Part shown: in pieces, positions 1 through 64,000 of the stretch | How positions within the stretch are numbered: the stretch's first letter is position 1 | Layout of the letters: every line of letters begins with the position of its first letter | NCBI GenBank assembly: GCA_965226795.1 | Contig: CBDDDZ010000002.1 | Coordinates: forward strand, 96,001-160,000 | DNA: 64,000 bases | DNA from: Candidatus Latescibacterota bacterium | Lineage (GTDB): Bacteria; Latescibacterota; UBA2968; GCA-2709665 | Direction: 5' to 3' | Notes under the pieces: model-generated | Databases searched by the model: none | What the model was told of the DNA's origin: nothing | What the model saw: only the letters and a program-made list of their open reading frames with translations | Program-made: the position numbers and the translations under genes

Positions 1-1
1 G

Positions 2-1447
2 CATTCGGGCGCGGCGATTGAAGATACGTTCCGGCCCGGAGTTGTACCCTCGATGGAACGGCTGCACTGGCTGGCCGGGCGCAATGGCGACGCCCGGCTG
101 TTTCGTATTGCGGAGTTGATTCACGCGGGCAGGCAGAGTACCCACTGGTGGACTTTGAAGGCACTGGCCGGGGACATGGGCACGGCGGTCGGAACGCTGG
201 ACGAGCTGATGCCGAAGCTGGCCTATTACCCGGACGTGGAGATGTACTTTGCACGGACCTCGTGGCGGCCGGAGGCCACAATGTTCGCGCTTGGAGCTCG
301 GCCCCTGGGCGGGCACACACTGGCTCGTCTGATCGAGGCGTATCCCTGGATTGGCGGTGTGGGGCACAACCATCCCGCGCAGAACAGCTTTGTGCTTTAC
401 GGCAGCGGGAAGGAACTGGTGATTGACCCGGGCTATACGCTGAAGAAGGAAACGGCGAACCACAATACGGTTCTGGTGGACGGGCAGGGGCAGTACGGAG
501 ACGGAGAGCGGTGGCCGCGCTGGTATCCGGGATGGGCGCACATCGGGTACGCTTCCACGCAGTTTCCCTATGTGCGGGGGGAAGCGGCATCGGCGTACCC
601 GCCCCAGTTGGGTCTGAAGCGCTTTACGCGCCAGATATTGATGGTGGACCGCCAGCGGGTCTTGATTGCCGATCACCTGGAGGCGGAACGACCGCGGCGG
701 TTCACGTGGCTGCTGCATTTCGATGAGGACGCGGAGATAGTGTCCGCGGGCGAGGGGCGGTTTAAGGCTTCCTACGGCGGCGCCTCGCTGCTGATTAATC
801 TACTGACGCCGGCTGGCATGGCCCCGCAGATCGACCGCTACGAGCCGACGTGGAACAATATCGCCCGGCCCGACTATCACCCCAGGGTCGGCCGGCTGCA
901 GTTGACCACCGGGCTGGTGAGTGCCACTCCGATTGTGGCGGCGTTGGACCTGGGCCCCGCTGCGGCGCGTCCGGCGCTGGAGATCACGCCGCGCGTCCTG
1001 CTGGTGACGTTTGCGGACAGTACCCGCGTGGGCTTCAATCGAACGGGCGACGTGGTCACGGTGGATGGGCTCGAGACCGACGGGCGGGCCGTGGTGATCG
1101 CGGTGGATGGAACGGGGGGACGCAGGGCCCGGGTTCTGGACATGCTTCGGTATCGCGACGGGTCCGGTCGGTTGCGCGACTTCTCGGAAGGCGAGGGCGA
1201 ATTCGTCCTGACGAACGGGGCCTGGCTGCCGACTTTCCAGGAGGCGCCCGTTGCGTTGCGGGGGGACTTCGATGGGAACGGTACGGTGGGTTTCAGCGAC
1301 TTCGTGGCGTTCGCGCAGGCGTTCGGGTCCCGCGCTGGTACGGCGGGATGGGACGCCAGGTTCGACCTGAGCGGGGACGGCGAGGTCGGGTTTCGGGATT
1401 TTCTCATCCTCGCGGCTCAATTTGGACGGCGTGTTTCCGGGGATTGA
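2..1447 (+). CDS. Heparinase II/III-like protein with C-terminal dockerin-like EF-hand module (5'-partial)
   Basis: Frame open from the window edge; GHNHPAQNSFVLY...DPG...HNTVLVDGQGQ typical of Hepar_II_III; C-terminal GDFDGNGTVGFSDF...FDLSGDGEVGFRDF duplicated Ca-binding loop. Confidence 0.8.
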   Translation, partial: HSGAAIEDTFRPGVVPSMERLHWLAGRNGDARLFRIAELIHAGRQSTHWWTLKALAGDMGTAVGTLDELMPKLAYYPDVEMYFARTSWRPEATMFALGARPLGGHTLARLIEAYPWIGGVGHNHPAQNSFVLYGSGKELVIDPGYTLKKETANHNTVLVDGQGQYGDGERWPRWYPGWAHIGYASTQFPYVRGEAASAYPPQLGLKRFTRQILMVDRQRVLIADHLEAERPRRFTWLLHFDEDAEIVSAGEGRFKASYGGASLLINLLTPAGMAPQIDRYEPTWNNIARPDYHPRVGRLQLTTGLVSATPIVAALDLGPAAARPALEITPRVLLVTFADSTRVGFNRTGDVVTVDGLETDGRAVVIAVDGTGGRRARVLDMLRYRDGSGRLRDFSEGEGEFVLTNGAWLPTFQEAPVALRGDFDGNGTVGFSDFVAFAQAFGSRAGTAGWDARFDLSGDGEVGFRDFLILAAQFGRRVSGD

Positions 1448-1504
1448 CCCTGGATCGTGCGGTCCCACGTTACGCGACAAGGAAGCCATTATTTTCGTGC
1501 GACC

Positions 1505-1545
1505 CGGCGCCCGAATTCCGGCAACCTGTTTCCGGGGCAATACAC
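1505..1545 (+). repeat. Degenerate right-end fragment of the TIR-MITE family
   Basis: cggcgcccgaattccggcaacctgtttccggggcaatacac resembles 17838-17879 cggcggccgaaatttcgacattctatttccgggacagaacac. Confidence 0.45.
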
Positions 1546-1582
1546 CCAGGGATCTTTCTTCAGGTGCAGGAGGTGGACTGTC

Positions 1583-2617
1583 TTGATCGAACTCGTTATT
1601 TCCGTGTGTGCCGTTATCGTCGTCTCCGCGATGTGCTCTCTCTTCGAGGCGGTTCTCTACTCCGTTCCCGTCAGTTATGTCGAGAGCCTCGCACAGAATG
1701 GAACCGTCTCGGGCCGGATCCTGAAAGACCTGCGTATGCGCAACGTCGATCGTTCCATCTCGGCCATCCTGTCCCTGAACACCATCGCCAATACCGGTGG
1801 CGCGTTTGTGGCCGGCGCGGCATTTGTCAAGGTTTTCGGAGGGCAATCGGAGCATTATTTCACCATTTTTATCACACTGTCCGTCCTGGTCCTCTCCGAA
1901 GTCATCCCCAAGACCGTAGGCGTGGTTTACAGCCGATCCCTGGCCGGTTTTGTCGCGATTCCACTCCAGTTTCTGGTCTGGGTTCTATACCCCCTTGTGG
2001 AGATGTGCCGGCTGGTAACCCGGGCGTTTTCAAAGGGTGGGGCAAGCCAGGAGGTCTCCGAGGAAGAGATCACCGTTATGGCGCGTATGGGCCGGCGGAC
2101 CGGGGCCATACAGCCGGATGAAGCACGCGTCATGCAGAATATCCTTTCTCTCAAACGCAAGACCGCGAGGGACGTGATGACACCGCGAACGGTCGTATTC
2201 GCGCTGAGCGCCGATCTGACCGTGGAACAGGCCCAGAAACAGGCGGGTGTCTGGCCGTACAGCCGGGTTCCCGTCTACGAGAATGAATTCGAGGATGTGA
2301 TCGGCGTCGTGATGCGCCGCGACGCATTCAACGCTCTGACTGGCGGGCGGGGGCAAACGCCCATTTCGGAACTGATGCGTCCGGTTCACTTTGTCTCAGA
2401 GACGGTCTCGCTGGACCGCGTTCTCGAAATGTTTCTGGTACGCAAGCAGCACCTCTTTGCGGTGATCGACGAGTATGGCGGGCTGGCCGGGATCCTCACG
2501 CTTGAAGACGTGCTGGAAGAGATTCTGGGCAGGGAGATTGTGGACGAGTCCGATACCGTCACGGACATGCGTGAACTGGCGCGCCGGCGCCGGCGACAGG
2601 TCTCGGAAGGGGAGTAG
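1583..2617 (+). CDS. CNNM/DUF21 + CBS-domain membrane protein (hemolysin/CorB-like)
   Basis: SAMCSLFEAVLYS, ILSLNTIAN, EVIPKT, VMTPR, YSRVPVY, DEYGGLAGILTLEDVLEEILG; TTG start after AGGAGG. Confidence 0.9.
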   Translation: MIELVISVCAVIVVSAMCSLFEAVLYSVPVSYVESLAQNGTVSGRILKDLRMRNVDRSISAILSLNTIANTGGAFVAGAAFVKVFGGQSEHYFTIFITLSVLVLSEVIPKTVGVVYSRSLAGFVAIPLQFLVWVLYPLVEMCRLVTRAFSKGGASQEVSEEEITVMARMGRRTGAIQPDEARVMQNILSLKRKTARDVMTPRTVVFALSADLTVEQAQKQAGVWPYSRVPVYENEFEDVIGVVMRRDAFNALTGGRGQTPISELMRPVHFVSETVSLDRVLEMFLVRKQHLFAVIDEYGGLAGILTLEDVLEEILGREIVDESDTVTDMRELARRRRRQVSEGE

Positions 2618-2730
2618 ACGAATTTACACCGTCAGTGAAGAAGTCGCGTTGATGAGGGCTTTCAGTTGGTGCGGGAGTCGCTTTGAGTTGTGCTCCAAGC
2701 CTGGTGCCTGAGCAATTCCGGAGGACATGA

Positions 2731-4002
2731 GTGGCGGCAAGACAGATAGAGTTACTTGACCAGCCTGACACGTCAGCAGGACCATTATCGTTTGAAGAAT
2801 TCCTCTGCAATATCGAGGCGTTCGACGAATTCCGAAAGGAAACGGCAATCCTGGAATTCCCGGAACCGGACTTCGATATTCCGGTCTACGTCAATGAGTT
2901 CTGGACATCGAAACAGAGAGCGGCCAACTCCCTTCACGAGGTTTCGTATCGCGCCTGCTTCAAGCCACAGTTGCCCCGGTTTTTCATCGAGCGGCTCACC
3001 AGTCCCGGCGACGCGGTCTACGATCCCTTCCTGGGGCGCGGCACCACCGTCATCGAGGCCGCATTGCTGGGGCGTGTGCCCGTCGGGACGGACATCAATC
3101 CCTTAAGCGAAATACTCGTGGCCCCGCGGTTCGACCCGCCCCCGCTGGCGGCTGTTTCGGAACGCCTGAAGGAACTGCCCCTCGAAAACGAATGCGACAC
3201 GTGGGACGACTTGTTGGCGTTCTATCATCCGAATACACTGCGCCAGATCACCAACCTGCGGAATTACCTGCTCCGAAAAGGGGAAGACGGCAGCCTGGAC
3301 GCGATCGACAGGTGGATCAGGATGGTGGCGACCAACCGGCTGACGGGTCATTCACCCGGCTTCCTTTCGGTCTATACATTGCCCCCGAACCAGGCCGTTA
3401 CGGTCGAGCGGCAGCGTGGCATCAACGAGAATCGACAGCAGACACCTCCCGAACGGGACGTTCGGGTATCGATTCTGAAGAAATCCCGATCGCTCCTCAG
3501 CAAACTGGAAGAAGAGGACGCCGAACGGCTTCGGGAGACGTCGAGAGAGGCGTCGCTTATCACCGGATCATCGGACAACACGCCTGGGATTGAGAGTGAT
3601 TCCATCAGTCTGGTCGTAACGTCGCCGCCCTTTTTGGACGTGGTGGACTACCAGGCGGACAATTGGCTAAGATGCTGGTTCAATGGTATTGACGCGCAGA
3701 CCGTCGACGTATGGCACTTCAAGAAGCCACAAGAATGGCAGGCGGCTATGACGCGGGTATTCGCCGAACTCAAAAGGGTTCTCATGCCAGGGGGTTACGT
3801 CGCTTTCGAAGTCGGGGAAGTCCGCGGCGGGAAGATCCTCCTTGAAACGCTGGTCGTTCCCGCCGCGGCCGAGGCGGGTCTGGAGCCGCTCCTGGTCCTG
3901 GTAAATGACCAGGTGTTCACCAAAACGTCGAACTGCTGGGGCGTGGACAACCTGAAAAAGGGAACCAATACCAACAGGATCGTACTTCTAAGGAAGTCCT
4001 GA
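2731..4002 (+). CDS. Orphan amino-DNA methyltransferase (N4/N6 type)
   Basis: Motif I DPFLGRGTT precedes motif IV VTSPPF; GGAGG RBS before GTG. Confidence 0.85.
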   Translation: MAARQIELLDQPDTSAGPLSFEEFLCNIEAFDEFRKETAILEFPEPDFDIPVYVNEFWTSKQRAANSLHEVSYRACFKPQLPRFFIERLTSPGDAVYDPFLGRGTTVIEAALLGRVPVGTDINPLSEILVAPRFDPPPLAAVSERLKELPLENECDTWDDLLAFYHPNTLRQITNLRNYLLRKGEDGSLDAIDRWIRMVATNRLTGHSPGFLSVYTLPPNQAVTVERQRGINENRQQTPPERDVRVSILKKSRSLLSKLEEEDAERLRETSREASLITGSSDNTPGIESDSISLVVTSPPFLDVVDYQADNWLRCWFNGIDAQTVDVWHFKKPQEWQAAMTRVFAELKRVLMPGGYVAFEVGEVRGGKILLETLVVPAAAEAGLEPLLVLVNDQVFTKTSNCWGVDNLKKGTNTNRIVLLRKS

Positions 4003-4300
4003 AGGTGCTTCGCAGACCACGCTACTTTCGACCGTTTCACGTCAAAATCGCTGTTTGCAAAGGTGTTACCGCCCTGGCCGATCCCGGCTTTCATATGGAC
4101 ATAAGGAAAGCCGACGCCCTTACCATCTGTCACGAAAAGCAGGAAGGGAAATCAAACGATGAACTGTGACCTGTTTCCGCAGCCATTTTTTCGACAACCC
4201 CTTTTGAGTCAGGAACGGGTCGGAATATCGGCGGCAGGTTTGCCAAACCACTCTATGTAACCGCGTTAACACCAACGTACAACGAGGAGGATCGCGCCAC

Positions 4301-6344
4301 ATGTTTTCCAAAAAGAATGTTGTGTTAATTTCCGCTTTCGCGTTGTTGGCATTCGTCGCTGCGGGTTCGGACGCGGATGCTGATCGCACGACATTACAAG
4401 GGATCACCGTCAATTCCCATGACCATAACACCGCGTCTCTTCCGGACTTCGACGGCGACGGGACGGTCAGCTTCAGTGATTTTCTGCAGTTTGCGGCAAA
4501 ATTCGGACTAAGTCAGGGCGACAACGGATATGATGCGCGGTTCGACCTGAATGGCGACGGGGAAATCGGGTTTTCGGACTTTGTGATCTTTGCACGGAAT
4601 TACGGGAAGGACTTTTCTTTCGGGATGCTCCTGCCCTGGGATCTTTCAAGGGTTGTGCCAATCGACTCGGTTCGCTCGGCGCCCTGCGGGCACGCGTGTG
4701 TTCATGCGGACCGAATTCGCCAATGGCGAACTCACGGACCTGGAAATGAAGTTCATCCAGGTGGTGGACGATTTCCTGCCTCCCATGCCGGTCTACATGG
4801 TGGAAGCCTCCGATTCTGTCCTGATAAGCCTGGGAGGTATTTCAAAGGGCATGAGCGGTTCTCCCATTTTCACGGAGCAGGGCGTGTGGGGCGCCATTGC
4901 TTATGGTTTCGACGCCCAGGACAGCCCGCCTTACTACTTTTTTGCGACTCCCGTGGAATGGGTTATCGGCACCATTGGGGCGGTACCGCTGGCCAAGCGA
5001 GCGGCTGCGTGGGAGGGAAGCCGGATCGTACCCCTGGACATTCCGCTGTTGAGTACCGGTCTCAATCGTGTCCAGCTACCGCCGGAAGGGAGTCCGTCTC
5101 TCCTGAGCGACGCGGTCGCCGCCGGTTTGACGAGGGAGCGCCAGACGAGCTTTGCGCCCGGCAGGCCGCTGGCCGTGGGTTTGCTGCTGGGCGAGCTTAC
5201 TTACGCCAGCCTGGGAACCATCTCCTTCGTGGATGGCGACCGGATCTATGGTTTCGGACATCCCATGCAGGAAGCAGGACCTGTGGCGCTTCCCATAATC
5301 GAAGCAAAAGTGCTCGGAGAGATATCCAATGTGTTCGCGCCGTTTAAATTCGCTACGCTGAACCCGACGGTGCGCGGCACGCTCACCGAAGACCGCCTGC
5401 CCGGGGTTCGCGGCGTGCTTGATGACGGGCCGGATCTGGTGCCGATCAAAAGCGTGTATACGTTCCCATCGGGTGGCGTCGTGGAGCTCTTGCATAGGAT
5501 GCCCACCGTCGGCGTGAGTACTAATAGGTCGATCGCTCTCGTCGTTAGTGCGTTCTTCACACCTCTTTCCAACCGGGTCGAGCAGGACCCGGACCACAGT
5601 ATCCGCGTTACGGCGGATATTTCCTTTGACGTTACCGACTCCACGCTCACGCGTACCCGTCTCTACGCCTCGCCCGAAGGACGCCTCGGCTCCCTGGTCC
5701 GGAACGCCGGTTCGGACCTCTCTTCCTCGCTCGCCGATCTGATGACGAGGGACGATTACGCATTGCAGGTGACGGATGCCGGGGTCCATGTAGAGGTGAT
5801 CGCGGAACCCCGTTTCGCCAGGATCGTTGAAGTGACCGCAGACACCGTTATAAGTCCCGGGGACATGCTGGCCGTTACCGCCGCGTTGCGCGTTGGACGC
5901 CGCATAGACCGGGTGATCGAATTGACGCTCAGCGTGCCGGATACGTTTCCCGCAGGCGTCTACCGGCTCGAAGCCGGTTCGGCTGCGACGTTGGGGGAAG
6001 ACGTTGCCGGGGGAGATGGACCGCCGCCGTTGTTCGGCCTGTTTGGGCCCTCCGATGGATTCGGGAGCGAGGAGACGCTGGACGACGTCTTTGGAAGGGT
6101 CAATGGCGAGGATAAGAACGTCGTATTGAAAGCCCAGCTGACGTACGCGATGCCATTCGAAGGAGCCGCGGACTCGACTGTTTTGCCCGAAGGCGGGCTT
6201 TTAGGCGTCTTGACGGGCGGTCTGGGAGGGGGCATTCCGCCGCAGGTTCCCGCGGCGACCGTTTCCACTCAGAAGGACGTCGATCTGTTTTTGGAGGGCT
6301 CAAAGAGCCTTAGCCTAAAGGTCGTCACTTCGACGGGGCCATGA
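4301..6344 (+). pseudogene. Secreted dockerin-like EF-hand + SpoIVB/S55-like peptidase protein, split by a 1-nt frameshift near 4683
   Basis: Signal peptide and DFDGDGTVSFSDF module in the 4301 frame; GISKGMSGSPI, GAIAYG, LGTISFVDGDRIYGFGHPM in the 4590 frame; removing one C from gcgCCCtgcg joins the frames (..DSVRSAPAGTRVF..). Confidence 0.65.
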
Positions 6345-6502
6345 TATGCGGAACGGTCCGGCTTACCCGTGTGCTGGCGGCAATACTTCCGAAAATTTGC
6401 GGCCGGGCACTTTTTCGAACGACCCGTTAGGTGCCGTCGTGTCGGGGCGGCGCGGGCGTCCCGGTTCTCCTGATGAGGCATCGGGCGGATGGGGGATTCA
6501 CC

Positions 6503-7525
6503 ATGCGTGAGAGCGACATAGGGATTGGAATCATTGGAGGAGGTAAGGCGGGTCGGAATTTCGCCATGGCCATCCGATCGTGCGCGGGAGCCGAAGTACG
6601 GATGTTCTGCACCCGACACGAGGAGTCTGCGAGGGAGGCGGCGGAATTCTGCGGGGTTGCGGGATGGACCACCCACTATCCCGAGATGTTGCGGAATCCG
6701 GATATCCAGGCGGTTATTGTCGCCACGCCCGATGAATTTCACTGCGAGCACACGGTCCTTGCCGCCCGGGCGAAAAAACATGTGTTGTGCGAGAAGCCGA
6801 TGTGCCGATCTCCCGAAGAGGCGGATCGGATGATTCGAGAAGCGCGTGAGAACGGTGTGATTCTGATGGTTGGATTCACGGAGCGGTACAGCCATCCCTG
6901 CGCCGAAGCCAAAAGGAGGATCGACGCGGGCGAGATCGGCACGCCCAGGATGATGCTTGCCAGGCGATGCCATCCGCTTTCCGTGCTGAGAGGCAGGGCT
7001 TGGGTCAACGACGATGAAACCGGAGGCGTCCTGAATTATGCCGGGCCTCACAATATCGATCTGGTTTGCTGGTTGATGGGAGGGGCGCCGGAACGGGTGT
7101 ACGGTGAGATGGGTCAACTCATTCTGAAGGATCAGAATTTCACGGATTGCGCGGTGATGACGTTCAAGTTTCCCAATGGGTCCATCGCGGCGCTCTACGA
7201 GACCTTTGCGTACCCGGGAACCTATCCCCACGGCGTGGACCGGAATATCGAGATCCTGGGAGACCGGGGGGTCTTGCACGTCGACTTTATGTCACAGCCC
7301 TTGAAGGTGTTTACGGACGCCGGCTTCGAGTTGGCCGATTCGATTACGTGGCCGATGGCCGAACGCGGAATTCAGGGGGCGCTGCTGGCCGAAGTCGAGC
7401 ATTTCATCGGTTGCGTACGGGCGGGAAAAACGCCTCTGACGACAGGGGAGGATGGCAAACTCGCCATGAAGATCGCGCTTGCTGCGAGAGAGGCCGCCAG
7501 CACCGGAAGAGCCATACCCATTTAG
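6503..7525 (+). CDS. Gfo/Idh/MocA family oxidoreductase
   Basis: IGIIGGGKAG, VATPDEFH, HVLCEKPM. Confidence 0.9.
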   Translation: MRESDIGIGIIGGGKAGRNFAMAIRSCAGAEVRMFCTRHEESAREAAEFCGVAGWTTHYPEMLRNPDIQAVIVATPDEFHCEHTVLAARAKKHVLCEKPMCRSPEEADRMIREARENGVILMVGFTERYSHPCAEAKRRIDAGEIGTPRMMLARRCHPLSVLRGRAWVNDDETGGVLNYAGPHNIDLVCWLMGGAPERVYGEMGQLILKDQNFTDCAVMTFKFPNGSIAALYETFAYPGTYPHGVDRNIEILGDRGVLHVDFMSQPLKVFTDAGFELADSITWPMAERGIQGALLAEVEHFIGCVRAGKTPLTTGEDGKLAMKIALAAREAASTGRAIPI

Positions 7526-7579
7526 GGCGCGTTCGAGGCGTCCGGAGCGGTGTGCGGAAATTCGATGGAAAGGGAGCTT

Positions 7580-10500
7580 ATGTTGCCTATCGATCAGAAT
7601 GCGCCGGTGCCACGGCCGGGAAGGTCAATCTGGTACACGGAGGAAGGGATTCGCCGGGCCCGGGAGAATATCCGTACGCAGGCGTGGGCCGCGAAGGAAT
7701 GGGAGCGGATCAGCACGGTTGCGGAGAGGTGGGTCCGGGTGTCCGACGAGGAGATACTGGCGCTGGTGCCGGCCCAAGGGTCGATTTTCTGCAGCGGACG
7801 GAACGGGAGCCCATGCTGCAAGGCGGCCTGGCGGTGCGACGTGGCACAGCCCCGGCGGGCTTTCTGTGCGGACTGCGGGCGCGAATATCCGGAGAATCGG
7901 AAGGGGTCCCGATTCAGCGACGAAGGACACGGCTTCTACTACGAAGGGAAATGGTTCGCGCCGGTGCCCGTGTGGAACAGCTATGTCGTGAGTATGCTGA
8001 GCACCTACTCGTACGGGTCCGGCGGGCCCACGGACAACGCCCTGTTGAATCTGGCCCTGGCCTATGCGATTACCGGCGAGACCAGATTCGGCGAAAGGGC
8101 CTTGCTGATTTACGACGCGCTGGCCACGCTGGCGCCCACGACGATCGGTCCGCTGGATATTCCCGAGGGTCAGGAGCGGGAGATGGGGCGCATGCACGCG
8201 GAGACGTGCCACGTCAACCGGCAGCGTTTTGTGGACATGCAGGCATACGACCTGATCTCCGGTCTTGACGGGATGGATGAGCCGTCTCCGACACGCGGCG
8301 ACCGGCGTGTGCGCATCCGGGAGAATATCGCCGAGGGAATGCTGGAAGACTATGTGATGACGGAGGGAGGCGGGTACAACCTGCGTGAGGGGAATCTCAC
8401 CCATTTCCAGAATCACGAACTGGATGGATTCCGGGCGCTGCTGTCGATCGGGCTGGCGACGGATCAACCCGATTTCATCAGGTGGGCGGGCAGTGCTTTC
8501 CGGGCATTTCTGGAGAATGTCATCGGCCGGGACGGGGGATACTACGAAAATTCCGAGATGTACGCGTATTTCTCCGGTACGCTGATGCAGGACGTGGCGG
8601 AACTGTTGTACCACTACGATCCCGGCAAGTACGCTTCGCCCGATGATTACCCGCCGGCGGAAGCGCTGGTGGGGCTGAAGAATGCCTTCGATCACCCGCG
8701 CCTCGTCCGGTTGTGTCTGGAGTACACGGAATTGATCCGGGCGTGCGGTCGCATCCCCTCTTATGGAAATACGAACGCGCTCCCGGGTTACCGGCCGCCT
8801 TCCAAACGCCAGGTGATGCCCTCGCACTGGTCGCTGCTGGAGCGGCTCTACTTCCGGAGCGAAAATGCCGACACCCGGCAGCGGGCGAAAGAATTGATGC
8901 TGGATCTGTCGGACGGCGCGGCGGAAAACGTCCGTAACGGCACGTGGGCGCTGTTCAATTCGAAACCCGGGCCGGCCGGGGAAGCCCGGAGCACGCCGCC
9001 GTCGGCCTCTTCTTTTGTCGGCCATAAGGGCGTGGTGGTCCTGCGCAGCGGGACCGGAGACCGGTCACGGGCGCTGATTGTGCGGGGAGGCGCGAATCTG
9101 CTGTCGCAGGACGACCAGTTGGCGGCATTTCTGTACGATAGGGGCCGGATGGTTATCGAAGACGTGGGTTATGCACTGGCCGGTTCACACGTACACAAGG
9201 GATGGGGCATGCGGGCGATCTCCCACGCGATGGTAACCGTGGACGAGGATATTCCCACGTCTCAGGGCTACGAATTCGTGCCGAGCGCGGACCTGGTCGC
9301 CTTCGAGGATCTGGGCGGCGTGAAGATCGCGGAGTACTCCGCGCCGCTGTCCAGGATCCACCAGGGTGCGACCGAGTACCGCCGGGCGCTGATCTTTTGC
9401 GACGTGGACGAGGCGACGTCCTACACGCTGGACCTGTTCCTGGTGGCCGGAGGGCGCATCCACGACTATGCGATGAACGGTCCCAGGTTCTTCGAAGGGG
9501 ACTCGGGGTCGTATTCGCTGGAAGGCGTGTCGCCGGAGGCCCGCGCGGGGGTCTGGACGCTGGCGGCGCTCGGGACCATGGACGGCTCCGAAGAGGCGAA
9601 CGCGCCCGGAAAAAGCTGGGGGGAACGGATCGGTCCCAACGATCGTATCCAGGGCGTGGCCGCTCCGGACGGAAGCCCGTTGCCCTACGGATGGCTGCCG
9701 CCCCCCGGAAACGGGTACGCGTTCGTCCACGACGTGAAGACCGCCGCGCTGGAACACGACGCGTACGCGCACTGGCGCTTCGGAGACGTGCGGGATACCC
9801 ATTACGGTGTCTGGTTTCCCGCCGACCACTCGGCGACCCTGATCGCCGCGAAGGGACCCGATTTGAAAGGCGCCCAGCAGATCCATCGGTTGATAGTAAG
9901 GAGAGAAGGGGAGGATCTGAAGAGCCTGTTTGTCAGCGTGTTCGAGGCGTTTTCCGGTTCGCTCAACGTGGTGGGCGCCAGGGTGCTTGCCCGCGACGCG
10001 GACACAGGCAGCGCCGCGGTTCGGGTCGAACTGGCGGACGGCAGGCGGGATACGCATCTCTTTTCGCGGGACGGTTCGATCGAAGTCCGGGATCCCGATG
10101 GGGTTCCCATTGCGCTTTCAGGGCGGTTCGGGGTCGTACGCGAACGGGACGGAGAGGTGGCGCTTTACCTGGTGGAAGGGACGCGCCTGCGGTTTGGAGA
10201 CGCAGAAACGACACTTCCTCAAACCCATTTCGAAGCTCGGATCACGGCAACGGATGCCGATGCGGAGACCGTGTCGATCGACCGGGGCCTGCCGGAAGGG
10301 ATGCCTCTGGAGGGACGGTTGTGCCGCGTGGAAGCAGACGCCGGGGACACGGCCTATTCCCACGGGTCCGGCTACCGGGTTACGGCCGCCGTGGACGGGC
10401 GAAACGCCCGGCTTGTTCTTCAGCACGGGGATCCCCGGCTGGCAAGAGGGACGGTTGTCTCTGTCGAGGCCCCGGATATTCTGGTCTGCGACGTGCCGCT

Positions 10501-10741
10501 TGCGTTTGCCTGGGGTTTCAACAACAGCGGCGACAAGGGTGAATACAGAGGAAAGGTGCTGCGTACGGAGGACGGGTCGTTCATGTCCCGGATCGTCGAA
10601 CTGCTGGCGTTCAAAAAACTCCGGCTGGAATCGGTGGCCGGGCTGCGGGCCGGCAGCCGCTTCGAGATTCTGGACTTCAAGCCGGGCGATCGGATTTCGA
10701 TTCCGAATTCCGGGAGTAGATGCCTGGCGCGGCGAACCTGA
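7580..10741 (+). CDS. Heparinase II/III / alginate-lyase-like protein with N-terminal Cys cluster
   Basis: NHE and DGGYYENS toroid motifs; DVGY...SHAMVTVDE C-terminal lyase domain; PCC...CADCGREYP; AAGGGAG RBS. Confidence 0.65.
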   Translation: MLPIDQNAPVPRPGRSIWYTEEGIRRARENIRTQAWAAKEWERISTVAERWVRVSDEEILALVPAQGSIFCSGRNGSPCCKAAWRCDVAQPRRAFCADCGREYPENRKGSRFSDEGHGFYYEGKWFAPVPVWNSYVVSMLSTYSYGSGGPTDNALLNLALAYAITGETRFGERALLIYDALATLAPTTIGPLDIPEGQEREMGRMHAETCHVNRQRFVDMQAYDLISGLDGMDEPSPTRGDRRVRIRENIAEGMLEDYVMTEGGGYNLREGNLTHFQNHELDGFRALLSIGLATDQPDFIRWAGSAFRAFLENVIGRDGGYYENSEMYAYFSGTLMQDVAELLYHYDPGKYASPDDYPPAEALVGLKNAFDHPRLVRLCLEYTELIRACGRIPSYGNTNALPGYRPPSKRQVMPSHWSLLERLYFRSENADTRQRAKELMLDLSDGAAENVRNGTWALFNSKPGPAGEARSTPPSASSFVGHKGVVVLRSGTGDRSRALIVRGGANLLSQDDQLAAFLYDRGRMVIEDVGYALAGSHVHKGWGMRAISHAMVTVDEDIPTSQGYEFVPSADLVAFEDLGGVKIAEYSAPLSRIHQGATEYRRALIFCDVDEATSYTLDLFLVAGGRIHDYAMNGPRFFEGDSGSYSLEGVSPEARAGVWTLAALGTMDGSEEANAPGKSWGERIGPNDRIQGVAAPDGSPLPYGWLPPPGNGYAFVHDVKTAALEHDAYAHWRFGDVRDTHYGVWFPADHSATLIAAKGPDLKGAQQIHRLIVRREGEDLKSLFVSVFEAFSGSLNVVGARVLARDADTGSAAVRVELADGRRDTHLFSRDGSIEVRDPDGVPIALSGRFGVVRERDGEVALYLVEGTRLRFGDAETTLPQTHFEARITATDADAETVSIDRGLPEGMPLEGRLCRVEADAGDTAYSHGSGYRVTAAVDGRNARLVLQHGDPRLARGTVVSVEAPDILVCDVPLAFAWGFNNSGDKGEYRGKVLRTEDGSFMSRIVELLAFKKLRLESVAGLRAGSRFEILDFKPGDRISIPNSGSRCLARRT

Positions 10742-10824
10742 AAACCGTTCGACGTCGGGCCGCGGGTTTGCCGCCGTGGGGGCGGATACGCGGCGCCGGG
10801 TTCCGGCATGGGGCCCCTTTTCCC

Positions 10825-10852
10825 TTGAATTTTCGAGATATTTCCATATTAT
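10825..10852 (+). promoter_or_regulatory. Putative sigma70 promoter for the transporter operon
   Basis: TTGAAT-N16-TATTAT in an AT-rich patch about 110 nt before ATG 10962. Confidence 0.5.
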
Positions 10853-10961
10853 GCGCGTGGTGCGTTGCCACGCGCTGCAACACGTGGGAAGGCAGACCGC
10901 GAGGCCGATGAGACACGGGAAATCGGCCGCCAATTCGGCCCGAATTAACCGGGAGACGGTC

Positions 10962-12926
10962 ATGCAGCAAGCGCAGCCGGATTCACACCCTGAAGCGGAC
11001 GTGGGCCAGGAACGATGGGGCGTAACCGTGCGGGCGGTCGCCATCGGGCTTGGCGTGGCCCTTTTCATTCAGGGATGGGGCATTTTCTCCAGCCGGGTGA
11101 TCCGGTCGTCCGGCGTGACGTCGGGTTTTCTTTCGCCAGCCCTCTTCATTGCGATCCTGCTTGTACTGTTCGTCCTGAACCCCCTCCTGAAGCGGGTCGT
11201 GCGGTCCCGCGGGCTGAACCTTGCGGAGATACTGACGATTTTCGCGATGGGGCTGATGGGCGGCGCGCCGATCGCGGCATTGTATGCCTTTATAACAATT
11301 CCGTACTACCTGGCCACTCCGGAGAACCAGTGGGGTAACCTCCTTCACCCCCACCTGCCTTCCTGGGTTGCACCCCTCGACGTGGACGGCGCCGTTACGC
11401 TTCTCTTCAATGGCCTGCCAGGTGGTCAGGGTACGATTCCATGGGGTGCGTGGGTCGTGCCTATGTTCTGGTGGGGGCTTCTGTTCTGCGTTCTGGCTTT
11501 TGCCGCGGCTTCTCTTTCGGTGGTACTCCGAAAACAGTGGGTGGAACACGAGCGGCTGCGATACCCGGTCCTGGAACCGATCGTGGAGATGGCCAGGGGT
11601 TCGGATTCCAGCGGATGGTGGCCGCAGTTCGCCCGCGGAAAGCTGTTCTGGTTCGGTGCGGGGATCGCGTTCGTATTTATTTTCTGGAATGCGCTGCCAT
11701 GGATTTCTCCGGCCTTTCCCGAGATGCCGGTCCGGGGCAGGGTGTACGCCTTCTTCGGGCGGGATATGCCGCCGATGTTCAGCTATATAGACCCGTTTTC
11801 CATCGCGTTTTCCTATTTTGCAAATCTGGACGTGCTGTTCAGCGTCTGGTTCTTTTTCGCGGTGTTCGTGCTGGAGTTCGGGATTTTCAACCGGCTGGGC
11901 TACAGCATCGGCGGGCGCGGCGACCGGTACGGGTCCTACGACGCGGCGTCAAGCTGGCAGGGTCTGGGTGCGTTCTGCGTTTTCGTGTTGTTCGGCCTGT
12001 GGATGGCCAGGCGCCATCTGAAAGACGTGGCGATGAAGGCGTGGCGGTCGGACCATCCCGTGGACGATTCGCGGGAGATGTTGTCGTATCGCACCGCGGT
12101 TGTGGGGATAGTGGTGGGTATTGTATTCACGGTCGTGTGGCTGAATCGGGCGGGGATGGACTTGCAGATGGCGATTCCGCTGGTGGCGATGCTGTTCGTT
12201 CTCTACATCGGCGTCGCGCGGATCATCGCCGAGTCGGGCCTGTTGTATGTGCAGGGGCCGATGACGGCGCAGAGCTTTTCGGTGTATCTGCTCGGCGCCG
12301 AAGCGGTGTCGCCGTCGAGTCTGACCACGCTCCTGTTTTCCTATCCGATCCACGCGAATTCGACGTCGCAGATGTCGCATGTGGCCAAGGTGGCCGGACA
12401 GATCCGGGATCGGGGAAGGCGGCTGTTCTGGGCGGTCTGTCTGTCGTTCGTGGCGACGACCCTGGTCGTGATCATCGGGACGCTCTATCTGGGCTATACC
12501 GGCGGGGCCGAGAATTTCGGACACGGCTTTATCTGCGGGGGCGTGCACAATTTTCCGGATACCGTGAGCAAGATCAAGGAGCCGTTCGAGCTCGACTGGA
12601 ATCGGATTATGTTTTTCGGTATCGGCGCCGCGGTCATGGCTTTACTGACTTTACTCCGCTACCGGTTTCCGTGGTGGCCGATCCATCCGGTGGGGTTCGC
12701 CATTATGGGGACGGATCTGGTGAGGAATTTCGCACTGACGCTGTTTCTGGCGTGGTCCTGCAAATCGGTTATCCTTCGCGTGGGCGGGAATACGCTGTTC
12801 AGACAGGCGCAGCCGTTTTTCCTTGGCCTGCTGGTGGGGCACGTACTTGGAATAACGGGCGCGTTTCTCGTGGATATGTTCATGTTCCCCGGAGCCGGAC
12901 ATAGCATCCACCCGTGGATTGAATAG
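10962..12926 (+). CDS. DUF6785/DUF6784-like polytopic membrane protein (OPT-like putative transporter), copy 1
   Basis: Many TM segments; YLATPENQW, IPWGAW, QWVEHERLRYP, LRYRFPWWPIHPVGF; GGGAG RBS. Confidence 0.75.
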   Translation: MQQAQPDSHPEADVGQERWGVTVRAVAIGLGVALFIQGWGIFSSRVIRSSGVTSGFLSPALFIAILLVLFVLNPLLKRVVRSRGLNLAEILTIFAMGLMGGAPIAALYAFITIPYYLATPENQWGNLLHPHLPSWVAPLDVDGAVTLLFNGLPGGQGTIPWGAWVVPMFWWGLLFCVLAFAAASLSVVLRKQWVEHERLRYPVLEPIVEMARGSDSSGWWPQFARGKLFWFGAGIAFVFIFWNALPWISPAFPEMPVRGRVYAFFGRDMPPMFSYIDPFSIAFSYFANLDVLFSVWFFFAVFVLEFGIFNRLGYSIGGRGDRYGSYDAASSWQGLGAFCVFVLFGLWMARRHLKDVAMKAWRSDHPVDDSREMLSYRTAVVGIVVGIVFTVVWLNRAGMDLQMAIPLVAMLFVLYIGVARIIAESGLLYVQGPMTAQSFSVYLLGAEAVSPSSLTTLLFSYPIHANSTSQMSHVAKVAGQIRDRGRRLFWAVCLSFVATTLVVIIGTLYLGYTGGAENFGHGFICGGVHNFPDTVSKIKEPFELDWNRIMFFGIGAAVMALLTLLRYRFPWWPIHPVGFAIMGTDLVRNFALTLFLAWSCKSVILRVGGNTLFRQAQPFFLGLLVGHVLGITGAFLVDMFMFPGAGHSIHPWIE

Positions 12927-12944
12927 GCTGACGTACGAGGGCGA

Positions 12945-15900
12945 ATGATGTTTAACGTAATCAAGAGGGTTCTTCTTGTTCTGCTGACGCTCGGCGTTCT
13001 CGCAGTCGTGGTGGTATTCGATCCCGAGGAAGTGTCCGACGTGATACGGGATACGCTCCATATCCGGCAGGTGGCGCCCCCCGAGCAGGTGCGTGGGGCT
13101 CTCTCGGCCGAGGATCGTGCGGTTCGACGGGTCGTGGATGCGATAACCGAAGAGGAGGTACGGTCTCATGTGGCGGCATTCACCCGGATGCCGTCTCGCG
13201 TGGTGGGGTATGGCGGGGAACGGCAGGCGCGGGATTACGTCCGGTCGCAATTCGAGGCGCTCGGCCTGGAGCGAGTTACCACGGAGCCGTTCGACGTGAC
13301 GGTGCCGATCGACGCGGGAGGCGTGCTGAGGCTGGAAACCACCGGGGAGGAAATGCCCGTTTACTGTCTCTGGCCGAACGATGTACGTACTTCCACGCTG
13401 CCGGCCGGAGGCGTTGGCGGGCCGTTGATCTACGGGCGCAAGGGGGAGTTTTCGGACTACAACGGGGCGGTTGTGGATGGCAGCGTGGTGTTGATGGACT
13501 TCGGTTGCGGGCAGAACTACCTGAACGCGCTGACCCTTGGCGCGAAGGCGATTCTGTTCTTCGACGACGGCAACGTTACGCGCGGGGAGGCGGAGGACAA
13601 GCTTCTCGAGGTGCCGGTGAACGTGCCCCGGTTCTGGGTTGACCGGGAGGACGCGCAACGCCTCCTGAAGCGGGTCGAGATGGGGGACGCACGGGTGCAT
13701 CTGACGGCGCGGATGGACTGGAAGACGGTAGAGTCGGCGAATGTGTACGGCTATCTGCCGGGATCGGACGAGCGCATTCCTGGCGGGAACGGCCGCAGGT
13801 GGAAGGACCGGCTGATCGTGGTGGGTGCCTACTATGACGCCATGTCCGTTGTGCCGGCGCTCGCCCCGGGTGCCGAAAGCGCCTCGGGAGTTGCCGCGAT
13901 GCTGGAGGTGATTCGGTCTCTAAAGCGTTACGGTTCCAGATATTCCTTTCTCTTTCTGGCCACCTCGGCTCACTTCGAGGGCCTGTCGGGAATCAACGAT
14001 TTCCTCTTTCGGCATTCCCGGCGGAGCAATTATTTCCTGGATCGGATTCCTGACGCGGACCGGATCGACTTCAGCCTGTTCATTGGGCTCGACCTTTCCA
14101 GCAAAAGCAGGCAGGTGGGCGGATTCGCGATGGGCACGTTCTACAATCCCGGCAAAGCAACGGACGAATACCTCAAGAATCTGCTGACACCCTATTCACA
14201 CAGGCTCCGCGAATATGCGACGACGCTCTTCCCCGGCGAAGAGCGCTACGTGGACGTGGTGGCGCCGGCCAAGCGGCCATGGACGTCGTTTATGCCGGTT
14301 CCCCTGGCCCTGGAGAGCGAGGCGGCGGTATTTGTCGGGCAGGAGGCCATGACGCTGGTGACGCTGTACGACGGCCGCGTTCGTACGGACACCCCGCTCG
14401 ATCTTCCGGAGGCAATGGCGTTCGACCGGCTGACCGACCAGATTCGCTCGGTGGCTTCAATGATGATCAGGGCGGGGAACGACCCGGCCTTCTTCCGGGA
14501 AACCCAGCTTCGGCTGATGGACCGCGGGCACCGTCTGGCCGGGCGTATTCTCTGGTTCGACAGGGACGTGGATTTCGCGATTCCACGCGTGCCCGTACCC
14601 GGCGCGATCGTGACGTACAAGCAGCCGGGGCCGGGGAGCGTGGCCGGTGTCCGGACGCTGATGGTCACGCAGGCCGCCGCTGGCCCGATTTACGAAGGTC
14701 CGGCCTCCCGTGGGGCGTTGTTCGGTTCCAGGGAGGTGGTTTCGCAGACCGGCCGGTTTGAATTCGACATCGTAAGGAACCGATTCTCCAATCGGATACT
14801 CGCCTACGAGATCGACGGTGAGGGGCAGATCGTTTCGGCGCCTGACATGGGCATGGAGGGAGCCGGATCGGATGGGAAAAACGGGAAATATCCCCTGTTA
14901 CAGGGATACGGGTGGTGGGACAACGAAATGATGGGGGTGCTTTTCAGGTGCCGGGCGCTGAGCCTTTTCGAGATTGTGGATTCGAGTTATCTCTCGGTGC
15001 TGGACCACATGAAGGTGCTGGGAAGGGACAACAGCGAACCGATCGAGTACGGCTTCCAGTACGTCGCCAACCAGGGCCGAAAGGAAGGGAAGGTCACGCA
15101 GGCGTCGGTGGCATTCGCCCCGGCGGGGGAGCGGATCAAGATCCTGATGAGCAGCGGGCTGTTCGGAATCAAGTACCTGCTGATCAACGCGCCGGAAGAT
15201 CTGCTGACCGATCCCGTCGCTCCGCGGCGGGTGGATGCAGCGACGGTGAAGCGGTCCATGGGTACAGGCTACGTCCCGGACGGGAGCGTCATTACCCTGC
15301 CTTCCTACCGCGCGGCGCGGGATATGTGGATCGTGGATGACGTACGGATGAAGCAACTGGCGCGCTACGGCGTGGAGAACCAGCGGCTTTCCCGGCTGCA
15401 CGACCGCGCGCGGGCCTCCCTTCTGGAGGCGCAGGGTCACCTGGAAGACCGCAACTACGACCGGTTCATCGGGGCGGCGAGGGAGGCGTGGGGGCTGGAG
15501 GCGCGCGGCTACCCCGAGGTGAAGGAGACGGCCAACGACACGGTGCGGGGGGTCATTTTCTATTTCGTGCTGCTGCTGCCGTTTTCGTTCTTCTGCGAGC
15601 GGTTGTTTTTCGGGTTTCCCGACGTCCAGAGAAGGATTATAGGATTCGCGGGGATTCTCGTGGCCATGTTCCTGGCGCTGCGGTGGGTGCATCCCGCGTT
15701 CCAACTGTCCGGTTCTCCGTACATCATCTTTCTGGCGTTTGTAATTCTGTGCCTGGGCGGGGTGGCAATGGTGATCGTGGTGTCCAGGTTTGCGGACCAG
15801 GTAAGACGTCTGAAGCAGTCCGCAACGGGTGTGTACGAGGAGGACGTGGGGCGGATCTCGGCGACAATCGTGGCCTTTACATTGGGGGTTTCGAATTTGC

Positions 15901-17660
15901 GGAAGCGCCCCCTGCGCAGCGGGCTGACGGCGGTCACGCTGACATTGCTGACGTTTACGGTGCTTTCGTTCACCTCCGTTCAGACCTATCTGCGTTTCTA
16001 CAAGCTGCCCAGGGACAATCGGCCTCCGTACCAGGGCGCGCTGGTGAGAGACCGGAACTGGAGGGGAATGCAGCCCTCCGTGCTGAACTATATGGAGAGT
16101 CATTTTGGCGGTTTCGCCCGGGTTGCGCCTCGGGCATTTTACATTTCCGAAAAGCGGGGGGAGCGGGCCTATATCGACTTTGAGGAGCCCGAAAGCGGCC
16201 GGCGGAGTTTCGCGAACGGGTTGCTGGGAGTAACGCCGGAGGAATCTGAGGTTATGGGTATGGACCGCCTGCTGACGGCTGGCCGGTGGTTCCGGGAAGG
16301 GGAGCGGCACGCGGTCATCCTGCCCGGAGAACTGGCGGAACTTGTTGGGATCTCTCCCGAGGACGTGGAGGCCGGCCGGGCGCGGGTGCGCATGTTGGGG
16401 GTGGAGCTTGCCGTTATCGGCATTCTGGACTCCAGGGCGGTCGACAGACTGGAGGATATGGACGACGAACGACTGACCCCCATCGACACCACGATGGAGA
16501 CCGCGGGCACGAGCGACTGGCGCAACCTGAGCCAGGATCCGAGGCTGATGGGAGCGGAGCCGATCGAGGCGTTCATTCACCTGGATACGAGCAATACGGC
16601 GCTGCTTCCGTACGAATTCGTCATTGAAATGGGGGGTACGCTCCGATCGATCGCGGTCACCGATTTCAGAGATGCGCAGGGCGGCCCGAGCCGGGACGTC
16701 CGGGGTCAGATCGAGGACTTTATGTCCCGGGTCGCACTGACGATGTTTGTGGGGATCGGCGACGAGGTGACGGTATACAGTTCCATCGGCACCACCTCGC
16801 TTTCCGGCATCGCGAATCTCTTCATCCCGCTGCTGATTGCCTCTCTGATCGTGCTGAATACGATGATGGGCGCGGTATACGAAAGGTTCCGGGAAATCGG
16901 CGTCTATTCAGCAGTGGGGCTGGCGCCCAGCCACATATCCGCGCTCTTCCTGGCAGAAGCCGCTGTGTTTGCCACGCTTGGGGCCGCGTTCGGCTACCTG
17001 ATCGGTCAGGCGCTGGTGATGTTGCTGTACGAACATGGGGCGCTGGGCGGGTTGTCCCTGAACTATTCGTCGTTGTCGGCGGTTACTTCCACGCTGCTGG
17101 TGATGCTGGCGGTGTTCCTGTCCACCCTCTATCCGGCCAGGAAGGCCGAGCAGATGTCCGTGCCCGACGTGACCCGGCGTTGGCAGTTTCCGCAACCGAA
17201 GGGTGACGAGTGGTTCTTTGATTTTCCGTTTACGCTGGCGGGCTCGGAAGCCCTTGGCATGTATACCTATCTGTTTCGTTCTTTCGAATCGTTCGGAGAG
17301 GGTTCTATCGGCAGGTTTGTCTCGCAGGACGTGAGTTTCAGGTCCGAGCCGCTTCCGGCCGGCAGGGGGTATAAGATCGCTCTGCGGATGTGGTTGGCGC
17401 CCTACGATATGGGCATCAGCCAGGACGTCCAGATGAATGCGATTCCCACGGGAGAACACGGTATATACCGCATAGAGGTCCAAATCCATCGCCTGAGCGG
17501 AGACGTGAACTCCTGGCAGCGGGTGAATCGAGGCTTCCTGAACGACATCCGAAAGCTCTTTCTGGTATGGAAAACAATGCCTCCGGAAACAAAGACGGAC
17601 TATGCCCGGCAGGGCGAGGCGGAACTGGAGACGTCGGCGGGCAGGGAGGTCGCGTCTTGA
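12945..17660 (+). CDS. PA + M28-peptidase-like ectodomain fused to FtsX/MacB-type permease (1571 aa)
   Basis: N-terminal TM; SRVVGYGG, GAYYDAMSVVPALAPGAESASG; central TM block; NLRKRPLRSGLT; MGAVYERFREIGVYSAVGLAP...AEA...YPARKA FtsX signature. Confidence 0.8.
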   Translation: MMFNVIKRVLLVLLTLGVLAVVVVFDPEEVSDVIRDTLHIRQVAPPEQVRGALSAEDRAVRRVVDAITEEEVRSHVAAFTRMPSRVVGYGGERQARDYVRSQFEALGLERVTTEPFDVTVPIDAGGVLRLETTGEEMPVYCLWPNDVRTSTLPAGGVGGPLIYGRKGEFSDYNGAVVDGSVVLMDFGCGQNYLNALTLGAKAILFFDDGNVTRGEAEDKLLEVPVNVPRFWVDREDAQRLLKRVEMGDARVHLTARMDWKTVESANVYGYLPGSDERIPGGNGRRWKDRLIVVGAYYDAMSVVPALAPGAESASGVAAMLEVIRSLKRYGSRYSFLFLATSAHFEGLSGINDFLFRHSRRSNYFLDRIPDADRIDFSLFIGLDLSSKSRQVGGFAMGTFYNPGKATDEYLKNLLTPYSHRLREYATTLFPGEERYVDVVAPAKRPWTSFMPVPLALESEAAVFVGQEAMTLVTLYDGRVRTDTPLDLPEAMAFDRLTDQIRSVASMMIRAGNDPAFFRETQLRLMDRGHRLAGRILWFDRDVDFAIPRVPVPGAIVTYKQPGPGSVAGVRTLMVTQAAAGPIYEGPASRGALFGSREVVSQTGRFEFDIVRNRFSNRILAYEIDGEGQIVSAPDMGMEGAGSDGKNGKYPLLQGYGWWDNEMMGVLFRCRALSLFEIVDSSYLSVLDHMKVLGRDNSEPIEYGFQYVANQGRKEGKVTQASVAFAPAGERIKILMSSGLFGIKYLLINAPEDLLTDPVAPRRVDAATVKRSMGTGYVPDGSVITLPSYRAARDMWIVDDVRMKQLARYGVENQRLSRLHDRARASLLEAQGHLEDRNYDRFIGAAREAWGLEARGYPEVKETANDTVRGVIFYFVLLLPFSFFCERLFFGFPDVQRRIIGFAGILVAMFLALRWVHPAFQLSGSPYIIFLAFVILCLGGVAMVIVVSRFADQVRRLKQSATGVYEEDVGRISATIVAFTLGVSNLRKRPLRSGLTAVTLTLLTFTVLSFTSVQTYLRFYKLPRDNRPPYQGALVRDRNWRGMQPSVLNYMESHFGGFARVAPRAFYISEKRGERAYIDFEEPESGRRSFANGLLGVTPEESEVMGMDRLLTAGRWFREGERHAVILPGELAELVGISPEDVEAGRARVRMLGVELAVIGILDSRAVDRLEDMDDERLTPIDTTMETAGTSDWRNLSQDPRLMGAEPIEAFIHLDTSNTALLPYEFVIEMGGTLRSIAVTDFRDAQGGPSRDVRGQIEDFMSRVALTMFVGIGDEVTVYSSIGTTSLSGIANLFIPLLIASLIVLNTMMGAVYERFREIGVYSAVGLAPSHISALFLAEAAVFATLGAAFGYLIGQALVMLLYEHGALGGLSLNYSSLSAVTSTLLVMLAVFLSTLYPARKAEQMSVPDVTRRWQFPQPKGDEWFFDFPFTLAGSEALGMYTYLFRSFESFGEGSIGRFVSQDVSFRSEPLPAGRGYKIALRMWLAPYDMGISQDVQMNAIPTGEHGIYRIEVQIHRLSGDVNSWQRVNRGFLNDIRKLFLVWKTMPPETKTDYARQGEAELETSAGREVAS

Positions 17661-17669
17661 AAGCGCCAG

Positions 17670-17882
17670 CTGGTGTCCCGTCCCAGAAATATGTCACCAT
17701 TCATCCGCCGATTCATCCCGTCCGGCTACGTTGCCTGCGCTGAGCTTGTCGAAGTGCCTTCACTCGCCGACCTTGCCCAGGTCGTCTCGATCAGGCGCTG
17801 GTTCCTGAGCCTGTCGAAGGATGCCAGCCGGGCGACTCGGCGGCCGAAATTTCGACATTCTATTTCCGGGACAGAACACTAG
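17670..17882 (+). mobile_element. MITE-like element with ~22-bp imperfect terminal inverted repeats
   Basis: Left CTGGTGTCCCGTCCCAGAAATA, right TATTTCCGGGACAGAACACTAG; internal TGAGCTTGTCGAAG and CCTGAGCCTGTCGAAGG REP-like motifs; homologous copies elsewhere in the window. Confidence 0.75.
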
Positions 17883-17894
17883 GGAAAACGCGGT

Positions 17895-19862
17895 ATGCCG
17901 AGACCTGCCGGGAAACGTGAAGTGGCGGTAGCCGGCACGAAGTCGGCGTTGCGCGGGGTTTCGGCGCGCGCCCTGAGCGTTGGCCTGGGTATTGCCGCCC
18001 TGCACAATTTCTGGAGCCTGCACTCGCTCTATATCATCCGGGGTTCATGGCTGAACCGGACGCACTTCCCCATGGGTGTGTTCGTGCCGTTCCTGATACT
18101 CGTCCTGTCGGCTCCGATTCTCCGGCGGTTCGTTCCCAGAATGGCGTTGTCCGGCCCGGAACTCCTGGTGGCGCTGTGTGCGGGCCTGGCGGGGGGCATG
18201 GTGCCGACGTTCGGTCTTTCCACGACCTGGATCGGCATGCTGGCGATCCCCGACTACCTTGCCACGCCCGAGAATATGTGGGGCGAGTACCTTCTGCCCC
18301 ATGTGCCCGGCTGGATGCTGCCATCCAACGCGCAAGGCGCCATGAGATGGCTCTTCGAGGGTTTGCCGCCCGGTGAGGGGATTCCCTGGGGCGCGTGGGC
18401 GGCCCCGCTCTTCTGGTGGACCGCGCTGCTCGGCGGGATGGCGCTGGTCTCTTTCTGTTCGGTCGTCGTGCTGCACCGGCAGTGGTCGGGGTACGAACGG
18501 CTGGCTTATCCCATTCCCGCAGTGGCCGCGGATATGGCGGAGGGGGCCGAGGGTAGAGGCGAGTGGGCCGGGTTGTTGCGGAACCGGTTGTTCATTGCGG
18601 GGATGCTTGTCGCGCTCACGATCAAGGTCTGGAACCTGATTCCGGCCTTTGTTCACGGATTTCCGATGATCCGTGTGTTTCACCAGCAGTTGTGGGTGCA
18701 CTTTACGCAATACTCACAGGTCCATGTGAGCCTGAATTTCTATACCATCGGGTTCGCGTACCTGACTGGCCTGGACCTGCTGCTGAGTATCTGGCTGTTT
18801 CATCTGTTTTACATTCTGGAGATCGCGGCTTTCGCCCGGGTTGGACTGGGGATTGCGGGATTCTCCGGCGGGGTGGTGTCCTGGCAGGGCGGCGGCGCGA
18901 TGATGTGCTACGTGGGTCTGGCGCTCTGGACTGCCCGCGGTCACCTCAAACGCGTGGTCCGCTCTGCGCTGGGCCGCGCGGGCGGAGCGAACGACGCGGA
19001 GGCGCTGATGCGTTACGCGTGGGCGGTGTGGGGCCTGATTCTGGGGGTGGCCTTCGTGATCTGCTGGTTGCGGATGGCGGGTATGGGTCTGCTCCTGGCC
19101 ACCGCGTTGACCGTGTTCCTGTTCACCAGTTACCTGGGCCTCGCGCGCATTGTCGCGCAGACCGGCCTGCTTTACGTGAACTTCCCTCTCAGCGGCCAGG
19201 CGCTCATTCTGGGCACGTTGGGCGCGGCGTCCATCCCGGCTCCCGGGCTGACCGCAATGGCTTTTACGAATGTCTTCGCGAACGACCGGATGGGCCTGTT
19301 CATGCCGGCTTTTGTACAGATCGCAAAGCTGGCCGAACGGGTGGAACGGCACCGGAGGCGGTTGGGGTGGGTTGTGGGGCTGGGCCTGCTGACGAGCATT
19401 GCGACGTCGGTGGTCCTGACGCTGTATTGGGGGTATTCCGGCGGGGCCTACAATTTCGGAAGTATCGCGCTGTTCCGCAGGACGGTCCCGAGCGTGAACG
19501 GATACGTCAGCCACATGCGCAGCCCGGATCCCGTTCAGGCGGCGCCGTTTATTCTCTTTGCGGCCGGCGCCGCGGGAATGGCGCTGCTGGCGTTCCTGCG
19601 ATACCGGTTCAACTGGTGGCCGGTGCACCCGGCCGGGCTGGCCGTGGCCTACACCGGCATGACGAAGCACGCGGCTTTCAGCATCTTTGCCGCCTGGATC
19701 TGCAAGTTTATTGTGATAAAAACCGGCGGAATGCTGCTTTATCGGCGGACGGTGCCGTTTTTTATCGGGACGATCGTCGGGTACGCTCTGGCCGTGGCGC
19801 TGGGTTACGTGCTGGACGTAATCTGGTTCGAAGGGCAGGGGCACGCCGTACACGCATATTGA
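17895..19862 (+). CDS. DUF6785/DUF6784-like polytopic membrane protein, copy 2
   Basis: Paralog of 10962..12926: YLATPENMW, IPWGAW, ERLAYP, LRYRFNWWPVHPAGL. Confidence 0.75.
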   Translation: MPRPAGKREVAVAGTKSALRGVSARALSVGLGIAALHNFWSLHSLYIIRGSWLNRTHFPMGVFVPFLILVLSAPILRRFVPRMALSGPELLVALCAGLAGGMVPTFGLSTTWIGMLAIPDYLATPENMWGEYLLPHVPGWMLPSNAQGAMRWLFEGLPPGEGIPWGAWAAPLFWWTALLGGMALVSFCSVVVLHRQWSGYERLAYPIPAVAADMAEGAEGRGEWAGLLRNRLFIAGMLVALTIKVWNLIPAFVHGFPMIRVFHQQLWVHFTQYSQVHVSLNFYTIGFAYLTGLDLLLSIWLFHLFYILEIAAFARVGLGIAGFSGGVVSWQGGGAMMCYVGLALWTARGHLKRVVRSALGRAGGANDAEALMRYAWAVWGLILGVAFVICWLRMAGMGLLLATALTVFLFTSYLGLARIVAQTGLLYVNFPLSGQALILGTLGAASIPAPGLTAMAFTNVFANDRMGLFMPAFVQIAKLAERVERHRRRLGWVVGLGLLTSIATSVVLTLYWGYSGGAYNFGSIALFRRTVPSVNGYVSHMRSPDPVQAAPFILFAAGAAGMALLAFLRYRFNWWPVHPAGLAVAYTGMTKHAAFSIFAAWICKFIVIKTGGMLLYRRTVPFFIGTIVGYALAVALGYVLDVIWFEGQGHAVHAY

Positions 19863-19893
19863 CTTGAGCGCATATAACGGAGGTAATGGACCA

Positions 19894-22800
19894 ATGCGTA
19901 TTCCACCGGTGTACACGGAACTCAAGGATCTCAATCTCGATACGGAACTGGTCCGAAGCGGCCGGGCGAACGTAACGATCGTGGTTCCGGCAGGCCTGAT
20001 TTACGCCGGCTCCGCGAAACGCCTGCAAGCGGCAATAAAGGCGCGAACGGGTGTGCGCGTGCCCATTGTCGAGGAATCGTCCGTGGCGGGTACCGAGCCC
20101 ATTTCAGGACACCTGATCGTACTTGGCAACCGGTCCGGCAGCCACACGATAGAAGCGCTCTACAACCAATACTACACCCTGCTGGATCTGCGCTATCCCG
20201 GGGCTGGCGGGTACGAGGTCCGGTCGCTTCACAATCCGTTCGGCGACGGGAACAATGTGATCTTTGTGGGCGGCAGCGATGCAGAGGGCGTGTCGGCGGC
20301 GGCGGATGCGCTGGTGAGGAAGGTGTCGGAAGCGGAGGGTGAAGAAGGCGCGCTTTCGCTGGGTTGGCTGATGGAGATCGAACTGGGGAGGGGGATTGTG
20401 GTGCCGCAGGACATCCGGGAATTCGAAACCTGGGAGGCCTCCTCGGGATACGGATCGGTGGGGTATTTCGGGTGGAACAGCATCAGCAAGCGGATGGCCA
20501 TGTATTATATGACGGGAGACCCCTTTCACGCGCGGGAAGCCCTCCGGCTGGCCTTCCCGGACGACCGGGCGAAGGCCGAAATCACAGAGATCGATGGAGA
20601 GCGGATCGAGAACAAGGACGAGCCGCTCGGCGGCCCGTACCACTACAACGCGCACATGATGATTCTCTACTGGGATCTGATTGAGGAGAGTCCGGTGTTT
20701 ACGGATGCCGAACGCCTGCGGGTTACGAATGCCTTTGCGTCTCAGCTCGGGCACGCGCAGGACCAGGGCCCGCGGCGGCAGGTGGTGGAGAATGTGCGAC
20801 GCGGCAAAAGGGGATTCGGAGACCCGCCGCACTGCGTGGGGTCGCGGCACGGGCAGTGGTCGGCGATTTCGCTCTACTGCCTGGGCCGATACTTTCACGC
20901 CTACTACCCGCATGCGCTCTGGGAACAATCCATGGAGGCGGCCAGGTGGCATTTTACATCCCTGCATCGACATGCGTGGGTTGACGGGGAGCACGACAAC
21001 CTGTTCTGGTACAATACCGGTATGGCTCCTGTTCTGAGCTATATGCTGCTTACGGGCGACCGGAAGCCGATCGAGAACGGGGTGCTGGCCACCCTGCTTC
21101 GCGGGCAGGAAATCCTCGCCTCGGGTCGCGAACCCGATTGGGCGCTGAATTCCGCGTCCATCGGGTTTCTCAACAAAGCCGCCTATCTGACGGGTGACGG
21201 CCGTTACCGTGAATACCTTCGCCGAACCGGGATGGACCTGGAAAACTTCCGGCTGGGGCAGTCCTTCTGGCCCGAGGGCGATCTCGAGGCCGTGCTGCCC
21301 GCGGACCTGGTGAACAGGTGGTCCATCCATCCCATCCCCGAGCCGATGTGGCGCGAGCGAGCCGGCGGATTGCCGCTGGAAGACTCGTTCCTGTTCGGCA
21401 GCTTTCGGAGCGCGGCCGACTCAACGGGCGATTTCATTCTGGTGAAGGGGATGAACGGCGCGTCTCGGAACGCGTACCACACCTTTGTGATCCTGGAACT
21501 GCGACTGGGAGGACAGACGCTGCTGGAAGGCTATCTGAACCAGGTGCTGACCCGTTCGGAGGGGATGGTAGAGCCCGTTGTGGCGATGGATTCCGCGCTG
21601 AAGTATCGCGATGTGGTCGGGGGGACCGCCGTGATCGCGGCCGTTGTGCCTGGGGCGGCGTTCTGCACGTGGCGCAGGACACTGGCGCAGCGGGTGGGCC
21701 GGTACGCGCTGTTTGTTGACCACCTGACATTCCGAGCGGACAGCGAGGAACTGGAGGTGGAGGTGCTGTGGCAGGGAAAGGGCGCATGGGACGCGCTGCC
21801 GGATGGAGGCGCTGTACGTATCCGGGATGCGGGACAGATCCGCATGTCGGAACCGTTGGAGACCACGGTTGCGGACGGGCAGGCGCGCATGATATGGCGG
21901 GGACGCGTGGAGAAGGGTGGTGGGCAATGCTTTTTCTCGTTGTTGGCGGGGGAGGATACGTCGTGCGCGCGGTTGGGCGAGAATGCCGCGGCCCTGGCGC
22001 TGCCGGAGCCGGCCGTAGCCGCCGTGGGCGAATACGAGGGACTCAGAGGAGACCTGGTGGTGCTGGCGGGAAGCCACCTCCACGGCGTCAACCTGACCGA
22101 GGCGTCGCTGGGCGCCCGGTTTTCCGCTCGAGCGCACCCGTGCAGGTCGACTGGGACTTTCAAAGCGGCACGCTGGAGGTGGTTGCGGATGAGGAGACCG
22201 AAATCCGGTTGGCTGTCGCCGATCCGCGTGGTATGCGCGTGGGCGGAAGGGTTCTGGAGGACGCGGGGGATGGATTGTCCCCAGCGACCGTCCGAATCCC
22301 TGCGGGACGGCACACGGTATCCGGCGCGGTACCGGATGCGGCCGCGCTTGAAAGGGTGACGGCGCGCCTCGAGGGCCTTCTGGAGCAGGGCCGGGATGCC
22401 AGACGGCTATCCGCGGCCGCGCTATCGCCTGTTCTGCCGGATGTACCCTCCATGGCGCCTGTTTTCGCGACCGGCGTGGGTGGCGCGGTGGTGGACCTCG
22501 TCGTCGCCGATTCCGGCGAGGAAACGCGAATCTGTGCGGCTGAAACCCAGAATGTCCACGTGTTGTCACGGGAGGGGGTAGTACTCCGGACCCTGCGGAC
22601 GGATGGTCCCATCCGTCTCCTCCACTGGTGGGCGGAGCACAAACTGCTCCTGGCGGGATGCGTGGACGAGAAGGTCATCGCGTTCGATCCGGATACGGGC
22701 GCCCGGAAATGGGTGTTTGTTTCCGAGGAAGACCCGGCGGTTTTCCGGGCTGCAAAACCGTACTGGTTCAAGACGGCTCCGGGGCACGCGGGCGTTCATG

Positions 22801-23609
22801 GACTCCATTCCGGCGTTTTTCTGGATGGCGAGAGCCAGGCTTTCGTGGGCAGCGCCTGCACACTCGAGATCCTGGATTATAACGGGAATCTCGTGAAACG
22901 GCTTCCGGTGTTCTGGGGGCCGGGTTCCCGGTTTGCCCTGATCGACGGGCCCGAGGGCAGCATCGATCTGCTGATTGCGCGGCAGCCTACGGATTCGCAC
23001 GCGATGGCCGTTGTGAACAACCGCGAGTTGGACCCGAAACAGCGCGGCTTCCGCGACGTGCCGGACGGACAAACGAATATCGGCGGGTGGGCCTGCATGA
23101 GCCGGAAACACATCTTTTACGAGGACCTGGACGGGGACGGCAAAAGGGAAGTGGTCAGCGAGATCAACGGGACCTGGAACCGGGTGACGGTCTGGACGGA
23201 GGATGGGCGGGCGCTGCACAACGTCCACCTCGGCCCGGGGCAGCGCATTCCGGCGGACAACGTGCGGGATTTCGACGTTGTCGACCTGGATGGCGACGGC
23301 AGGAAAGAGCTGCTCGCGGCACTCTCGGGCGGGCTGATACTTGCACTCGATCACCGATGTGAGAAGGTCTGGGCAAGGCGGCTGCCCTGTCCGCCGACGG
23401 TGATGGCAGCCATCGGGGCCGGGGTCGGCGCCAGGGTCGTGGCGGGCTGCGAAGACGGTACGCTGGTCGTCCTGGATGGCGGTGGCAGGGTCGTCGGGTC
23501 GGGCAGGATGACGGGGAGGCCGACCGGAATTGTCCGTGTGGATGGAAATGTCGTTCTGGCAACGGATCAGGGTGAGGTCAGGGAATGGCGGATGGATGAC
23601 CGCAGGTAA
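19894..23609 (+). pseudogene. Lyase-like (heparinase II/III) + FG-GAP beta-propeller protein, frameshifted near 22116
   Basis: N-part shares YPGAGGYEVRSLHNPFGDGNNV and WDLIEESPVF with paralogs; C-part in the 21768 frame has DLDGDG repeats; adding one C at ggcgCCCggtt gives ..LGAPVFRSSAPVQVDWD. Confidence 0.65.
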
Positions 23610-23633
23610 GCGGGACAACGGTTAGGGGGAAAA

Positions 23634-26600
23634 ATGGACGCGGATCGAGGGTCGATCGGACTGAAAATCGATGCGTTGAAACGAATGCACCTGGAGACGG
23701 TGCTGGCGGCAGACGGCGAACCCGGTGGGAAGATCGTCATCGGGGAAAATCCGGAGCACCAGCGGCAGGCGCAACGCATCGTGGAACGTATTCAATCGGC
23801 CACGGGCGCCCGTCTGCCGGTGGTCCGCGCCGATGACGCGACCGGGGGAGGCCTGCTTGACAGTCACGCGGTCGCTCTGGGAAATATGGCCGACAACCCG
23901 TTCGTCCGCTGGCTGTATTACCAGTGGTGGGCCATAGAAGATCTCTGTTATCCCGGCGAGGGAGGGTATACGCTCCGTACGCTGCACAACCTGCTGGGAA
24001 ACGGGAAGAATGTGGTCCTGCTGGGAGCCAGCGACGAAAGCGGGCTGGACCGCGCGGCATCCCGTTTTCTGTCGCGGGTCGACGCTTGCGAGAGGCTGAG
24101 TTTCGGGTGGCTGATGGACGTCGCGCCGGGCCCGGCCTTCGATTCTCTCGACCATCCGCCGGACGGGTGGCTTGAGGAGCGGCGGGAGGACTTTATCGGA
24201 AGGGTAAGCCAGCCGCATGCCTCCAAAGCGGGGGCTGGCCACGGGATGGTCACGGAGGCGGGAAGGCAGGGCCTGGCGTACCATCGGACGGGGTTCGAGG
24301 TCTATGCGAAGGCATTGCGCGAGGCGGTGGATGCGCATCTGAAGATGGGGGAACACGGCGTGATGGCCCACTTCAACGTGTGGTGGCTTGCGGTGATCTG
24401 GGACCTGATCGAGGAGAGTCCGGTGTTTTCAGACGAGGATCGCCTGCGGATCACGCGGTATCTGCTGTGGTTAATGGATTCGGAGGAAGGCGCGTACAAC
24501 CACTTCTTCCGCCAGGGGGTGGGCCACCGGATGGTGCGTCAGAACCACCAGACGCTGGTGGGCCTGTCGTCGTGGTTCGCCGGTCGATATTTCTCTACGC
24601 ACTACGGAATGCCGGAGGCGGAGGAATGGCAGGCGGCGTCCGCGGATCTGTTCAAGGGGCAGGCGTCGTCGTTCAAGCCGACCGAGGATGCCAATGCCTA
24701 CCAGTGGACGACACTGGACCATCTCCTGACCTATACGCTGGCCAGCGGGGACAGGACGTACGTTGAGAACGGAAATTGTCGCCGGTCGTTGGACCAGGCG
24801 GTATTGTACTGCAACAATCTCGGGGCCATGCCGGCGTTCGGCGACTCGGGGGGATGCCAGGTACCTCCACCGGCGAGTTTCCTGGTGAAGGCGGGGCACG
24901 TGCTGCGGGATGGCCGCGCGGAGTTCCTGATTCGCGCGCGATCGGACCGGGTTTCGCTTGTACACGGATTCGAGAAATATTTCTGCGATGGCCTGGAACC
25001 CGAATCGCCCCGGGAAATGGCAGGCGTGCGGATGCTGGAAGTGGCGGAGGGTTTCTACAATTTCGCCAGCGACCCGAAGGCTCGCCCGTCGGAAGTAAAG
25101 CCTCTCAATCTGCCGCGCGACAATGCGTTCGATACCGTGTGTTTCCGCGAGGGATTCGACCGGGCCGATCAATACCTGATGCTGCACGGGATCTCCTACG
25201 GCAACCACGGGCACGACGACGGAAACACAATTGTGGAGTTCTCCGCGAACGACCGGGTATTCCTGGTAGACGCCTCTTACACGGAGGGGCCCACCCTGAA
25301 ACATCACAACGGGTGCACGGCGGTTCGAAACGGAGAGCCCTGGCAGGTGCCCGCGCTGTGCCGTCTGGAGGGGCTGGCGGACCTCGACCGTATGGGAATG
25401 AGCCGAACATCGATGGAAGTGGAATCGGGAGCGCTGTGGACCCGAAATATGGTGTGGAGGGTCGGCCGGTTCTTCGTCGTCATCGATGAAATCCAGGCCA
25501 CTGAAGCGGGTGCGTTCGCGCTCCAATGCAACTGGCGGACGCTGGGTACGCCCACGCTGGACGGGAATCGGCTGGAGACCGTCCAGAAGGATCCGGATGA
25601 CGGGCGCGAGGATCGGTTCGTCTTGGAAGGCATGGGCGGTGACCGTATTGATATGGAGCGGGACTGGGAGGCTTTCGGGCATTGGTGGAAGGACTATCCG
25701 TACTCGGACGACTACGTCAATATCCTGCGGCAGTCCGTCAACCGCACGATGGAGGTGGGAGACAGGCATACATTCATCAATCTGTTTTACGCGACAAACG
25801 AAGCGAAACCGGTGGATGTGCGGATGCGTCGCGTCGCGGAGACCGCGGTCGTAATCGAGGGGTCGGAGGGACGGATGCTGATCGGGACCGGAGGCGCGGG
25901 CGGCGCGTTTTCGGCGGGACCGATATCCGGCAGAGCCGATGCCTACGCGATCGGAGATGGATGGTTTTCTCTTTTGGGAGGCAGGCTGTTGCGCGGGGAG
26001 ACAACGCTATTCGAAAGCGACGCGCCGGTGTCCGTTGAGTTCGACCTGGAGACGGGCGTCGGTGCGGTGGACGTATCTGAACCCGCAAACGCGGCGTTGT
26101 GCGGAGAGGTACATACGCTCCCGGCAGGAAAACAGCGGGTGCGCCAGGCGCCCGTGGTCAGTGGCGGCATACCGGACCGCGTGTGGCGCCTGGACGATTG
26201 GGGGGCTGGTGCACAGAAACGCCTCCGGCCGGCATCGGCGGCATCCCTGCGCCCTGTATGGTCGCGCGACTTCGGTTCGGCTGTACGATGCGTGGCGCGC
26301 AGGGGGGATGGTGCGGTTGCGGGAACGCAGGACGGGCGCGTGGTCGCGTTGACGCGGGAAGGAGAAACCGACTGGACGTTCGGGGCCGGGGATGCGGTGC
26401 TGTCGGTGTGCGCGGCGGGGCAGGCCGGGGACGACCGCGCCCCGGTGGCGGCAGGGGCGAACAACCGGTGTCTCTACTATCTGGATGGAGAAGGCGCCGT
26501 GCGATGGTCCCACGAGTTCGCGATCTTTCGAGGAGGGTGGGAATGGTATACCCGAAATTCGTCCGTTGAACTGGTGAAGTCTGCGGATCTTCGAGGCACG

Positions 26601-27332
26601 GGGCGGCCGGATATTCTTGCGGCGGTCACGGATCGGCAACTCCACTGTTTCGACGCGGACGGCAACAAACGCTGGAATTTCTTTATCTACGGGATCTTCG
26701 ACCCCTTTTGCCTGGCGGACGTGGACGGAGACGGCCGTCTGGAGGTGATCGGCGGGCCGGGCCGGATTTCCTGCGGCGGAACGTGCTATGTGCTGGACGC
26801 GGACGGCGGCACAATCGCCAGCAACGGGCTGGACGGATGGCCTTCGATGCTTCCCGGGTGCGACGTGTATCTGTCCGAAAATGGCGACAATCTGATCGCC
26901 TGCGGTACGACCCGGTCGAGAGTCCACGCGCTTCGGCTTGACGGCGATTCTCTGACACCCAGGTGGACACGGGATGTGGGCGAAGAGGTGCACGCGGTTG
27001 TGGCGTTGGACGTGGACGGCGATGGGAGGCCCGAAGTCGCGGCCGGATCGGATTGTTTCTACCTCTACCTGTTCGACGAAAACGGCGTCGAGCGATGGCG
27101 GCGCAACCTGGAGGCCCCGGTGCGCCGTCTGGTTGCCATCGACCTGAATCGGGATGGCACGCCGGAGATCGTCGCCGGGTGTGACGACGGGAGCGTATGG
27201 ATACTGGGCGGAGACGGAGAGACCCTCGGTGTCCACCGTACAGAGGCGAAGATTCACGCCCTGACGCCCCACGGAGAAGGCCGCCTGCTGCTCGGTTGTT
27301 CGGACGGGACCCTTTCGATGCTGGGGCTGTGA
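23634..27332 (+). CDS. Lyase-like (heparinase II/III) + FG-GAP/PQQ beta-propeller protein
   Basis: YPGEGGY..HNLLG, QNHQ, PAFGDS, NHGHDDGNTI, HHNGC, multiple DVDGDG repeats. Confidence 0.7.
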   Translation: MDADRGSIGLKIDALKRMHLETVLAADGEPGGKIVIGENPEHQRQAQRIVERIQSATGARLPVVRADDATGGGLLDSHAVALGNMADNPFVRWLYYQWWAIEDLCYPGEGGYTLRTLHNLLGNGKNVVLLGASDESGLDRAASRFLSRVDACERLSFGWLMDVAPGPAFDSLDHPPDGWLEERREDFIGRVSQPHASKAGAGHGMVTEAGRQGLAYHRTGFEVYAKALREAVDAHLKMGEHGVMAHFNVWWLAVIWDLIEESPVFSDEDRLRITRYLLWLMDSEEGAYNHFFRQGVGHRMVRQNHQTLVGLSSWFAGRYFSTHYGMPEAEEWQAASADLFKGQASSFKPTEDANAYQWTTLDHLLTYTLASGDRTYVENGNCRRSLDQAVLYCNNLGAMPAFGDSGGCQVPPPASFLVKAGHVLRDGRAEFLIRARSDRVSLVHGFEKYFCDGLEPESPREMAGVRMLEVAEGFYNFASDPKARPSEVKPLNLPRDNAFDTVCFREGFDRADQYLMLHGISYGNHGHDDGNTIVEFSANDRVFLVDASYTEGPTLKHHNGCTAVRNGEPWQVPALCRLEGLADLDRMGMSRTSMEVESGALWTRNMVWRVGRFFVVIDEIQATEAGAFALQCNWRTLGTPTLDGNRLETVQKDPDDGREDRFVLEGMGGDRIDMERDWEAFGHWWKDYPYSDDYVNILRQSVNRTMEVGDRHTFINLFYATNEAKPVDVRMRRVAETAVVIEGSEGRMLIGTGGAGGAFSAGPISGRADAYAIGDGWFSLLGGRLLRGETTLFESDAPVSVEFDLETGVGAVDVSEPANAALCGEVHTLPAGKQRVRQAPVVSGGIPDRVWRLDDWGAGAQKRLRPASAASLRPVWSRDFGSAVRCVARRGDGAVAGTQDGRVVALTREGETDWTFGAGDAVLSVCAAGQAGDDRAPVAAGANNRCLYYLDGEGAVRWSHEFAIFRGGWEWYTRNSSVELVKSADLRGTGRPDILAAVTDRQLHCFDADGNKRWNFFIYGIFDPFCLADVDGDGRLEVIGGPGRISCGGTCYVLDADGGTIASNGLDGWPSMLPGCDVYLSENGDNLIACGTTRSRVHALRLDGDSLTPRWTRDVGEEVHAVVALDVDGDGRPEVAAGSDCFYLYLFDENGVERWRRNLEAPVRRLVAIDLNRDGTPEIVAGCDDGSVWILGGDGETLGVHRTEAKIHALTPHGEGRLLLGCSDGTLSMLGL

Positions 27333-27409
27333 TTGTGACGATCTCTGCGATGGTTCGGGTAGACTGAATTCACGAAACCCTCGAGCGGCGCAGTTCAAAG
27401 GAGAGTTCC

Positions 27410-28402
27410 ATGACGAAAATGCTGCGCGTTGGGCTGGTCGGATGCGGCGGGCAGACCCGCCTCAACCTCGCGCCAGCGTTCGCCCGTATCGAATCCGCGC
27501 GTCTGGTTTCGTGTGCGGACGTCGATGAAGCCAGGGCGCAACAACTGGCCGAAGCGTTACAGATCGAAAAGGTGTTCGCCCGTTCTGAGGACGTCACGGG
27601 CAGCGCGGACGTGGATGCCGTAATCGTGGCCGTCCCGCACCGCTTCCTCAAGGACGTGGCGCTCTCGGCCATCGGCGCCGGGAAGCACGTCTTCATTGAG
27701 AAGCCCATCGGACTCAATGCGGTGGAGGGCGCAGAGGTGGTGGATGCCGCCGCCCGGCACGGCGTGGTGGCGATGGTGGGCTATTGCATGCGGTATTCCC
27801 TCAGCCGGATGTTCATCAAGTCCCTTCTGGATCGGGGCGCGGTGGGAGACGTCAGCTTCGTGGCGGCCGGCAAGGGGGGCGGCCCGCTGGGCGGGTGGCT
27901 CGGGGGGCCTTACGCGGAAGGGGGCGGCCAGCTTCTCTTTCTGGGTTCCCATCTGACCGACCAGGTGCTCTGGATGACGGGCGACGAAGCCGAAGCCGTG
28001 TCGGGAACCGTGCGATGGACGCCCGGCGGGACGGACGAGACGTCGGTATACACCGTGCGCCTGAAGGGGGGTGCCGTCGCGACGTTTTCCGTCTCCCAGG
28101 CGTCCGGCGTCGGCTACGACTTCGTGGACGTGTTCGGAACCCGCGGCCGCGTACGGGGAGATTGGAAAGGCGACGTCGTGACGATTGAGAGCCGGGTAAT
28201 TCCAGAATACGCGCACCCCACGGTCCTTCGCATCCCCGGCGACGATCTCGCCGAAATGTGCTATCGGGAAATGGCCGCGTTCGTCGAGGCGGCGACGTCG
28301 GGCGCTCCCGCGCCCATCCCGGTTTCGGACGGCCTGCGCGTGCTCCGGATCCTGGATGCCGTGGTTTCGTCATCCACGGAGAACAGCTGGGTCGAGGTCT
28401 AG
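27410..28402 (+). CDS. Gfo/Idh/MocA family oxidoreductase
   Basis: VGLVGCGG, HVFIEKPI; AAGGAG RBS. Confidence 0.9.
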   Translation: MTKMLRVGLVGCGGQTRLNLAPAFARIESARLVSCADVDEARAQQLAEALQIEKVFARSEDVTGSADVDAVIVAVPHRFLKDVALSAIGAGKHVFIEKPIGLNAVEGAEVVDAAARHGVVAMVGYCMRYSLSRMFIKSLLDRGAVGDVSFVAAGKGGGPLGGWLGGPYAEGGGQLLFLGSHLTDQVLWMTGDEAEAVSGTVRWTPGGTDETSVYTVRLKGGAVATFSVSQASGVGYDFVDVFGTRGRVRGDWKGDVVTIESRVIPEYAHPTVLRIPGDDLAEMCYREMAAFVEAATSGAPAPIPVSDGLRVLRILDAVVSSSTENSWVEV

Positions 28403-28550
28403 CCCTGTCCCGGAAATATGTCGCCATACGCCCGCTGGTTCATCCCGGCTCGCTGCGTTGCTGGCGTTTCTCTACGCGTTCGGTGACATTCGTGACCCTT
28501 CGACCCTTCGACAGGCTCAGGGACCGCAAGCTCAGGGAACGGCTCAGGGT
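28399..28550 (+). repeat. Partial TIR-MITE left end plus CTTCGACAGGCTCAGGG REP-like motifs
   Basis: ctagccctgtcccggaaatatgtcgcc...ttcatcccg matches the 17670 left end; begins at the stop codon of the upstream gene. Confidence 0.6.
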
Positions 28551-28656
28551 GTAGTGCATTTGGACATCGTCCCGTGCGTTGGCTGAGCCATCTGCGCTGA
28601 GCTTTCCAGAGGGGTAGCGAAATGTGGTACGACGCCAAACGTGCGTATACCTTCGC

Positions 28657-28889
28657 GGTCTACCTTGCGCCCGCCCGGCTGTGGAGTGGTGGGTTTTTCC
28701 ACGCTAATCCGTCCGGCATTGAAGCACCTTGCTGCCGTATTCGTATGTAGGGCACAATCGCCCGTCTACGCCCCTTCCGAAATTCGTGGAAAAACCGGCC
28801 CCGCGCCGAGCGGCGCCCTTCTTTTTCGCCCTTTTTCTTGGGCGATGCAAGAAAAAGGGCAAGGGAATAGGGGACGTTAGGGGGTGGTG
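28657..28889 (+). repeat. ~230-nt structured dispersed element, copy 1
   Basis: GGTTTTTCCACG...CGTGGAAAAACC stem; GCCCTTTTTCTTG-N7-CAAGAAAAAGGGC hairpin; AGGGAATAGGGGACGTTAG tail. Confidence 0.8.
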
Positions 28890-30113
28890 GATCATCTACT
28901 CTCTATTCAGGACATATACGTGCCAGCCATCGAACAGAACCAATGGAAAGAACACAGGGTGATCCGATCGAGTCCGGATGCGGAACGGATCGAGTTGCCC
29001 GCCCAGGCGCAGATCGTGACCGAAAGCTGGAACCGGGTGGTGGCCGTGCCCCACATTGTGTATATGCCGGAGAAGGACCGGGTGCTGATGTTGTTGAGTT
29101 GCGACTATCCCGGCAGTCCCTGGATACACTTCGCCATGGTCCTGTTCAGCGACGACCGGGGCGCCACGTGGAGCGATCCTGCGTACGTACACACAGACAC
29201 ACAGGGCAACCCCGGCTGCGGGCTGGGGCACGCGCTGACCTACCTGGGCGAGGGCAGGTTGATCATGTATTCCTGGCATCCGCCTCTGCGCTGGTTCAGC
29301 GCCGATTTTGGAGAGACGTGGGGAGAAACGGTGCCCGTGGAACCGGCGCCGGGCGGAAAAAGGTGGATGGCCTGGGATCCGGTTCTGGTGGACCTGGATC
29401 CAAATACGGGCGGGGTGACCCGTCTGATGGAAACGGGATATTACGGCGATTCCGAGACCATGGCCTCCCAGGCCTACGTCAGATTCAGCTCGGACGCCGG
29501 GAGAACCTGGACCGGCGCCCATCATGTTCCGGAGTTTGTCGGCATCAACGAAGTCTGCCCGATTCGAGCGGCCACCGGCGATATCGTCGCAACCTGCCGG
29601 ACCGATCCGCCCGAGGCGTACAGGAGCTGTCGATTCGATCACTACGAAGGTTTCGGAATATCCATCTCGAAAGACAACGGTTACACCTGGAGCGAGGTCC
29701 ATCAGCTCTACGACTGGGGGCGCCATCACGCCAGTACGGCGCTTCTGCCGTGTGACTACATTGTAGCCACATACGTGGTTCGCCTCGGCTATCCCGACAC
29801 CGCTGAGGGTTACCCGCGGTTCGGCATCGAGGCGGTGGTGAGCCGCGACAACGGCCAGACGTGGGACCTGGAACGCCGCTATATCCTCGCCGCCTGGACA
29901 GGAAACAAACAGGGTTCGCCCTCGCCCGCCGGAAAGCTGCGCTCCGGCGCCTGGCAGGCGAGTCCCCACACGACGTCCTCACTTGTGCTCCCTGACGGGT
30001 CGATTCTGACCGCCTACGGGACGGGCTATCGCCAGCGGGATGATGTCTATGGACCCGGACTGTACGGCCCCCGGGACGTCGGTCTGGTAAAGTGGAACAT
30101 CGAACCGGAATAG
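28884..30113 (+). CDS. BNR/Asp-box sialidase-like glycoside hydrolase (start uncertain)
   Basis: Five Asp boxes: SDDRGATW, SADFGETW, SSDAGRTW, SKDNGYTW, SRDNGQTW. Confidence 0.8.
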   Translation: MVDHLLSIQDIYVPAIEQNQWKEHRVIRSSPDAERIELPAQAQIVTESWNRVVAVPHIVYMPEKDRVLMLLSCDYPGSPWIHFAMVLFSDDRGATWSDPAYVHTDTQGNPGCGLGHALTYLGEGRLIMYSWHPPLRWFSADFGETWGETVPVEPAPGGKRWMAWDPVLVDLDPNTGGVTRLMETGYYGDSETMASQAYVRFSSDAGRTWTGAHHVPEFVGINEVCPIRAATGDIVATCRTDPPEAYRSCRFDHYEGFGISISKDNGYTWSEVHQLYDWGRHHASTALLPCDYIVATYVVRLGYPDTAEGYPRFGIEAVVSRDNGQTWDLERRYILAAWTGNKQGSPSPAGKLRSGAWQASPHTTSSLVLPDGSILTAYGTGYRQRDDVYGPGLYGPRDVGLVKWNIEPE

Positions 30114-30190
30114 GGACAGCACGCCGGCTGCTTCGGGACATCTCAACGGGGCAACAGGACAGGCGATTCGACACAGCGAAAGGGGCGGGT

Positions 30191-30961
30191 ATGATTACCG
30201 ATCAACAGGTTGAATTTTTCCGGACGTTCGGCTTTCTTGCGCTGCGCGGGGCGTTCGGCCCGGAGGAGATGGACGCGATCAGCCGTACATTCGACGACCT
30301 GCTCGAGAAAGACCGGGACGGCCGGCCTTTTCCCGGCGAGATACGGCAGTCGCTCTATGGAATCGCCGAGCACCATCCGCTGCTGACGGATCTCGTCGAG
30401 GACGACCGCATCTATGTGACCGTGGAACGCCTGCTGGGCCCCGGGTTTCACTGGCTCTGCTCCGAGGGCAATCTGTACGTGGGCGAAACGGAATGGCATC
30501 CCGACGGAAGCCGGCTGAACTATCCGCCGATGAAGGTCTCTCTGTATCTGGATACTCTCACGAAAAGCACCGGCTGTCTGCGGGTGATCCCCGGATCCCA
30601 CCGCCTGCCGTTTCACGAGGCATTGAGGCCCATCGATAAAATGGGCGTGCCCGGCGCGGACGTACCGTGCTACTTCCTGGAATCCACACCGGGAGACGTT
30701 TTGTTCCTGAACATGAACATCTGGCATGCGACCTACGGCGGCGCGGTGGGACGCCGCCACCTGGCGGTGAATTTCGTTCCGGAAGCCACGGAGGCTGAGC
30801 ACGTTGAGATGTTGAAGGCGAACCACCGGGTCCTGATCGACCTGATGGCCCGGTTCCAGTACAGCCAGCCGGGAAGGGCCTTCACCGACGATTTTCTGAA
30901 CAGCGAAAGGCCGCGCATCCGCCGCATGGCCTCAAAGTGGGTGGAACTCGGTCTGCAATAG
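30191..30961 (+). CDS. PhyH (phytanoyl-CoA dioxygenase-like) Fe(II)/2OG dioxygenase
   Basis: FFRTFGFL, WHPD, GCLRVIPGSH, PGDVLF...WHA. Confidence 0.88.
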   Translation: MITDQQVEFFRTFGFLALRGAFGPEEMDAISRTFDDLLEKDRDGRPFPGEIRQSLYGIAEHHPLLTDLVEDDRIYVTVERLLGPGFHWLCSEGNLYVGETEWHPDGSRLNYPPMKVSLYLDTLTKSTGCLRVIPGSHRLPFHEALRPIDKMGVPGADVPCYFLESTPGDVLFLNMNIWHATYGGAVGRRHLAVNFVPEATEAEHVEMLKANHRVLIDLMARFQYSQPGRAFTDDFLNSERPRIRRMASKWVELGLQ

Positions 30962-31119
30962 TGTTCTGTCCCGGAAATAGATTGCCGAAATTCGGCCGCC
31001 GGGTCGCCCGGCTCGCAAGGCGCCTGAGTGAGGCGACTGCGGAAGGTCGGCGAACGAAGGGAACGTAGCGACGGGATGAACCGGCGGAAGAAGGGTGACA
31101 TATTTCTGGGACGGGACAC
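30959..31119 (-). mobile_element. TIR-MITE copy (reverse orientation, ~160 bp)
   Basis: TAGTGTTCTGTCCCGGAAATAG...TATTTCTGGGACGGGACAC; terminal TAG is the PhyH stop codon. Confidence 0.75.
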
Positions 31120-31153
31120 GGAAGACGACGGCGGAGAAATAGAGGTGACCGGA

Positions 31154-32125
31154 ATGCGAAAAGAGATCCGGATTTCCGAACGGGACGGGTTTGCCAGAAG
31201 GAATTTCCCGTGCGCCGTAACGGTGGGCTTTGAACCCGGCGAGTTCCCTGCGGGCGGCTCGGCGCGAATGCTGGATGCCGACGGCGAGCCGCGGCCCTCG
31301 CAGGTGGACGCGTTGGATACGTGGGACGATGGCAGCGTGAGGACCGCGGAAGTCTCATTTCCGGCTCGGCTCCCCCCCGGAGGGGAGGAGATCCTCACGT
31401 TCGAGTACGGACAGGGGACGCCGCCACCCGCCCCGCCTGCGAATCCCATCGAAGTTCGCGCCGGCAAGGACCCGATCGAGGTGCAGCAGGGGCCGGTGAT
31501 TTACCGGATCCGGCAATGGCGCTTCAACCTGGTGGAGAACGTGATTTTCGACGGCAGGGCGTTTCACGGGGCGGGAGCGCCCGGGCCGGCGCTCGTACTC
31601 AAGGACGGCAGGATCCTGTTCCCCTCGGGCGAGGTCCGGATCGATATCCGGACGCGCGGTCCCCGGACGGCCCGTCTGAGGGTGGATGGAACCTACGGCG
31701 GCGGATACGAGTTTGTCGCGCAAATGACCTTTTTTTCAGGGGTTTCCTGGTTCCGGGCCGAGCACGAGGTCGTGTCGGGCGATGTGTCGCAAATTGCGAC
31801 AGTTGTCGTCGAAAGCAACTTCAGCCTGCCGGATGGGCCCCTGCATTCCGCGTTCGGCGCGAGACAGCGGGCCGACGGTGAGGGCACAAGCTGGGCCGTG
31901 GTTACGGACAACACGTCCACCGTGGACGTCGCGGCTGTCGGCGCGTGGTCCGGGAAAGCCGCCGTGCGCTACGAGGTGGAACCCAATGGGCGCTTCCGGA
32001 CGATCTTCCCGTTCCCCGGGCAGCCCTGTATCCTGTACGTACACTACCTGACAACCCCGCCGATGGACCATCACCATACGCCCGCAGCGGCGATGGCGAC
32101 GGACCTGGAGTGCCGGGTAATGTAG
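31154..32125 (+). CDS. Hypothetical beta-rich protein resembling N-terminal domains of PcRGLX/YetA-like lyases
   Basis: ISERDGFARRNFP..V.F..GE, PSQVDALDTWDDGSVR; no catalytic domain evident. Confidence 0.5.
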   Translation: MRKEIRISERDGFARRNFPCAVTVGFEPGEFPAGGSARMLDADGEPRPSQVDALDTWDDGSVRTAEVSFPARLPPGGEEILTFEYGQGTPPPAPPANPIEVRAGKDPIEVQQGPVIYRIRQWRFNLVENVIFDGRAFHGAGAPGPALVLKDGRILFPSGEVRIDIRTRGPRTARLRVDGTYGGGYEFVAQMTFFSGVSWFRAEHEVVSGDVSQIATVVVESNFSLPDGPLHSAFGARQRADGEGTSWAVVTDNTSTVDVAAVGAWSGKAAVRYEVEPNGRFRTIFPFPGQPCILYVHYLTTPPMDHHHTPAAAMATDLECRVM

Positions 32126-32145
32126 AATCCGAGGTGGACGTAAAC

Positions 32146-33198
32146 GTGAAAAAAGCGACGTACCGCGTGGGAATCATCGGCTGTGGGCGCATGGCCGGCA
32201 CGATGGACGATGAGAAGCGCAGACAGCCGGGTCGGGTTCCCCAGCCCGGCGTTCTGGCGGGCGCCTACGGCCAGGTGGGCAGCACCGAGGTGGTGGCCGC
32301 CGCGGATATCAATGGCGAGAGGCTGGCCGATTTTTCCGCCCGGTGGGGCGTCCACCGACTCTACGCCGATTATCGCGACATGCTGGAGGCGGAAGCGCTG
32401 GACATCGTCAGCGTGGCGACGCACGCGCACCTTCACGCCGATATGACGGTGGCGGCCGCCGAAGCGGGCGTGAAGGCGGTCCTGTGCGAGAAAGCGATGG
32501 CAACCAGCCTGCCGGAAGCGGACCGCATGATCGAAGCGTGCAAAAAAGCCGGTACCACGCTGTCGGTCCTCTACCACAATCGGTGGGACCCCCTGATGGT
32601 CCGGGTAAGGGACCTGGTTGCTGGGGGCACGATCGGGGAGTTGATCAGCATCGCGGGCAATATGGGCCCGGAACTGGTACACGAGGCAACCCACATGTTC
32701 GACCTGATGCGGTTTTGGTCCGGTGAGGACGCGGCGTGGGTGTTCGGCCGGTTGGACGGCCGGCGAAAGCCGCATGACGATCCGGGGGGCAGCGGGTATA
32801 TCCAGTTTCAGAACGGGATGCACGCCTTCGTGAACGCGGTGGAAGGATCTCCCGTGGGGTTCGAGTTCGATCTGGTGGGAACGAAAGGCAGGATCCGGAT
32901 CGGCTACAACGTGGACGAACTCTGGACCGTGGCGGAAGACGTCTATGAAGGACGCGCGCTGGTGGGGCGAAAGATTCCCCAGAATATCGAAGCCAGGAGC
33001 GGTGTTGTAAAGGCGATCGAGGAACTGGTAACGTGTATCGAGGAGGAAAAGGCGCCGTCCTGCTCGGGCGAGGACGGACGAAAGGCGCTGGAAATCGCGC
33101 TGGCTTTCCATGTTTCCCATCGGAAGGGCGGCGCGAAGGTCAAATTGCCGCTGGAGGAGACCACTCTGACGGTGACGAACCCGAAATATTACAGTTGA
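32146..33198 (+). CDS. Gfo/Idh/MocA family oxidoreductase
   Basis: VGIIGCGRMA, VLCEKAMA; GTG start after GAGGTGG. Confidence 0.9.
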   Translation: MKKATYRVGIIGCGRMAGTMDDEKRRQPGRVPQPGVLAGAYGQVGSTEVVAAADINGERLADFSARWGVHRLYADYRDMLEAEALDIVSVATHAHLHADMTVAAAEAGVKAVLCEKAMATSLPEADRMIEACKKAGTTLSVLYHNRWDPLMVRVRDLVAGGTIGELISIAGNMGPELVHEATHMFDLMRFWSGEDAAWVFGRLDGRRKPHDDPGGSGYIQFQNGMHAFVNAVEGSPVGFEFDLVGTKGRIRIGYNVDELWTVAEDVYEGRALVGRKIPQNIEARSGVVKAIEELVTCIEEEKAPSCSGEDGRKALEIALAFHVSHRKGGAKVKLPLEETTLTVTNPKYYS

Positions 33199-33379
33199 TG
33201 AAAACCGGCAATTAGCTATAAGTTGTCAGCTGTCAGCTTGAATCGGTGAGACGTAAGAGGGTAGACGGGAGAGGACCACCCTGAGACCCAGCTATCAGCG
33301 ATTAGCTGTTAGCCATCAGCCAAAACCGGTTAGCGAAACGGACCCGCGAAATCATTCGTCGACGTCGGCGCCATTACGT

Positions 33380-33404
33380 GGGCGACCACAAGGGTCGCCC
33401 CTAC
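33380..33404 (-). repeat. GTAG-type REP hairpin
   Basis: Minus strand reads GTAGGGGCGACCCTTGTGGTCGCCC. Confidence 0.65.
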
Positions 33405-33423
33405 AATTGCATCTTCGGCGCGT

Positions 33424-33447
33424 CGAGGGCAGGATACCCTCGATCCC
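33424..33447. repeat. Dispersed copy of the RAYT-associated REP
   Basis: CGAGGGCAGGATACCCTCGATCCC matches the REPs at 57.3-58.8 kb. Confidence 0.7.
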
Positions 33448-33521
33448 GGGACCTCTCCCCCCGGCTCCGCGCCTCCGGCGGCGGGGGAACGAAAATAAAA
33501 GGGTAAAACCAAATTCAACAT

Positions 33522-33750
33522 TCACATCTCCCCAAATTCCCTGCCTACGGCGTGTTCCTTTTGAAGCGACCAAAAGGAACCAAAAGTCGCCGCGGGGCGC
33601 GGGGCCTGCCATATGCACCGCGCGAATACCCTTTGAGGGCCTACCGGGGATTTTGCCCTGCCAGCCACGGAAGAACAACGATCCTCTGTGCTGGACGGGA
33701 CTACACGCTGTGCTCTGGGAGTGCTCGCCGGGAACCTCGCGTTTGACAAC
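33522..33750 (-). repeat. Divergent ~230-nt structured element, copy 4 (reverse)
   Basis: Minus strand keeps CCGTCCA, GCAGGGCA, ATTCGCG, GGCCCCGCGCC..GCGGCG, hairpin GTTCCTTTTG-N7-CAAAAGGAAC, AGGGAATTTGGGGA. Confidence 0.6.
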
Positions 33751-33827
33751 GGAATGCCTATCTGAGGGCGAGCTATCAGCGGACAGGTAAAGACGGTACA
33801 AATGTTGAACCGAGCGGCGATCCTTAT

Positions 33828-34055
33828 GGGTCTACCTCAGGCCCGTCCGGAGGTGGAGATGGGGGTTTTTCCGTGTTAATCCGTCCAACACCGTTGTATT
33901 GGTACAACGTAACGGCTCGCAGGGCACCCAATTCCCATTTATGCCCGTGAGGTGATTCACGGAAAAACCGGCCCCGCGCCGAGCGGCGCCCTTCTTTTCC
34001 GCCCTTTTTCTTGGGCGAAGCAAGAAAAAGGGCAAGGGAATAGGGGACGTTAGTG
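33828..34055 (+). repeat. ~230-nt structured dispersed element, copy 2
   Basis: GGTTTTTCCGTG...CACGGAAAAACC stem; same hairpin and tail as copy 1. Confidence 0.8.
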
Positions 34056-34169
34056 GGAGGGGGATTCTGTGTCACCGGAGGACATGGCAAAAATGAAGGG
34101 GCTTTTCCAGTGGATTCCCGAATGCGCCTGGCGATCGCATCTTCATGGTTGTTCGAAAGGAGTTACAGG

Positions 34170-36578
34170 ATGATGGGGATTCTGGTCATTATTGGAGGAG
34201 CGCTGCTGCTGCTGATGGCGGCGTCACGGACGCTTGCAGCCGGGCGTCCCGAGATCGACGAGACGCCCGCCCAACCGGGCGAGTGGGGTTTTCGTCCCGC
34301 GGAAGGGAGCGTCTCACAGGTGACGCCCCCGGGGTTTTCCTGGCGGCCGCAGGAGGACGCTGCGAGCTACGACGTTCAGTGCGTGCGGGATAGCAGCTTT
34401 GCAGACGTGGAGTACGAGGCGACGGGGGTGACGTTCAACGTCCACTGCCCACCCCGCACCCTGACGCCGGGTCGCTGGTTCTGGCGATTCCGCTTTACCA
34501 ATCGGGCTGGAGAGACGTCCGAATGGAGCACGGTGAGGATGTTCAGCGTTGCGGAGGACGCGAACGCGCTTCCGCTGCCTTCCCGCAACGACCTCCTGGC
34601 GCGAGTTCCAAAGAGCCATCCACGGCTGTTCGTAAGGCCGGAACAGGTGCCGGAACTGCGACGGCGCGCCAGAACGGACATGGCGGCCAAATACGAGGAA
34701 CTCGTGGCCGCCTCGGAGAAGCTGCTCGAGAATCCGCCGCCCACCGAGGAGCCGCCGCTCTATCCCGAAGGGACGGTGCGGCTCAGTGAGGCGTGGCGGG
34801 CGATCTGGTGGCCGAACCGGGAGTATACCATCGCCGTTCTGAACGGCGCGGCGACACTGGCTTTCACCCGGCTGTTGGGAGGTCGGGAGGAGTACGGCCA
34901 ACTTGCCCGGGAATTGCTGATGGCCTGCGCCGAGTGGGATCCGAAAGGGGCGACGGGATTTCGGTATAACGATGAGGCCGGGATGCCCTACGCGTACTAT
35001 TTCTCCCGGACGTACAGCTATCTCAATGATCTGCTGACGGAAGACGAACGGGAGCGGTGCCGCAGGATGATGACCGTTCGGGGCAGGGAAATGTCCGCGC
35101 ATCTCTGTCCGCGCTTCCTCTGGCGTCCGTACGGGAGCCACGATACCCGGTCCTGGCATTTTCTGGGAGAGGTGGGTATTGCGTTTCTGGACGAGATTCC
35201 CGAGGCCGCGGACTGGGCGTGGTTCGCCGCGAACGTGTTCGCCAACACGTATCCGGTGTGGAGTGACGATGACGGGGGCTGGCACCAGGGCATGGGCTAC
35301 TGGCGGAGTTACATCCAGCGATTCACCTGGTGGGCGGACATTATGCGGGAGGCAATGGGCATCGATGCCTTCAATAAGCCCTATTTTTCAAAGGTCGGCT
35401 ATTATCCGATGTATCTCCAACCGCCGGGTACGCGAGGCGGCGGTTTCGGGGATCTGACGGCCCACCTCGAATCCGGGCAGAATCGCGGCGTTATGGCCCT
35501 TTTTTCTGCAATGGCACGGAATCCGTACTGGCAATGGTACGTTGAGGCGCACGGTGAGTTGCCTTCCGAGCCCGGTTATATCGGCTTTGTCCGGGGCGCG
35601 CTGCCCCGGGTGGAGGCGAAACGGCCGGTTGACCTGCCGACGTCTCGCTGCTTCCGGGGTACCGGCCAGGCCGTTTTCAACACCGATCTGGAGGATGCCC
35701 GCAACAACGTGGAGCTGATCTTCAAGAGCAGCCCGTTAGGATCACACAGCCACGGGTACGAAGCCCAGAATTCGTTCCTGCTCTACGCCTTCGGAGAGCG
35801 GTTGCTGATTCGCACCGGACGCCGCGACATCCACGGCAGCGCGCACCACAGACTATGGATGCACCATACGAAGTCGGTGAATAACATCACCGTCAACGGT
35901 GAGGGGCAGATACCGAACGCCAGCGAGGCAGCGGGCGAGATCCTGGATTTCCACACCTCCGAAACTTTCGACTACGTGGCGGGAGAGGCGGGGGGCGCCT
36001 ACGCGGGCAAACTCGAGAGGTTTACCCGTCGCATTATGTTCGTAAAACCCGATGCGATTCTGATCTTCGACACGCTGGTCGCGCCAGAACCCGCGAGCTT
36101 CGAATGGCGGCTGCACGCGCCCGTGGAGATGGATGTCCTGAACCAGCGGGATGTACGGGTCGTCAACGGTGGCGCGAGTTGCCAGGTATCGTTCCTTTAC
36201 CCCAACGGGCTCGCGTTGAGCCAGACCGACCGGTTCGAACCGCCGCCGCGGGCTCGCATCGAGCTTGTCGAGTATCACCTGACGGCAGTACCCTCCTCGC
36301 CTGCCGGGGAACAGACGTTCGTGACGGTCCTCAGGCCGCATCGGTCCGGCGAGACGCTGAACGGCGAGGCCGAATTGGTGGAGATTGACGGCGGGTATGC
36401 GGTCACCCTTCCCCTGGCCGCCGGCCACGCGGCCGTACTCCTGCAACCGGCAGCGGGCCGGGTCCTGACGGGCGCGGGCCTCAGGACCGACGGCGAGGTC
36501 GGCGCCGCCACGTTCGACGCTCGCGGCGAGGTGAAGGATACCTTTGTGGCGGCCGGAACGCTTATCGAAGCTCTTTGA
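34170..36578 (+). CDS. Secreted DUF4962 + heparinase II/III oligo-uronate lyase-like protein
   Basis: Signal peptide; PPGFSW, HPRLF, YPVWSDDDGGWHQGMGYW, FKSSPLGSHSHGYEAQNSF, NNITVNGEGQ. Confidence 0.8.
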   Translation: MMGILVIIGGALLLLMAASRTLAAGRPEIDETPAQPGEWGFRPAEGSVSQVTPPGFSWRPQEDAASYDVQCVRDSSFADVEYEATGVTFNVHCPPRTLTPGRWFWRFRFTNRAGETSEWSTVRMFSVAEDANALPLPSRNDLLARVPKSHPRLFVRPEQVPELRRRARTDMAAKYEELVAASEKLLENPPPTEEPPLYPEGTVRLSEAWRAIWWPNREYTIAVLNGAATLAFTRLLGGREEYGQLARELLMACAEWDPKGATGFRYNDEAGMPYAYYFSRTYSYLNDLLTEDERERCRRMMTVRGREMSAHLCPRFLWRPYGSHDTRSWHFLGEVGIAFLDEIPEAADWAWFAANVFANTYPVWSDDDGGWHQGMGYWRSYIQRFTWWADIMREAMGIDAFNKPYFSKVGYYPMYLQPPGTRGGGFGDLTAHLESGQNRGVMALFSAMARNPYWQWYVEAHGELPSEPGYIGFVRGALPRVEAKRPVDLPTSRCFRGTGQAVFNTDLEDARNNVELIFKSSPLGSHSHGYEAQNSFLLYAFGERLLIRTGRRDIHGSAHHRLWMHHTKSVNNITVNGEGQIPNASEAAGEILDFHTSETFDYVAGEAGGAYAGKLERFTRRIMFVKPDAILIFDTLVAPEPASFEWRLHAPVEMDVLNQRDVRVVNGGASCQVSFLYPNGLALSQTDRFEPPPRARIELVEYHLTAVPSSPAGEQTFVTVLRPHRSGETLNGEAELVEIDGGYAVTLPLAAGHAAVLLQPAAGRVLTGAGLRTDGEVGAATFDARGEVKDTFVAAGTLIEAL

Positions 36579-36918
36579 CTACCATCGGTTTGAAAGGAAG
36601 CTGCCTTGCGTTTCAGTCGAGATTCTCGGATAATACCTTTGCGTATCCATCGTTTCCGTTCAGGTGCAGGTCGACCTGAATTCGAATAGATAAATCCGCA
36701 CTATCAATTCTTCCTTTACTCCTTTACCTTTTTGAAACACCTTCTTATAACCCGAGCCACCTGCCTCAGTGATCGACCGGCGATGATTTCCATTCTCCTG
36801 TGACTCCATTACCGGTCACAAATGGAGAGCATTCTGCAACCGCAACAAGAAGACCAGACGCAACTGGTTTCGCCGAATGGTTCGTACGAAGTTTGAGCAA
36901 TTTTGCTAAAGGATGCGA

Positions 36919-37167
36919 ATGCCGCTCAACCTGTATCCGGACATCTATGCGTCCGGATCGTTGCCGCAGAATTGGATGCCCGACCGGGGAGGTACCCTCA
37001 AATATCCCGTACGTAACCGGGCAGTGCATCGTGAATTGCGGCGTTTGCGTCGCAGCAGGTGGAGAAAGGTTATCAGGCAGGGAAATCTCGGCGAAGCTCA
37101 TTATTTCGAGCACGAATCCGGCAGCGTTGCCGGTGTCAAATACTATTCAAGGACGACAATGCCATGA
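36919..37167 (+). CDS. Small basic toxin-like protein (resembles a polymorphic-toxin C-terminal domain)
   Basis: AAAGGA RBS; W(R)KV...G...HYFEHESGSVAGVK motif; ATGA overlap with the next gene. Confidence 0.55.
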   Translation: MPLNLYPDIYASGSLPQNWMPDRGGTLKYPVRNRAVHRELRRLRRSRWRKVIRQGNLGEAHYFEHESGSVAGVKYYSRTTMP

Positions 37168-37541
37168 AGCAGACCTATCCATTTCGCATTGTGCTTTCAG
37201 ACACGAGCCGTGACACTGGTGTGACAGACCAACTGGAATTCTTCGCACTTCTGAATCTGGGCATGGTGCAATCATTGGCCGCAGGGATTCTCAACGCAAC
37301 AGAAGCAATTCAGCGCTTCTATCATGCGGATAACTGTCTCTACGTCCGAAAGCACCTTCGAAACCGACAGGCCAATGCGGTTATGAGCCACGGGATACAA
37401 CTAACCGATCTTTTCGACAGTTTGCCGGCAGAAGAAGCGCAGCGCGAGTACCTTCACGAACTTGAGATGATGCGATCTCTATGTTTAAAGCTGCTGGAGA
37501 ATGCGCGATCGCCCGACGTTGCCGATCGTGCGACTGTATAG
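37164..37541 (+). CDS. DUF3969-like putative immunity protein
   Basis: ALLNLGMVQSLAAGILNATEA...HGIQLTDLFDSLP helical pattern; translationally coupled to the upstream ORF. Confidence 0.55.
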   Translation: MKQTYPFRIVLSDTSRDTGVTDQLEFFALLNLGMVQSLAAGILNATEAIQRFYHADNCLYVRKHLRNRQANAVMSHGIQLTDLFDSLPAEEAQREYLHELEMMRSLCLKLLENARSPDVADRATV

Positions 37542-37647
37542 GAATCGAACAGGACTCCCACCCGATTCTCGTCATGATGTGAACGAATTTTTCGCATTTC
37601 GATCTCCCCTGACAACCGATGCTTGGGGAATCATTGAGGTGAAAACA

Positions 37648-40600
37648 ATGGCTGAAACAGGACGTCGCAGCGCGCGGAGACGGCGGCAGGAATCGTACGA
37701 TATCGAGATCGTGAACAAGGAGATCCCGACGCTGAAAGATCTCCATCTTGAAACGGACCTGTCGGGCGATGTGCTGGTGGCGGCGCCCGGAGGCCAGGCC
37801 GGAGAGAAGATCGGCGGAGCGATCGCGCAGGCCCTCGGTGGCGGGGCGGAAGTCCGGCCCGCGTCGGAGATCAGCGAGAGGGATTGGGAGGCGGCGCATA
37901 TTGTCGCCGCGGGTAACGTATTCACCAACCGGGCGATCCGGCGTCTGGGGATGAATTTCTACGCCTGGACGGACGAATATTACCCCGGCGGGGACGGGTA
38001 CGAGGTGAGAACTGTCCACAATCCCTTCGGGACGGGCCGGAACGTGGTCCTGCTGGGAGGAAGTACGCCCGACGGGGTGGCGCGTGCGGTGGACCAATTC
38101 ATCAGAATCCTCGAAGCGGAAGGGCCGCGCATCGGACGGATCAACCGGTCGGTATCGCGGCAAAATCCGGATTCGGCGCCAACGGAGGCCGAAGCCCGGA
38201 AGATCATCGATGCCGTGAACGAACAGGTGGCGCTTTCCGGCAGCCAGGGGCCGCTGCGCCGCATGGTGGACCACGCCATGCTGTACTATCTGTCGGGTCA
38301 GGATGTCTGGGGTCGGATTTTCAGGGAGGAATTCCTGCATTTCATCGATCTGGCGCATGAGGCCGGAGACTGGTGCCTGTCCCAGGGGACGCATCTGTAC
38401 TTCTGGATTTACCGCATGCTGACGGCCTGGGACGTGATGGAGGAGGGGGACGTGTTGAGCGACGCGGACCGGCTGAAGATGACAAACGCGATCTACAATA
38501 TCATCCGGTGGACGGCCGAACTGACCCACTTCCGATTCAAGTCCGTGGACGACGTGGTTCAGAACCAGAACCACCAGAGCTTCGCAGCGTTGAGTCTGTT
38601 CACCGGGGCGAGGTATTTCAAGAAGTACTACGGGCTCACGGATTTCGACGAAAAGCTGCCCCTGGCGCATCGGACCTTGGAACTGCATGCCCGGTCGTAC
38701 AAGCCTAACGACAACGCGGGCACCGGGTACGTCTGGATCACGCCAGGGCATCTGATCAAGTACGGCCTGATGACAGACGATCTTGCGTACCTGGAAGACG
38801 GTCATCTTGCCCGCCTGCTGGATAGCGCAGTGCTTACCATCGACAGCCGGGGCGACGACTGCTCGTATGGTGACGTCGGCGCCTACCGGGCAGCCCGGGC
38901 CAGCCGTCCGAGCGGATTGCAGACCGCGGCGGTCGGCGCGTGGTTCTACAACGACGGGCGCTACCGGTGGCTATACGATTGGTTGGAGCAGGGGCAGGAG
39001 TGGCGGGAGTCCTTCCGGCGGGACAGGAACTGGGGGATCGGCGGATGGGAGGTGTACGATGGATTTTTCTTCAAGGACGTGGCGCCGGTGGAACCCACGG
39101 AACTGTTGGGGGTTCGCGCGTCCATGCTGGACGGGGCCGCGCATGAATTTGCAAGGGAACGGGCACGGAATACGGGGCAATACCACGGTGACCCTCTGCC
39201 GGAATCGGATGTTCCCCTCGCGGAGGCGTTCGACAAACTGGCGTTCCGGCGCAGCTTCGACAGGCGCAGTGAGTATCTTCTGATCGACGGGCCGACGGGT
39301 TTTTCTCATTCTCAGGAGGACGGCAATTCGATCATCCGCCTGTGCTGGAACGATCGGATCTGGCTGGCGGACCTGGACTACATCCGCCGGCTGGCGAGGT
39401 ATCACAACACGGTGGTGATCGTGAAGGACGGGACGTGTGTTCCCAAACCGGCCCAGGTGGCGCTCAGGGCGATCGGTGATTTCGAGAAATGGGGCTACAG
39501 CCGGACGGTTTCGCCCGGGGACAATGGAACGGACTGGGCGCGTAATATCTTCTGGCGAAAGGGATCGTATTTTCTGGTGATCGATACGGTAGACGCGCTC
39601 GAGGACGGAGACTTTCTCCTGGACGGGATCTGGCGGGTGCTTGGGCGGACGGAGGAGGAAGAGAACGAGTTGCGCCTCGAGCAGGACGGCGAGCGGTTCC
39701 ACATTGTGAATGCGGACGACTCCGAGAAATCATTGACGGACCGGGAGGCGGACTTCGCGCCGGACTGGGAAAGCAACTGGGAAAATTACGAGCACGCGGA
39801 CGGGACAGTGAGGATGTGGCACCAGACGAAGCGGGTCGCGTTGGACGCCGGTGAACAGACTGCGTATGTGAACTTGCTGTATCCGTCCAATTCGGAGATG
39901 GATCAGGGGTTCGACCTTGAGCGGGTGGGACCGTCCGTTGCGCTGGTCCGGGATAAACGGTCCGACGAGGCGGTGATGGCCGGGGCGGGGGCGTTCATTT
40001 CGGGCGACCTGGAGGTGGAGGCTGAGCTGTTCCGGGTCGACAGAGACGGGTTTGCCCTGGTGGAGGGCACCACGCTATCGTGGGAAGGACCGTTGTTCCG
40101 GAGTTGGGCGCCCGTGTCGGTGGAGATGGATCTGGCCAGCGGTGTGGGGGTTGTCGAGACCCGTACCGAGACCCGGGTGGGCATCCGCGCCGAAGCCGTC
40201 CGTCTGAACGGCGAACGGATTTCCGGTGGCGGCGAGGGCAAGCTGCTCTGGTTCACGCTGTCGGCCGGCCGGCACGACCTTGAGGTCTTGCCCCACGCGC
40301 CCGGGACGTTCGACCGGGCGTTTCGGGAGCCAACGTCCTACCGTGAAGGATCCGTGTCCAAAGACAGGGAGCTTGTCTCCCGAACCGGGCTGGAGCCCGC
40401 ATGGACGTTCGACGCCGGAGCGGGTGTGACGGCGGTGGCCACGGATGGATCGGGCCTGACGCTCGCGGGTACGGTCAACGGGGACGTTCACCTCCTTGGC
40501 GCGGACGGCGCCCGGGCGTGGTCGTTCGAGGCGGAGGGCGAAGTCCGAGCCGTACACCTGGCGGATATCGACGGCGACGGCGCGCCGGAGGCAATCGTCG

Positions 40601-41514
40601 GAACGCGGGATTGCCGGCTGTACGTTCTGGACGCCGGGGGTGAACCGCGCTGGACGCACGAGTTTCCGCCGGGAAGCGGCATGCGCCCGCAACGTCTGAC
40701 GACCATTTCATCGGCCGATCTGGACGGCGACGGCCGGAAGCAGGTGCTGGCCGGCGCCGAGGGATGGCTGTTCCACGCGTTTGAGGCGGACGGGACGCTG
40801 AAGTGGCAGACCGAAACCCACTATCACTGCATCACCGGATGCCTGGCCGTGGATCTGGACGGCGACGGAAAGGACGAGATCCTGGTGGGCACCGAGTATT
40901 ATACGATCAATTGTCTCAATCCCGACGGGACGGCGCGCTGGCGGCAAAGCACGGGCTGTGTCTCGCCGACGATTCTCGCGGCCGATCTGGACGGAGACGG
41001 GGCGATAGAGGTCGTCTATGGAGACTGGCGGGCGGTAAACGCCGCATCGAGCGGGGAGTTGTTTGGCCAGACCGGCCTGGGCGGCAGCGGCAAGTTTGCG
41101 GGGCCGGGGACGTACAGCAGCAGACCTGGCAGGATGGGGGCCCTCTCATGGCGCGTGAACATGGGTGGGGAAGTGGAGGACATCGCCCTTGCGGACGTGA
41201 ACGGAGATGGTCGTCCGGAGGTGATCGCGGCCAGCGACGTGGGCCAACTGGCCTGCATCGCTGGGGATGGCGAGATCCTGTGGCGGCGGGACCTGGTGGA
41301 CAAGATCACGTGGCTGACGACCGCGCAGGGCAATGGAGGGGTGAAAGTCCTGGTGGGTTTCGACACGGGCGAAATCCGGACCTATGACGCGGATGGCGGC
41401 CTGGTCGCGGGGGATCGGGTCGACGGCGAAGTCACGCACCTCCGGGCGGACGGCGACCGGGTCGTGTGCGCCACTTCAAGGGGGTCGGTCACGGCGTTCC
41501 GGGCGGTGGGATAA
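37648..41514 (+). CDS. Lyase-like (heparinase II/III) + FG-GAP beta-propeller protein
   Basis: LKDLHLETDL, YPGGDGYEVRTVHNPFG, QNHQ, HSQEDGNSI, YHNTV, several DLDGDG repeats. Confidence 0.7.
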   Translation: MAETGRRSARRRRQESYDIEIVNKEIPTLKDLHLETDLSGDVLVAAPGGQAGEKIGGAIAQALGGGAEVRPASEISERDWEAAHIVAAGNVFTNRAIRRLGMNFYAWTDEYYPGGDGYEVRTVHNPFGTGRNVVLLGGSTPDGVARAVDQFIRILEAEGPRIGRINRSVSRQNPDSAPTEAEARKIIDAVNEQVALSGSQGPLRRMVDHAMLYYLSGQDVWGRIFREEFLHFIDLAHEAGDWCLSQGTHLYFWIYRMLTAWDVMEEGDVLSDADRLKMTNAIYNIIRWTAELTHFRFKSVDDVVQNQNHQSFAALSLFTGARYFKKYYGLTDFDEKLPLAHRTLELHARSYKPNDNAGTGYVWITPGHLIKYGLMTDDLAYLEDGHLARLLDSAVLTIDSRGDDCSYGDVGAYRAARASRPSGLQTAAVGAWFYNDGRYRWLYDWLEQGQEWRESFRRDRNWGIGGWEVYDGFFFKDVAPVEPTELLGVRASMLDGAAHEFARERARNTGQYHGDPLPESDVPLAEAFDKLAFRRSFDRRSEYLLIDGPTGFSHSQEDGNSIIRLCWNDRIWLADLDYIRRLARYHNTVVIVKDGTCVPKPAQVALRAIGDFEKWGYSRTVSPGDNGTDWARNIFWRKGSYFLVIDTVDALEDGDFLLDGIWRVLGRTEEEENELRLEQDGERFHIVNADDSEKSLTDREADFAPDWESNWENYEHADGTVRMWHQTKRVALDAGEQTAYVNLLYPSNSEMDQGFDLERVGPSVALVRDKRSDEAVMAGAGAFISGDLEVEAELFRVDRDGFALVEGTTLSWEGPLFRSWAPVSVEMDLASGVGVVETRTETRVGIRAEAVRLNGERISGGGEGKLLWFTLSAGRHDLEVLPHAPGTFDRAFREPTSYREGSVSKDRELVSRTGLEPAWTFDAGAGVTAVATDGSGLTLAGTVNGDVHLLGADGARAWSFEAEGEVRAVHLADIDGDGAPEAIVGTRDCRLYVLDAGGEPRWTHEFPPGSGMRPQRLTTISSADLDGDGRKQVLAGAEGWLFHAFEADGTLKWQTETHYHCITGCLAVDLDGDGKDEILVGTEYYTINCLNPDGTARWRQSTGCVSPTILAADLDGDGAIEVVYGDWRAVNAASSGELFGQTGLGGSGKFAGPGTYSSRPGRMGALSWRVNMGGEVEDIALADVNGDGRPEVIAASDVGQLACIAGDGEILWRRDLVDKITWLTTAQGNGGVKVLVGFDTGEIRTYDADGGLVAGDRVDGEVTHLRADGDRVVCATSRGSVTAFRAVG

Positions 41515-41594
41515 GTCCTGATCGGAAATGCTGCCCGGTCGGTGTACCCGTGTAATCAATCTGTGAATTTCTGAAGAATTTCGAGAGAACGTCT

Positions 41595-42189
41595 ATGGCC
41601 GGCCTGAGCGCGGATCAGCTTTCCGCCTATCTTGATGACGGCTTTTTGCTGCTGGAGGATGTGCTGTCACCGGCGGATCTGCAGCCGCTGATCGACGACA
41701 TCACGGCGGGGATCGACCGGAAGGCGCGGGAGGCCGTTTCAGAAGGAAGGCTGTGCGATCCGTTCGAGGGCGCACCCTTTGACCGGCGACTGACGCGTAT
41801 CTCCGACGCAACGGACGATCCGTCGGAGATCGAAAGGGAGGTGACCGGCAAGCCGCCGGTCCGGTCTTCGCCCGCACGGCGTACTCCCGGATTATCCGAA
41901 CGAGGGGATCCTCGCGAGGTGGGTTCCCGAGGGGCGGCCCATCGCCTGTCCGGTGCGGAAGGGCGGTCTGGTGGTGTTCCAGCACAAGACGGCGCACCGG
42001 TCCTTTCCGAATCGGACGGACCGCATCCGCTGGAGCCTGGATGTTCGATACTCGGATCCATCGAAACCCACGGGGCGGGACGAGGTGCCAGGATTCGTCG
42101 CGCGCAGCAGGGCACATCCGGAGCGGGTCGCGAAAACCCACGTGGATTGGTTGCGGCTGATGGACGGCGTGGACGCGTCGCTTTTTTGA
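41595..42189 (+). pseudogene. PhyH-family dioxygenase with internal deletion/frameshift
   Basis: N-terminus (YLDDGFLLLEDVL) and C-terminus (KGGLVVFQHKTAHRSFPNRTDRIRWSLDVRY) lie in different frames; the HxD segment is missing; junction near 41855. Confidence 0.7.
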
Positions 42190-42277
42190 GTAGGTCGGAC
42201 TGAAGAAGCGACAGCGTGGCCTCCTGGCTCGGAATAAATCGCCGCTCGATGTTTTCCGGAAACGCAGGTGGGCGCCG

Positions 42278-44098
42278 TTATTCACCCGCATGCGCCAGGG
42301 CCTTGTCGACTTTTTCCGTCCACGGGTCTGCGACGCGGGCTTCGTATCTGCCGTCGTTGAAGTAAGCTGCCTTGGGCATGTTACGGTCTTCCAGGATTGC
42401 CTGCCGGTGTGCCCTCTTGAGACGCGGTCTGAGTTTGCGAAGGCCCGCGGCCTTCTCCCGGGCCTCCGGCCCGGAGGGACCGGCGAGGACTTCGTCTGCA
42501 ACGTGCCAGCCGCGGATGAGGGTTGCGGGAAATTGGAACCAGCGGCGGATGTAGTCGATTCTCAGCCGGACAAGCGGGTCTCGCGTGGCGCTGTACGCGC
42601 GGGCCAGCGTGGCTTCGAGGACGTCCGCGTCGCCGGTCGTGTAACAGTCGACCTGTTGGCGCAGTCCGCCCAGGCCCTGGAACCACCGGCCCCGGCGTGG
42701 GCGCCGCCAGATGGATTCGAGAAGGTCGTAGAACGCGCGGACCTCGCCCGCCGCCCCGCCGAACAGACGCGTGAAGAACTCTTCGAGAAGCTTTTCCGGG
42801 TCCTGGTCGGCGTTCCACCAGAGCCTGGAGGCCAGCCAGATCTGGGGGCCAACGGCAGGCCAGTGGGGATAGGCTTCGGCGTAGAAGCCCTTGACGCCCG
42901 CGCTGTGCTGGAACTTGATGTCGTCGGCCATCAGGCGCGGGAAGTAACGCGGAAGCACCCAGCCCAGGCCGTAATAGTCGTACTTGCAGACGTGGTCGCA
43001 CTGTTTGAGCCAGGCGAGGATGAATTCCCGGTCTTTGTCCCGGTATTCGGAATCCAGGTGCTGTGCGGTGTCCTGGGTGAGGTAAATGGCCGTATTGGGC
43101 TCGAGGCGTTCGATGCGTCTGGGCGTCTCCTCCACGTTATGGTAGGCCAGGCATCCCACAAATTTTCCGGGATGGGATTCCTGCAGCGCACGGGCCACGG
43201 CGTTGAAGTAGGTGAACCACCGGTCGGAGTAGATCGGGCGTTCACGGAATTTCAGACCCGGAACGTCGAGCGCACGGCAGTTGTCGCACAGGCAGAAGTT
43301 CCCGTTGTCATTCATGCCCAGAGAGAAACAGTGCGCCTCCGGGTGCTCGTCGAAATAGGCCCGCGTTTCCCGGATGGTGATATCCACGACGTCCGGGTTG
43401 CTGGTGCATGGTTGCCCGAACAGGCCGTTGCTCACCGTGTCGCTCTCGGGGACGAGGCGCTCTCCATCGATGAGCGCGTAGTACTCCGGATTCGTCTTTC
43501 CGTATCGGGCGACCGGAAAGATCTTGTACAGGGCGTGGTGGAAGCCGGCATAGGGCAGTTCGTGCCTGCGGCTGGAGACGCGGTTGCGGCGTTCCCAGCG
43601 ATGTCCCTCCAGCCCGGCGATTCCGCTGAAGACGCGGAAGAGGAAGTGGGGGGTTCTGGTTTCGTTTACCGGCGCAATTTTCAGAGTGGTTTGCAACGGG
43701 ATGTCTTCGAAGAGTTCGCCGGGCATGAACCAGCGCACGTCGAGGTGGTCTTCCAGCAGGCCGTAAACGCCGTAGGACGTGCCGGCGTCGCTTCCGCCGA
43801 GGATGAAGAGATCCCTGCCCGCCGTGTGGATGCGATACCCCTCCACGCCGGCGTCTCCGGCATCCAGGTTCAGCGACCGGGCGTACGCGGTGGCCCCCAC
43901 GTGGATGGCCGTTCTGCCCCGGGGCGCCGGCTTACCGCCGTCCGTTCCCATCGGGGGCGCCATCCCGGTGATTTTTTCGAGGATGGCCTGCAGGTCCGCG
44001 GCGGCGTCGCGAAGCGTATCTCCGGCGCCATCGGGCACGATGATGGCGGTACGGGACTGGCCCCGGTCCGCCAGAGTGAGCGTTCTAAATTGGCGCAT
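42278..44098 (-). CDS. DUF4838 domain protein (putative glycoside hydrolase-like)
   Basis: GTSYGVYGLLEDHLDVRWFMPG, QPCTSNPDV, SLGMNDNGNFCLCDNC, GCLAY. Confidence 0.75.
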   Translation of the reverse strand: MRQFRTLTLADRGQSRTAIIVPDGAGDTLRDAAADLQAILEKITGMAPPMGTDGGKPAPRGRTAIHVGATAYARSLNLDAGDAGVEGYRIHTAGRDLFILGGSDAGTSYGVYGLLEDHLDVRWFMPGELFEDIPLQTTLKIAPVNETRTPHFLFRVFSGIAGLEGHRWERRNRVSSRRHELPYAGFHHALYKIFPVARYGKTNPEYYALIDGERLVPESDTVSNGLFGQPCTSNPDVVDITIRETRAYFDEHPEAHCFSLGMNDNGNFCLCDNCRALDVPGLKFRERPIYSDRWFTYFNAVARALQESHPGKFVGCLAYHNVEETPRRIERLEPNTAIYLTQDTAQHLDSEYRDKDREFILAWLKQCDHVCKYDYYGLGWVLPRYFPRLMADDIKFQHSAGVKGFYAEAYPHWPAVGPQIWLASRLWWNADQDPEKLLEEFFTRLFGGAAGEVRAFYDLLESIWRRPRRGRWFQGLGGLRQQVDCYTTGDADVLEATLARAYSATRDPLVRLRIDYIRRWFQFPATLIRGWHVADEVLAGPSGPEAREKAAGLRKLRPRLKRAHRQAILEDRNMPKAAYFNDGRYEARVADPWTEKVDKALAHAGE

Positions 44099-44099
44099 G

Positions 44100-45350
44100 T
44101 CAGTGTCCTCCCTGGTGAGGATGAGGTTCGACCGGTTTCTCCTCGTGAAGAAACCGTGGCGTCAGACGCCGGCTGATCTCCGGATAGATGGCGATGAAGT
44201 GGTCACGCATGGTCGGAAACTGAAACGCCTCGGCGGTTTCGAATTCCGTTTCGAGATCCTGTTTGCGGGGCATGTGGCAGTCGATGCAGTTGGTGTGGAT
44301 CGCGTCCCCGAGTTCGGCGGCCATGCCGCAGGCGTGGATCTCGTGGCACGTGGCGCAACGCCGGGAGAACAGGGCAAGGTCTCCGCGCTCCAGCGCGTGC
44401 GGGTTGTGGCAGGTGATGCAGGTCATCGTTGAGCTCTGTTGGAAGCATTTCGATTTGGTCAGGCGTGGAAGCTGGTTGGTGCTGTGCACGCCGATTTTGT
44501 TCTGTTCTTCGGGGGCGTCGAGTTCCAGGTATTCGTGTAGAGCCGCGCCTGGACGGAAGGAAAAGGGCCGCCGGCGCGGGTTGCCTACGCCGGAATGGCA
44601 TTGGGCGCAGAGATCGATCAATCGTGGGGGTTCGAGCCGTCCCGGGTGCAGAATGTACGGCATTTCCTTCGCATCGGGATGCGTGCGCTGATAGGTCGCG
44701 TGGCCCGCGCCGGGCCCGTGACACCGCTCGCAGGAGATGCCAGGCACGAAACGATCCCTGTTGTATGCGTTACTGGAATAGGATTCCGATTCGAACCAGG
44801 TTGCGTGGCACTCCAGGCATCGGGGGACGACTCCACGGGAGAAGTTCACCTCGCCGTCCGCATAGCCCGGGCTGTTGATCCAACGCTGCTGCTGAGTAAA
44901 GTAGGAGATGGGCAACTGGTAAAGGCGGTCACCCTGCCAGAAGAGATAGGTCTGTCCGATTTTTCCGGAGCCGGTGACAATGTCGATGCGCTCGGTCCGC
45001 CGGTAGGTGCCCTCTCCTTTACCGATAATGGCGGTCTGATAGAATCCGGTTTCGTCGGCGGTGATTTCGAAGCGAAGATTCGGGTTCCGGGTTCGGACGA
45101 TGGCGTGGTCGGGAGAGAAACTGCCCAAAATCGATCCGGAATCGGGCAAACGGGAGGTGAGATGGTGTGCTGTGCGCCGGAACTCCTCGAATCGGTCCCG
45201 GTGGCATTCCGCACATGCCTGGGCGCCAATGTAGCCCGATGAACGGGTTTTGCCCTTCGCCTCCCTGCTGTCCGCCAGGATCCGGGCGGCTAAGAGAGAC
45301 AGCAGCAGCAGAAATACGAGTACGGTTAGCCTGTAGCGGGATCTTGCCAT
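44100..45350 (-). CDS. Multiheme c-type cytochrome (c554/c3-like, 7 CxxCH)
   Basis: Signal/TM; CAECH, CLECH, CERCH, CAQCH, CITCH, CATCH, CIDCH. Confidence 0.85.
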   Translation of the reverse strand: MARSRYRLTVLVFLLLLSLLAARILADSREAKGKTRSSGYIGAQACAECHRDRFEEFRRTAHHLTSRLPDSGSILGSFSPDHAIVRTRNPNLRFEITADETGFYQTAIIGKGEGTYRRTERIDIVTGSGKIGQTYLFWQGDRLYQLPISYFTQQQRWINSPGYADGEVNFSRGVVPRCLECHATWFESESYSSNAYNRDRFVPGISCERCHGPGAGHATYQRTHPDAKEMPYILHPGRLEPPRLIDLCAQCHSGVGNPRRRPFSFRPGAALHEYLELDAPEEQNKIGVHSTNQLPRLTKSKCFQQSSTMTCITCHNPHALERGDLALFSRRCATCHEIHACGMAAELGDAIHTNCIDCHMPRKQDLETEFETAEAFQFPTMRDHFIAIYPEISRRLTPRFLHEEKPVEPHPHQGGH

Positions 45351-45446
45351 AGCGGTTTCAAATTTCGCATGACAGATGGACCGGCGATAGCGAAATTATG
45401 CGTGCGGAACCGCCGGATGTCAAACGAAAACTCGAAAGGCGGCGCC

Positions 45447-46469
45447 ATGTCGAAGAAGCGGATCGCGATTGTGGGAGCCGGGAACATGGCCCGGACACGC
45501 GGAAGGGCGTTTCTGGATACCGGCCGGGCGGAAATCTGCGCGGTGGCTTCGCGGCGTCGGGAGCGCGCTGAAATCTGCGCGAGTGAGTTGGGTTGCGCCG
45601 TTTTTGACGATGATTTCCGGAAGCTGGCCGATACCCGCCCCGACGCGATCCTGATTGAGGTCCCGCATCGCGTTCAGGACGAGGTGACCATTTGGGCGCT
45701 GAATGCAGGCTACGACCTTCTCGTCGGCGGCTGTCTCGCGTCGAGTATGGAAAATGGGCGCCGCATCGTGGAGATGGCGAACCGGTCTGGGCGGATCGTG
45801 GAGGCCGGGTTTCAGCGCCGATACGACCGGGCCTGGGAGGAGATCCGGCGCCTGGTCGCGGGCGGTGATCTGGGCGAGCCGGTGATGGCCGCGACCATGG
45901 CCCTCTGGAACCCGGATCCGGATGGGTGGTACTATAGCCAGGAGGCCAGCGGGGGCATGCCGCTGACCCACATGAGCTACTGCGATCTGAACGCCGTCCG
46001 CTGGATTCTGGGCAGGCCGACCACCGTATCCGCGATGGCCAATCGGAAGCGGAATACGGCGCCCGGTCACGTTACGGAGGAGACATGCGGGGCCCTGATC
46101 GGATTTGAAAACGGAGCGTTCGCTTCGGCCACAGCCAGCTATATTGGCCCCGATGGGATGCCTGACCCGCAGCCGCGATTTGTCTGTACGGAGGGTGGCA
46201 TCCTGCCCAATGCCGACAGCCCGCCGGGAAAGAATTCCATTACCATCTTTCGGGAGGGCCGCTCGGAGGTTCGGGAATTCGAAAACGAGCCGTCTTCGAC
46301 TGTCCGGCAGGCTGGCGCTTTTCTCGATGCGATAGAGCGTCGCCGCGAATCCCGAAATCCACCCGAGGACGCCCTGCTGGACGTCGAAATTGCCGATGCG
46401 GTCTCCATCTCGGCCAGGGAACACCGGACGGTCTCGCTGGCGGAGATTCGATCGGGAGGATCGGTATGA
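45447..46469 (+). CDS. Gfo/Idh/MocA family oxidoreductase
   Basis: IAIVGAGNMA Rossmann motif, GFQRRY; the EKP motif is replaced by GGC. Confidence 0.8.
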   Translation: MSKKRIAIVGAGNMARTRGRAFLDTGRAEICAVASRRRERAEICASELGCAVFDDDFRKLADTRPDAILIEVPHRVQDEVTIWALNAGYDLLVGGCLASSMENGRRIVEMANRSGRIVEAGFQRRYDRAWEEIRRLVAGGDLGEPVMAATMALWNPDPDGWYYSQEASGGMPLTHMSYCDLNAVRWILGRPTTVSAMANRKRNTAPGHVTEETCGALIGFENGAFASATASYIGPDGMPDPQPRFVCTEGGILPNADSPPGKNSITIFREGRSEVREFENEPSSTVRQAGAFLDAIERRRESRNPPEDALLDVEIADAVSISAREHRTVSLAEIRSGGSV

Positions 46470-47308
46470 CAGTGGTGGAGTTGTGGCCGGGCACGGTTCC
46501 CGGAGATGTCGGTATAGACGGTCAGGAGAAGAGGCGCATCCACGACTCCAGGTTCGTGGGGAACACGCTGCTGATCACCAACGTCACCCGACCTTCCCTG
46601 GCGGTACACCTCCCTCCGGCGGAGAAGAACACGGGCACTGCCATGCTCATCTGCCCGGGAGGAGGGTATTGGGATCTCTATTGGGATCTGGAAGGTGAGG
46701 AGGTTGCGGCCTGGCTGAATTCCCGGGGCGTGGCCGGTATCATTCTGAAATACAGGGTTCCGCGCCGTCCGGGCGATGTGAAAGGGGTTCCGCCGGCCGG
46801 CCCCCTGGCGGACGCCCAGCGTGCGGTCAGTATGGTACGTAGCCATGCGAGCGAATGGTGTATTGATCCCAAACGTATCGGTATGGTAGGTTTCTCCGCG
46901 GGGGGTCACCTGGCGCTGGCGACCGCCACCGGTTTCCAGGACCGAAGCTACCAGCAAATTGACGCAATCGATGCCGTGAGTTGCCGGCCGGACTTTTCCG
47001 TGTTATGTTACTCGGGGTACCTGAAGGATAGGGACCGCGATGAGGTTTTGGAAGGGATTCACATTCCGGCCGATACGCCTCCTGTGTTTCTGACCCACGC
47101 CAGCGACGACAGCGAATCCGAGGTCGCCCACAGCGTGATCATGTACCTGGCGCTACACCGGGCCGGGGTTCCGACAGAATTGCATGTCTACGCAACCGGC
47201 GAGCATGATTATGGTGTACGCCAAAACGGCGAGCTGCCTTCCAGTTGGCCGCAGCTATGCCTCAAGTGGCTACGCAGCAGGGGTCTGCTCTCTGAACCTC
47301 CAGGTTGA
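46466..47308 (+). CDS. Alpha/beta hydrolase (acetyl-xylan esterase/BD-FAE-like)
   Basis: ICPGGGY, LKYRVP, GFSAGG nucleophile, ELHVY..GEH; ATGA overlap. Confidence 0.85.
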   Translation: MTVVELWPGTVPGDVGIDGQEKRRIHDSRFVGNTLLITNVTRPSLAVHLPPAEKNTGTAMLICPGGGYWDLYWDLEGEEVAAWLNSRGVAGIILKYRVPRRPGDVKGVPPAGPLADAQRAVSMVRSHASEWCIDPKRIGMVGFSAGGHLALATATGFQDRSYQQIDAIDAVSCRPDFSVLCYSGYLKDRDRDEVLEGIHIPADTPPVFLTHASDDSESEVAHSVIMYLALHRAGVPTELHVYATGEHDYGVRQNGELPSSWPQLCLKWLRSRGLLSEPPG

Positions 47309-47317
47309 CTGGCATCG

Positions 47318-47932
47318 AGTGTTCTGACCCGGAAATAGATTGCCGAAATTCGGCCGACCAGTTGCAGCAACAACAGCTATCAGCCGTCAGCTTGAATCAA
47401 AAACCCAATCCGTTGACGTCAACGTCGTGACCTCTCCCCCCGGCCCCCTCTCCTAAAGGAAAGGGGGTGGAAAACCTATATATCTAGCGGACGCCGGCAA
47501 TGACGAGATTCGGCTCACACGGAGACACGAAGACACAAAGGAAAAGACAGCGATCAGTGTTCGGTTGTTAGCTAAAACCGCGAGGCCATGCGGCGGGCCT
47601 TGCCGGTTTACCCCACCTGGAACCGGTGGTGTGGGGGCTTTTCCGCGCTAATCCGTTCAGCAACGTGGTACGGCGTCGCTCCCGAAGGGCCTCAGGGCAA
47701 TGCAATTCTTTAGTTCCTTCGAGGCGATTCGCGGAAAAGCAGCCCCGCGGCGTCTGAGCGGCGCCCTTCTTTTTCGCCCTTTTTCTTGGGCGATGCAAGA
47801 AAAAGGGCATGGGAATAGGGGACGTTAGGGGGTGGTGAGACGCGGTTGCTTCGACAAACTCGGTGCAGGCAATGCAGCGAGACGGGATGAATCGGCGGAA
47901 GAGTGGAAACATATTTCAGGGACGAGACACCA
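47318..47932 (-). mobile_element. TIR-MITE copy whose two ends enclose a stack of other repeats
   Basis: AGTGTTCTGACCCGGAAATAGATTGCCGAAATTCGGCCG at 47318 and GACGGGATGAATCGGCGG...TATTTCAGGGACGAGACACCA at 47881-47932. Confidence 0.6.
47605..47838 (+). repeat. ~230-nt structured dispersed element, copy 3
   Basis: GCTTTTCCGCG...CGCGGAAAAGC stem; same hairpin and tail as copy 1. Confidence 0.8.
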
Positions 47933-47984
47933 AATATAGGGCTAATTTGTGAATTGATCGGGATAGCATGGAAAAAGTATACGG

Positions 47985-50816
47985 ATGTTCAGCGAAAAAC
48001 ATCGAATGTTGAGAGCGTTGCACCGTTTGATCGTCGCAACGCTCTTCTTTTCCGTCTCAATAGACGCCGAGGAGACCCACGTCATGAAAACCGGAGAAGG
48101 TACCAGTGCTCCCACACCGTCCAGGACTTTTGCCGTTAGCGGATCGGTCGTCATGCAGGCGGAGGCCGCCGGGATCGATCCCGGTCGAGCAGAGGTCGTA
48201 GCGCAAGGCTCGTTCACCGGTGGGAAAGGCGTCTCGCTCAAGGCTGGTCTGGCCGCCAACGTGGGGTCGCCAGGTACCGAACCGGATCTGGTTTTCAAGG
48301 TGCGGGCTTCCAGGGCCGGGCGGTACGTGATTCGCACGCACGCGGCCACGGACGCCAGGGGCAGCGAGGCGATGCGCGAGGCCGGGACCAAGCATGATTC
48401 GCCGCACCTGATGATCGCTGTCGGCGGTGGCCGCCCCACCAGACGCGTGGTGTTCGTGCCGTGGAGCCGTTCGGAGAGCTGCACGCAGGTGACGGGCAAG
48501 TTCGATCTCAACGGACAGGAGCAGGAGATCCGGATCTGGCTGCCGGAGAACGTGCGCCTCGATTACCTCGATGTCAGCCCTTACACGCCTCCGGAAGTGC
48601 CGGCGGCCGTGACCGCCTACCGGCCGACGGTCGTTCCTCCGGCATCCCGGCCGCGCATCTGGGTGAATGAGCAGTCGCTGCCGAAGGTTCGGGCGAACCT
48701 CACGAAAGGTGAAAACGCGCCGCTTTGGACCCAAGTGAGGGAAATGGCGGCCGAACCATTCGCATTTAGAGTTAAACCGGGTACGGAAGTCAGCTATAAC
48801 CCCGGACTCGAGAAAGCGGCCGTAGCCAGGGCTTTCCTTTACCTGATGAATGGCGAAAAGACGCGCGGCCGGGAAGCGGTAGCGCTGATCCGCGACTACC
48901 TCGCCGCAGTCGAATTCGGAAATCTGCTCGACATTACCCGCGAAATCGGCCGGGCCATCTACTCGGCCGCACAGGTTTACGACTGGTGCTACGAGCTGAT
49001 GACACCCGACGACAGGGACAGCATCCGTGGCGATCTCATGCGCCTCGCCGACGACATGGAAATCGGCTGGCCGCCGTTCAAGCAGATGATCGTCAACGGC
49101 CATGGCAACGAGGCGCAGGTCAACCGCGATCTGCTCTGCATGGCCATCGCGATCTACGACGAGGATCCGGTGCCGTATCGCTACTGCTCCTACCGCATGC
49201 TTGAAGAGCTGGTGCCGATGCGCCGGTTCGAATACCAATCCCCGCGCCACAACCAGGGCGTCAGTTACGGCCCGTACCGGTTCGGCTGGGATATGCACGC
49301 CGCCTGGCTCTTATACCGCATGGCCGGCGAGCGGGTTTTCGATGACAACATCGCGGATGTCTGCAAGTTCTGGCTTTACATGCGCCTGCCGAACGAAGAG
49401 ACCCTGCGGGACGGCGACGGATTTTCCGACGGCAGGCCCGCAAGTCTCGGAGCTACCGCACTGCTCAGCTACGCCTACAGCAACGATCCGGTCATCAAGC
49501 GCGACTTCGAGCGGCAGGGCGGGCTGTCCTCCGATCCGATCCTGGTGCTGCTGCTGAACGACCCGGACCTGGAGGCGGCGACGAATTTTGATTCATTGCC
49601 GCTCACCCTCGATTTTGGCCCGGTCATCGGTTCAATGGTTGCCCGAACCGGCTGGAACATGGGCCGGGGTGTGTCCGACGTGGTGGTGGAAATGAAGGGC
49701 GGGGGGTATCACTTCGGCAATCACCAGCACGCTGACGCCGGCAGTTTCCAGATCTACTACGGCGGGCTGCAGGCGGCTGACCTGGGGCAGTACCATTTCT
49801 ATGGAACGCCCTACGATTTCAACTTCTGCAAGCGTTCGATCTCGCACAGCATGATGCTGGCGGTCGATCCTGACGAGGAGTTCCATCGCAACGCTGCCAA
49901 CGATGGAGGCACCCGTTTCATTCAATCCTGCCCCACTACACCGGAACAGGCACGTACGGATCCGACATTTGCCAACGGGGCCGTCCTGTCGGCCGACTTC
50001 GGCCCGTCTCCACAGCGGCCGTTCTACAGCTACTTCTCGGTCAACCTGACATCGGCGTACAGCAAGAAGATCGTGGACTACGTCCGGACCTTCTGCTTCC
50101 TCAACCTCGACAACGCCCGGACCCCTGCGGTGCTGATCGTCCTGGACAACATGACCACCGCCAGGCCGGAGTTCAGGAAATACTGGCAGGTCAACACCCT
50201 CAGCCCGCCTGAAACCACGGCCGACGGCGTCATCCTGAGAAACAGCAACTCTGAAGTGAGCGGCAAAGTCACTCTCCGAATGCTACGACCGAAGGCGGGT
50301 GAGCGGAACCTGCAGGTCCTGAGCGGCAAGGACGCCAACAGCGTGTTCGGGCAGTTCTTCACACCACCAAAACCCGACCGACCGGAAGCGAACGGCCATC
50401 GCGTGCTGTTCTCGCCCGCCAAAGAGCAGGGCAACGATGTGTTTCTGACGGTCATGTCGATGTCCGATGATAAGGGGCCGGATCTGCCGGTTGATCTTGT
50501 GGAACTTCCTGAGGCCTTCGTTGTCACACTGGCCGACCGGGTGGTGGTCCTGAGCAGGACCGGTAAACTGCTCACGCAGGCGCTGCATGTGGACGTCGGG
50601 GCCGATGAGAGCTGCCAGTTGCTGCTGGCCGGCCTGGCTCCGGGCGCATGGAGTATCCGCGGCCAGGACGGTAAGGTCCGGTTCAACACCCGCGTCGACG
50701 CCAACCGGAACACCGCGTTTTTCGTGGTTCCCGGCGGGGAATATACGGTTCAGCCCGAAGCCATCCCTGGTGCGACCGAGTTCCAGGCCGCACCGGACTT
50801 CATGCCCGCCCTCTGA
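47985..50816 (+). CDS. Secreted heparin lyase II-like protein (PL21-like, heparinase II/III)
   Basis: Signal peptide; GHGNEAQVNRDLL, HNQGVSYG, MVARTGW, NHQHADAGSFQIYY, SISHSMML. Confidence 0.8.
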   Translation: MFSEKHRMLRALHRLIVATLFFSVSIDAEETHVMKTGEGTSAPTPSRTFAVSGSVVMQAEAAGIDPGRAEVVAQGSFTGGKGVSLKAGLAANVGSPGTEPDLVFKVRASRAGRYVIRTHAATDARGSEAMREAGTKHDSPHLMIAVGGGRPTRRVVFVPWSRSESCTQVTGKFDLNGQEQEIRIWLPENVRLDYLDVSPYTPPEVPAAVTAYRPTVVPPASRPRIWVNEQSLPKVRANLTKGENAPLWTQVREMAAEPFAFRVKPGTEVSYNPGLEKAAVARAFLYLMNGEKTRGREAVALIRDYLAAVEFGNLLDITREIGRAIYSAAQVYDWCYELMTPDDRDSIRGDLMRLADDMEIGWPPFKQMIVNGHGNEAQVNRDLLCMAIAIYDEDPVPYRYCSYRMLEELVPMRRFEYQSPRHNQGVSYGPYRFGWDMHAAWLLYRMAGERVFDDNIADVCKFWLYMRLPNEETLRDGDGFSDGRPASLGATALLSYAYSNDPVIKRDFERQGGLSSDPILVLLLNDPDLEAATNFDSLPLTLDFGPVIGSMVARTGWNMGRGVSDVVVEMKGGGYHFGNHQHADAGSFQIYYGGLQAADLGQYHFYGTPYDFNFCKRSISHSMMLAVDPDEEFHRNAANDGGTRFIQSCPTTPEQARTDPTFANGAVLSADFGPSPQRPFYSYFSVNLTSAYSKKIVDYVRTFCFLNLDNARTPAVLIVLDNMTTARPEFRKYWQVNTLSPPETTADGVILRNSNSEVSGKVTLRMLRPKAGERNLQVLSGKDANSVFGQFFTPPKPDRPEANGHRVLFSPAKEQGNDVFLTVMSMSDDKGPDLPVDLVELPEAFVVTLADRVVVLSRTGKLLTQALHVDVGADESCQLLLAGLAPGAWSIRGQDGKVRFNTRVDANRNTAFFVVPGGEYTVQPEAIPGATEFQAAPDFMPAL

Positions 50817-51280
50817 TAGATTGCGGGCTGAACGCGATCTTGAAAGAAGGGTGATATACAGGTGTTTGTGAATCCGTGGGTATGCGACGTCTGAAAGATG
50901 TCAGGCACCTGCGTCGGTTCCGCTTTTTCGCCCGTCGACTGCCCCGAAACGATGCGGTTGCGATCCCGGCACGATGCGTCAGAACACCACGTTAACGAAG
51001 GAGATGGGGCTGGGGCGGGGGTACCAGAGCCGGCAGCTTCTCCAGGAGTACCAGGGTGAGATCAGGAGAAGGAGCGTACCTGCCGACCACGGCGTTTTGT
51101 GCTCGAAGCTAAGCTATTCGGAAGCGAGGACACGTAGGCATCACGACGCCGGCACAGGTCAGGCTACCTGGCCGCATAGCCAATCGAGCCTCCGCAGCTG
51201 GCTGGAGTTGCTGCAGGTAGGATGATGTCTGAGGGCGCGGGAGTACCGGCATACGAACGAACTTTAAGGGCGAAAGTCAC

Positions 51281-51688
51281 CTATTCAATTTCCCACCAGA
51301 TGGAATTCGCGACGATAGCGTTACGGACTGCCATTTTCTTGCGTCCCTTTATCAGGGAGTGGGCATCGTTTGGGCCCTGAACAGGATCCTCAATCGGATC
51401 GTATATGACTTGCTGCTTCCAGTCCGGAACTATCTGACCCTCTCGTTTGGGATTGCGAGGATTCTTGATCTCGTCACAAACCGAGATTTCAATCACTCGG
51501 TTCTTTCCTTGCGCCACGTGGAAGGATGTTGTCGGATCAGGACGGAACCTCGCCCAGTCACAGGAGAGTTCGATATCACTAAACAGTGAGCCGGGTATCC
51601 CCACCTGGTCTTTCGGAAAGGCATCGCTGCGACACCACCTATATAGTACCTCACCATTTGGAATCACACTACCTGGAGATGGAGGCAT
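51281..51688 (-). CDS. Small putative ART/RES-like fold toxin
   Basis: EVLYR...LF...LSCDW...VIYDP...PNDAHSLIKG; overlaps the upstream gene by 20 nt. Confidence 0.55.
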   Translation of the reverse strand: MPPSPGSVIPNGEVLYRWCRSDAFPKDQVGIPGSLFSDIELSCDWARFRPDPTTSFHVAQGKNRVIEISVCDEIKNPRNPKREGQIVPDWKQQVIYDPIEDPVQGPNDAHSLIKGRKKMAVRNAIVANSIWWEIE

Positions 51689-52265
51689 ATTGAGAGGGTA
51701 CCATGCCGATCAGCTCGTTTCTCGATAAGTTTACTTCGAAATAGCTGCCACCGTATAACACTTCCAGGTCTACCCGTCCATTGTTCGTTATTGTCACGTT
51801 GATTGCATTATCGTCATCCGCATGAAGTTCAACGATTATTCCTCCACTTGGGATAGGGCCCATAACTATCCTCGGAATGACGCTGACTTCTTCACTGATA
51901 ACCCACTTGCTGATGGAGACAAGCAATGCCTGTGAAAGGAAAATCGCAGAGGAGGATGGCTTGACCGCGCCTCCCGATACCCAATCTGATTCGAGATTCT
52001 GCAACCCCCCGAGATAGCTGAATCTGTTGGACACGAGAGAGGCGAAATTTCGAAGCCCAGTTTCCTTCCAGTCGCCTGACCGGCCATGACGAAGGTCATT
52101 GACATCGCCAAAAACGGAAATATCCGAAGTGCAGGGGGTGTCTACCTTCTCGCCGAAACCTGAAACAGGAGTCGCCTCCGGTGTATTAAATGCGCGCACC
52201 TCGTCATCATTAAACACTGATGGCGACTCTTTCACGTAGGGTACTCGGACTGTGTCTAGGTCCAT
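51669..52265 (-). CDS. Hypothetical protein (low-complexity N-terminus + L..W..GGA..P...GPIPSGGIIVE domain), putative antitoxin
   Basis: Overlaps both neighbours; AT-richer than the flanks. Confidence 0.6.
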   Translation of the reverse strand: MDLDTVRVPYVKESPSVFNDDEVRAFNTPEATPVSGFGEKVDTPCTSDISVFGDVNDLRHGRSGDWKETGLRNFASLVSNRFSYLGGLQNLESDWVSGGAVKPSSSAIFLSQALLVSISKWVISEEVSVIPRIVMGPIPSGGIIVELHADDDNAINVTITNNGRVDLEVLYGGSYFEVNLSRNELIGMVPSQYASISR

Positions 52266-53011
52266 TGTTCAAGAATCTCCGGTGTGAAAATCCTGCTGAA
52301 GTGATCGTACTGGACCATGTGTGCCTTGTCAAACCAGGCGTCACTCGACTGATGTGGGTTGAGACCACGAAGGATGCTCTCGATCCGAAGGACCTGCTTT
52401 CCCCTGGCGTCAGGGGCCGTGTTCACCGCAAAAATGCCGTATCCGCCCAGAGGATCATACCTGTAGGTATAGCGTGAGACCAAATTGTTAAGCCCACATG
52501 GAGTCTTGATTTCCGGCGGCTTGATGCGCATGATTTTGTGGGCATCACTCAGGCTGGCGATGTGCTCTTGCCACTCGATACGATCATGATAGCTGAGGTC
52601 GTAGTATTTGACTGAATCCGTCGTGAAATCGGCGGAAGAAAGGCTTAGTGCATCGAGGGCTACCCTGAATTTGCGATATATAGCGGTGTAACCAGGATAG
52701 TTGCCGACTGGTTCATGGTCCGGACGAATCCAGTTGAGGTAGACTTTATTCACCTGTATTTGGCACATCCAATTGTCGTCGTCGCTGCGCAGGCGAATGA
52801 GGACAGGACCCATATTCTCGGGATTTACTTCCTGAGTGATTTGGAATCCAGACATCGTTTCGTCGACAAGGGGGGGACGGATTTCCACTCTCGGGTATTC
52901 GCCCGATAGGGCTTGCTGGGCGTCAAAGAGGTCCCTTATGGTTAGGCGTTCCCCCGAAAAGGTCACGCCAAAGATAACCTCGGATACTGGTGCCTTGGGG
53001 TATCTCTTCAT
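52256..53011 (-). CDS. TIGR04255-family protein
   Basis: N-terminal YPKAPVSEVIFGVTF, QIQ..KVYLNW, YPGY, LSYHDRI, WFDKAH...F...FT; 251 aa. Confidence 0.7.
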   Translation of the reverse strand: MKRYPKAPVSEVIFGVTFSGERLTIRDLFDAQQALSGEYPRVEIRPPLVDETMSGFQITQEVNPENMGPVLIRLRSDDDNWMCQIQVNKVYLNWIRPDHEPVGNYPGYTAIYRKFRVALDALSLSSADFTTDSVKYYDLSYHDRIEWQEHIASLSDAHKIMRIKPPEIKTPCGLNNLVSRYTYRYDPLGGYGIFAVNTAPDARGKQVLRIESILRGLNPHQSSDAWFDKAHMVQYDHFSRIFTPEILEQWT

Positions 53012-53599
53012 TAGTGTGTGAACGAGATGAAGATCGTGCGATGGTTGGCGGTAAGAGCTGCATGAATCACTGGGCGATTCAGTTGAAGGTGTTACTGAGT
53101 TGCTCCAAGTCAAGATTCCTGTTCTGTACAAAACACAGATCCGACTGATAAAGTCGACTGGGGCGCTCAATCCAGTTACGAACACAGATATGCTTGGCTC
53201 CTCGCACGGAGAGATATTGTCAATTGTTGTGCTCCTACCCGTCCGACGCTAACAGGTAGGCGAAGGTTCCCCAAGTTTAGGTTTAATAAGGGCCCTTTTT
53301 GGAGTCTCTGTCAAGGCAATTTGAGCACGCCAAGTTCGGGCAAGCTATCTTACAATCGACTGCCTGAACTTCGGTTGGGCTCCCAATAGGTTTGGTTGAC
53401 GGTCGGCCCGCATCGGCGGGCAACCCATTATTCGTGGAGGCCATTCAAGGCGCACCCCTTGGTACGTCCGTCACCGGGTGCCATCCAGAAGAAACTCGGG
53501 CGGCGCACTCGGCGGGGTCCTCGGCGAGAGCTCTGACCCCTCCAGATAGCGTCGGATCGAGGCCGGATCGGTCAGGCCGGCGATGATTCTCAGGCAACC

Positions 53600-54724
53600 C
53601 TAATACTCGAGGATATCAACCTTCTGGCGAAACGCTGCCAGGTCAAGGTCCCCTCGGCTGTACGCATCCACATTCTTCTTCTTAACCGTCAGCAAAAGCC
53701 CCCGCGCTCCGGACGATCTCCTCCCCGGTCTCCGCGGAAAGCGCACCTCCACCACGATGTATTCCTCCGGCTTGAGGGTGCGCAGGGAATAACCGTAGTC
53801 TCCCACGACCTCAATCAACTCTTCCTTGAACCGCTCCTCTAAAGGATTTCCCGCCTTGACTGCTCTGCCCGCTCGAATGCGAAAGGGTGCAGTCTTGGGA
53901 GTCTTCCTTAATTTCAAACGATAGGCTGTACGGTACCCGCTTTTCGCGTTCACAAAGAAGAGCGCACCTAATCCTTTCTGGTATATGCCCAGGGTCTTGT
54001 TGTAATTCGAGACAGGATGTTCGGGCTGCTTCAGCGCCTTGTCCAGGATGGTGGCCATGACACCGATCTTTTTCATCATGGACGCATCCGGCTTGTGCTC
54101 ACGAGAGACGATCCGCTTCCGAAATTCCGCCTCGGCGATGCGCTCGCGGCGGTATGCCACGATGTCACTTTTTTTGGCCGTCGCCTCTGAGTAGACCGGT
54201 TCCGACAACTCGGCCTGGAGTCGTTTGTCTGGGACCGCTATCTGGGCGCGGGAACGAGGTTGTTGATGGACCAGGATCGTGATTCGGTCTTCGTCCATTA
54301 ACTGGCGGATCCCATCCGCGTACGTTCCCAGGAACTCCACCAGCCGTTCCTGGACGCCAACGCGCTTTTTTTTTCGCTGCTCCGACACTTCCTTCAGGAA
54401 ATCCTCCTCTTCAAGCTCTTCGGTTACGCCTGCGGGCTTTTCACGTAATCTCCTCACGTCGACATCTACGACCATTCCTGACGAGCGTTTTTCTTCAATA
54501 TGAAATATCACTCCGTAGTTTTCGAAGTACAGTCCCCGTATCTGTGGTTCTCGGTGGATACCGGCCAGGTTGGACGTGGTCTGAGCGTGGAGGCTTTGCA
54601 AGATGCCTTCCATGATTTCCAGGTCCTGCTGCATTCGCTCCCGGTCAATTCCGCCCTCGCTGGCAGAAGCCATATTGAAAATGCAGAAGGCCGTTACAAC
54701 GGCGAAAATGTGATGGGCTTTCAT
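53600..54724 (-). CDS. Exported hypothetical protein with internal duplication (ECF operon member)
   Basis: Signal peptide; two related halves (GLYFENYGVIF / GIYQKGLGALF; LGTYADGIRQL / VGDYGYSLRTL). Confidence 0.7.
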   Translation of the reverse strand: MKAHHIFAVVTAFCIFNMASASEGGIDRERMQQDLEIMEGILQSLHAQTTSNLAGIHREPQIRGLYFENYGVIFHIEEKRSSGMVVDVDVRRLREKPAGVTEELEEEDFLKEVSEQRKKKRVGVQERLVEFLGTYADGIRQLMDEDRITILVHQQPRSRAQIAVPDKRLQAELSEPVYSEATAKKSDIVAYRRERIAEAEFRKRIVSREHKPDASMMKKIGVMATILDKALKQPEHPVSNYNKTLGIYQKGLGALFFVNAKSGYRTAYRLKLRKTPKTAPFRIRAGRAVKAGNPLEERFKEELIEVVGDYGYSLRTLKPEEYIVVEVRFPRRPGRRSSGARGLLLTVKKKNVDAYSRGDLDLAAFRQKVDILEY

Positions 54725-54745
54725 TGTTTATTCTCCCTCTGTAAA

Positions 54746-55456
54746 TCAATCAGCGGTGGAACGTGTGTTCGGATCCGCCTGCGCGTATGTCACCGCCAAC
54801 AGGTGATGCAAAAGGTCTTCGGTCCGCATAAAGCGGCTCTCCGTCGTTCCCTCGATTTCCTGCAGGCCCTGGCCTACCAGCAGCAGATCCCGACGACGCT
54901 GGGATTCCAGATCCAGGGCGAACTGGTCCAGGATGAGACCGAGTTCCAGGCGTTGCTGTTGGTGTCCCTCGTCGATCAGTTCCTGGATCATAGCAAGTGA
55001 CCGCCGTTGCACCTGGATCAACTCTGCCCGTGTGAGCGGCGCCTCGACAACCGCTGTCGCCGGGTCGGGAACTGTCACCCAAGGCAGCCGCAGCTTCACG
55101 TGGATCCGCCCCCGCCCGTCGTAGTCCGCCTCGAAGTTCGATAGGGCCATGACCAGCACGACTCCGGCCAGCGCTAACGACAGGCCCGGCGCATACCAGC
55201 GCAGGGTGCGGCTGGATCGCCAGTCGGGTATGATGCCTTTCCACCACGGGAGTTTCTCCGGCGCGAAGACCAGGCTCGCGGGTGGATCCTCTTCCCTCCA
55301 GGCACGCATCAGACTTCTGGCCCGCCCCAATTTCTCCAGCGCCAGAGTACACGAAGGACAGGTCCCGATGTGGGATTCGATTCCGGCCTTCTTCCCGGCA
55401 TCGACTTCGTCGTATAGAAAGCCGATGAGTTCTTCTCTGGGCAGATCACATTTCAT
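54746..55456 (-). CDS. Zinc-finger (zf-HC2) membrane anti-sigma factor
   Basis: HIGTCPSC HxxxCxxC motif, single TM; overlaps the sigma gene. Confidence 0.85.
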   Translation of the reverse strand: MKCDLPREELIGFLYDEVDAGKKAGIESHIGTCPSCTLALEKLGRARSLMRAWREEDPPASLVFAPEKLPWWKGIIPDWRSSRTLRWYAPGLSLALAGVVLVMALSNFEADYDGRGRIHVKLRLPWVTVPDPATAVVEAPLTRAELIQVQRRSLAMIQELIDEGHQQQRLELGLILDQFALDLESQRRRDLLLVGQGLQEIEGTTESRFMRTEDLLHHLLAVTYAQADPNTRSTAD

Positions 55457-56036
55457 AGTCGATCGTCTCCGGGGTGATGTTCCATTGATCCAATAGCTTT
55501 CTGAGATTATCCAGGCCATTATAAAGCCGGGACTTAACCGTGTTGACCGGCAGCTTCATGATGGCGGCGATTTCAGTGAATTTCAGATGCTGGTATTCCT
55601 TCATCACCACAATAATCCGTTGTTCCTGGGGAATACACTGCAACGCCCGGTTGAGAAGATCGCGAAGTTCGCGCTCGTAAATCCTCTTATCTGCTCGTGC
55701 CGAAGCTTTTACCGTCCCGTCTGGCCGCCCATCGGTTCCTTGTTCCAGGCTTTCCAGCGAGATCGTGGGATGACGCCTCCTCCTCCTCAACTCGTCCCGA
55801 CACGTATTGACCGCGATCTGGTAGATCCAGGTGGAGAACTTTTCGGGATCCCGCAGCCGGCGAAGACTGCGGTGGGCCTTGATCAGGACCTTCTGGCACA
55901 GGTCATGCGCTTCCTCGCGGTCTCCGACCTGTCGCAGGATGAAGTTGTATAGCCTGCGATGCCAGCGCCCTGCCAGACCATTGAAGGCATGCGACTCTCC
56001 GTCGCGGAAACGCCTGATCAACTCGGCGTCCGTCAT
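55446..56036 (-). CDS. ECF RNA polymerase sigma factor
   Basis: FSTWIYQIAVNTCRD, EIAAIMKLPVNTVKSRL; GGAGG RBS. Confidence 0.92.
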   Translation of the reverse strand: MTDAELIRRFRDGESHAFNGLAGRWHRRLYNFILRQVGDREEAHDLCQKVLIKAHRSLRRLRDPEKFSTWIYQIAVNTCRDELRRRRRHPTISLESLEQGTDGRPDGTVKASARADKRIYERELRDLLNRALQCIPQEQRIIVVMKEYQHLKFTEIAAIMKLPVNTVKSRLYNGLDNLRKLLDQWNITPETIDYEM

Positions 56037-56083
56037 CTGTCCTCCGGTGCAAATAATCGGGGATTTCTTAACGCGTCTGCTTG

Positions 56084-56111
56084 TAAGACGACGAAATTGA
56101 CTGAAAAGTTC
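56084..56111 (-). promoter_or_regulatory. Putative ECF (sigmaE-type) autoregulatory promoter
   Basis: Minus strand GAACTT-N16-GTCTTA about 50 nt upstream of the sigma ATG. Confidence 0.55.
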
Positions 56112-56477
56112 TACGGCGTCGCAGAAGGCTGTTTTTTTTTGTGCCAGCGTGAGGTCAGGTGGCAGAATAACGAAATCCGCGGAGCTGTGCGGATCACGGG
56201 TATGTGTCAGGATACCGATTGACATTATAAGGGATTTTAATCATGGTTGGGGCGGAGGTCGCATGTGGCACATGGGTCCCGCATGTTTTCGATCTGTAGG
56301 GGAATCCGAAAGGCTGGCGGCAAGGTCGTGGTTAACCTTCCAGGCCTGGAGACGTTCTTACTGCCGTGAGGCAGCATTGTGAAGTGACTATACACGCAGC
56401 TAAACGTCAGGGCGAGTCGCCAGGGCGCCTCTTCGCGTCACGATTTCCGGGAAAAGTATGATAACAGGAGAGTATGG

Positions 56478-57257
56478 ATGAAATCGAAATTACAGCGGGA
56501 ATACGATGAAATGGGCTTCTGTATCGACCACGGTGCCATTGACGGGGGTCTGGCGGCCGAAACGGTCGAGCACGTGCAATGGCTGGTCAAAAAACATCCG
56601 GACACGCGCCCCGAGCGATTGCATCACCAACTCCTTGTGAACGATCCCTTCATGCACCGCCTGGTCTGCGATGATCGCCTGGTGGACATCGCGGCACAGT
56701 TCATCGGCCCCAACGTGGCCATGTTCGGGGCGCACTATATCGCCAAGAAGCCCGAGACCGGGCAGGCCGTGCGGTGGCACCAGGATGGATCCTATTGGCC
56801 CCTGGAGCCGATGGAGGTCACGACGCTGTGGGTCGCGGGTAACGACTCCACCGTGGAGAATGGATGTATGCGCGTCGTGCCGGGGACGCACACCCGACGA
56901 CTGTTGAAGCGCTCCGAGATGGTGGACCTGGATCCGGACAAGTACGTCCTCGGCATCGGGATGCGTCCCGATCAGATTGCCGAGGTCGACGCCTTCGACG
57001 TGGAACTCGAGGCGGGGGATATCTCCATCCATCATCCCAATATCATCCACGGCTCCAACAGCAATACGTCCGATCAGTGGCGGGTGGGGCTCACCCTTCG
57101 CTATATTCCCACCAGCACCCGGGTGACGCGAGACGGGCATCCGTCCATCCTGTGCCGGGGGGCGGTGATCCCCGAGGTGGAAAACCTGTACGCGCCCCGT
57201 CCGAAGTACGTCGAAGGAAAACACATGGCGTTCGCCGGGTGCGAGGCATGGGCTTAG
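56478..57257 (+). CDS. PhyH-family Fe(II)/2OG dioxygenase
   Basis: WHQDGSYWP, NGCMRVVPGTH, IIHGSNSN...R. Confidence 0.9.
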   Translation: MKSKLQREYDEMGFCIDHGAIDGGLAAETVEHVQWLVKKHPDTRPERLHHQLLVNDPFMHRLVCDDRLVDIAAQFIGPNVAMFGAHYIAKKPETGQAVRWHQDGSYWPLEPMEVTTLWVAGNDSTVENGCMRVVPGTHTRRLLKRSEMVDLDPDKYVLGIGMRPDQIAEVDAFDVELEAGDISIHHPNIIHGSNSNTSDQWRVGLTLRYIPTSTRVTRDGHPSILCRGAVIPEVENLYAPRPKYVEGKHMAFAGCEAWA

Positions 57258-57350
57258 CCGGTCGGTTGTGTTGTTGTGCGAATCCGTAGGCGGGCTTGTG
57301 CGGCAATCCGGAAGATTGGGAATGGAGCGGCCGCCGTGAGCGCCGTTCCT

Positions 57351-58755
57351 GGGACCGAGGGCATCCTGCCCTCGACGGCTAATGGGCGAGGTCCTTGCGC
57401 CGTCATTTCTGTCCACCCTTTTTGACTCCACAAGCGACAACTGGTGCATAACGACGCGATCGGTGGCCATTAGCGCGCCGTCCGCGCAGCTAGGGAGTAT
57501 TTCGACGGGAGCCCGTGAATTCCTCTTAGGATGGGAGTGCACGTGGAGTTCGCTCCGTGCCAAATCAGCGCACTCACCACCTTCTCCGAACTGGTGGTGT
57601 CAGTAATTGTACGGGCCATGCGTGATTAAATAGGGCCAACGGCGTCCTGCCGTCGTCGAGCACAGGATGCTCGAGATCCGGATATTAGCAGGTCACGTTC
57701 TGTTCGAGGGCAGGATGCCCTCGGTCCCAGGGTTCGGACGCCCGGTGTGACGACCCCTTCTCCGATCTGGTGTCAGATGTAATGGAACGCGTCAAATACG
57801 GTAATTCAGGTTCGATGAAGCCCAGTTCAATTCGAGGGCAGGATGCCCTCGGTCCGGGAGTCAGCGGGTCAGGTCTTAATCGAGGGCGAGATGCCCTCGA
57901 CCCCAGGGTTCCCGCGTCAGGTGTGGCACCGGCAAGCCGATATCACCGCACCCACCTTCCGCATTTTGAGGCCGGAGAAGTCCCCCAACACATCTGTTTC
58001 AGACTGGCGGACAGCCTGCCGCAGAACCTGCTCCAACAATGGGAGCGCGAATTGGAGGGACTCCCGGAGGCGGAACGCCGAATACACCGCCGGATCGAGG
58101 ATGCACTTGATCTGGGCCATGGTGCCTGCTGGTTGCGCCGCCCCGAGATCGCCGCCCTGGTACGCGATTCCCTGCAGTACTTTGATGGAAACCTGTATCG
58201 TCTGCATGCGTGGGTCGTTATGCCCAATCATGTCCATGTACTGGTCACACCACTGGGCGATCGCTCCTTGTCAGGCATTGTACACTCCTGGAAATCTTAC
58301 ACGGCCACCCAGGCGAACAAAATGTTGGAGCGAAATGGAAAGTTCTGGTACGAGGACTACTTCGACCGGTTCGTGCGCGACGAAGATCACTTCGCAGCGA
58401 TTGTAAATTACATCCATTTGAACCCGGTCAAGGCGGGGTTGTGCGCCAATCCGGAAGATTGGGAATGGAGCTGTTGTCACAATCGCCGTTCCCGGGATCG
58501 AGGGCATCCTGCCCTCGACGGGTAATGCGCGAGGCCTTGTTTCGTCATTTCTGGCCACACTCATTGATTCCGCTAGCGCCAGCGGGCAAAATCCATTGGT
58601 AACGGAGGCGATGCGGTATACCCCGTGCTGGCCACAGGCGGGTCGCCTGTACGCACGGAGAGTTCATCCGTCATGGAAAGGATAACGTTCGAACAGATGG
58701 GAATGGCGTAGTAGTTGCAAATGTCGTTCCCGGGACCGAGGGCATCCTGCCCTCG
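57351..58755. repeat. REP cluster (GGGACCGAGGGCATCCTGCCCTCG) flanking the RAYT
   Basis: Copies at 57351, 57705(rc), 57833(rc), 57881(rc), 58494, 58732; hairpin CGAGGGC-N5-GCCCTCG. Confidence 0.85.
57770..58525 (+). CDS. REP-associated tyrosine transposase (RAYT, Y1 HuH); true start possibly GTG 57923
   Basis: LPHF, FRLADSLP, WVVMPNHVH, HSWKSYTA, YFDRFVRD, YIHLNPVKAGL...WEWS. Confidence 0.88.
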   Translation: MSDVMERVKYGNSGSMKPSSIRGQDALGPGVSGSGLNRGRDALDPRVPASGVAPASRYHRTHLPHFEAGEVPQHICFRLADSLPQNLLQQWERELEGLPEAERRIHRRIEDALDLGHGACWLRRPEIAALVRDSLQYFDGNLYRLHAWVVMPNHVHVLVTPLGDRSLSGIVHSWKSYTATQANKMLERNGKFWYEDYFDRFVRDEDHFAAIVNYIHLNPVKAGLCANPEDWEWSCCHNRRSRDRGHPALDG

Positions 58756-58865
58756 GCACACATGGCGCGAGGCCTTGGCGTTATGGCGTCGCGCAGTAGC
58801 CTGTGCAATCCAGCGAAACTGACGGGTAGTACCATTCTTCGTCCTAATCACGAAACAAATATCCA

Positions 58866-61800
58866 ATGAAACTCGAAGATCTCCAACCCGACGCGTCGGT
58901 CCGTGGCATCGTTCCTGACGGTGTCGTGACCGTTGTGAACGTGCAATGGCACGGTTCCGGTGCGCTTACCCTGATCTACCGCCCGGCCTCCGGACGGGTC
59001 GCCGAGGAGATTCTCTACCGGCACGACGAGGCGCGCCTCGAAATCGTCGAGCAGGGCCGCCCCTGGAGTTTCGACGGCGACGGCGCGTTGTTCCGTCTCG
59101 TGTCGGAGGCCTACCGCATCCGTCTGGCCCATCTATTCGATCCCGTCCTTGCCGTACACACCTCGCTTGTTGAACCGCTCCCCCACCAGATCACGGCGGT
59201 GTATGAAGCGATGCTGCCCCGCCAGCCACTTCGCTTCCTGCTGGCGGACGACCCCGGCGCTGGCAAGACCATCATGGCAGGATTGTTGATGAAGGAACTC
59301 GTCGCCCGCGGCGACCTCAGGCGATGCCTGGTGGTATGTCCCGGCAGCCTCGCCGAGCAATGGCAGGATGAACTCTACAGGCGTTTCCACCTCCCTTTCG
59401 AGATACTGACGAACGACAAACTCGACGCCGCCCGTACGGGCAATTGGTTCCTCGAAAACGATCTCGCCATCGCACGGTTGGACAAACTCGCCCGCAACGA
59501 GGACCTCCAGGCCAAACTGAGCGCTCCGGACTGCCGCTACGATATGGTGGTCTGCGACGAAGCGCACAAAATGTCGGCGACCTTCTTCGGCGGCGAGGTG
59601 AGATACACCAAACGCTACCGCTTAGGGCAGCTCCTTTCCAATCTCACCCGTCACTTTCTGCTGATGACGGCGACCCCGCACAACGGCAAGGAGGCGGATT
59701 TTCAACTCTTCCTCGCCCTGCTGGACGGCGACCGTTTCGAGGGTCGATTCCGGGATGGCGTGCACCAGGTGGACGTTTCCGATCTCATGCGCCGCATGGT
59801 AAAGGAGAACCTGCTCAGATTCGACGGCCGACCGCTGTTCCCGGAGCGCATTGCGTATTCGGTACCCTACAAACTCACCGACGCCGAAGCCCGGCTGTAC
59901 AGGGAAGTCACGGACTACGTCCGCGAAGAGTTCAATCGCGCCGAGGCGCTGCAAAGCGACACCCGCGCGGGTACCGTCGGCTTTGCGCTCACCATCCTGC
60001 AACGCCGTCTCGCGTCATCACCCGAGGCGATCCACCAGTCGCTGAGGCGGCGGCGCGAGCGCCTGGAAAGCCGCCTACGCGAACTGAGCCTGCAGCAACG
60101 CGGCGCCAGGCAACCGGAAACGATCCCGCAGACCGGTCCATTATTCGATGCCGAGGACGTGGAGGACCTGGACGATGCCCCTTACGAGGAGGTCGAAGCC
60201 GCAGAGGCCGCGGTGCTGGATGAGGCAACAGCGGCCAGTACGATCGCCGAACTCAATGCGGAGATTGCTTCACTCAAATGGCTTGAGGGCCTTGCCGCGG
60301 AGATTCTAAAGAGCGGCGAAGACACGAAGTGGCGCGAACTCTCGAACCTGCTGGCAGAAATCTTTACGCCAGCCGGCCTGGGCGCCAGGGGTGGCGAAAA
60401 GGGCGAACCCTACGGCAGCGGCGCCATCCCGCCGCCCGTCCCGTCACCCAGCCAGAAGCTGGTCCTTTTCACCGAGCACAGGGACACCCTCAACTACCTC
60501 CAACGGCGTATCGCAACGCTGCTCGGCCGGCCCTCTGGCATCGTCACCATTCACGGTAGCATGGGGCGGGAGGATCGCCGCAAGGCCCAGGAGTCGTTCC
60601 TCCACGATCCGCTGGTGCAGGTGCTGCTCGCTACTGACGCGGCCGGGGAGGGCATCAACCTCCAGCGGGCCCATCTGATGGTGAACTACGACCTGCCGTG
60701 GAACCCGAACCGCATCGAACAGCGCTTCGGGCGCATCCACCGCATCGGCCAGACCGAGGTGTGTCATCTGTGGAACCTGGTAGCGGAAGAGACCCGGGAA
60801 GGCGACGTGTACCGGACCCTGTTGGACAAACTGGAGCAGGCCCGAAGCGCCCTCGGCGGCCAGGTCTTCGACGTGCTCGGCAGGCTTCAGTTCGATGGCC
60901 GCCCGCTCCGCGATCTGCTAATCGAGGCGATCCGTTACGGCGAGCAGCCCGAAGTGCGCGCACGACTATCCGAGGCGGTAAGCGAAGCCGTGGACCAGCC
61001 GCACCTGCAGTCCCTGATCGAGGAACAGGCCCTCGCGCAAGATGCGATGGATTCCACTCGTGTCGCACGAGTACGGGAGGAAATGGAGCGCGCCGAAGCC
61101 CGGCGATTGCAGCCGCACTATATCGAGTCGTTCTTCCTCGAAGCGTTCCGTCGCCTGGGGGGTTCGGTGCGGCGGCGCGAAACGGGCAGATACGAAATAA
61201 CGCACGTTCCGGCGCCTGTGCGCAACCGCGACAGGCAGATAGGCGTAGGCGAACCGGTTCTTGCGCGCTATGAACGCATTGCGTTCGACAAGGCATACCT
61301 GGCCCCGCACGGGCAAACGCCCGCGGCCTTCGTGTGTCCGGGACACGCCTTGCTCGACGCCGTTCTCGACCTCACATTGGAACGCCACCGCGACCTCCTG
61401 CAACGTGGCGCCGTGCTCGTGGACGAGCGGGACCCGGGCCTGGAAACGCGCGTGATCTTCTCGCTGGAGCATGCTATTAAGGACGGAAGTGTTTTGGCCA
61501 GTGGCGAGGGCCGTGTCATCTCACGCCGGACGCTTTATGTTGAGATCGATGCAGCCGGCGTGAAGCGCCGTCTCGACTACGCGCCGTACCTTGACTACCG
61601 GCCGCTGGCGGATCACGAACCCAAAGTGGCCGACATCCTTGACCGGCCGGAGTGCGGATGGATCACCCGAAAACTGGAGCAGCAGGCGCGGGAGGAGGCC
61701 ATTGCCAACATCGTGCCGGAACACCTTGGAGAGGTTCGCGACCGGCGCCTTGCTCTGGTTGCGAAAACCCGTGCCGCGGTTAAGGAGCGCCTGACCAAGG

Positions 61801-62438
61801 AAATGGCGTATTGGGATGGACAAGCAGAAAAGCGCAAGCTCCAGGAGAGAGCCGGAAAGGCCGGGGCAAAGCTCAACTCGCGCGAGGCCCAACGGCGCGC
61901 CGACGATCTGCAGGAGCGCCTCCATCAACGCACGGCCCAACTCGACCGGGAGGAGAAAATTTCAGCGCTCCCGCCCGCAGTCGTCGGCGGGCTTGTCGTC
62001 TTACCCATGGGACTTCTGGCAACCATGACCGGAGCCGCCGCACCGCGGCGAACCGTGGACACCCAGAAGTCGGCGGCAAAGGCTCGCGCCATCATCATGG
62101 AAGTGGAACGCGGCCTCGGATTCGAGCCCGTCGACCGGGAGACCGAACATCTCGGTTATGACATTGAGAGCCGGGTGCCGGGCACTGGTAAGCTCCGGTT
62201 CATCGAAGTGAAGGGCCGTCAGTCCGGTGGAGATACGATTACGGTGACGAAGAATGAGATCCTTACGGCGCTGAACAAACCGGACGATTTCATCCTCGGC
62301 ATCGTCGAGTTCCTGGATAGTGGTGAGCATCGAGTACACTACCTGCGCGAGCCCTTCCGAAGGGAGCCGGATTTCGACGTGACGAGCGTCAACTACAAGC
62401 TGAATGACTTGATCAAGCGGGCCGGGAAGCCGGCGTGA
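58866..62438 (+). CDS. SNF2-family helicase with C-terminal DUF3883 (NOV-C, nuclease-like) domain
   Basis: PLPHQ, LADDPGAGKT, DEAH, TATPH, EGINLQ, PWNPNRIEQRFGRIHRIGQ; GYDIESR...FIEVKG. Confidence 0.9.
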   Translation: MKLEDLQPDASVRGIVPDGVVTVVNVQWHGSGALTLIYRPASGRVAEEILYRHDEARLEIVEQGRPWSFDGDGALFRLVSEAYRIRLAHLFDPVLAVHTSLVEPLPHQITAVYEAMLPRQPLRFLLADDPGAGKTIMAGLLMKELVARGDLRRCLVVCPGSLAEQWQDELYRRFHLPFEILTNDKLDAARTGNWFLENDLAIARLDKLARNEDLQAKLSAPDCRYDMVVCDEAHKMSATFFGGEVRYTKRYRLGQLLSNLTRHFLLMTATPHNGKEADFQLFLALLDGDRFEGRFRDGVHQVDVSDLMRRMVKENLLRFDGRPLFPERIAYSVPYKLTDAEARLYREVTDYVREEFNRAEALQSDTRAGTVGFALTILQRRLASSPEAIHQSLRRRRERLESRLRELSLQQRGARQPETIPQTGPLFDAEDVEDLDDAPYEEVEAAEAAVLDEATAASTIAELNAEIASLKWLEGLAAEILKSGEDTKWRELSNLLAEIFTPAGLGARGGEKGEPYGSGAIPPPVPSPSQKLVLFTEHRDTLNYLQRRIATLLGRPSGIVTIHGSMGREDRRKAQESFLHDPLVQVLLATDAAGEGINLQRAHLMVNYDLPWNPNRIEQRFGRIHRIGQTEVCHLWNLVAEETREGDVYRTLLDKLEQARSALGGQVFDVLGRLQFDGRPLRDLLIEAIRYGEQPEVRARLSEAVSEAVDQPHLQSLIEEQALAQDAMDSTRVARVREEMERAEARRLQPHYIESFFLEAFRRLGGSVRRRETGRYEITHVPAPVRNRDRQIGVGEPVLARYERIAFDKAYLAPHGQTPAAFVCPGHALLDAVLDLTLERHRDLLQRGAVLVDERDPGLETRVIFSLEHAIKDGSVLASGEGRVISRRTLYVEIDAAGVKRRLDYAPYLDYRPLADHEPKVADILDRPECGWITRKLEQQAREEAIANIVPEHLGEVRDRRLALVAKTRAAVKERLTKEMAYWDGQAEKRKLQERAGKAGAKLNSREAQRRADDLQERLHQRTAQLDREEKISALPPAVVGGLVVLPMGLLATMTGAAAPRRTVDTQKSAAKARAIIMEVERGLGFEPVDRETEHLGYDIESRVPGTGKLRFIEVKGRQSGGDTITVTKNEILTALNKPDDFILGIVEFLDSGEHRVHYLREPFRREPDFDVTSVNYKLNDLIKRAGKPA

Positions 62439-62525
62439 CGGGAGGGTAGTCGCCTCACAAAAGTAGATTGTGACGTGTCTATATTGTCTGGAATGTCCGG
62501 CCCGAATTCTTCTTTGGTAGAGAGG

Positions 62526-62760
62526 TCATCCTTGACGGGCTTCGGATAAATCGTTACCAATTCTGACCACTTGTCCGTGTACCAGATCTTCGATCTCGTC
62601 TTCAAAGTTCTCGATGTAGGCTTTCACTTCAATCTCCAAGGCGGCATGCAGCATTTGCCTTGCGCCAGCAGAGAGCAGATCTTCCGAGTTCGGTTTCTCT
62701 TCACTTCTTGCTATCCCTTCTGCCTCGTCCGACGTGTCCAGGGGTAATGGTAACACTCCA
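62526..62760 (-). pseudogene. IS256-family transposase N-terminal remnant
   Basis: EDLLSAGARQMLHAALEIEVKAYIE...VVRIG resembles the IS256 N-terminus; truncated. Confidence 0.55.
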
Positions 62761-62829
62761 GGATACACTCTTGTGTCTCTTTTCATCCGCAGCATTTGAG
62801 TATAAGTCCCTTCAATCACAGGGATTGCG

Positions 62830-63702
62830 ATGATCTATTATCTTCCGACCGTGCGCAGTACACGCGAGGGGTGGGAAACGCTCGCCAAACTCGCCAAAGT
62901 TGCTCAGGGTCTCTATTCGGATGAACTGCAACTCAACATGTCAAAGTTGGATTTTTTCGACGCCAACATGGCCGCACCCCTTGGCGCGATTCTTTCAAGG
63001 GTCGCTGACGGTTTCAATACCATTCGCATCGTCGATATGCCGGGCCCAGTCGAGACAATACTTCGCAAGAATCTGTTTCTAACTCATTATTGGTACAAAT
63101 CACTGGATGACAACAATAATACAACCATGCCATTTCGCCGGCTGCGCCTGAGTGACGAGGGTGAGTTCGAAGAATATATCCATTGGCAACTTACCGGAAG
63201 AGGCATCCCCAGAATGTCCGATGGCGCAAGCAGGATCTTCAAAAAAAAGGTTTTTGAAGTGTATCAGAATGCCGTATTCCATTCTGAATCAAATCTTGGT
63301 GTCTTCGTCTGTGGCCAGTTTTTCCCGCAACAGAACCGGCTTGATTTTACGGTTGCAGATGCCGGTATCGGAATTCGAGAGAATGTTCGTCGGTATTTCA
63401 ATAATCCTCGTATCAACTCGCTTCCAGCTCTCAAATGGGCACTCGAGCCATATCACACCACGAAAAGTGGGCCGTATCCCGGTGGGTTAGGCCTTGAGTT
63501 TCTACAGAAATTCGCTCGTCTGAATGACGGTAAGATTCAGATTGCCTCCCGTTTCGCATTCTATGAGTTAAGCCGTGGCACGGAAACTTTCGCGAATATG
63601 GCGGTTGACTTTCCCGGGACTGCCGTAACCATTGAAATTAACACTGCAGATGAGAGTATTTATTTCCTGGAGAGTAAAAGAAAAGCCGACAGTCCGTATT
63701 GA
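62830..63702 (+). CDS. STAS-like + HATPase_c ATP-binding protein
   Basis: EVYQNAVFHS (N box), VADAGIGI (G1), GGLGL (G2), FPGT; no His phospho-acceptor domain. Confidence 0.8.
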   Translation: MIYYLPTVRSTREGWETLAKLAKVAQGLYSDELQLNMSKLDFFDANMAAPLGAILSRVADGFNTIRIVDMPGPVETILRKNLFLTHYWYKSLDDNNNTTMPFRRLRLSDEGEFEEYIHWQLTGRGIPRMSDGASRIFKKKVFEVYQNAVFHSESNLGVFVCGQFFPQQNRLDFTVADAGIGIRENVRRYFNNPRINSLPALKWALEPYHTTKSGPYPGGLGLEFLQKFARLNDGKIQIASRFAFYELSRGTETFANMAVDFPGTAVTIEINTADESIYFLESKRKADSPY

Positions 63703-63721
63703 ATTGGGAAAGAGGACAAGC

Positions 63722-64000
63722 ATGACGCGAGAAATTACAGTTCGAGTATTTGACATCATTGGTGGTCCCCTGTGCGTATCTACCAGCGACGGCCAACGTC
63801 TGTACGACAAGATTGCTCCACTCTTGAGGGCGGGGTCGCCGGTGGTTCTATCCTTCGAACGGATAGAGATTCTCATCTCGGCTTTTCTCAACGCGGCAGT
63901 GGGTCAGCTTTACGGCGAGTTACCCGAGGAAAGCATCCGTGTGTTGCTCTCGTTTCGCGATTTGGCGGATGACGACCGGGAGATGCTGGAACGTGTAATT
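63722..64000 (+). CDS. STAS-like DUF4325 protein (3'-partial; absent from the ORF track)
   Basis: My translation: MTREITVRVFDIIGGPLCVSTSDGQRLYDKIAPLL...VVLSFERIEILISAFLNAAVGQLYG; GAGGA RBS. Confidence 0.8.
   Translation, partial: MTREITVRVFDIIGGPLCVSTSDGQRLYDKIAPLLRAGSPVVLSFERIEILISAFLNAAVGQLYGELPEESIRVLLSFRDLADDDREMLERVI

Follow-up and report, generated by a model that had tools for sequence, protein, structure and literature searches.

A type VII ABC subunit between two predicted OPT-fold proteins in Latescibacterota, a candidate part of a shared-motor importer set

Introduction

The OPT family (TC 2.A.67, PF03169) includes barley Yellow Stripe 1 (YS1; PDB 7wsr/7wst), a carrier that is driven by protons alone according to the available sections of PMC9691689. 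Type VII ABC systems (MacB, LolCDE, FtsEX, YtrEF, HrtBA, YbbAP-TesA, BceAB) work on the outer side and move no cargo across the inner membrane, as far as the accessible part of PMC5985334 describes them. Group II ECF transporters combine many scattered substrate modules with one or a few shared ATP modules that hold two ATPases (available part of PMC7755397). M28 aminopeptidases, such as 2ek8 and YwaD (6hc6), and their inactive homologues nicalin and transferrin receptor 1 have a PA + M28 architecture.

Here, we analysed a window of 64,000 nucleotides, the whole stretch studied, from a Candidatus Latescibacterota bacterium (GCA_965226795.1, contig CBDDDZ010000002.1, positions 96,001 to 160,000). 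Three of its genes, P0001, P0002 and P0003, can be compared with these four groups: the whole-chain predicted fold of P0001 matches that of YS1, P0002 joins a PA + M28 head to a type VII ABC core, and the gene counts in the host genome resemble those of ECF systems. No published description of such a module was found in the literature searched.

Results

Organization of the locus

P0001 (10962-12926, 654 aa) and P0003 (17895-19862, 655 aa) are polytopic proteins with Pfam matches to DUF6785 (PF20581, E 1e-100 to 1e-102) and DUF6784 (PF20580, E 1e-20 to 1e-23). They are 36% identical across 644 aa in a pairwise alignment. Between them lies P0002 (12945-17660, 1571 aa), a PA/M28-FtsX fusion which we call the giant; all three genes are on the + strand. 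Open reading frames, Pfam matches and identity agree with an earlier note on this DNA, which had described two polytopic paralogues of about 655 aa around a 1571-aa FtsX permease. The note had also reported that no ABC ATPase or solute-binding gene is adjacent, and none occurs among the 33 window proteins scanned with Pfam. NCBIfam gave no name for any of the three proteins. P0003 is the sister of the second gene in a tandem DUF pair of the host genome (G000:C2:206474) and is likely a second module or a heterodimer partner.

A sigma70-like consensus match (10825-10852, + strand) agrees at 9/12 positions. Two such matches were found versus 4.1 expected in shuffled sequence, so the promoter proposed earlier is at chance level. 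A dispersed repeat of about 210 bp (17661-17890) separates P0002 from P0003; it has 111 BLASTN matches in the genome, 33 of them of at least 150 bp, and one contig omits 17670-17883. The repeat is an insertion and lies outside the machine. Contigs from RNA libraries span this locus and a distant ATPase locus, and their coverage is even and includes intergenic repeats; DNA carry-over may therefore be their source. No relatives of P0002 were found on plasmids.

Predicted fold of the DUF6785 proteins

P0001, the one of the pair that was folded, gave an AF2 model with a pLDDT of 93. The earlier note had guessed an OPT/YSL fold, and Foldseek supports this guess with a match to 7wst (YS1; E 3e-7). 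Against YS1, the model reached a VIA Z of 22.2 (535 aligned residues, rmsd 4.0, TM 0.55-0.65, 11% identity), versus a Z of 5.6 for the next-best match. The DUF6785 + DUF6784 proteins are thus predicted to share the core and scaffold fold of OPT/Yellow-Stripe carriers, and P0001 is likely a substrate-translocating module.

Unlike OPT proteins, neither P0001 nor P0003 matches PF03169, and the host genome has no PF03169 match at E ≤ 0.01. Hence, we file DUF6785 as a structural relative of the OPT family and not as a member. In an atlas of protein clusters, a minority of the proteins (11-33%) in the DUF6785 clusters and in those named 'peptide transporter' is tied to PF03169. The DUF6785 profile had no match among sequences of solved structures; with the OPT-like 'peptide transporter' found as a partner in the operons described below, it aligned in hhalign at 93% over 566 columns (E 2.6e-7), and the two are homologous. 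A further difference from OPT proteins is the obligate-looking linkage of DUF6785 to a type VII ABC, of which the available part of the OPT review (PMC3061005) makes no mention.

Asp490 and Asp494: In three classical bacterial OPT proteins, an acidic residue is retained at both columns. The equivalent columns are non-acidic in 105/105 DUF6785 proteins and in 49/49 OPT-like proteins with the anchor motif, in a register that comes from a weak alignment between the DUF6785 and classical OPT profiles (3% probability, E 0.015). The YS1-type proton-coupling aspartates are apparently absent from DUF6785.

Glu/Gln424: This position is semi-conserved in DUF6785, with Glu in 56/105 and Gln in 42/105 sequences, and P0003 has Gln. 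It could be an alternative proton site.

P0002 as a type VII ABC membrane subunit

P0002 matches FtsX (PF02687, 5.7e-15), M28 (3.1e-5) and PA (1.1e-4) in Pfam. From the N- to the C-terminus, it consists of an anchor helix, a PA/M28-like head, a transthyretin-like domain, three extra membrane helices, a MacB-type core with a periplasmic domain, and a cytoplasmic START/Aha1-like tail, the last label resting on middling Z values of 7-8. Residues 515-1571 were modelled as a four-helix core with a large periplasmic domain after helix 1. The model matches MacB/LolCDE (E 3e-10), YtrF (Z 16.0) and the MacB periplasmic domain 3ftj (Z 12.3, rmsd 3.7, 179 aligned residues). The motif of the major ATPase-coupling helix (residues about 1310-1325; 16872-16919, + strand) is kept between helices 2 and 3, placed as in MacB according to the accessible part of PMC5985334, and was found in 232/237 full-length homologues. 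P0002 therefore belongs to the membrane subunits of type VII ABC systems and has the amphipathic helix, four-helix core, Porter/Sabre-like periplasmic domain and coupling helix of this class. It differs from the described systems by its fused pseudo-peptidase head, its three extra membrane helices and its tail. These helices and the tail hold invariant columns among the giants.

The head comprises about residues 56-515 (13110-14489, + strand) and has a PA/M28 fold by sequence profile, with the architecture of the aminopeptidase 2ek8 (E 1.5e-14); its profile also matches nicalin and transferrin receptor. In alignments with 2ek8 and 6hc6, the six catalytic and ligand positions, whose roles we take from M28 enzymology, are occupied by Y296, E311, H343, F344, D383 and D482. 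Unlike in M28 aminopeptidases, Y296 replaces the first His ligand, H343 the catalytic Glu, F344 the second Glu and D482 the last His; E311 and D383 are still acidic. By alignment, the head is without the canonical two-zinc ligand set and the catalytic glutamate. H343 and D482 are invariant in 32/32 homologues, which suggests a repurposed site.

ATPases and small subunit encoded elsewhere

By gene order, the full set comprises one or more ATPases, a small FtsX protein, the giant, the OPT-like 'peptide transporter', a PqqD-like protein, a hypothetical protein of about 300 aa, and DUF6785. The host genome contains 23 DUF6785 genes, 4 giants, 1 small FtsX and 2 ATPases. A search for ATPases encoded in trans, as the earlier note had suggested, located the latter two at C5:751343 and C5:3054577; both are of LolD/MacB type. 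The small FtsX subunit is at C5:3055373, the OPT-like genes are at C5:741463 and C5:2746728, and the PqqD-like and hypothetical genes at C5:1383106-1384539. Complete single operons including the ATPase occur at L068, L122, L124 and L127, and also in 15/20 Planctomycetota loci, which were hand-picked where parts stood together.

The small FtsX is single-copy in 110/121 genomes of the phylum and adjoins an ATPase in 20/20 loci fetched. Both ATPases are present in 30/31 relatives, and 18/31 carry one on the strand of a giant paralogue, no more than 5.5 kb upstream of it. Among the best 80 giant loci, a clade ATPase is within 10 kb in one. The operon ATPases keep intact LolD/MacB-type motifs and form one clade apart from the genome's 4 other MacB/LolD-like ATPases (SH-aLRT 95, quick tree); the second ATPases did not resolve into one clean clade in this tree. 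By gene order and conservation, the trio is probably not ATPase-free, as putative dedicated ATPases and a small partner are encoded in trans. The idea of a three-component alternative to ABC import is not supported: P0002 itself is an ABC subunit whose probable ATPases and small FtsX lie elsewhere in the genome. A substitute for SusC/SusD can be dismissed as well: SusC/SusD is an outer-membrane pair, which the inner-membrane folds of the trio cannot replace.

Conserved linkage

The order DUF6785-giant-DUF6785 is retained in 7/7 closest loci, 74 of the best 80 giant loci have an OPT-fold gene no more than 10 kb away, and one natural giant-DUF6785 fusion (P0319) occurs among 270 homologues. The link between DUF6785 and the M28-FtsX fusion, on which the earlier reading depended, is hence conserved. 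In Latescibacterota, DUF6785 and the giant occur in the same 18/28 genomes, where the 10 negatives all belong to one family and the co-occurring genomes are kin. Among Planctomycetota genomes, 26 have DUF6785, 27 a giant, 26 both and 124 neither. As the genomes are related, Fisher tests on co-occurrence are not relied on. A cluster look-up of 10 distant homologues returned exclusively Brocadiia and Latescibacterota.

Neighbouring genes and possible cargo

The conserved locus begins with a GFO/IDH/MocA oxidoreductase (6473-7525, + strand; Pfam), syntenic in 5/7 orthologous loci. It is followed by a putative heparinase II/III- or alginate-lyase-like protein of 1058 aa (7565-10741, + strand) without a Pfam match; it weakly matches alginate lyase 6jp4 (E 0.018), and a paralogue at a PF07940 site at E 6e-32. 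Downstream of the trio are a lyase-like + beta-propeller gene of about 1250 aa (19864-23609, + strand) and its 1232-aa paralogue (23634-27332, + strand), assigned to a distant heparinase II/III-like family with beta-propellers. The former is split by a frameshift in the assembly; it is a single ORF of 1250-1386 codons in 6/7 orthologous loci, and 2/4 runs carry a one-base insertion at the frameshift.

The earlier note had called the downstream genes lyases without signal peptides. Their own Pfam matches are to beta-propeller families alone, the 23634 protein has no heparinase II/III match, and their profile matched no solved structure; the lyase label finds some backing in 2/8 family members with weak heparinase II/III matches (best E 7e-5). 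A crude hydropathy check found no hydrophobic N-terminus in the 7565 and 23634 proteins; the start at 19909 is ambiguous. Oligosaccharide cargo is plausible at this locus, but heparinase-like genes are not significantly enriched near DUF6785: one lies within 3 genes in 2/17 loci (background 6%, p about 0.28), in a host with 44 heparinase-like and 97 GFO matches, and none of 6 lyase/oxidoreductase enrichment tests at the host's 17 DUF6785 loci was significant (p 0.05-0.28). DUF6785 genes of the host are surrounded by mixed cytoplasmic catabolic enzymes, and the uptake role proposed earlier is probable.

Discussion

We give an about even chance to the reading that the trio is a detached copy of a conserved inner-membrane, ATP-powered importer set in which a shared type VII motor drives many exchangeable OPT-fold carriers in ECF style. 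P0002 would associate with two ATPase domains and with the one small FtsX subunit of the genome, and its altered peptidase head may capture or sense periplasmic cargo without cutting it. ATP-driven motion would be passed on to a docked OPT-fold protein, whose carrier core would slide in the manner of an elevator. DUF6785 has 23 paralogues in the host, most of them alone in catabolic operons, and these would serve as exchangeable substrate modules on few motors. P0001 and P0003 might take up sugar-acid or oligosaccharide fragments and so supply the oxidoreductase and lyase-like proteins encoded next to them; the cargo is the weakest step. When P0001 was predicted in complex with two membrane/tail segments of P0002, the ipSAE values were 0.12 and 0.04 against a mark of 0.32, in runs without folded controls; these values are counted neither for nor against the reading.

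As known type VII systems act outside, driving an elevator carrier would be unprecedented. The proposed set shares with them LolD/MacB-type ATPases with intact motifs and heteromeric subunits as in LolC/LolE; it differs in a small FtsX partner whose outer loop has just about 40 residues, in the pairing with carrier-fold proteins, and in motor genes that are often distant from the giant. The likeness to group II ECF systems lies in the gene counts (23 modules, 1 small FtsX and 2 ATPases in the host; 21 DUF6785 matches, 1 giant and 1 small FtsX in the genome G033). ABC ATPases are the sole common family: the 650-aa DUF6785 modules resemble YS1 and not S-components, and the motor has MacB-type folds in place of that of EcfT. 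The comparison is an analogy only. The mechanism gives no role to the PqqD-like protein, the hypothetical protein of about 300 aa or the invariant H343 and D482.

The most probable alternative, which we still judge unlikely, is that DUF6785 proteins are OPT-type carriers driven by an ion gradient. The type VII ABC would have no part in powering translocation and would act outside the membrane, where its pseudo-peptidase head would hold cargo as an integral binding protein does, and ATP would be spent on the loading, release or gating of this cargo. This fits classical mechanotransmission and proton-driven YS1 as described in the available parts of PMC5985334 and PMC9691689, respectively, and is compatible with all linkage and co-occurrence data; moreover, 19/23 DUF6785 genes of the host are away from any giant, and Glu424 is common. 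However, the YS1-type aspartates are apparently absent (in a weak register), P0003 has Gln at 424, and the conserved extra membrane helices and cytoplasmic tail of the giant would be superfluous if it worked outside the membrane only.

It is distinctly improbable that the ABC module serves the OPT-fold proteins in assembly, quality control or peptide handling, or that the whole set exports. The nicalin and transferrin receptor matches of the head, the PqqD-like gene (a peptide-binding domain) in the operon and the existence of type VII extractors such as YbbAP-TesA (accessible part of PMC12646458) would suit such a role, but the catabolic surroundings of DUF6785 suit import, the host's four giant paralogues each adjoin particular OPT-fold genes, and one giant is permanently fused to DUF6785. 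Least probable, and in our view very unlikely, is the original proposal of a heteromeric oligosaccharide importer that has no ATPase and needs nothing beyond the three window proteins. The order conserved in 7/7 closest loci and the window without an ATPase gene are in its favour; the retained coupling helix of P0002 and its homologues, the dedicated ATPases and small subunit conserved in trans, and the parental operon that includes both argue against it.

The shared-motor importer can be stated in a wider form, to which we give somewhat less than an even chance: a MacB-type mechanotransducer would drive the elevator of Yellow-Stripe-fold carriers lacking proton coupling, dozens of which per genome would swap on few motors with a receptor-like dead-peptidase head. 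This would be a new class of ABC importer and a main route by which Latescibacterota and some Planctomycetota take up nutrients.

In these bacteria, few unannotated membrane families are as expanded as DUF6785/DUF6784, with 23 copies in the host and more than 30 matches in some relatives; the family gains a predicted fold and a testable job. In the small genomes L122, L124 and L127, the set stands in a single operon, so that reconstituting it directly is feasible. If the coupling is true, it would unite two transporter classes thought to be separate, a motor powered by ATP and the fold of secondary carriers, and type VII ABCs would be extended to import. It would also explain how bacteria from sponges and sediments, with their very large sets of catabolic genes, feed their cytoplasmic enzymes.

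The three-gene locus

Three forward-strand ORFs make up the locus, as the earlier note had proposed: P0001 (10962-12926; 654 aa) and P0003 (17895-19862; 655 aa), which both match DUF6785 and DUF6784 and share 36% identity, flank P0002 (12945-17660; 1571 aa), which matches the FtsX, M28 and PA profiles. Neither an ABC ATPase nor a binding protein occurs among the 33 window proteins scanned, which bears out the claim that none is adjacent. The claimed sigma70-like promoter is not upheld, as its match to the consensus is no better than chance.

A Candidatus Latescibacterota genome is the closest named relative (P0002, 99%). The order DUF6785-giant-DUF6785, where giant denotes a P0002-type M28-FtsX protein, is retained in the seven closest loci, of which 5-6 also share the flanking GFO oxidoreductase and lyase-like genes. 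By sequence, these lyase-like genes encode at best distant heparinase II/III-like proteins. As the P0002 clade is sister to the P0008 group, P0002 is probably a later copy recruited into this catabolic operon.

The gap between P0002 and P0003 (17661-17890) holds a dispersed repeat of ~210 bp with strong predicted hairpins, which has 111 genome-wide matches and is missing from a related strain; copies also adjoin other DUF6785 genes (C2:204084, C2:226643). The gene after P0003 (19864-23609) is frameshifted here and intact in 6 of 7 orthologous loci; this is either a strain variant or an assembly error. An unannotated family of 1100-1370 aa with about a dozen copies (window 19864-27332 and 37648-41514; elsewhere in the genome, C2:87198 and C2:197368-222477) combines a distant heparinase II/III-like part with C-terminal beta-propellers and adjoins DUF6785 pairs twice. 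Further along (58866-63702), an SNF2-type helicase with a NOV_C domain precedes an ATPase-like gene of low GC content; together they may form a defence island.

Predicted fold of DUF6785/DUF6784

The AF2 model of P0001 (alignment of 105 sequences; pLDDT 93.2, pTM 0.93) was searched with Foldseek, and the OPT-fold transporter Yellow Stripe 1 of barley (YS1) alone scored below E 0.001 (7wst, 3.1e-7; 7wsr, 4.4e-6). VIA-align gave Z 22.2 over 535 residues (rmsd 4.0), the next match reaching Z 5.6. The OPT/YSL fold that the earlier note had suggested looking for is hence predicted: DUF6785 and DUF6784 together form one OPT-fold chain in the model, too far diverged for PF03169, whose profile had no match across the window's genome.

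YS1 works as a dimer with an elevator mechanism, and its proton coupling depends on Asp446, Asp490 and Asp494 (PMC9691689). We mapped these positions onto DUF6785 by way of classical bacterial OPTs. Neither the Asp490 nor the Asp494 column is acidic in any of the 105 DUF6785 sequences, aligned in a weak register (3% probability), or in any of the 49 OPT-like partners, of 63 examined, that carry the anchor motif. Glu/Gln424 of DUF6785 could be an alternative site. All 23 paralogues of the genome share Q192, W193, E197, P202, R350, H352, G426, H575, W598, K601 and G609, which is compatible with a common docking surface. The OPT-like "peptide transporter" partners are homologous to DUF6785 (hhalign 93%, 566 columns). 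Some have a large soluble insertion near the C-terminus (P0004 at L001:3464-5884, ~120 aa; loci L122, with a 954-aa protein, L072 and L073).

Anatomy of the giant

A profile of 32 P0002 homologues matches M28 aminopeptidases (2ek8, E 1.5e-14), nicalin and the transferrin receptor as well as YtrF, MacB and LolC. Y296, E311, H343, F344, D383 and D482 occupy what we take to be the zinc-ligand and catalytic-base positions of M28 enzymes. H343 and D482 are invariant (32/32). Judged from these residues, the positions are conserved, though in altered form, and the usual two-zinc site cannot form.

The model of residues 515-1571 (pLDDT 87.5) predicts a MacB-type core with its periplasmic domain, accompanied by a transthyretin-like domain, a helical stalk, three additional membrane helices and, on the cytoplasmic side, a tail resembling START/Aha1 (Z only 7-8). 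Of 237 full-length homologues, 232 keep the coupling-helix motif, which is what continued docking of an ATPase would predict (PMC5985334). One of 270 giant homologues (P0319) ends in a C-terminal DUF6785/6784, a natural fusion. Planctomycetota giants of 2770-3140 aa carry long N-terminal extensions (L072, L158; P0253, P0255, P0257).

Linkage and co-occurrence

In the best 80 of at least 558 giant loci found, a DUF6785 or OPT-like gene lies within 10 kb of the giant in 74, which supports the linkage of DUF6785 with the M28-FtsX fusion, and within 1 kb on the same strand in 53; the other six loci are on contigs of 4-14 kb. An ATPase of the kind found in the complete operons (below) is nearby in just one of the 80. 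In the 28 Latescibacterota genomes selected, DUF6785 and the giant share one distribution: the same 18 genomes have both, 17 of them also the small FtsX, a putative partner membrane subunit of the giant, and the 10 genomes of one family have none of the three. Of 151 Planctomycetota genomes, 26 encode DUF6785; all of these and one further genome encode the giant, and 24 of the DUF6785-positive genomes have the small FtsX. Twenty Planctomycetota loci were hand-picked, mostly for having parts together on a single contig; the giant has an OPT-like gene next to it in 19 of them, and 15 include both ATPase and small FtsX. The family comprises 1253 clusters at E ≤ 1e-30. The ratio of modules to motors is uneven, as one genome (G033) has 21 DUF6785 matches, one giant and one small FtsX.

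ATPase and putative partner genes in trans

The window's genome encodes 23 DUF6785 genes and four giants. A paralogous locus has the order ATPase (P0007, C5:751343), DUF6785, giant, OPT-like gene; a second OPT-like gene comes directly after the giant nearest P0002 (55%) in sequence. A complete operon in L068 comprises giant, OPT-like, ~300-aa hypothetical, PqqD-like, 228-aa FtsX and ATPase genes, and L122, L124 and L127 hold complete operons likewise. Every part is found in the window's genome, including small FtsX P0251 with ATPase P0252 (C5:3054577-3056062) and the hypothetical with PqqD-like pair (C5:1383106-1384539). The small FtsX has one match apiece in 110 of 121 genomes of the phylum and is adjoined by the ATPase in 20/20 fetched loci. 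Two ATPases of the operon kind occur in 30 of 31 relatives; in 18 of the 31, a P0007-type ATPase precedes a giant by at most 5.5 kb. In a quick tree the operon ATPases form one clade, separate from four other MacB/LolD-like ATPases.

Bacterial microcompartment shell genes come after the ATPase-DUF6785-giant-OPT-like operon (L001:2456-3010 and downstream; C5:738073-741009), and a group II intron reverse-transcriptase-like fragment, recognised by eye, lies upstream. In L119 (~6200-6800), beside a WYL-like regulator gene, sequence depth is very high and many contigs are double-fitting, which suggests a repeat array that may be CRISPR.

Mechanism and cargo

We give about an even chance to the gene set being an ATP-driven importer. 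Giant, partner subunits and OPT-fold proteins would assemble as one complex, ATP would drive the elevator movement of the OPT-fold carrier, and DUF6785 modules would exchange on the motor, the direction being import. Against this, type VII (MacB/LolCDE-type) systems are not known to carry cargo across their own membrane (PMC5985334), and linkage of the motor genes is the exception in the phylum. DUF6785 might instead be an ion-driven carrier beside a type VII ABC transporter acting as ATP-driven loader, which we regard as rather unlikely, and an assembly or export role is improbable.

The window trio could also be an ATPase-free system, the alternative to ABC import claimed in the earlier note. 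No ATPase adjoins it, but the coupling helix is kept and the genome encodes ATPases and small FtsX in trans; we consider this reading very improbable.

Our search of the main text of openly accessible papers found no paper describing DUF6785/DUF6784 (PF20581, PF20580) and, by title or abstract start, no description matching the union of OPT, FtsX and M28. The available portions of an OPT family review (PMC3061005) and of the YbbAP paper (PMC12646458) do not describe the system. Every part is a known fold; the conserved union of parts matches no known system found.

The cargo proposed in the earlier note was oligosaccharides or glycopeptides feeding cytoplasmic lyases. Oligosaccharides are plausible here, beside distant heparinase-like flanks; across the genome, lyase enrichment beside DUF6785 genes is not significant and the 79 other neighbours are of mixed families: PhyH dioxygenases, GFO oxidoreductases, homocysteine methyltransferase-like proteins, aminotransferases, amidohydrolases, gamma-glutamyl transpeptidase, UxuA and two heparinase-like proteins. 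A tandem DUF6785 pair resembling P0001/P0003 stands without a giant (L004, C2:204286-212493); after it comes a classical sugar ABC importer, with its ATPase encoded on the other strand. In L005 (C4:89991-100039) and L168, four homocysteine S-methyltransferase-like genes lie beside three DUF6785 genes, which hints at methylated cargo. Judged from its neighbours, the DUF6785 family probably imports varied organic compounds, of which oligosaccharides would not be the sole cargo.

Follow-up and report, generated by a model that had tools for sequence, protein, structure and literature searches.

A stretch of 64,000 nucleotides from a Candidatus Latescibacterota bacterium (hereafter, the window) carries a three-gene cassette, encoding ORF1, ORF2 and ORF3, that is real, mobile and widely shared, and parts of which were flagged earlier by two computational screens. 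We consider it very probable that ORF3 is a toxin of the ADP-ribosyltransferase (ART) fold bearing an R17-S42-H110 set and, jointly with this, that the conserved domain of ORF2 neutralises it. ORF1 belongs to the TIGR04255 family, which no paper that we found mentions by name, and the triad is likewise undescribed in the literature on TACs (toxin–antitoxin–chaperone systems), Panacea and Tse2; both searches covered the openly searchable literature.

The three open reading frames overlap on the minus strand as originally predicted (251, 198 and 135 aa, with 10 nt shared by ORF1 and ORF2 and 20 nt by ORF2 and ORF3; Table 1). We took the ATG at 53011 as the start of ORF1, although its frame stays open as far as a GTG at 53185. 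The 10-nt overlap was seen again in 32 of 53 triads, which argues that the arrangement did not arise by chance. The proposal that the genes form an AT-richer island also held: their GC content of 0.51 compares with 0.609 across the window, equally low values occurred in 1.1% of 623 segments of equal length, and the GC3 of the triad genes (0.54–0.62) lies below that of both flanking genes (0.66 and 0.78). None of the three proteins matched Pfam, profile searches of the PDB with each of them returned nothing significant, and a promoter scan yielded nothing above chance. Triad DNA was present in metatranscriptome contigs (four runs from two studies), one of which covers 51451-52770; since the flanks were present at similar depth, these contigs do not prove that the triad is transcribed.

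Table 1 Features of the cassette and its insertion site (positions in the window)
Feature	Position	Strand	Description	Basis
ORF1	52256..53011	-	TIGR04255 family, 251 aa	NCBIfam match, AlphaFold2 model
ORF2, whole	51669..52265	-	198 aa	
ORF2 variable tail, residues 1-70	52056..52265	-	Putative ORF1-binding element	
ORF2 conserved domain, residues 71-198	51669..52055	-	Candidate antitoxin of ORF3	
ORF3	51281..51688	-	135 aa, ART-superfamily fold, putative NAD-using toxin	
ORF3 Arg17 codon	51638..51640	-	Strand 1, ART motif I position	
ORF3 Ser42 codon	51563..51565	-	Strand 2, ART motif II position	
ORF3 His110 codon	51359..51361	-	Probable motif III position (Glu in R-S-E enzymes)	
Variable site holding the cassette	50817..53599	.	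Flanks: heparinase-like gene, ECF sigma/anti-sigma operon	

We assessed the conservation of the triad by scanning GTDB genomes with the ORF3 alignment, which yielded 26 loci, and metagenomes, which yielded 39 more; four of the total of 65 are exact duplicates, and the search profiles were built in part from the GTDB loci. An ORF2 homologue lay directly upstream of ORF3 in all 26 GTDB loci, and phmmer recovered an ORF1 homologue in 22, with a divergent TIGR04255 gene in two more. ORF3 is a fragment in two loci (L026 and L027), and ORF1 is shortened or split in two others (L002 and L008). Across the 65 loci, 53 carried both ORF1 and ORF2, one more had a partial ORF1 at a contig edge, five were Panacea fusions and six ended before the upstream genes could be judged. 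All three genes were therefore kept in 54 of 59 informative loci, which shows the triad to be conserved, and the remaining five are pairs of a Panacea–ORF2 fusion and ORF3. Among the hosts are Latescibacterota, Spirochaetota, Bacteroidota, Balneolota, Ignavibacteriota, Gemmatimonadota, Sericytochromatia and Pseudomonadota. At the site itself, five of 14 congeners carried triad DNA, damaged in two of them: ORF3 is interrupted beside an intact ORF1 and ORF2 in G053, and ORF1 is partly missing in G045. The site was empty in G051 and G057 and held unrelated cargo in other congeners, the cargo of relatives consisting of sterol-methyltransferase genes and not of defence genes. These results show that the triad is coupled and moves as a unit, and that the site is variable and is not a defence hotspot.

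The AlphaFold2 model of ORF3 (pLDDT 95) best matched KptA in a wide structural search (Z 6.8, rmsd 3.0 A, 90 residues aligned), followed by Tpt1 (Z 6.2), Tse2 (Z 5.7, 3.1 A, 98 aligned, 17% identity) and AvrPphF (Z 5.2); the best 50 matches are, we take it, ART-fold proteins throughout. Because every Z was below 8 and single values were middling, the assignment relies on the uniformity of this list together with the conserved motif. Foldseek gave weak matches, with Tne2 and RhsP2 at the top and none with E <0.001. The LYR, LSCD, DP and NxAH motifs from which an ART-like fold had been proposed were all found, and the fold itself is upheld by the model and the match list. To define the conserved residues, we aligned 104 family members after excluding fragments, long forms and several near-copies; 88 proteins had come from a profile search across 1.84 billion representatives. 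Position 17 is R or K in 93/104 members and lies on model strand E14-19. Ser42, on strand E40-45, is present in 104/104 (alignment A3) and in 46/47 of alignment A1, with one homologue carrying Pro at this position among the sequences left out of the larger set. His110, on strand E110-114, is present in 104/104. The strands that carry these residues would be strands 1, 2 and 5 of the ART fold. Model and alignment thus show that ORF3 has a predicted ART fold in which R17, S42 and H110 form a conserved set.

The R-S or RES-type pattern named in the original prediction stood for its R and S; its third residue is His and not Glu in all 104 members, none of which matched the Pfam RES domain or the Pfam ART families. 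Tse2 has an Arg-Ser-His triad of its own, and R, S and H were invariant in eleven Tse2-family homologues. The Tse2 profile (PF18648) nevertheless showed no similarity to the ORF3 family (hhalign 0.2%, HMM E >1, no Pfam match), and Tse2 differs in that it is secreted as an antibacterial effector and its immunity gene lies downstream. PDC-M32B profiles matched 18 of the 104 members but not ORF3 itself directly, and the R, S and H positions aligned between the family and a distant set including PDC-M32B (hhalign 98.5%). The usual ART clades, as given in the available part of bioRxiv 10.1101/2020.07.21.169896, are H-H-h, H-Y-[EDQ] and R-S-E, and the predicted R-S-H signature lies outside all three. 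With KptA, Tse2, Tne2 and RhsP2 as structural neighbours, transfer to nucleic acid or NAD hydrolysis would be the likeliest putative activity. Searches of 50,697 phage and 72,556 plasmid records returned no ORF3 match.

ORF2 divides into a tail and a conserved domain. The description of its N-terminus as low in complexity failed, as the entropy of the first 70 residues (3.9 bits) is not below that of the next 70 (3.7 bits). The tail is instead variable, polar and likely disordered: among 17 distant homologues its identity is 13% against 31% for the domain, FoldIndex was <0 for 17/34 tails and 0/34 domains, and tail length ranges from 37 to 100 aa. In one homologous tail (L013), a unit of 16 residues that includes aromatics occurs five times, reminiscent of the spaced aromatics of a ChAD, and the ORF2 tail is acidic, as is ORF1. 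Turning to the domain, residues 85-168 weakly matched positions 265-340 of the PDC-M32A profile (E 9.7e-5, PADLOC), and the domain is common to the second genes of 20 distant cassettes (hhalign 91.8%, E 7.4e-7). It is fused behind SocA/Panacea in five loci (L020, L021, L091, L094 and L103; E 8e-18 to 2e-12). No ORF1 lies upstream in four of these, the fifth (L094) having 59 nt of upstream DNA alone, and the two Panacea-fusion genomes searched for TIGR04255 gave no match. As the five forms make up one clade (support 100/99), the swap counts as a single event, that is, one natural experiment.

In PDC-M32 loci, the ORF2-type domain ends a protein of ~375 aa and an ORF3-like gene comes next. The ORF2 domain and ORF3 thus appear to be a constant core to which at least three exchangeable front ends are attached: the tail with TIGR04255, Panacea, or the PDC-M32A N-terminal domain. 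The simplest reading of this core would be a toxin–antitoxin pair, with the domain as putative antitoxin on account of its obligate pairing with ORF3 and its fusion to Panacea, itself a known antitoxin domain. The antitoxin-like role envisaged for ORF2 is therefore retained for its domain, for which both the Panacea fusion and the kinship with PDC-M32A speak.

ORF1 matched TIGR04255 with an E-value of 5.9e-20 (72.1 bits, cut-off 30; NCBIfam), and searches of the ESM Atlas led to TIGR04255 or nameless clusters, with DUF6098 as a distant lead. Its AlphaFold2 model (pLDDT 93.2) is a curved antiparallel beta-sheet with helices behind. The best structural match was the McsB kinase domain (Z 8.0, rmsd 4.9 A, 181 aligned, 8% identity), followed by guanido kinases, Rep, AdoMetDC and TBP, the last three folds at Z 5.4-6.0; a viral fold library also gave loose TBP-like matches (best TM 0.45). 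Sequence similarity to SecB, whose fold had been raised as a candidate at the outset, did not emerge. At E up to 1, ORF1 had no sequence match to SecB or to CmdC/PD-T4-9_C, in searches that recovered the SecB-like protein of locus L079 as a control (2e-17 and 2.5e-13), and SecB was absent from the best 50 structural matches. Seven positions, and no others, were kept in at least 70% of 48 family sequences (P8, E11, P40, Y105, L139, Y141 and F238). McsB and the guanido kinases share a conserved catalytic set of Arg, Glu and Cys, and this set was not conserved in the 48 sequences. The net charge of ORF1 is -4 and the family median -7, with 2/48 members positive and no conserved basic residue. The mostly Pro and aromatic nature of the conserved positions and the acidic character of the family speak against ORF1 being an enzyme or a DNA-binding protein; it would rather be a regulator, chaperone or sensor, of ORF2. 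An internal duplication hinted at by secondary structure was not detected by hhalign (0.75%).

Next, we asked what follows TIGR04255 genes elsewhere. The family was present in 45/168 genomes of the Latescibacterota phylum and in 7/401 of one gammaproteobacterial order. Of the 56 other matches in the phylum we analyzed the neighbourhoods of 48, and in the order those of all 7; 35 of these 55 loci are near-copies or belong to a few genera within one phylum. By raw count, a second ORF begins ≤35 nt from the TIGR04255 stop in 54/55 loci, and a third lies within 45 nt of the second in 50/55. Third genes were ORF3-like by profile in 28 loci, of which 6 match by construction and 7 are close orthologues. 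The others comprised three HEPN-like genes (one by Pfam, two by eye), one DUF7689, seven of one family without a name, eleven of another, and other unassigned genes at five loci. Seven third genes that begin with MFLARK, in which R, S and H could be seen by eye, were not counted as ORF3-like, since they failed to align to the ORF3 profiles (0.4% and 3.0%). Eleven 'QGD...CD' third genes, which look PemK-like, had no Pfam match among the three scanned and no PDB match with a profile of 8. Thus, the genes in second and third place of cassettes headed by TIGR04255 are variable, a pattern also seen with the SecB-like chaperones of TACs.

In a PADLOC scan of the gene neighbourhoods, covering 148/213 neighbouring ORFs at 28 loci, about 8/28 loci by raw count had clear defence neighbours and about 20/28 lay among ordinary genes. 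The neighbours included a CBASS cyclase with PDC-M19A (L010), Lamassu LmuB/C (L099), a MqsRAC TAC (L079), PDC-S73 (L094), PDC-M29B (L018), PDC-M69B (L023), a DRT-associated protein (L024) and a HipA-like kinase (L009). Within the window itself, 5.9 kb separate the triad from the start of HmaA. PDCs are described as untested candidates in the accessible text of Payne et al. (bioRxiv 10.1101/2024.01.29.577857). Among the rows listed in the portion of DefensePredictor Table S4 available to us (PMC13092281), all eight TIGR04255 rows are labelled 'Predicted novel defense gene', with log-odds of 4.7-9.3.

As the original prediction supposed, none of the named and tested systems in PADLOC, Pfam, NCBIfam or the searched literature matched the triad. 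The triad resembles CmdTAC (PD-T4-9; PMC11618068) and other TACs such as HigBAC (Mets et al., bioRxiv 10.1101/2024.02.24.581848), as far as the available excerpts of these papers describe them, in its three genes, its predicted ART-fold toxin, the likely unstructured tail on its middle protein and the putative control of the antitoxin by a third protein; excerpts of PMC13069673, PMC12429752 and PMC9846239 served as further sources for the comparison of mechanisms. In contrast to the SecB-like chaperone described there, ORF1 has no SecB or CmdC sequence match. The gene order, regulator–antitoxin–toxin, is the reverse of that of TACs. ORF2 has its tail at the N-terminus and the conserved domain at the other end, whereas CmdA and HigA carry a C-terminal ChAD in these excerpts, and the antitoxin is a folded domain of ~130 aa rather than the helical pair of CmdTAC. 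The toxin residues are R-S-H and not the H-Y-[EDQ] given for CmdT in the excerpt of PMC11618068, and PD-T4-9 profiles matched none of the three ORFs. Of the CmdTAC-like design first proposed, the predicted ART-fold toxin and the likely disordered tail were thus retained; the end bearing the tail, the gene order and the toxin triad differ from CmdTAC, and ORF1 shows no SecB sequence similarity. By analogy, the cassette probably operates in the manner of a TAC, but on these differences it falls outside that group.

Other known systems share parts of the cassette. PDC-M32, which in the searchable literature receives a passing mention alone, has kin of the ORF2 domain at the C-terminus of PDC-M32A and a member of the ORF3 family in PDC-M32B, but it has two genes, and an N-terminal domain of ~250 aa in PDC-M32A replaces ORF1 and the tail; this domain did not match the TIGR04255 profile, nor did ORF1 match PDC-M32A. 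Panacea (PanA/SocA) pairs are represented by the five homologous fusion loci and differ in that the copy in the window has no Panacea domain; an ART toxin partner is not described for them in the available part of PMC10440598, where AarT is RNase-like. DS-42/PRO1, a validated three-gene anti-phage unit of similar outline in the accessible part of the DefensePredictor supplement (PMC13092281), comprises a 238-aa gene 1, a 190-aa protein and then an MBL hydrolase effector, and ORF3 is not an MBL protein. A 60%-identical homologue of DS-42 gene 1 carries the UniRef label 'TIGR04255 family', but neither NCBIfam nor hhalign found similarity between gene 1 and TIGR04255, the profile being shallow (Neff 2.5).

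Taken together, these observations suggest a mechanism in which ORF3 would act as an NAD-using toxin of predicted ART fold, neutralised by the C-terminal domain of ORF2, and the TIGR04255 protein would bind the disordered ORF2 tail and so keep the antitoxin working. By analogy with CmdTAC and HigBAC only, a phage protein would displace the tail from ORF1, the antitoxin would be lost and the cell would abort infection. That ORF1 may act on the tail is suggested by their joint replacement by Panacea and by the presence of TIGR04255 ahead of unrelated second and third genes. To the whole chain, a TAC-like system with a phage-triggered chaperone or sensor that is not SecB, we assign slightly less than an even chance; against it stand the half of tails not scored as disordered, the acidity of both tail and ORF1, and the missing Glu of R-S-E enzymes. 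An anti-phage role of the triad as such is, on balance, likely. The alternative that the cassette is a selfish or stress-linked toxin–antitoxin module, in which ORF1 is a constitutive helper or a second antitoxin and senses no phage, would suit the roughly 20 of 28 loci that lack a clear neighbour of this kind and the patchy gain, loss and decay typical of addiction modules. We regard it as unlikely, given that the core pair is related to PDC-M32, one of a class of candidates picked from genes that lie inside defence systems (in the available text of its source), that DefensePredictor, in the rows available, scores TIGR04255 as defensive, and that the ART toxins CmdT and DarT are anti-phage according to the excerpt of PMC11618068.

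The evidence from Panacea and McsB fits a protease adaptor equally well, as both are adaptors of this kind: SocA routes SocB to a Clp-type protease, and McsB is likewise a Clp adaptor. ORF1 would then engage the ORF2 tail and route ORF2–ORF3 to such a protease until a phage blocked the disposal. SocA/Panacea is indeed the module that replaces ORF1 and the tail, and McsB tops the ORF1 matches; this match is nonetheless loose, with TBP, AdoMetDC and Rep following it in the list, and Panacea also neutralises toxins directly, as stated in the accessible part of the NetFlax paper (PMC10440598), so that we judge the adaptor improbable. We think it still more improbable that ORF3 repairs or processes its substrate with NAD in the manner of KptA/Tpt1, or has an ART fold without catalytic activity, and forms a repair complex with ORF1 and ORF2. 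KptA and Tpt1 do head its structural matches and it has no catalytic Glu, but KptA-type enzymes are H-H-h and ORF3 is R-S-H, ORF3 always accompanies the ORF2 domain in informative loci, and a HEPN domain takes its slot in another cassette; the broken ORF3 beside intact ORF1 and ORF2 in G053 is, moreover, the common pattern where the toxin is the first part to be lost. Least credible of all is a nucleic-acid-binding ORF1 whose TBP-like saddle controls expression of the downstream pair: TBP and Rep_trans recur among its matches, but TM-scores are about 0.25, the protein and its family are acidic without a conserved basic residue, and the ORF2 tail would be left unexplained.

Returning to the TAC-like reading, we tentatively extend it to the family: TIGR04255 may represent a second class of addiction chaperone or phage sensor, distinct from SecB, that binds disordered N-terminal tags of otherwise unrelated antitoxins. 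With equal reserve, its warheads would include a widespread and hitherto undescribed family of R-S-H ART toxins, HEPN, DUF7689 and several further families, and it could be swapped for Panacea or the PDC-M32A N-terminal domain. A two-gene Panacea form occurs naturally in a cultured gammaproteobacterium, so that a domain swap can test the central claim directly. If the TAC-like reading is true, TIGR04255 would gain a function, tied to three-gene cassettes with exchangeable effectors; a family of R-S-H ART toxins would be added and the candidate PDC-M32 explained; and chaperone-gated toxin release would have evolved a second time, with another fold and with the tag at the opposite end of the antitoxin.

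A second domain resembling the one conserved in ORF2, the inferred antitoxin of the triad, is encoded in the window's own genome as a free ORF, which is preceded by a 322-aa gene of unknown family; an adjoining ORF3-like gene was looked for at this locus and none was found. In Treponema vincentii, the variable tail of ORF2 contains a tandem array of five 16-residue units, each bearing aromatic residues. Among homologues of ORF3, the predicted toxin, several of 175–229 aa (P0042, P0044 and P0046; loci L101 and L106–L109) are lengthened at the C-terminus by a segment that is hydrophobic in the cases seen and resembles a membrane anchor. The loci listed for extended homologues are various (L042, L044–L046, L050 and L084–L113).

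Coordinates of features in the window and at other loci
Feature	Position	Strand	Detail
Second ORF2-like domain, window's own genome	L161:1603-3136 (G000:C5, about 88500-90040)		free 134-aa ORF; C-terminal part of the phage defence candidate PDC-M32A, E 1.4e-37
T. vincentii ORF2 tail	L013:5328-6020		
HmaA helicase (Hma defence system), then low-GC genes	window 58866-62438, 62830-63702	+	PADLOC E 0 for HmaA
Complete MqsR-MqsA-SecB toxin-antitoxin-chaperone system	L079:4518-5835	-	tail-to-tail with homologous triad
Repeated element	window 47318-47880		
RNA contig end point	window 53390-53394		

Defence genes lie near both the window's triad and a homologous one; the genes following HmaA have a GC content of 0.49 and may be Hma-embedded cargo. 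In four congeners, the triad's site is occupied by a sterol methyltransferase gene, single or accompanied by a small cluster, called by a PF08498 match in L119 (G052) and by eye in L116 (G047), L118 (G054) and L120 (G055).

Across the repeated element, which may be a REP-like repeat or a highly abundant small RNA, four metatranscriptomes showed high depth and many loose ends. About 380 nt upstream of ORF1, RNA contigs break off in two runs belonging to a single study, which weakly hints at a 5′ end.

Tse2-like genes followed by a small acidic gene were present in 8 of 401 gammaproteobacterial genomes (L128–L141), several apparently as stand-alone pairs. The gammaproteobacterial TIGR04255 cassettes L070–L072 and L074 have a second gene of ~195 aa and a third of ~275 aa, and Pfam and PADLOC scans gave zero matches among those scanned. 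In the TIGR04255 cassettes L028–L035, L040, L044, L045 and L052, the third gene (185–230 aa) bears a QGD...CD motif, belongs to no known family and is a candidate new effector.
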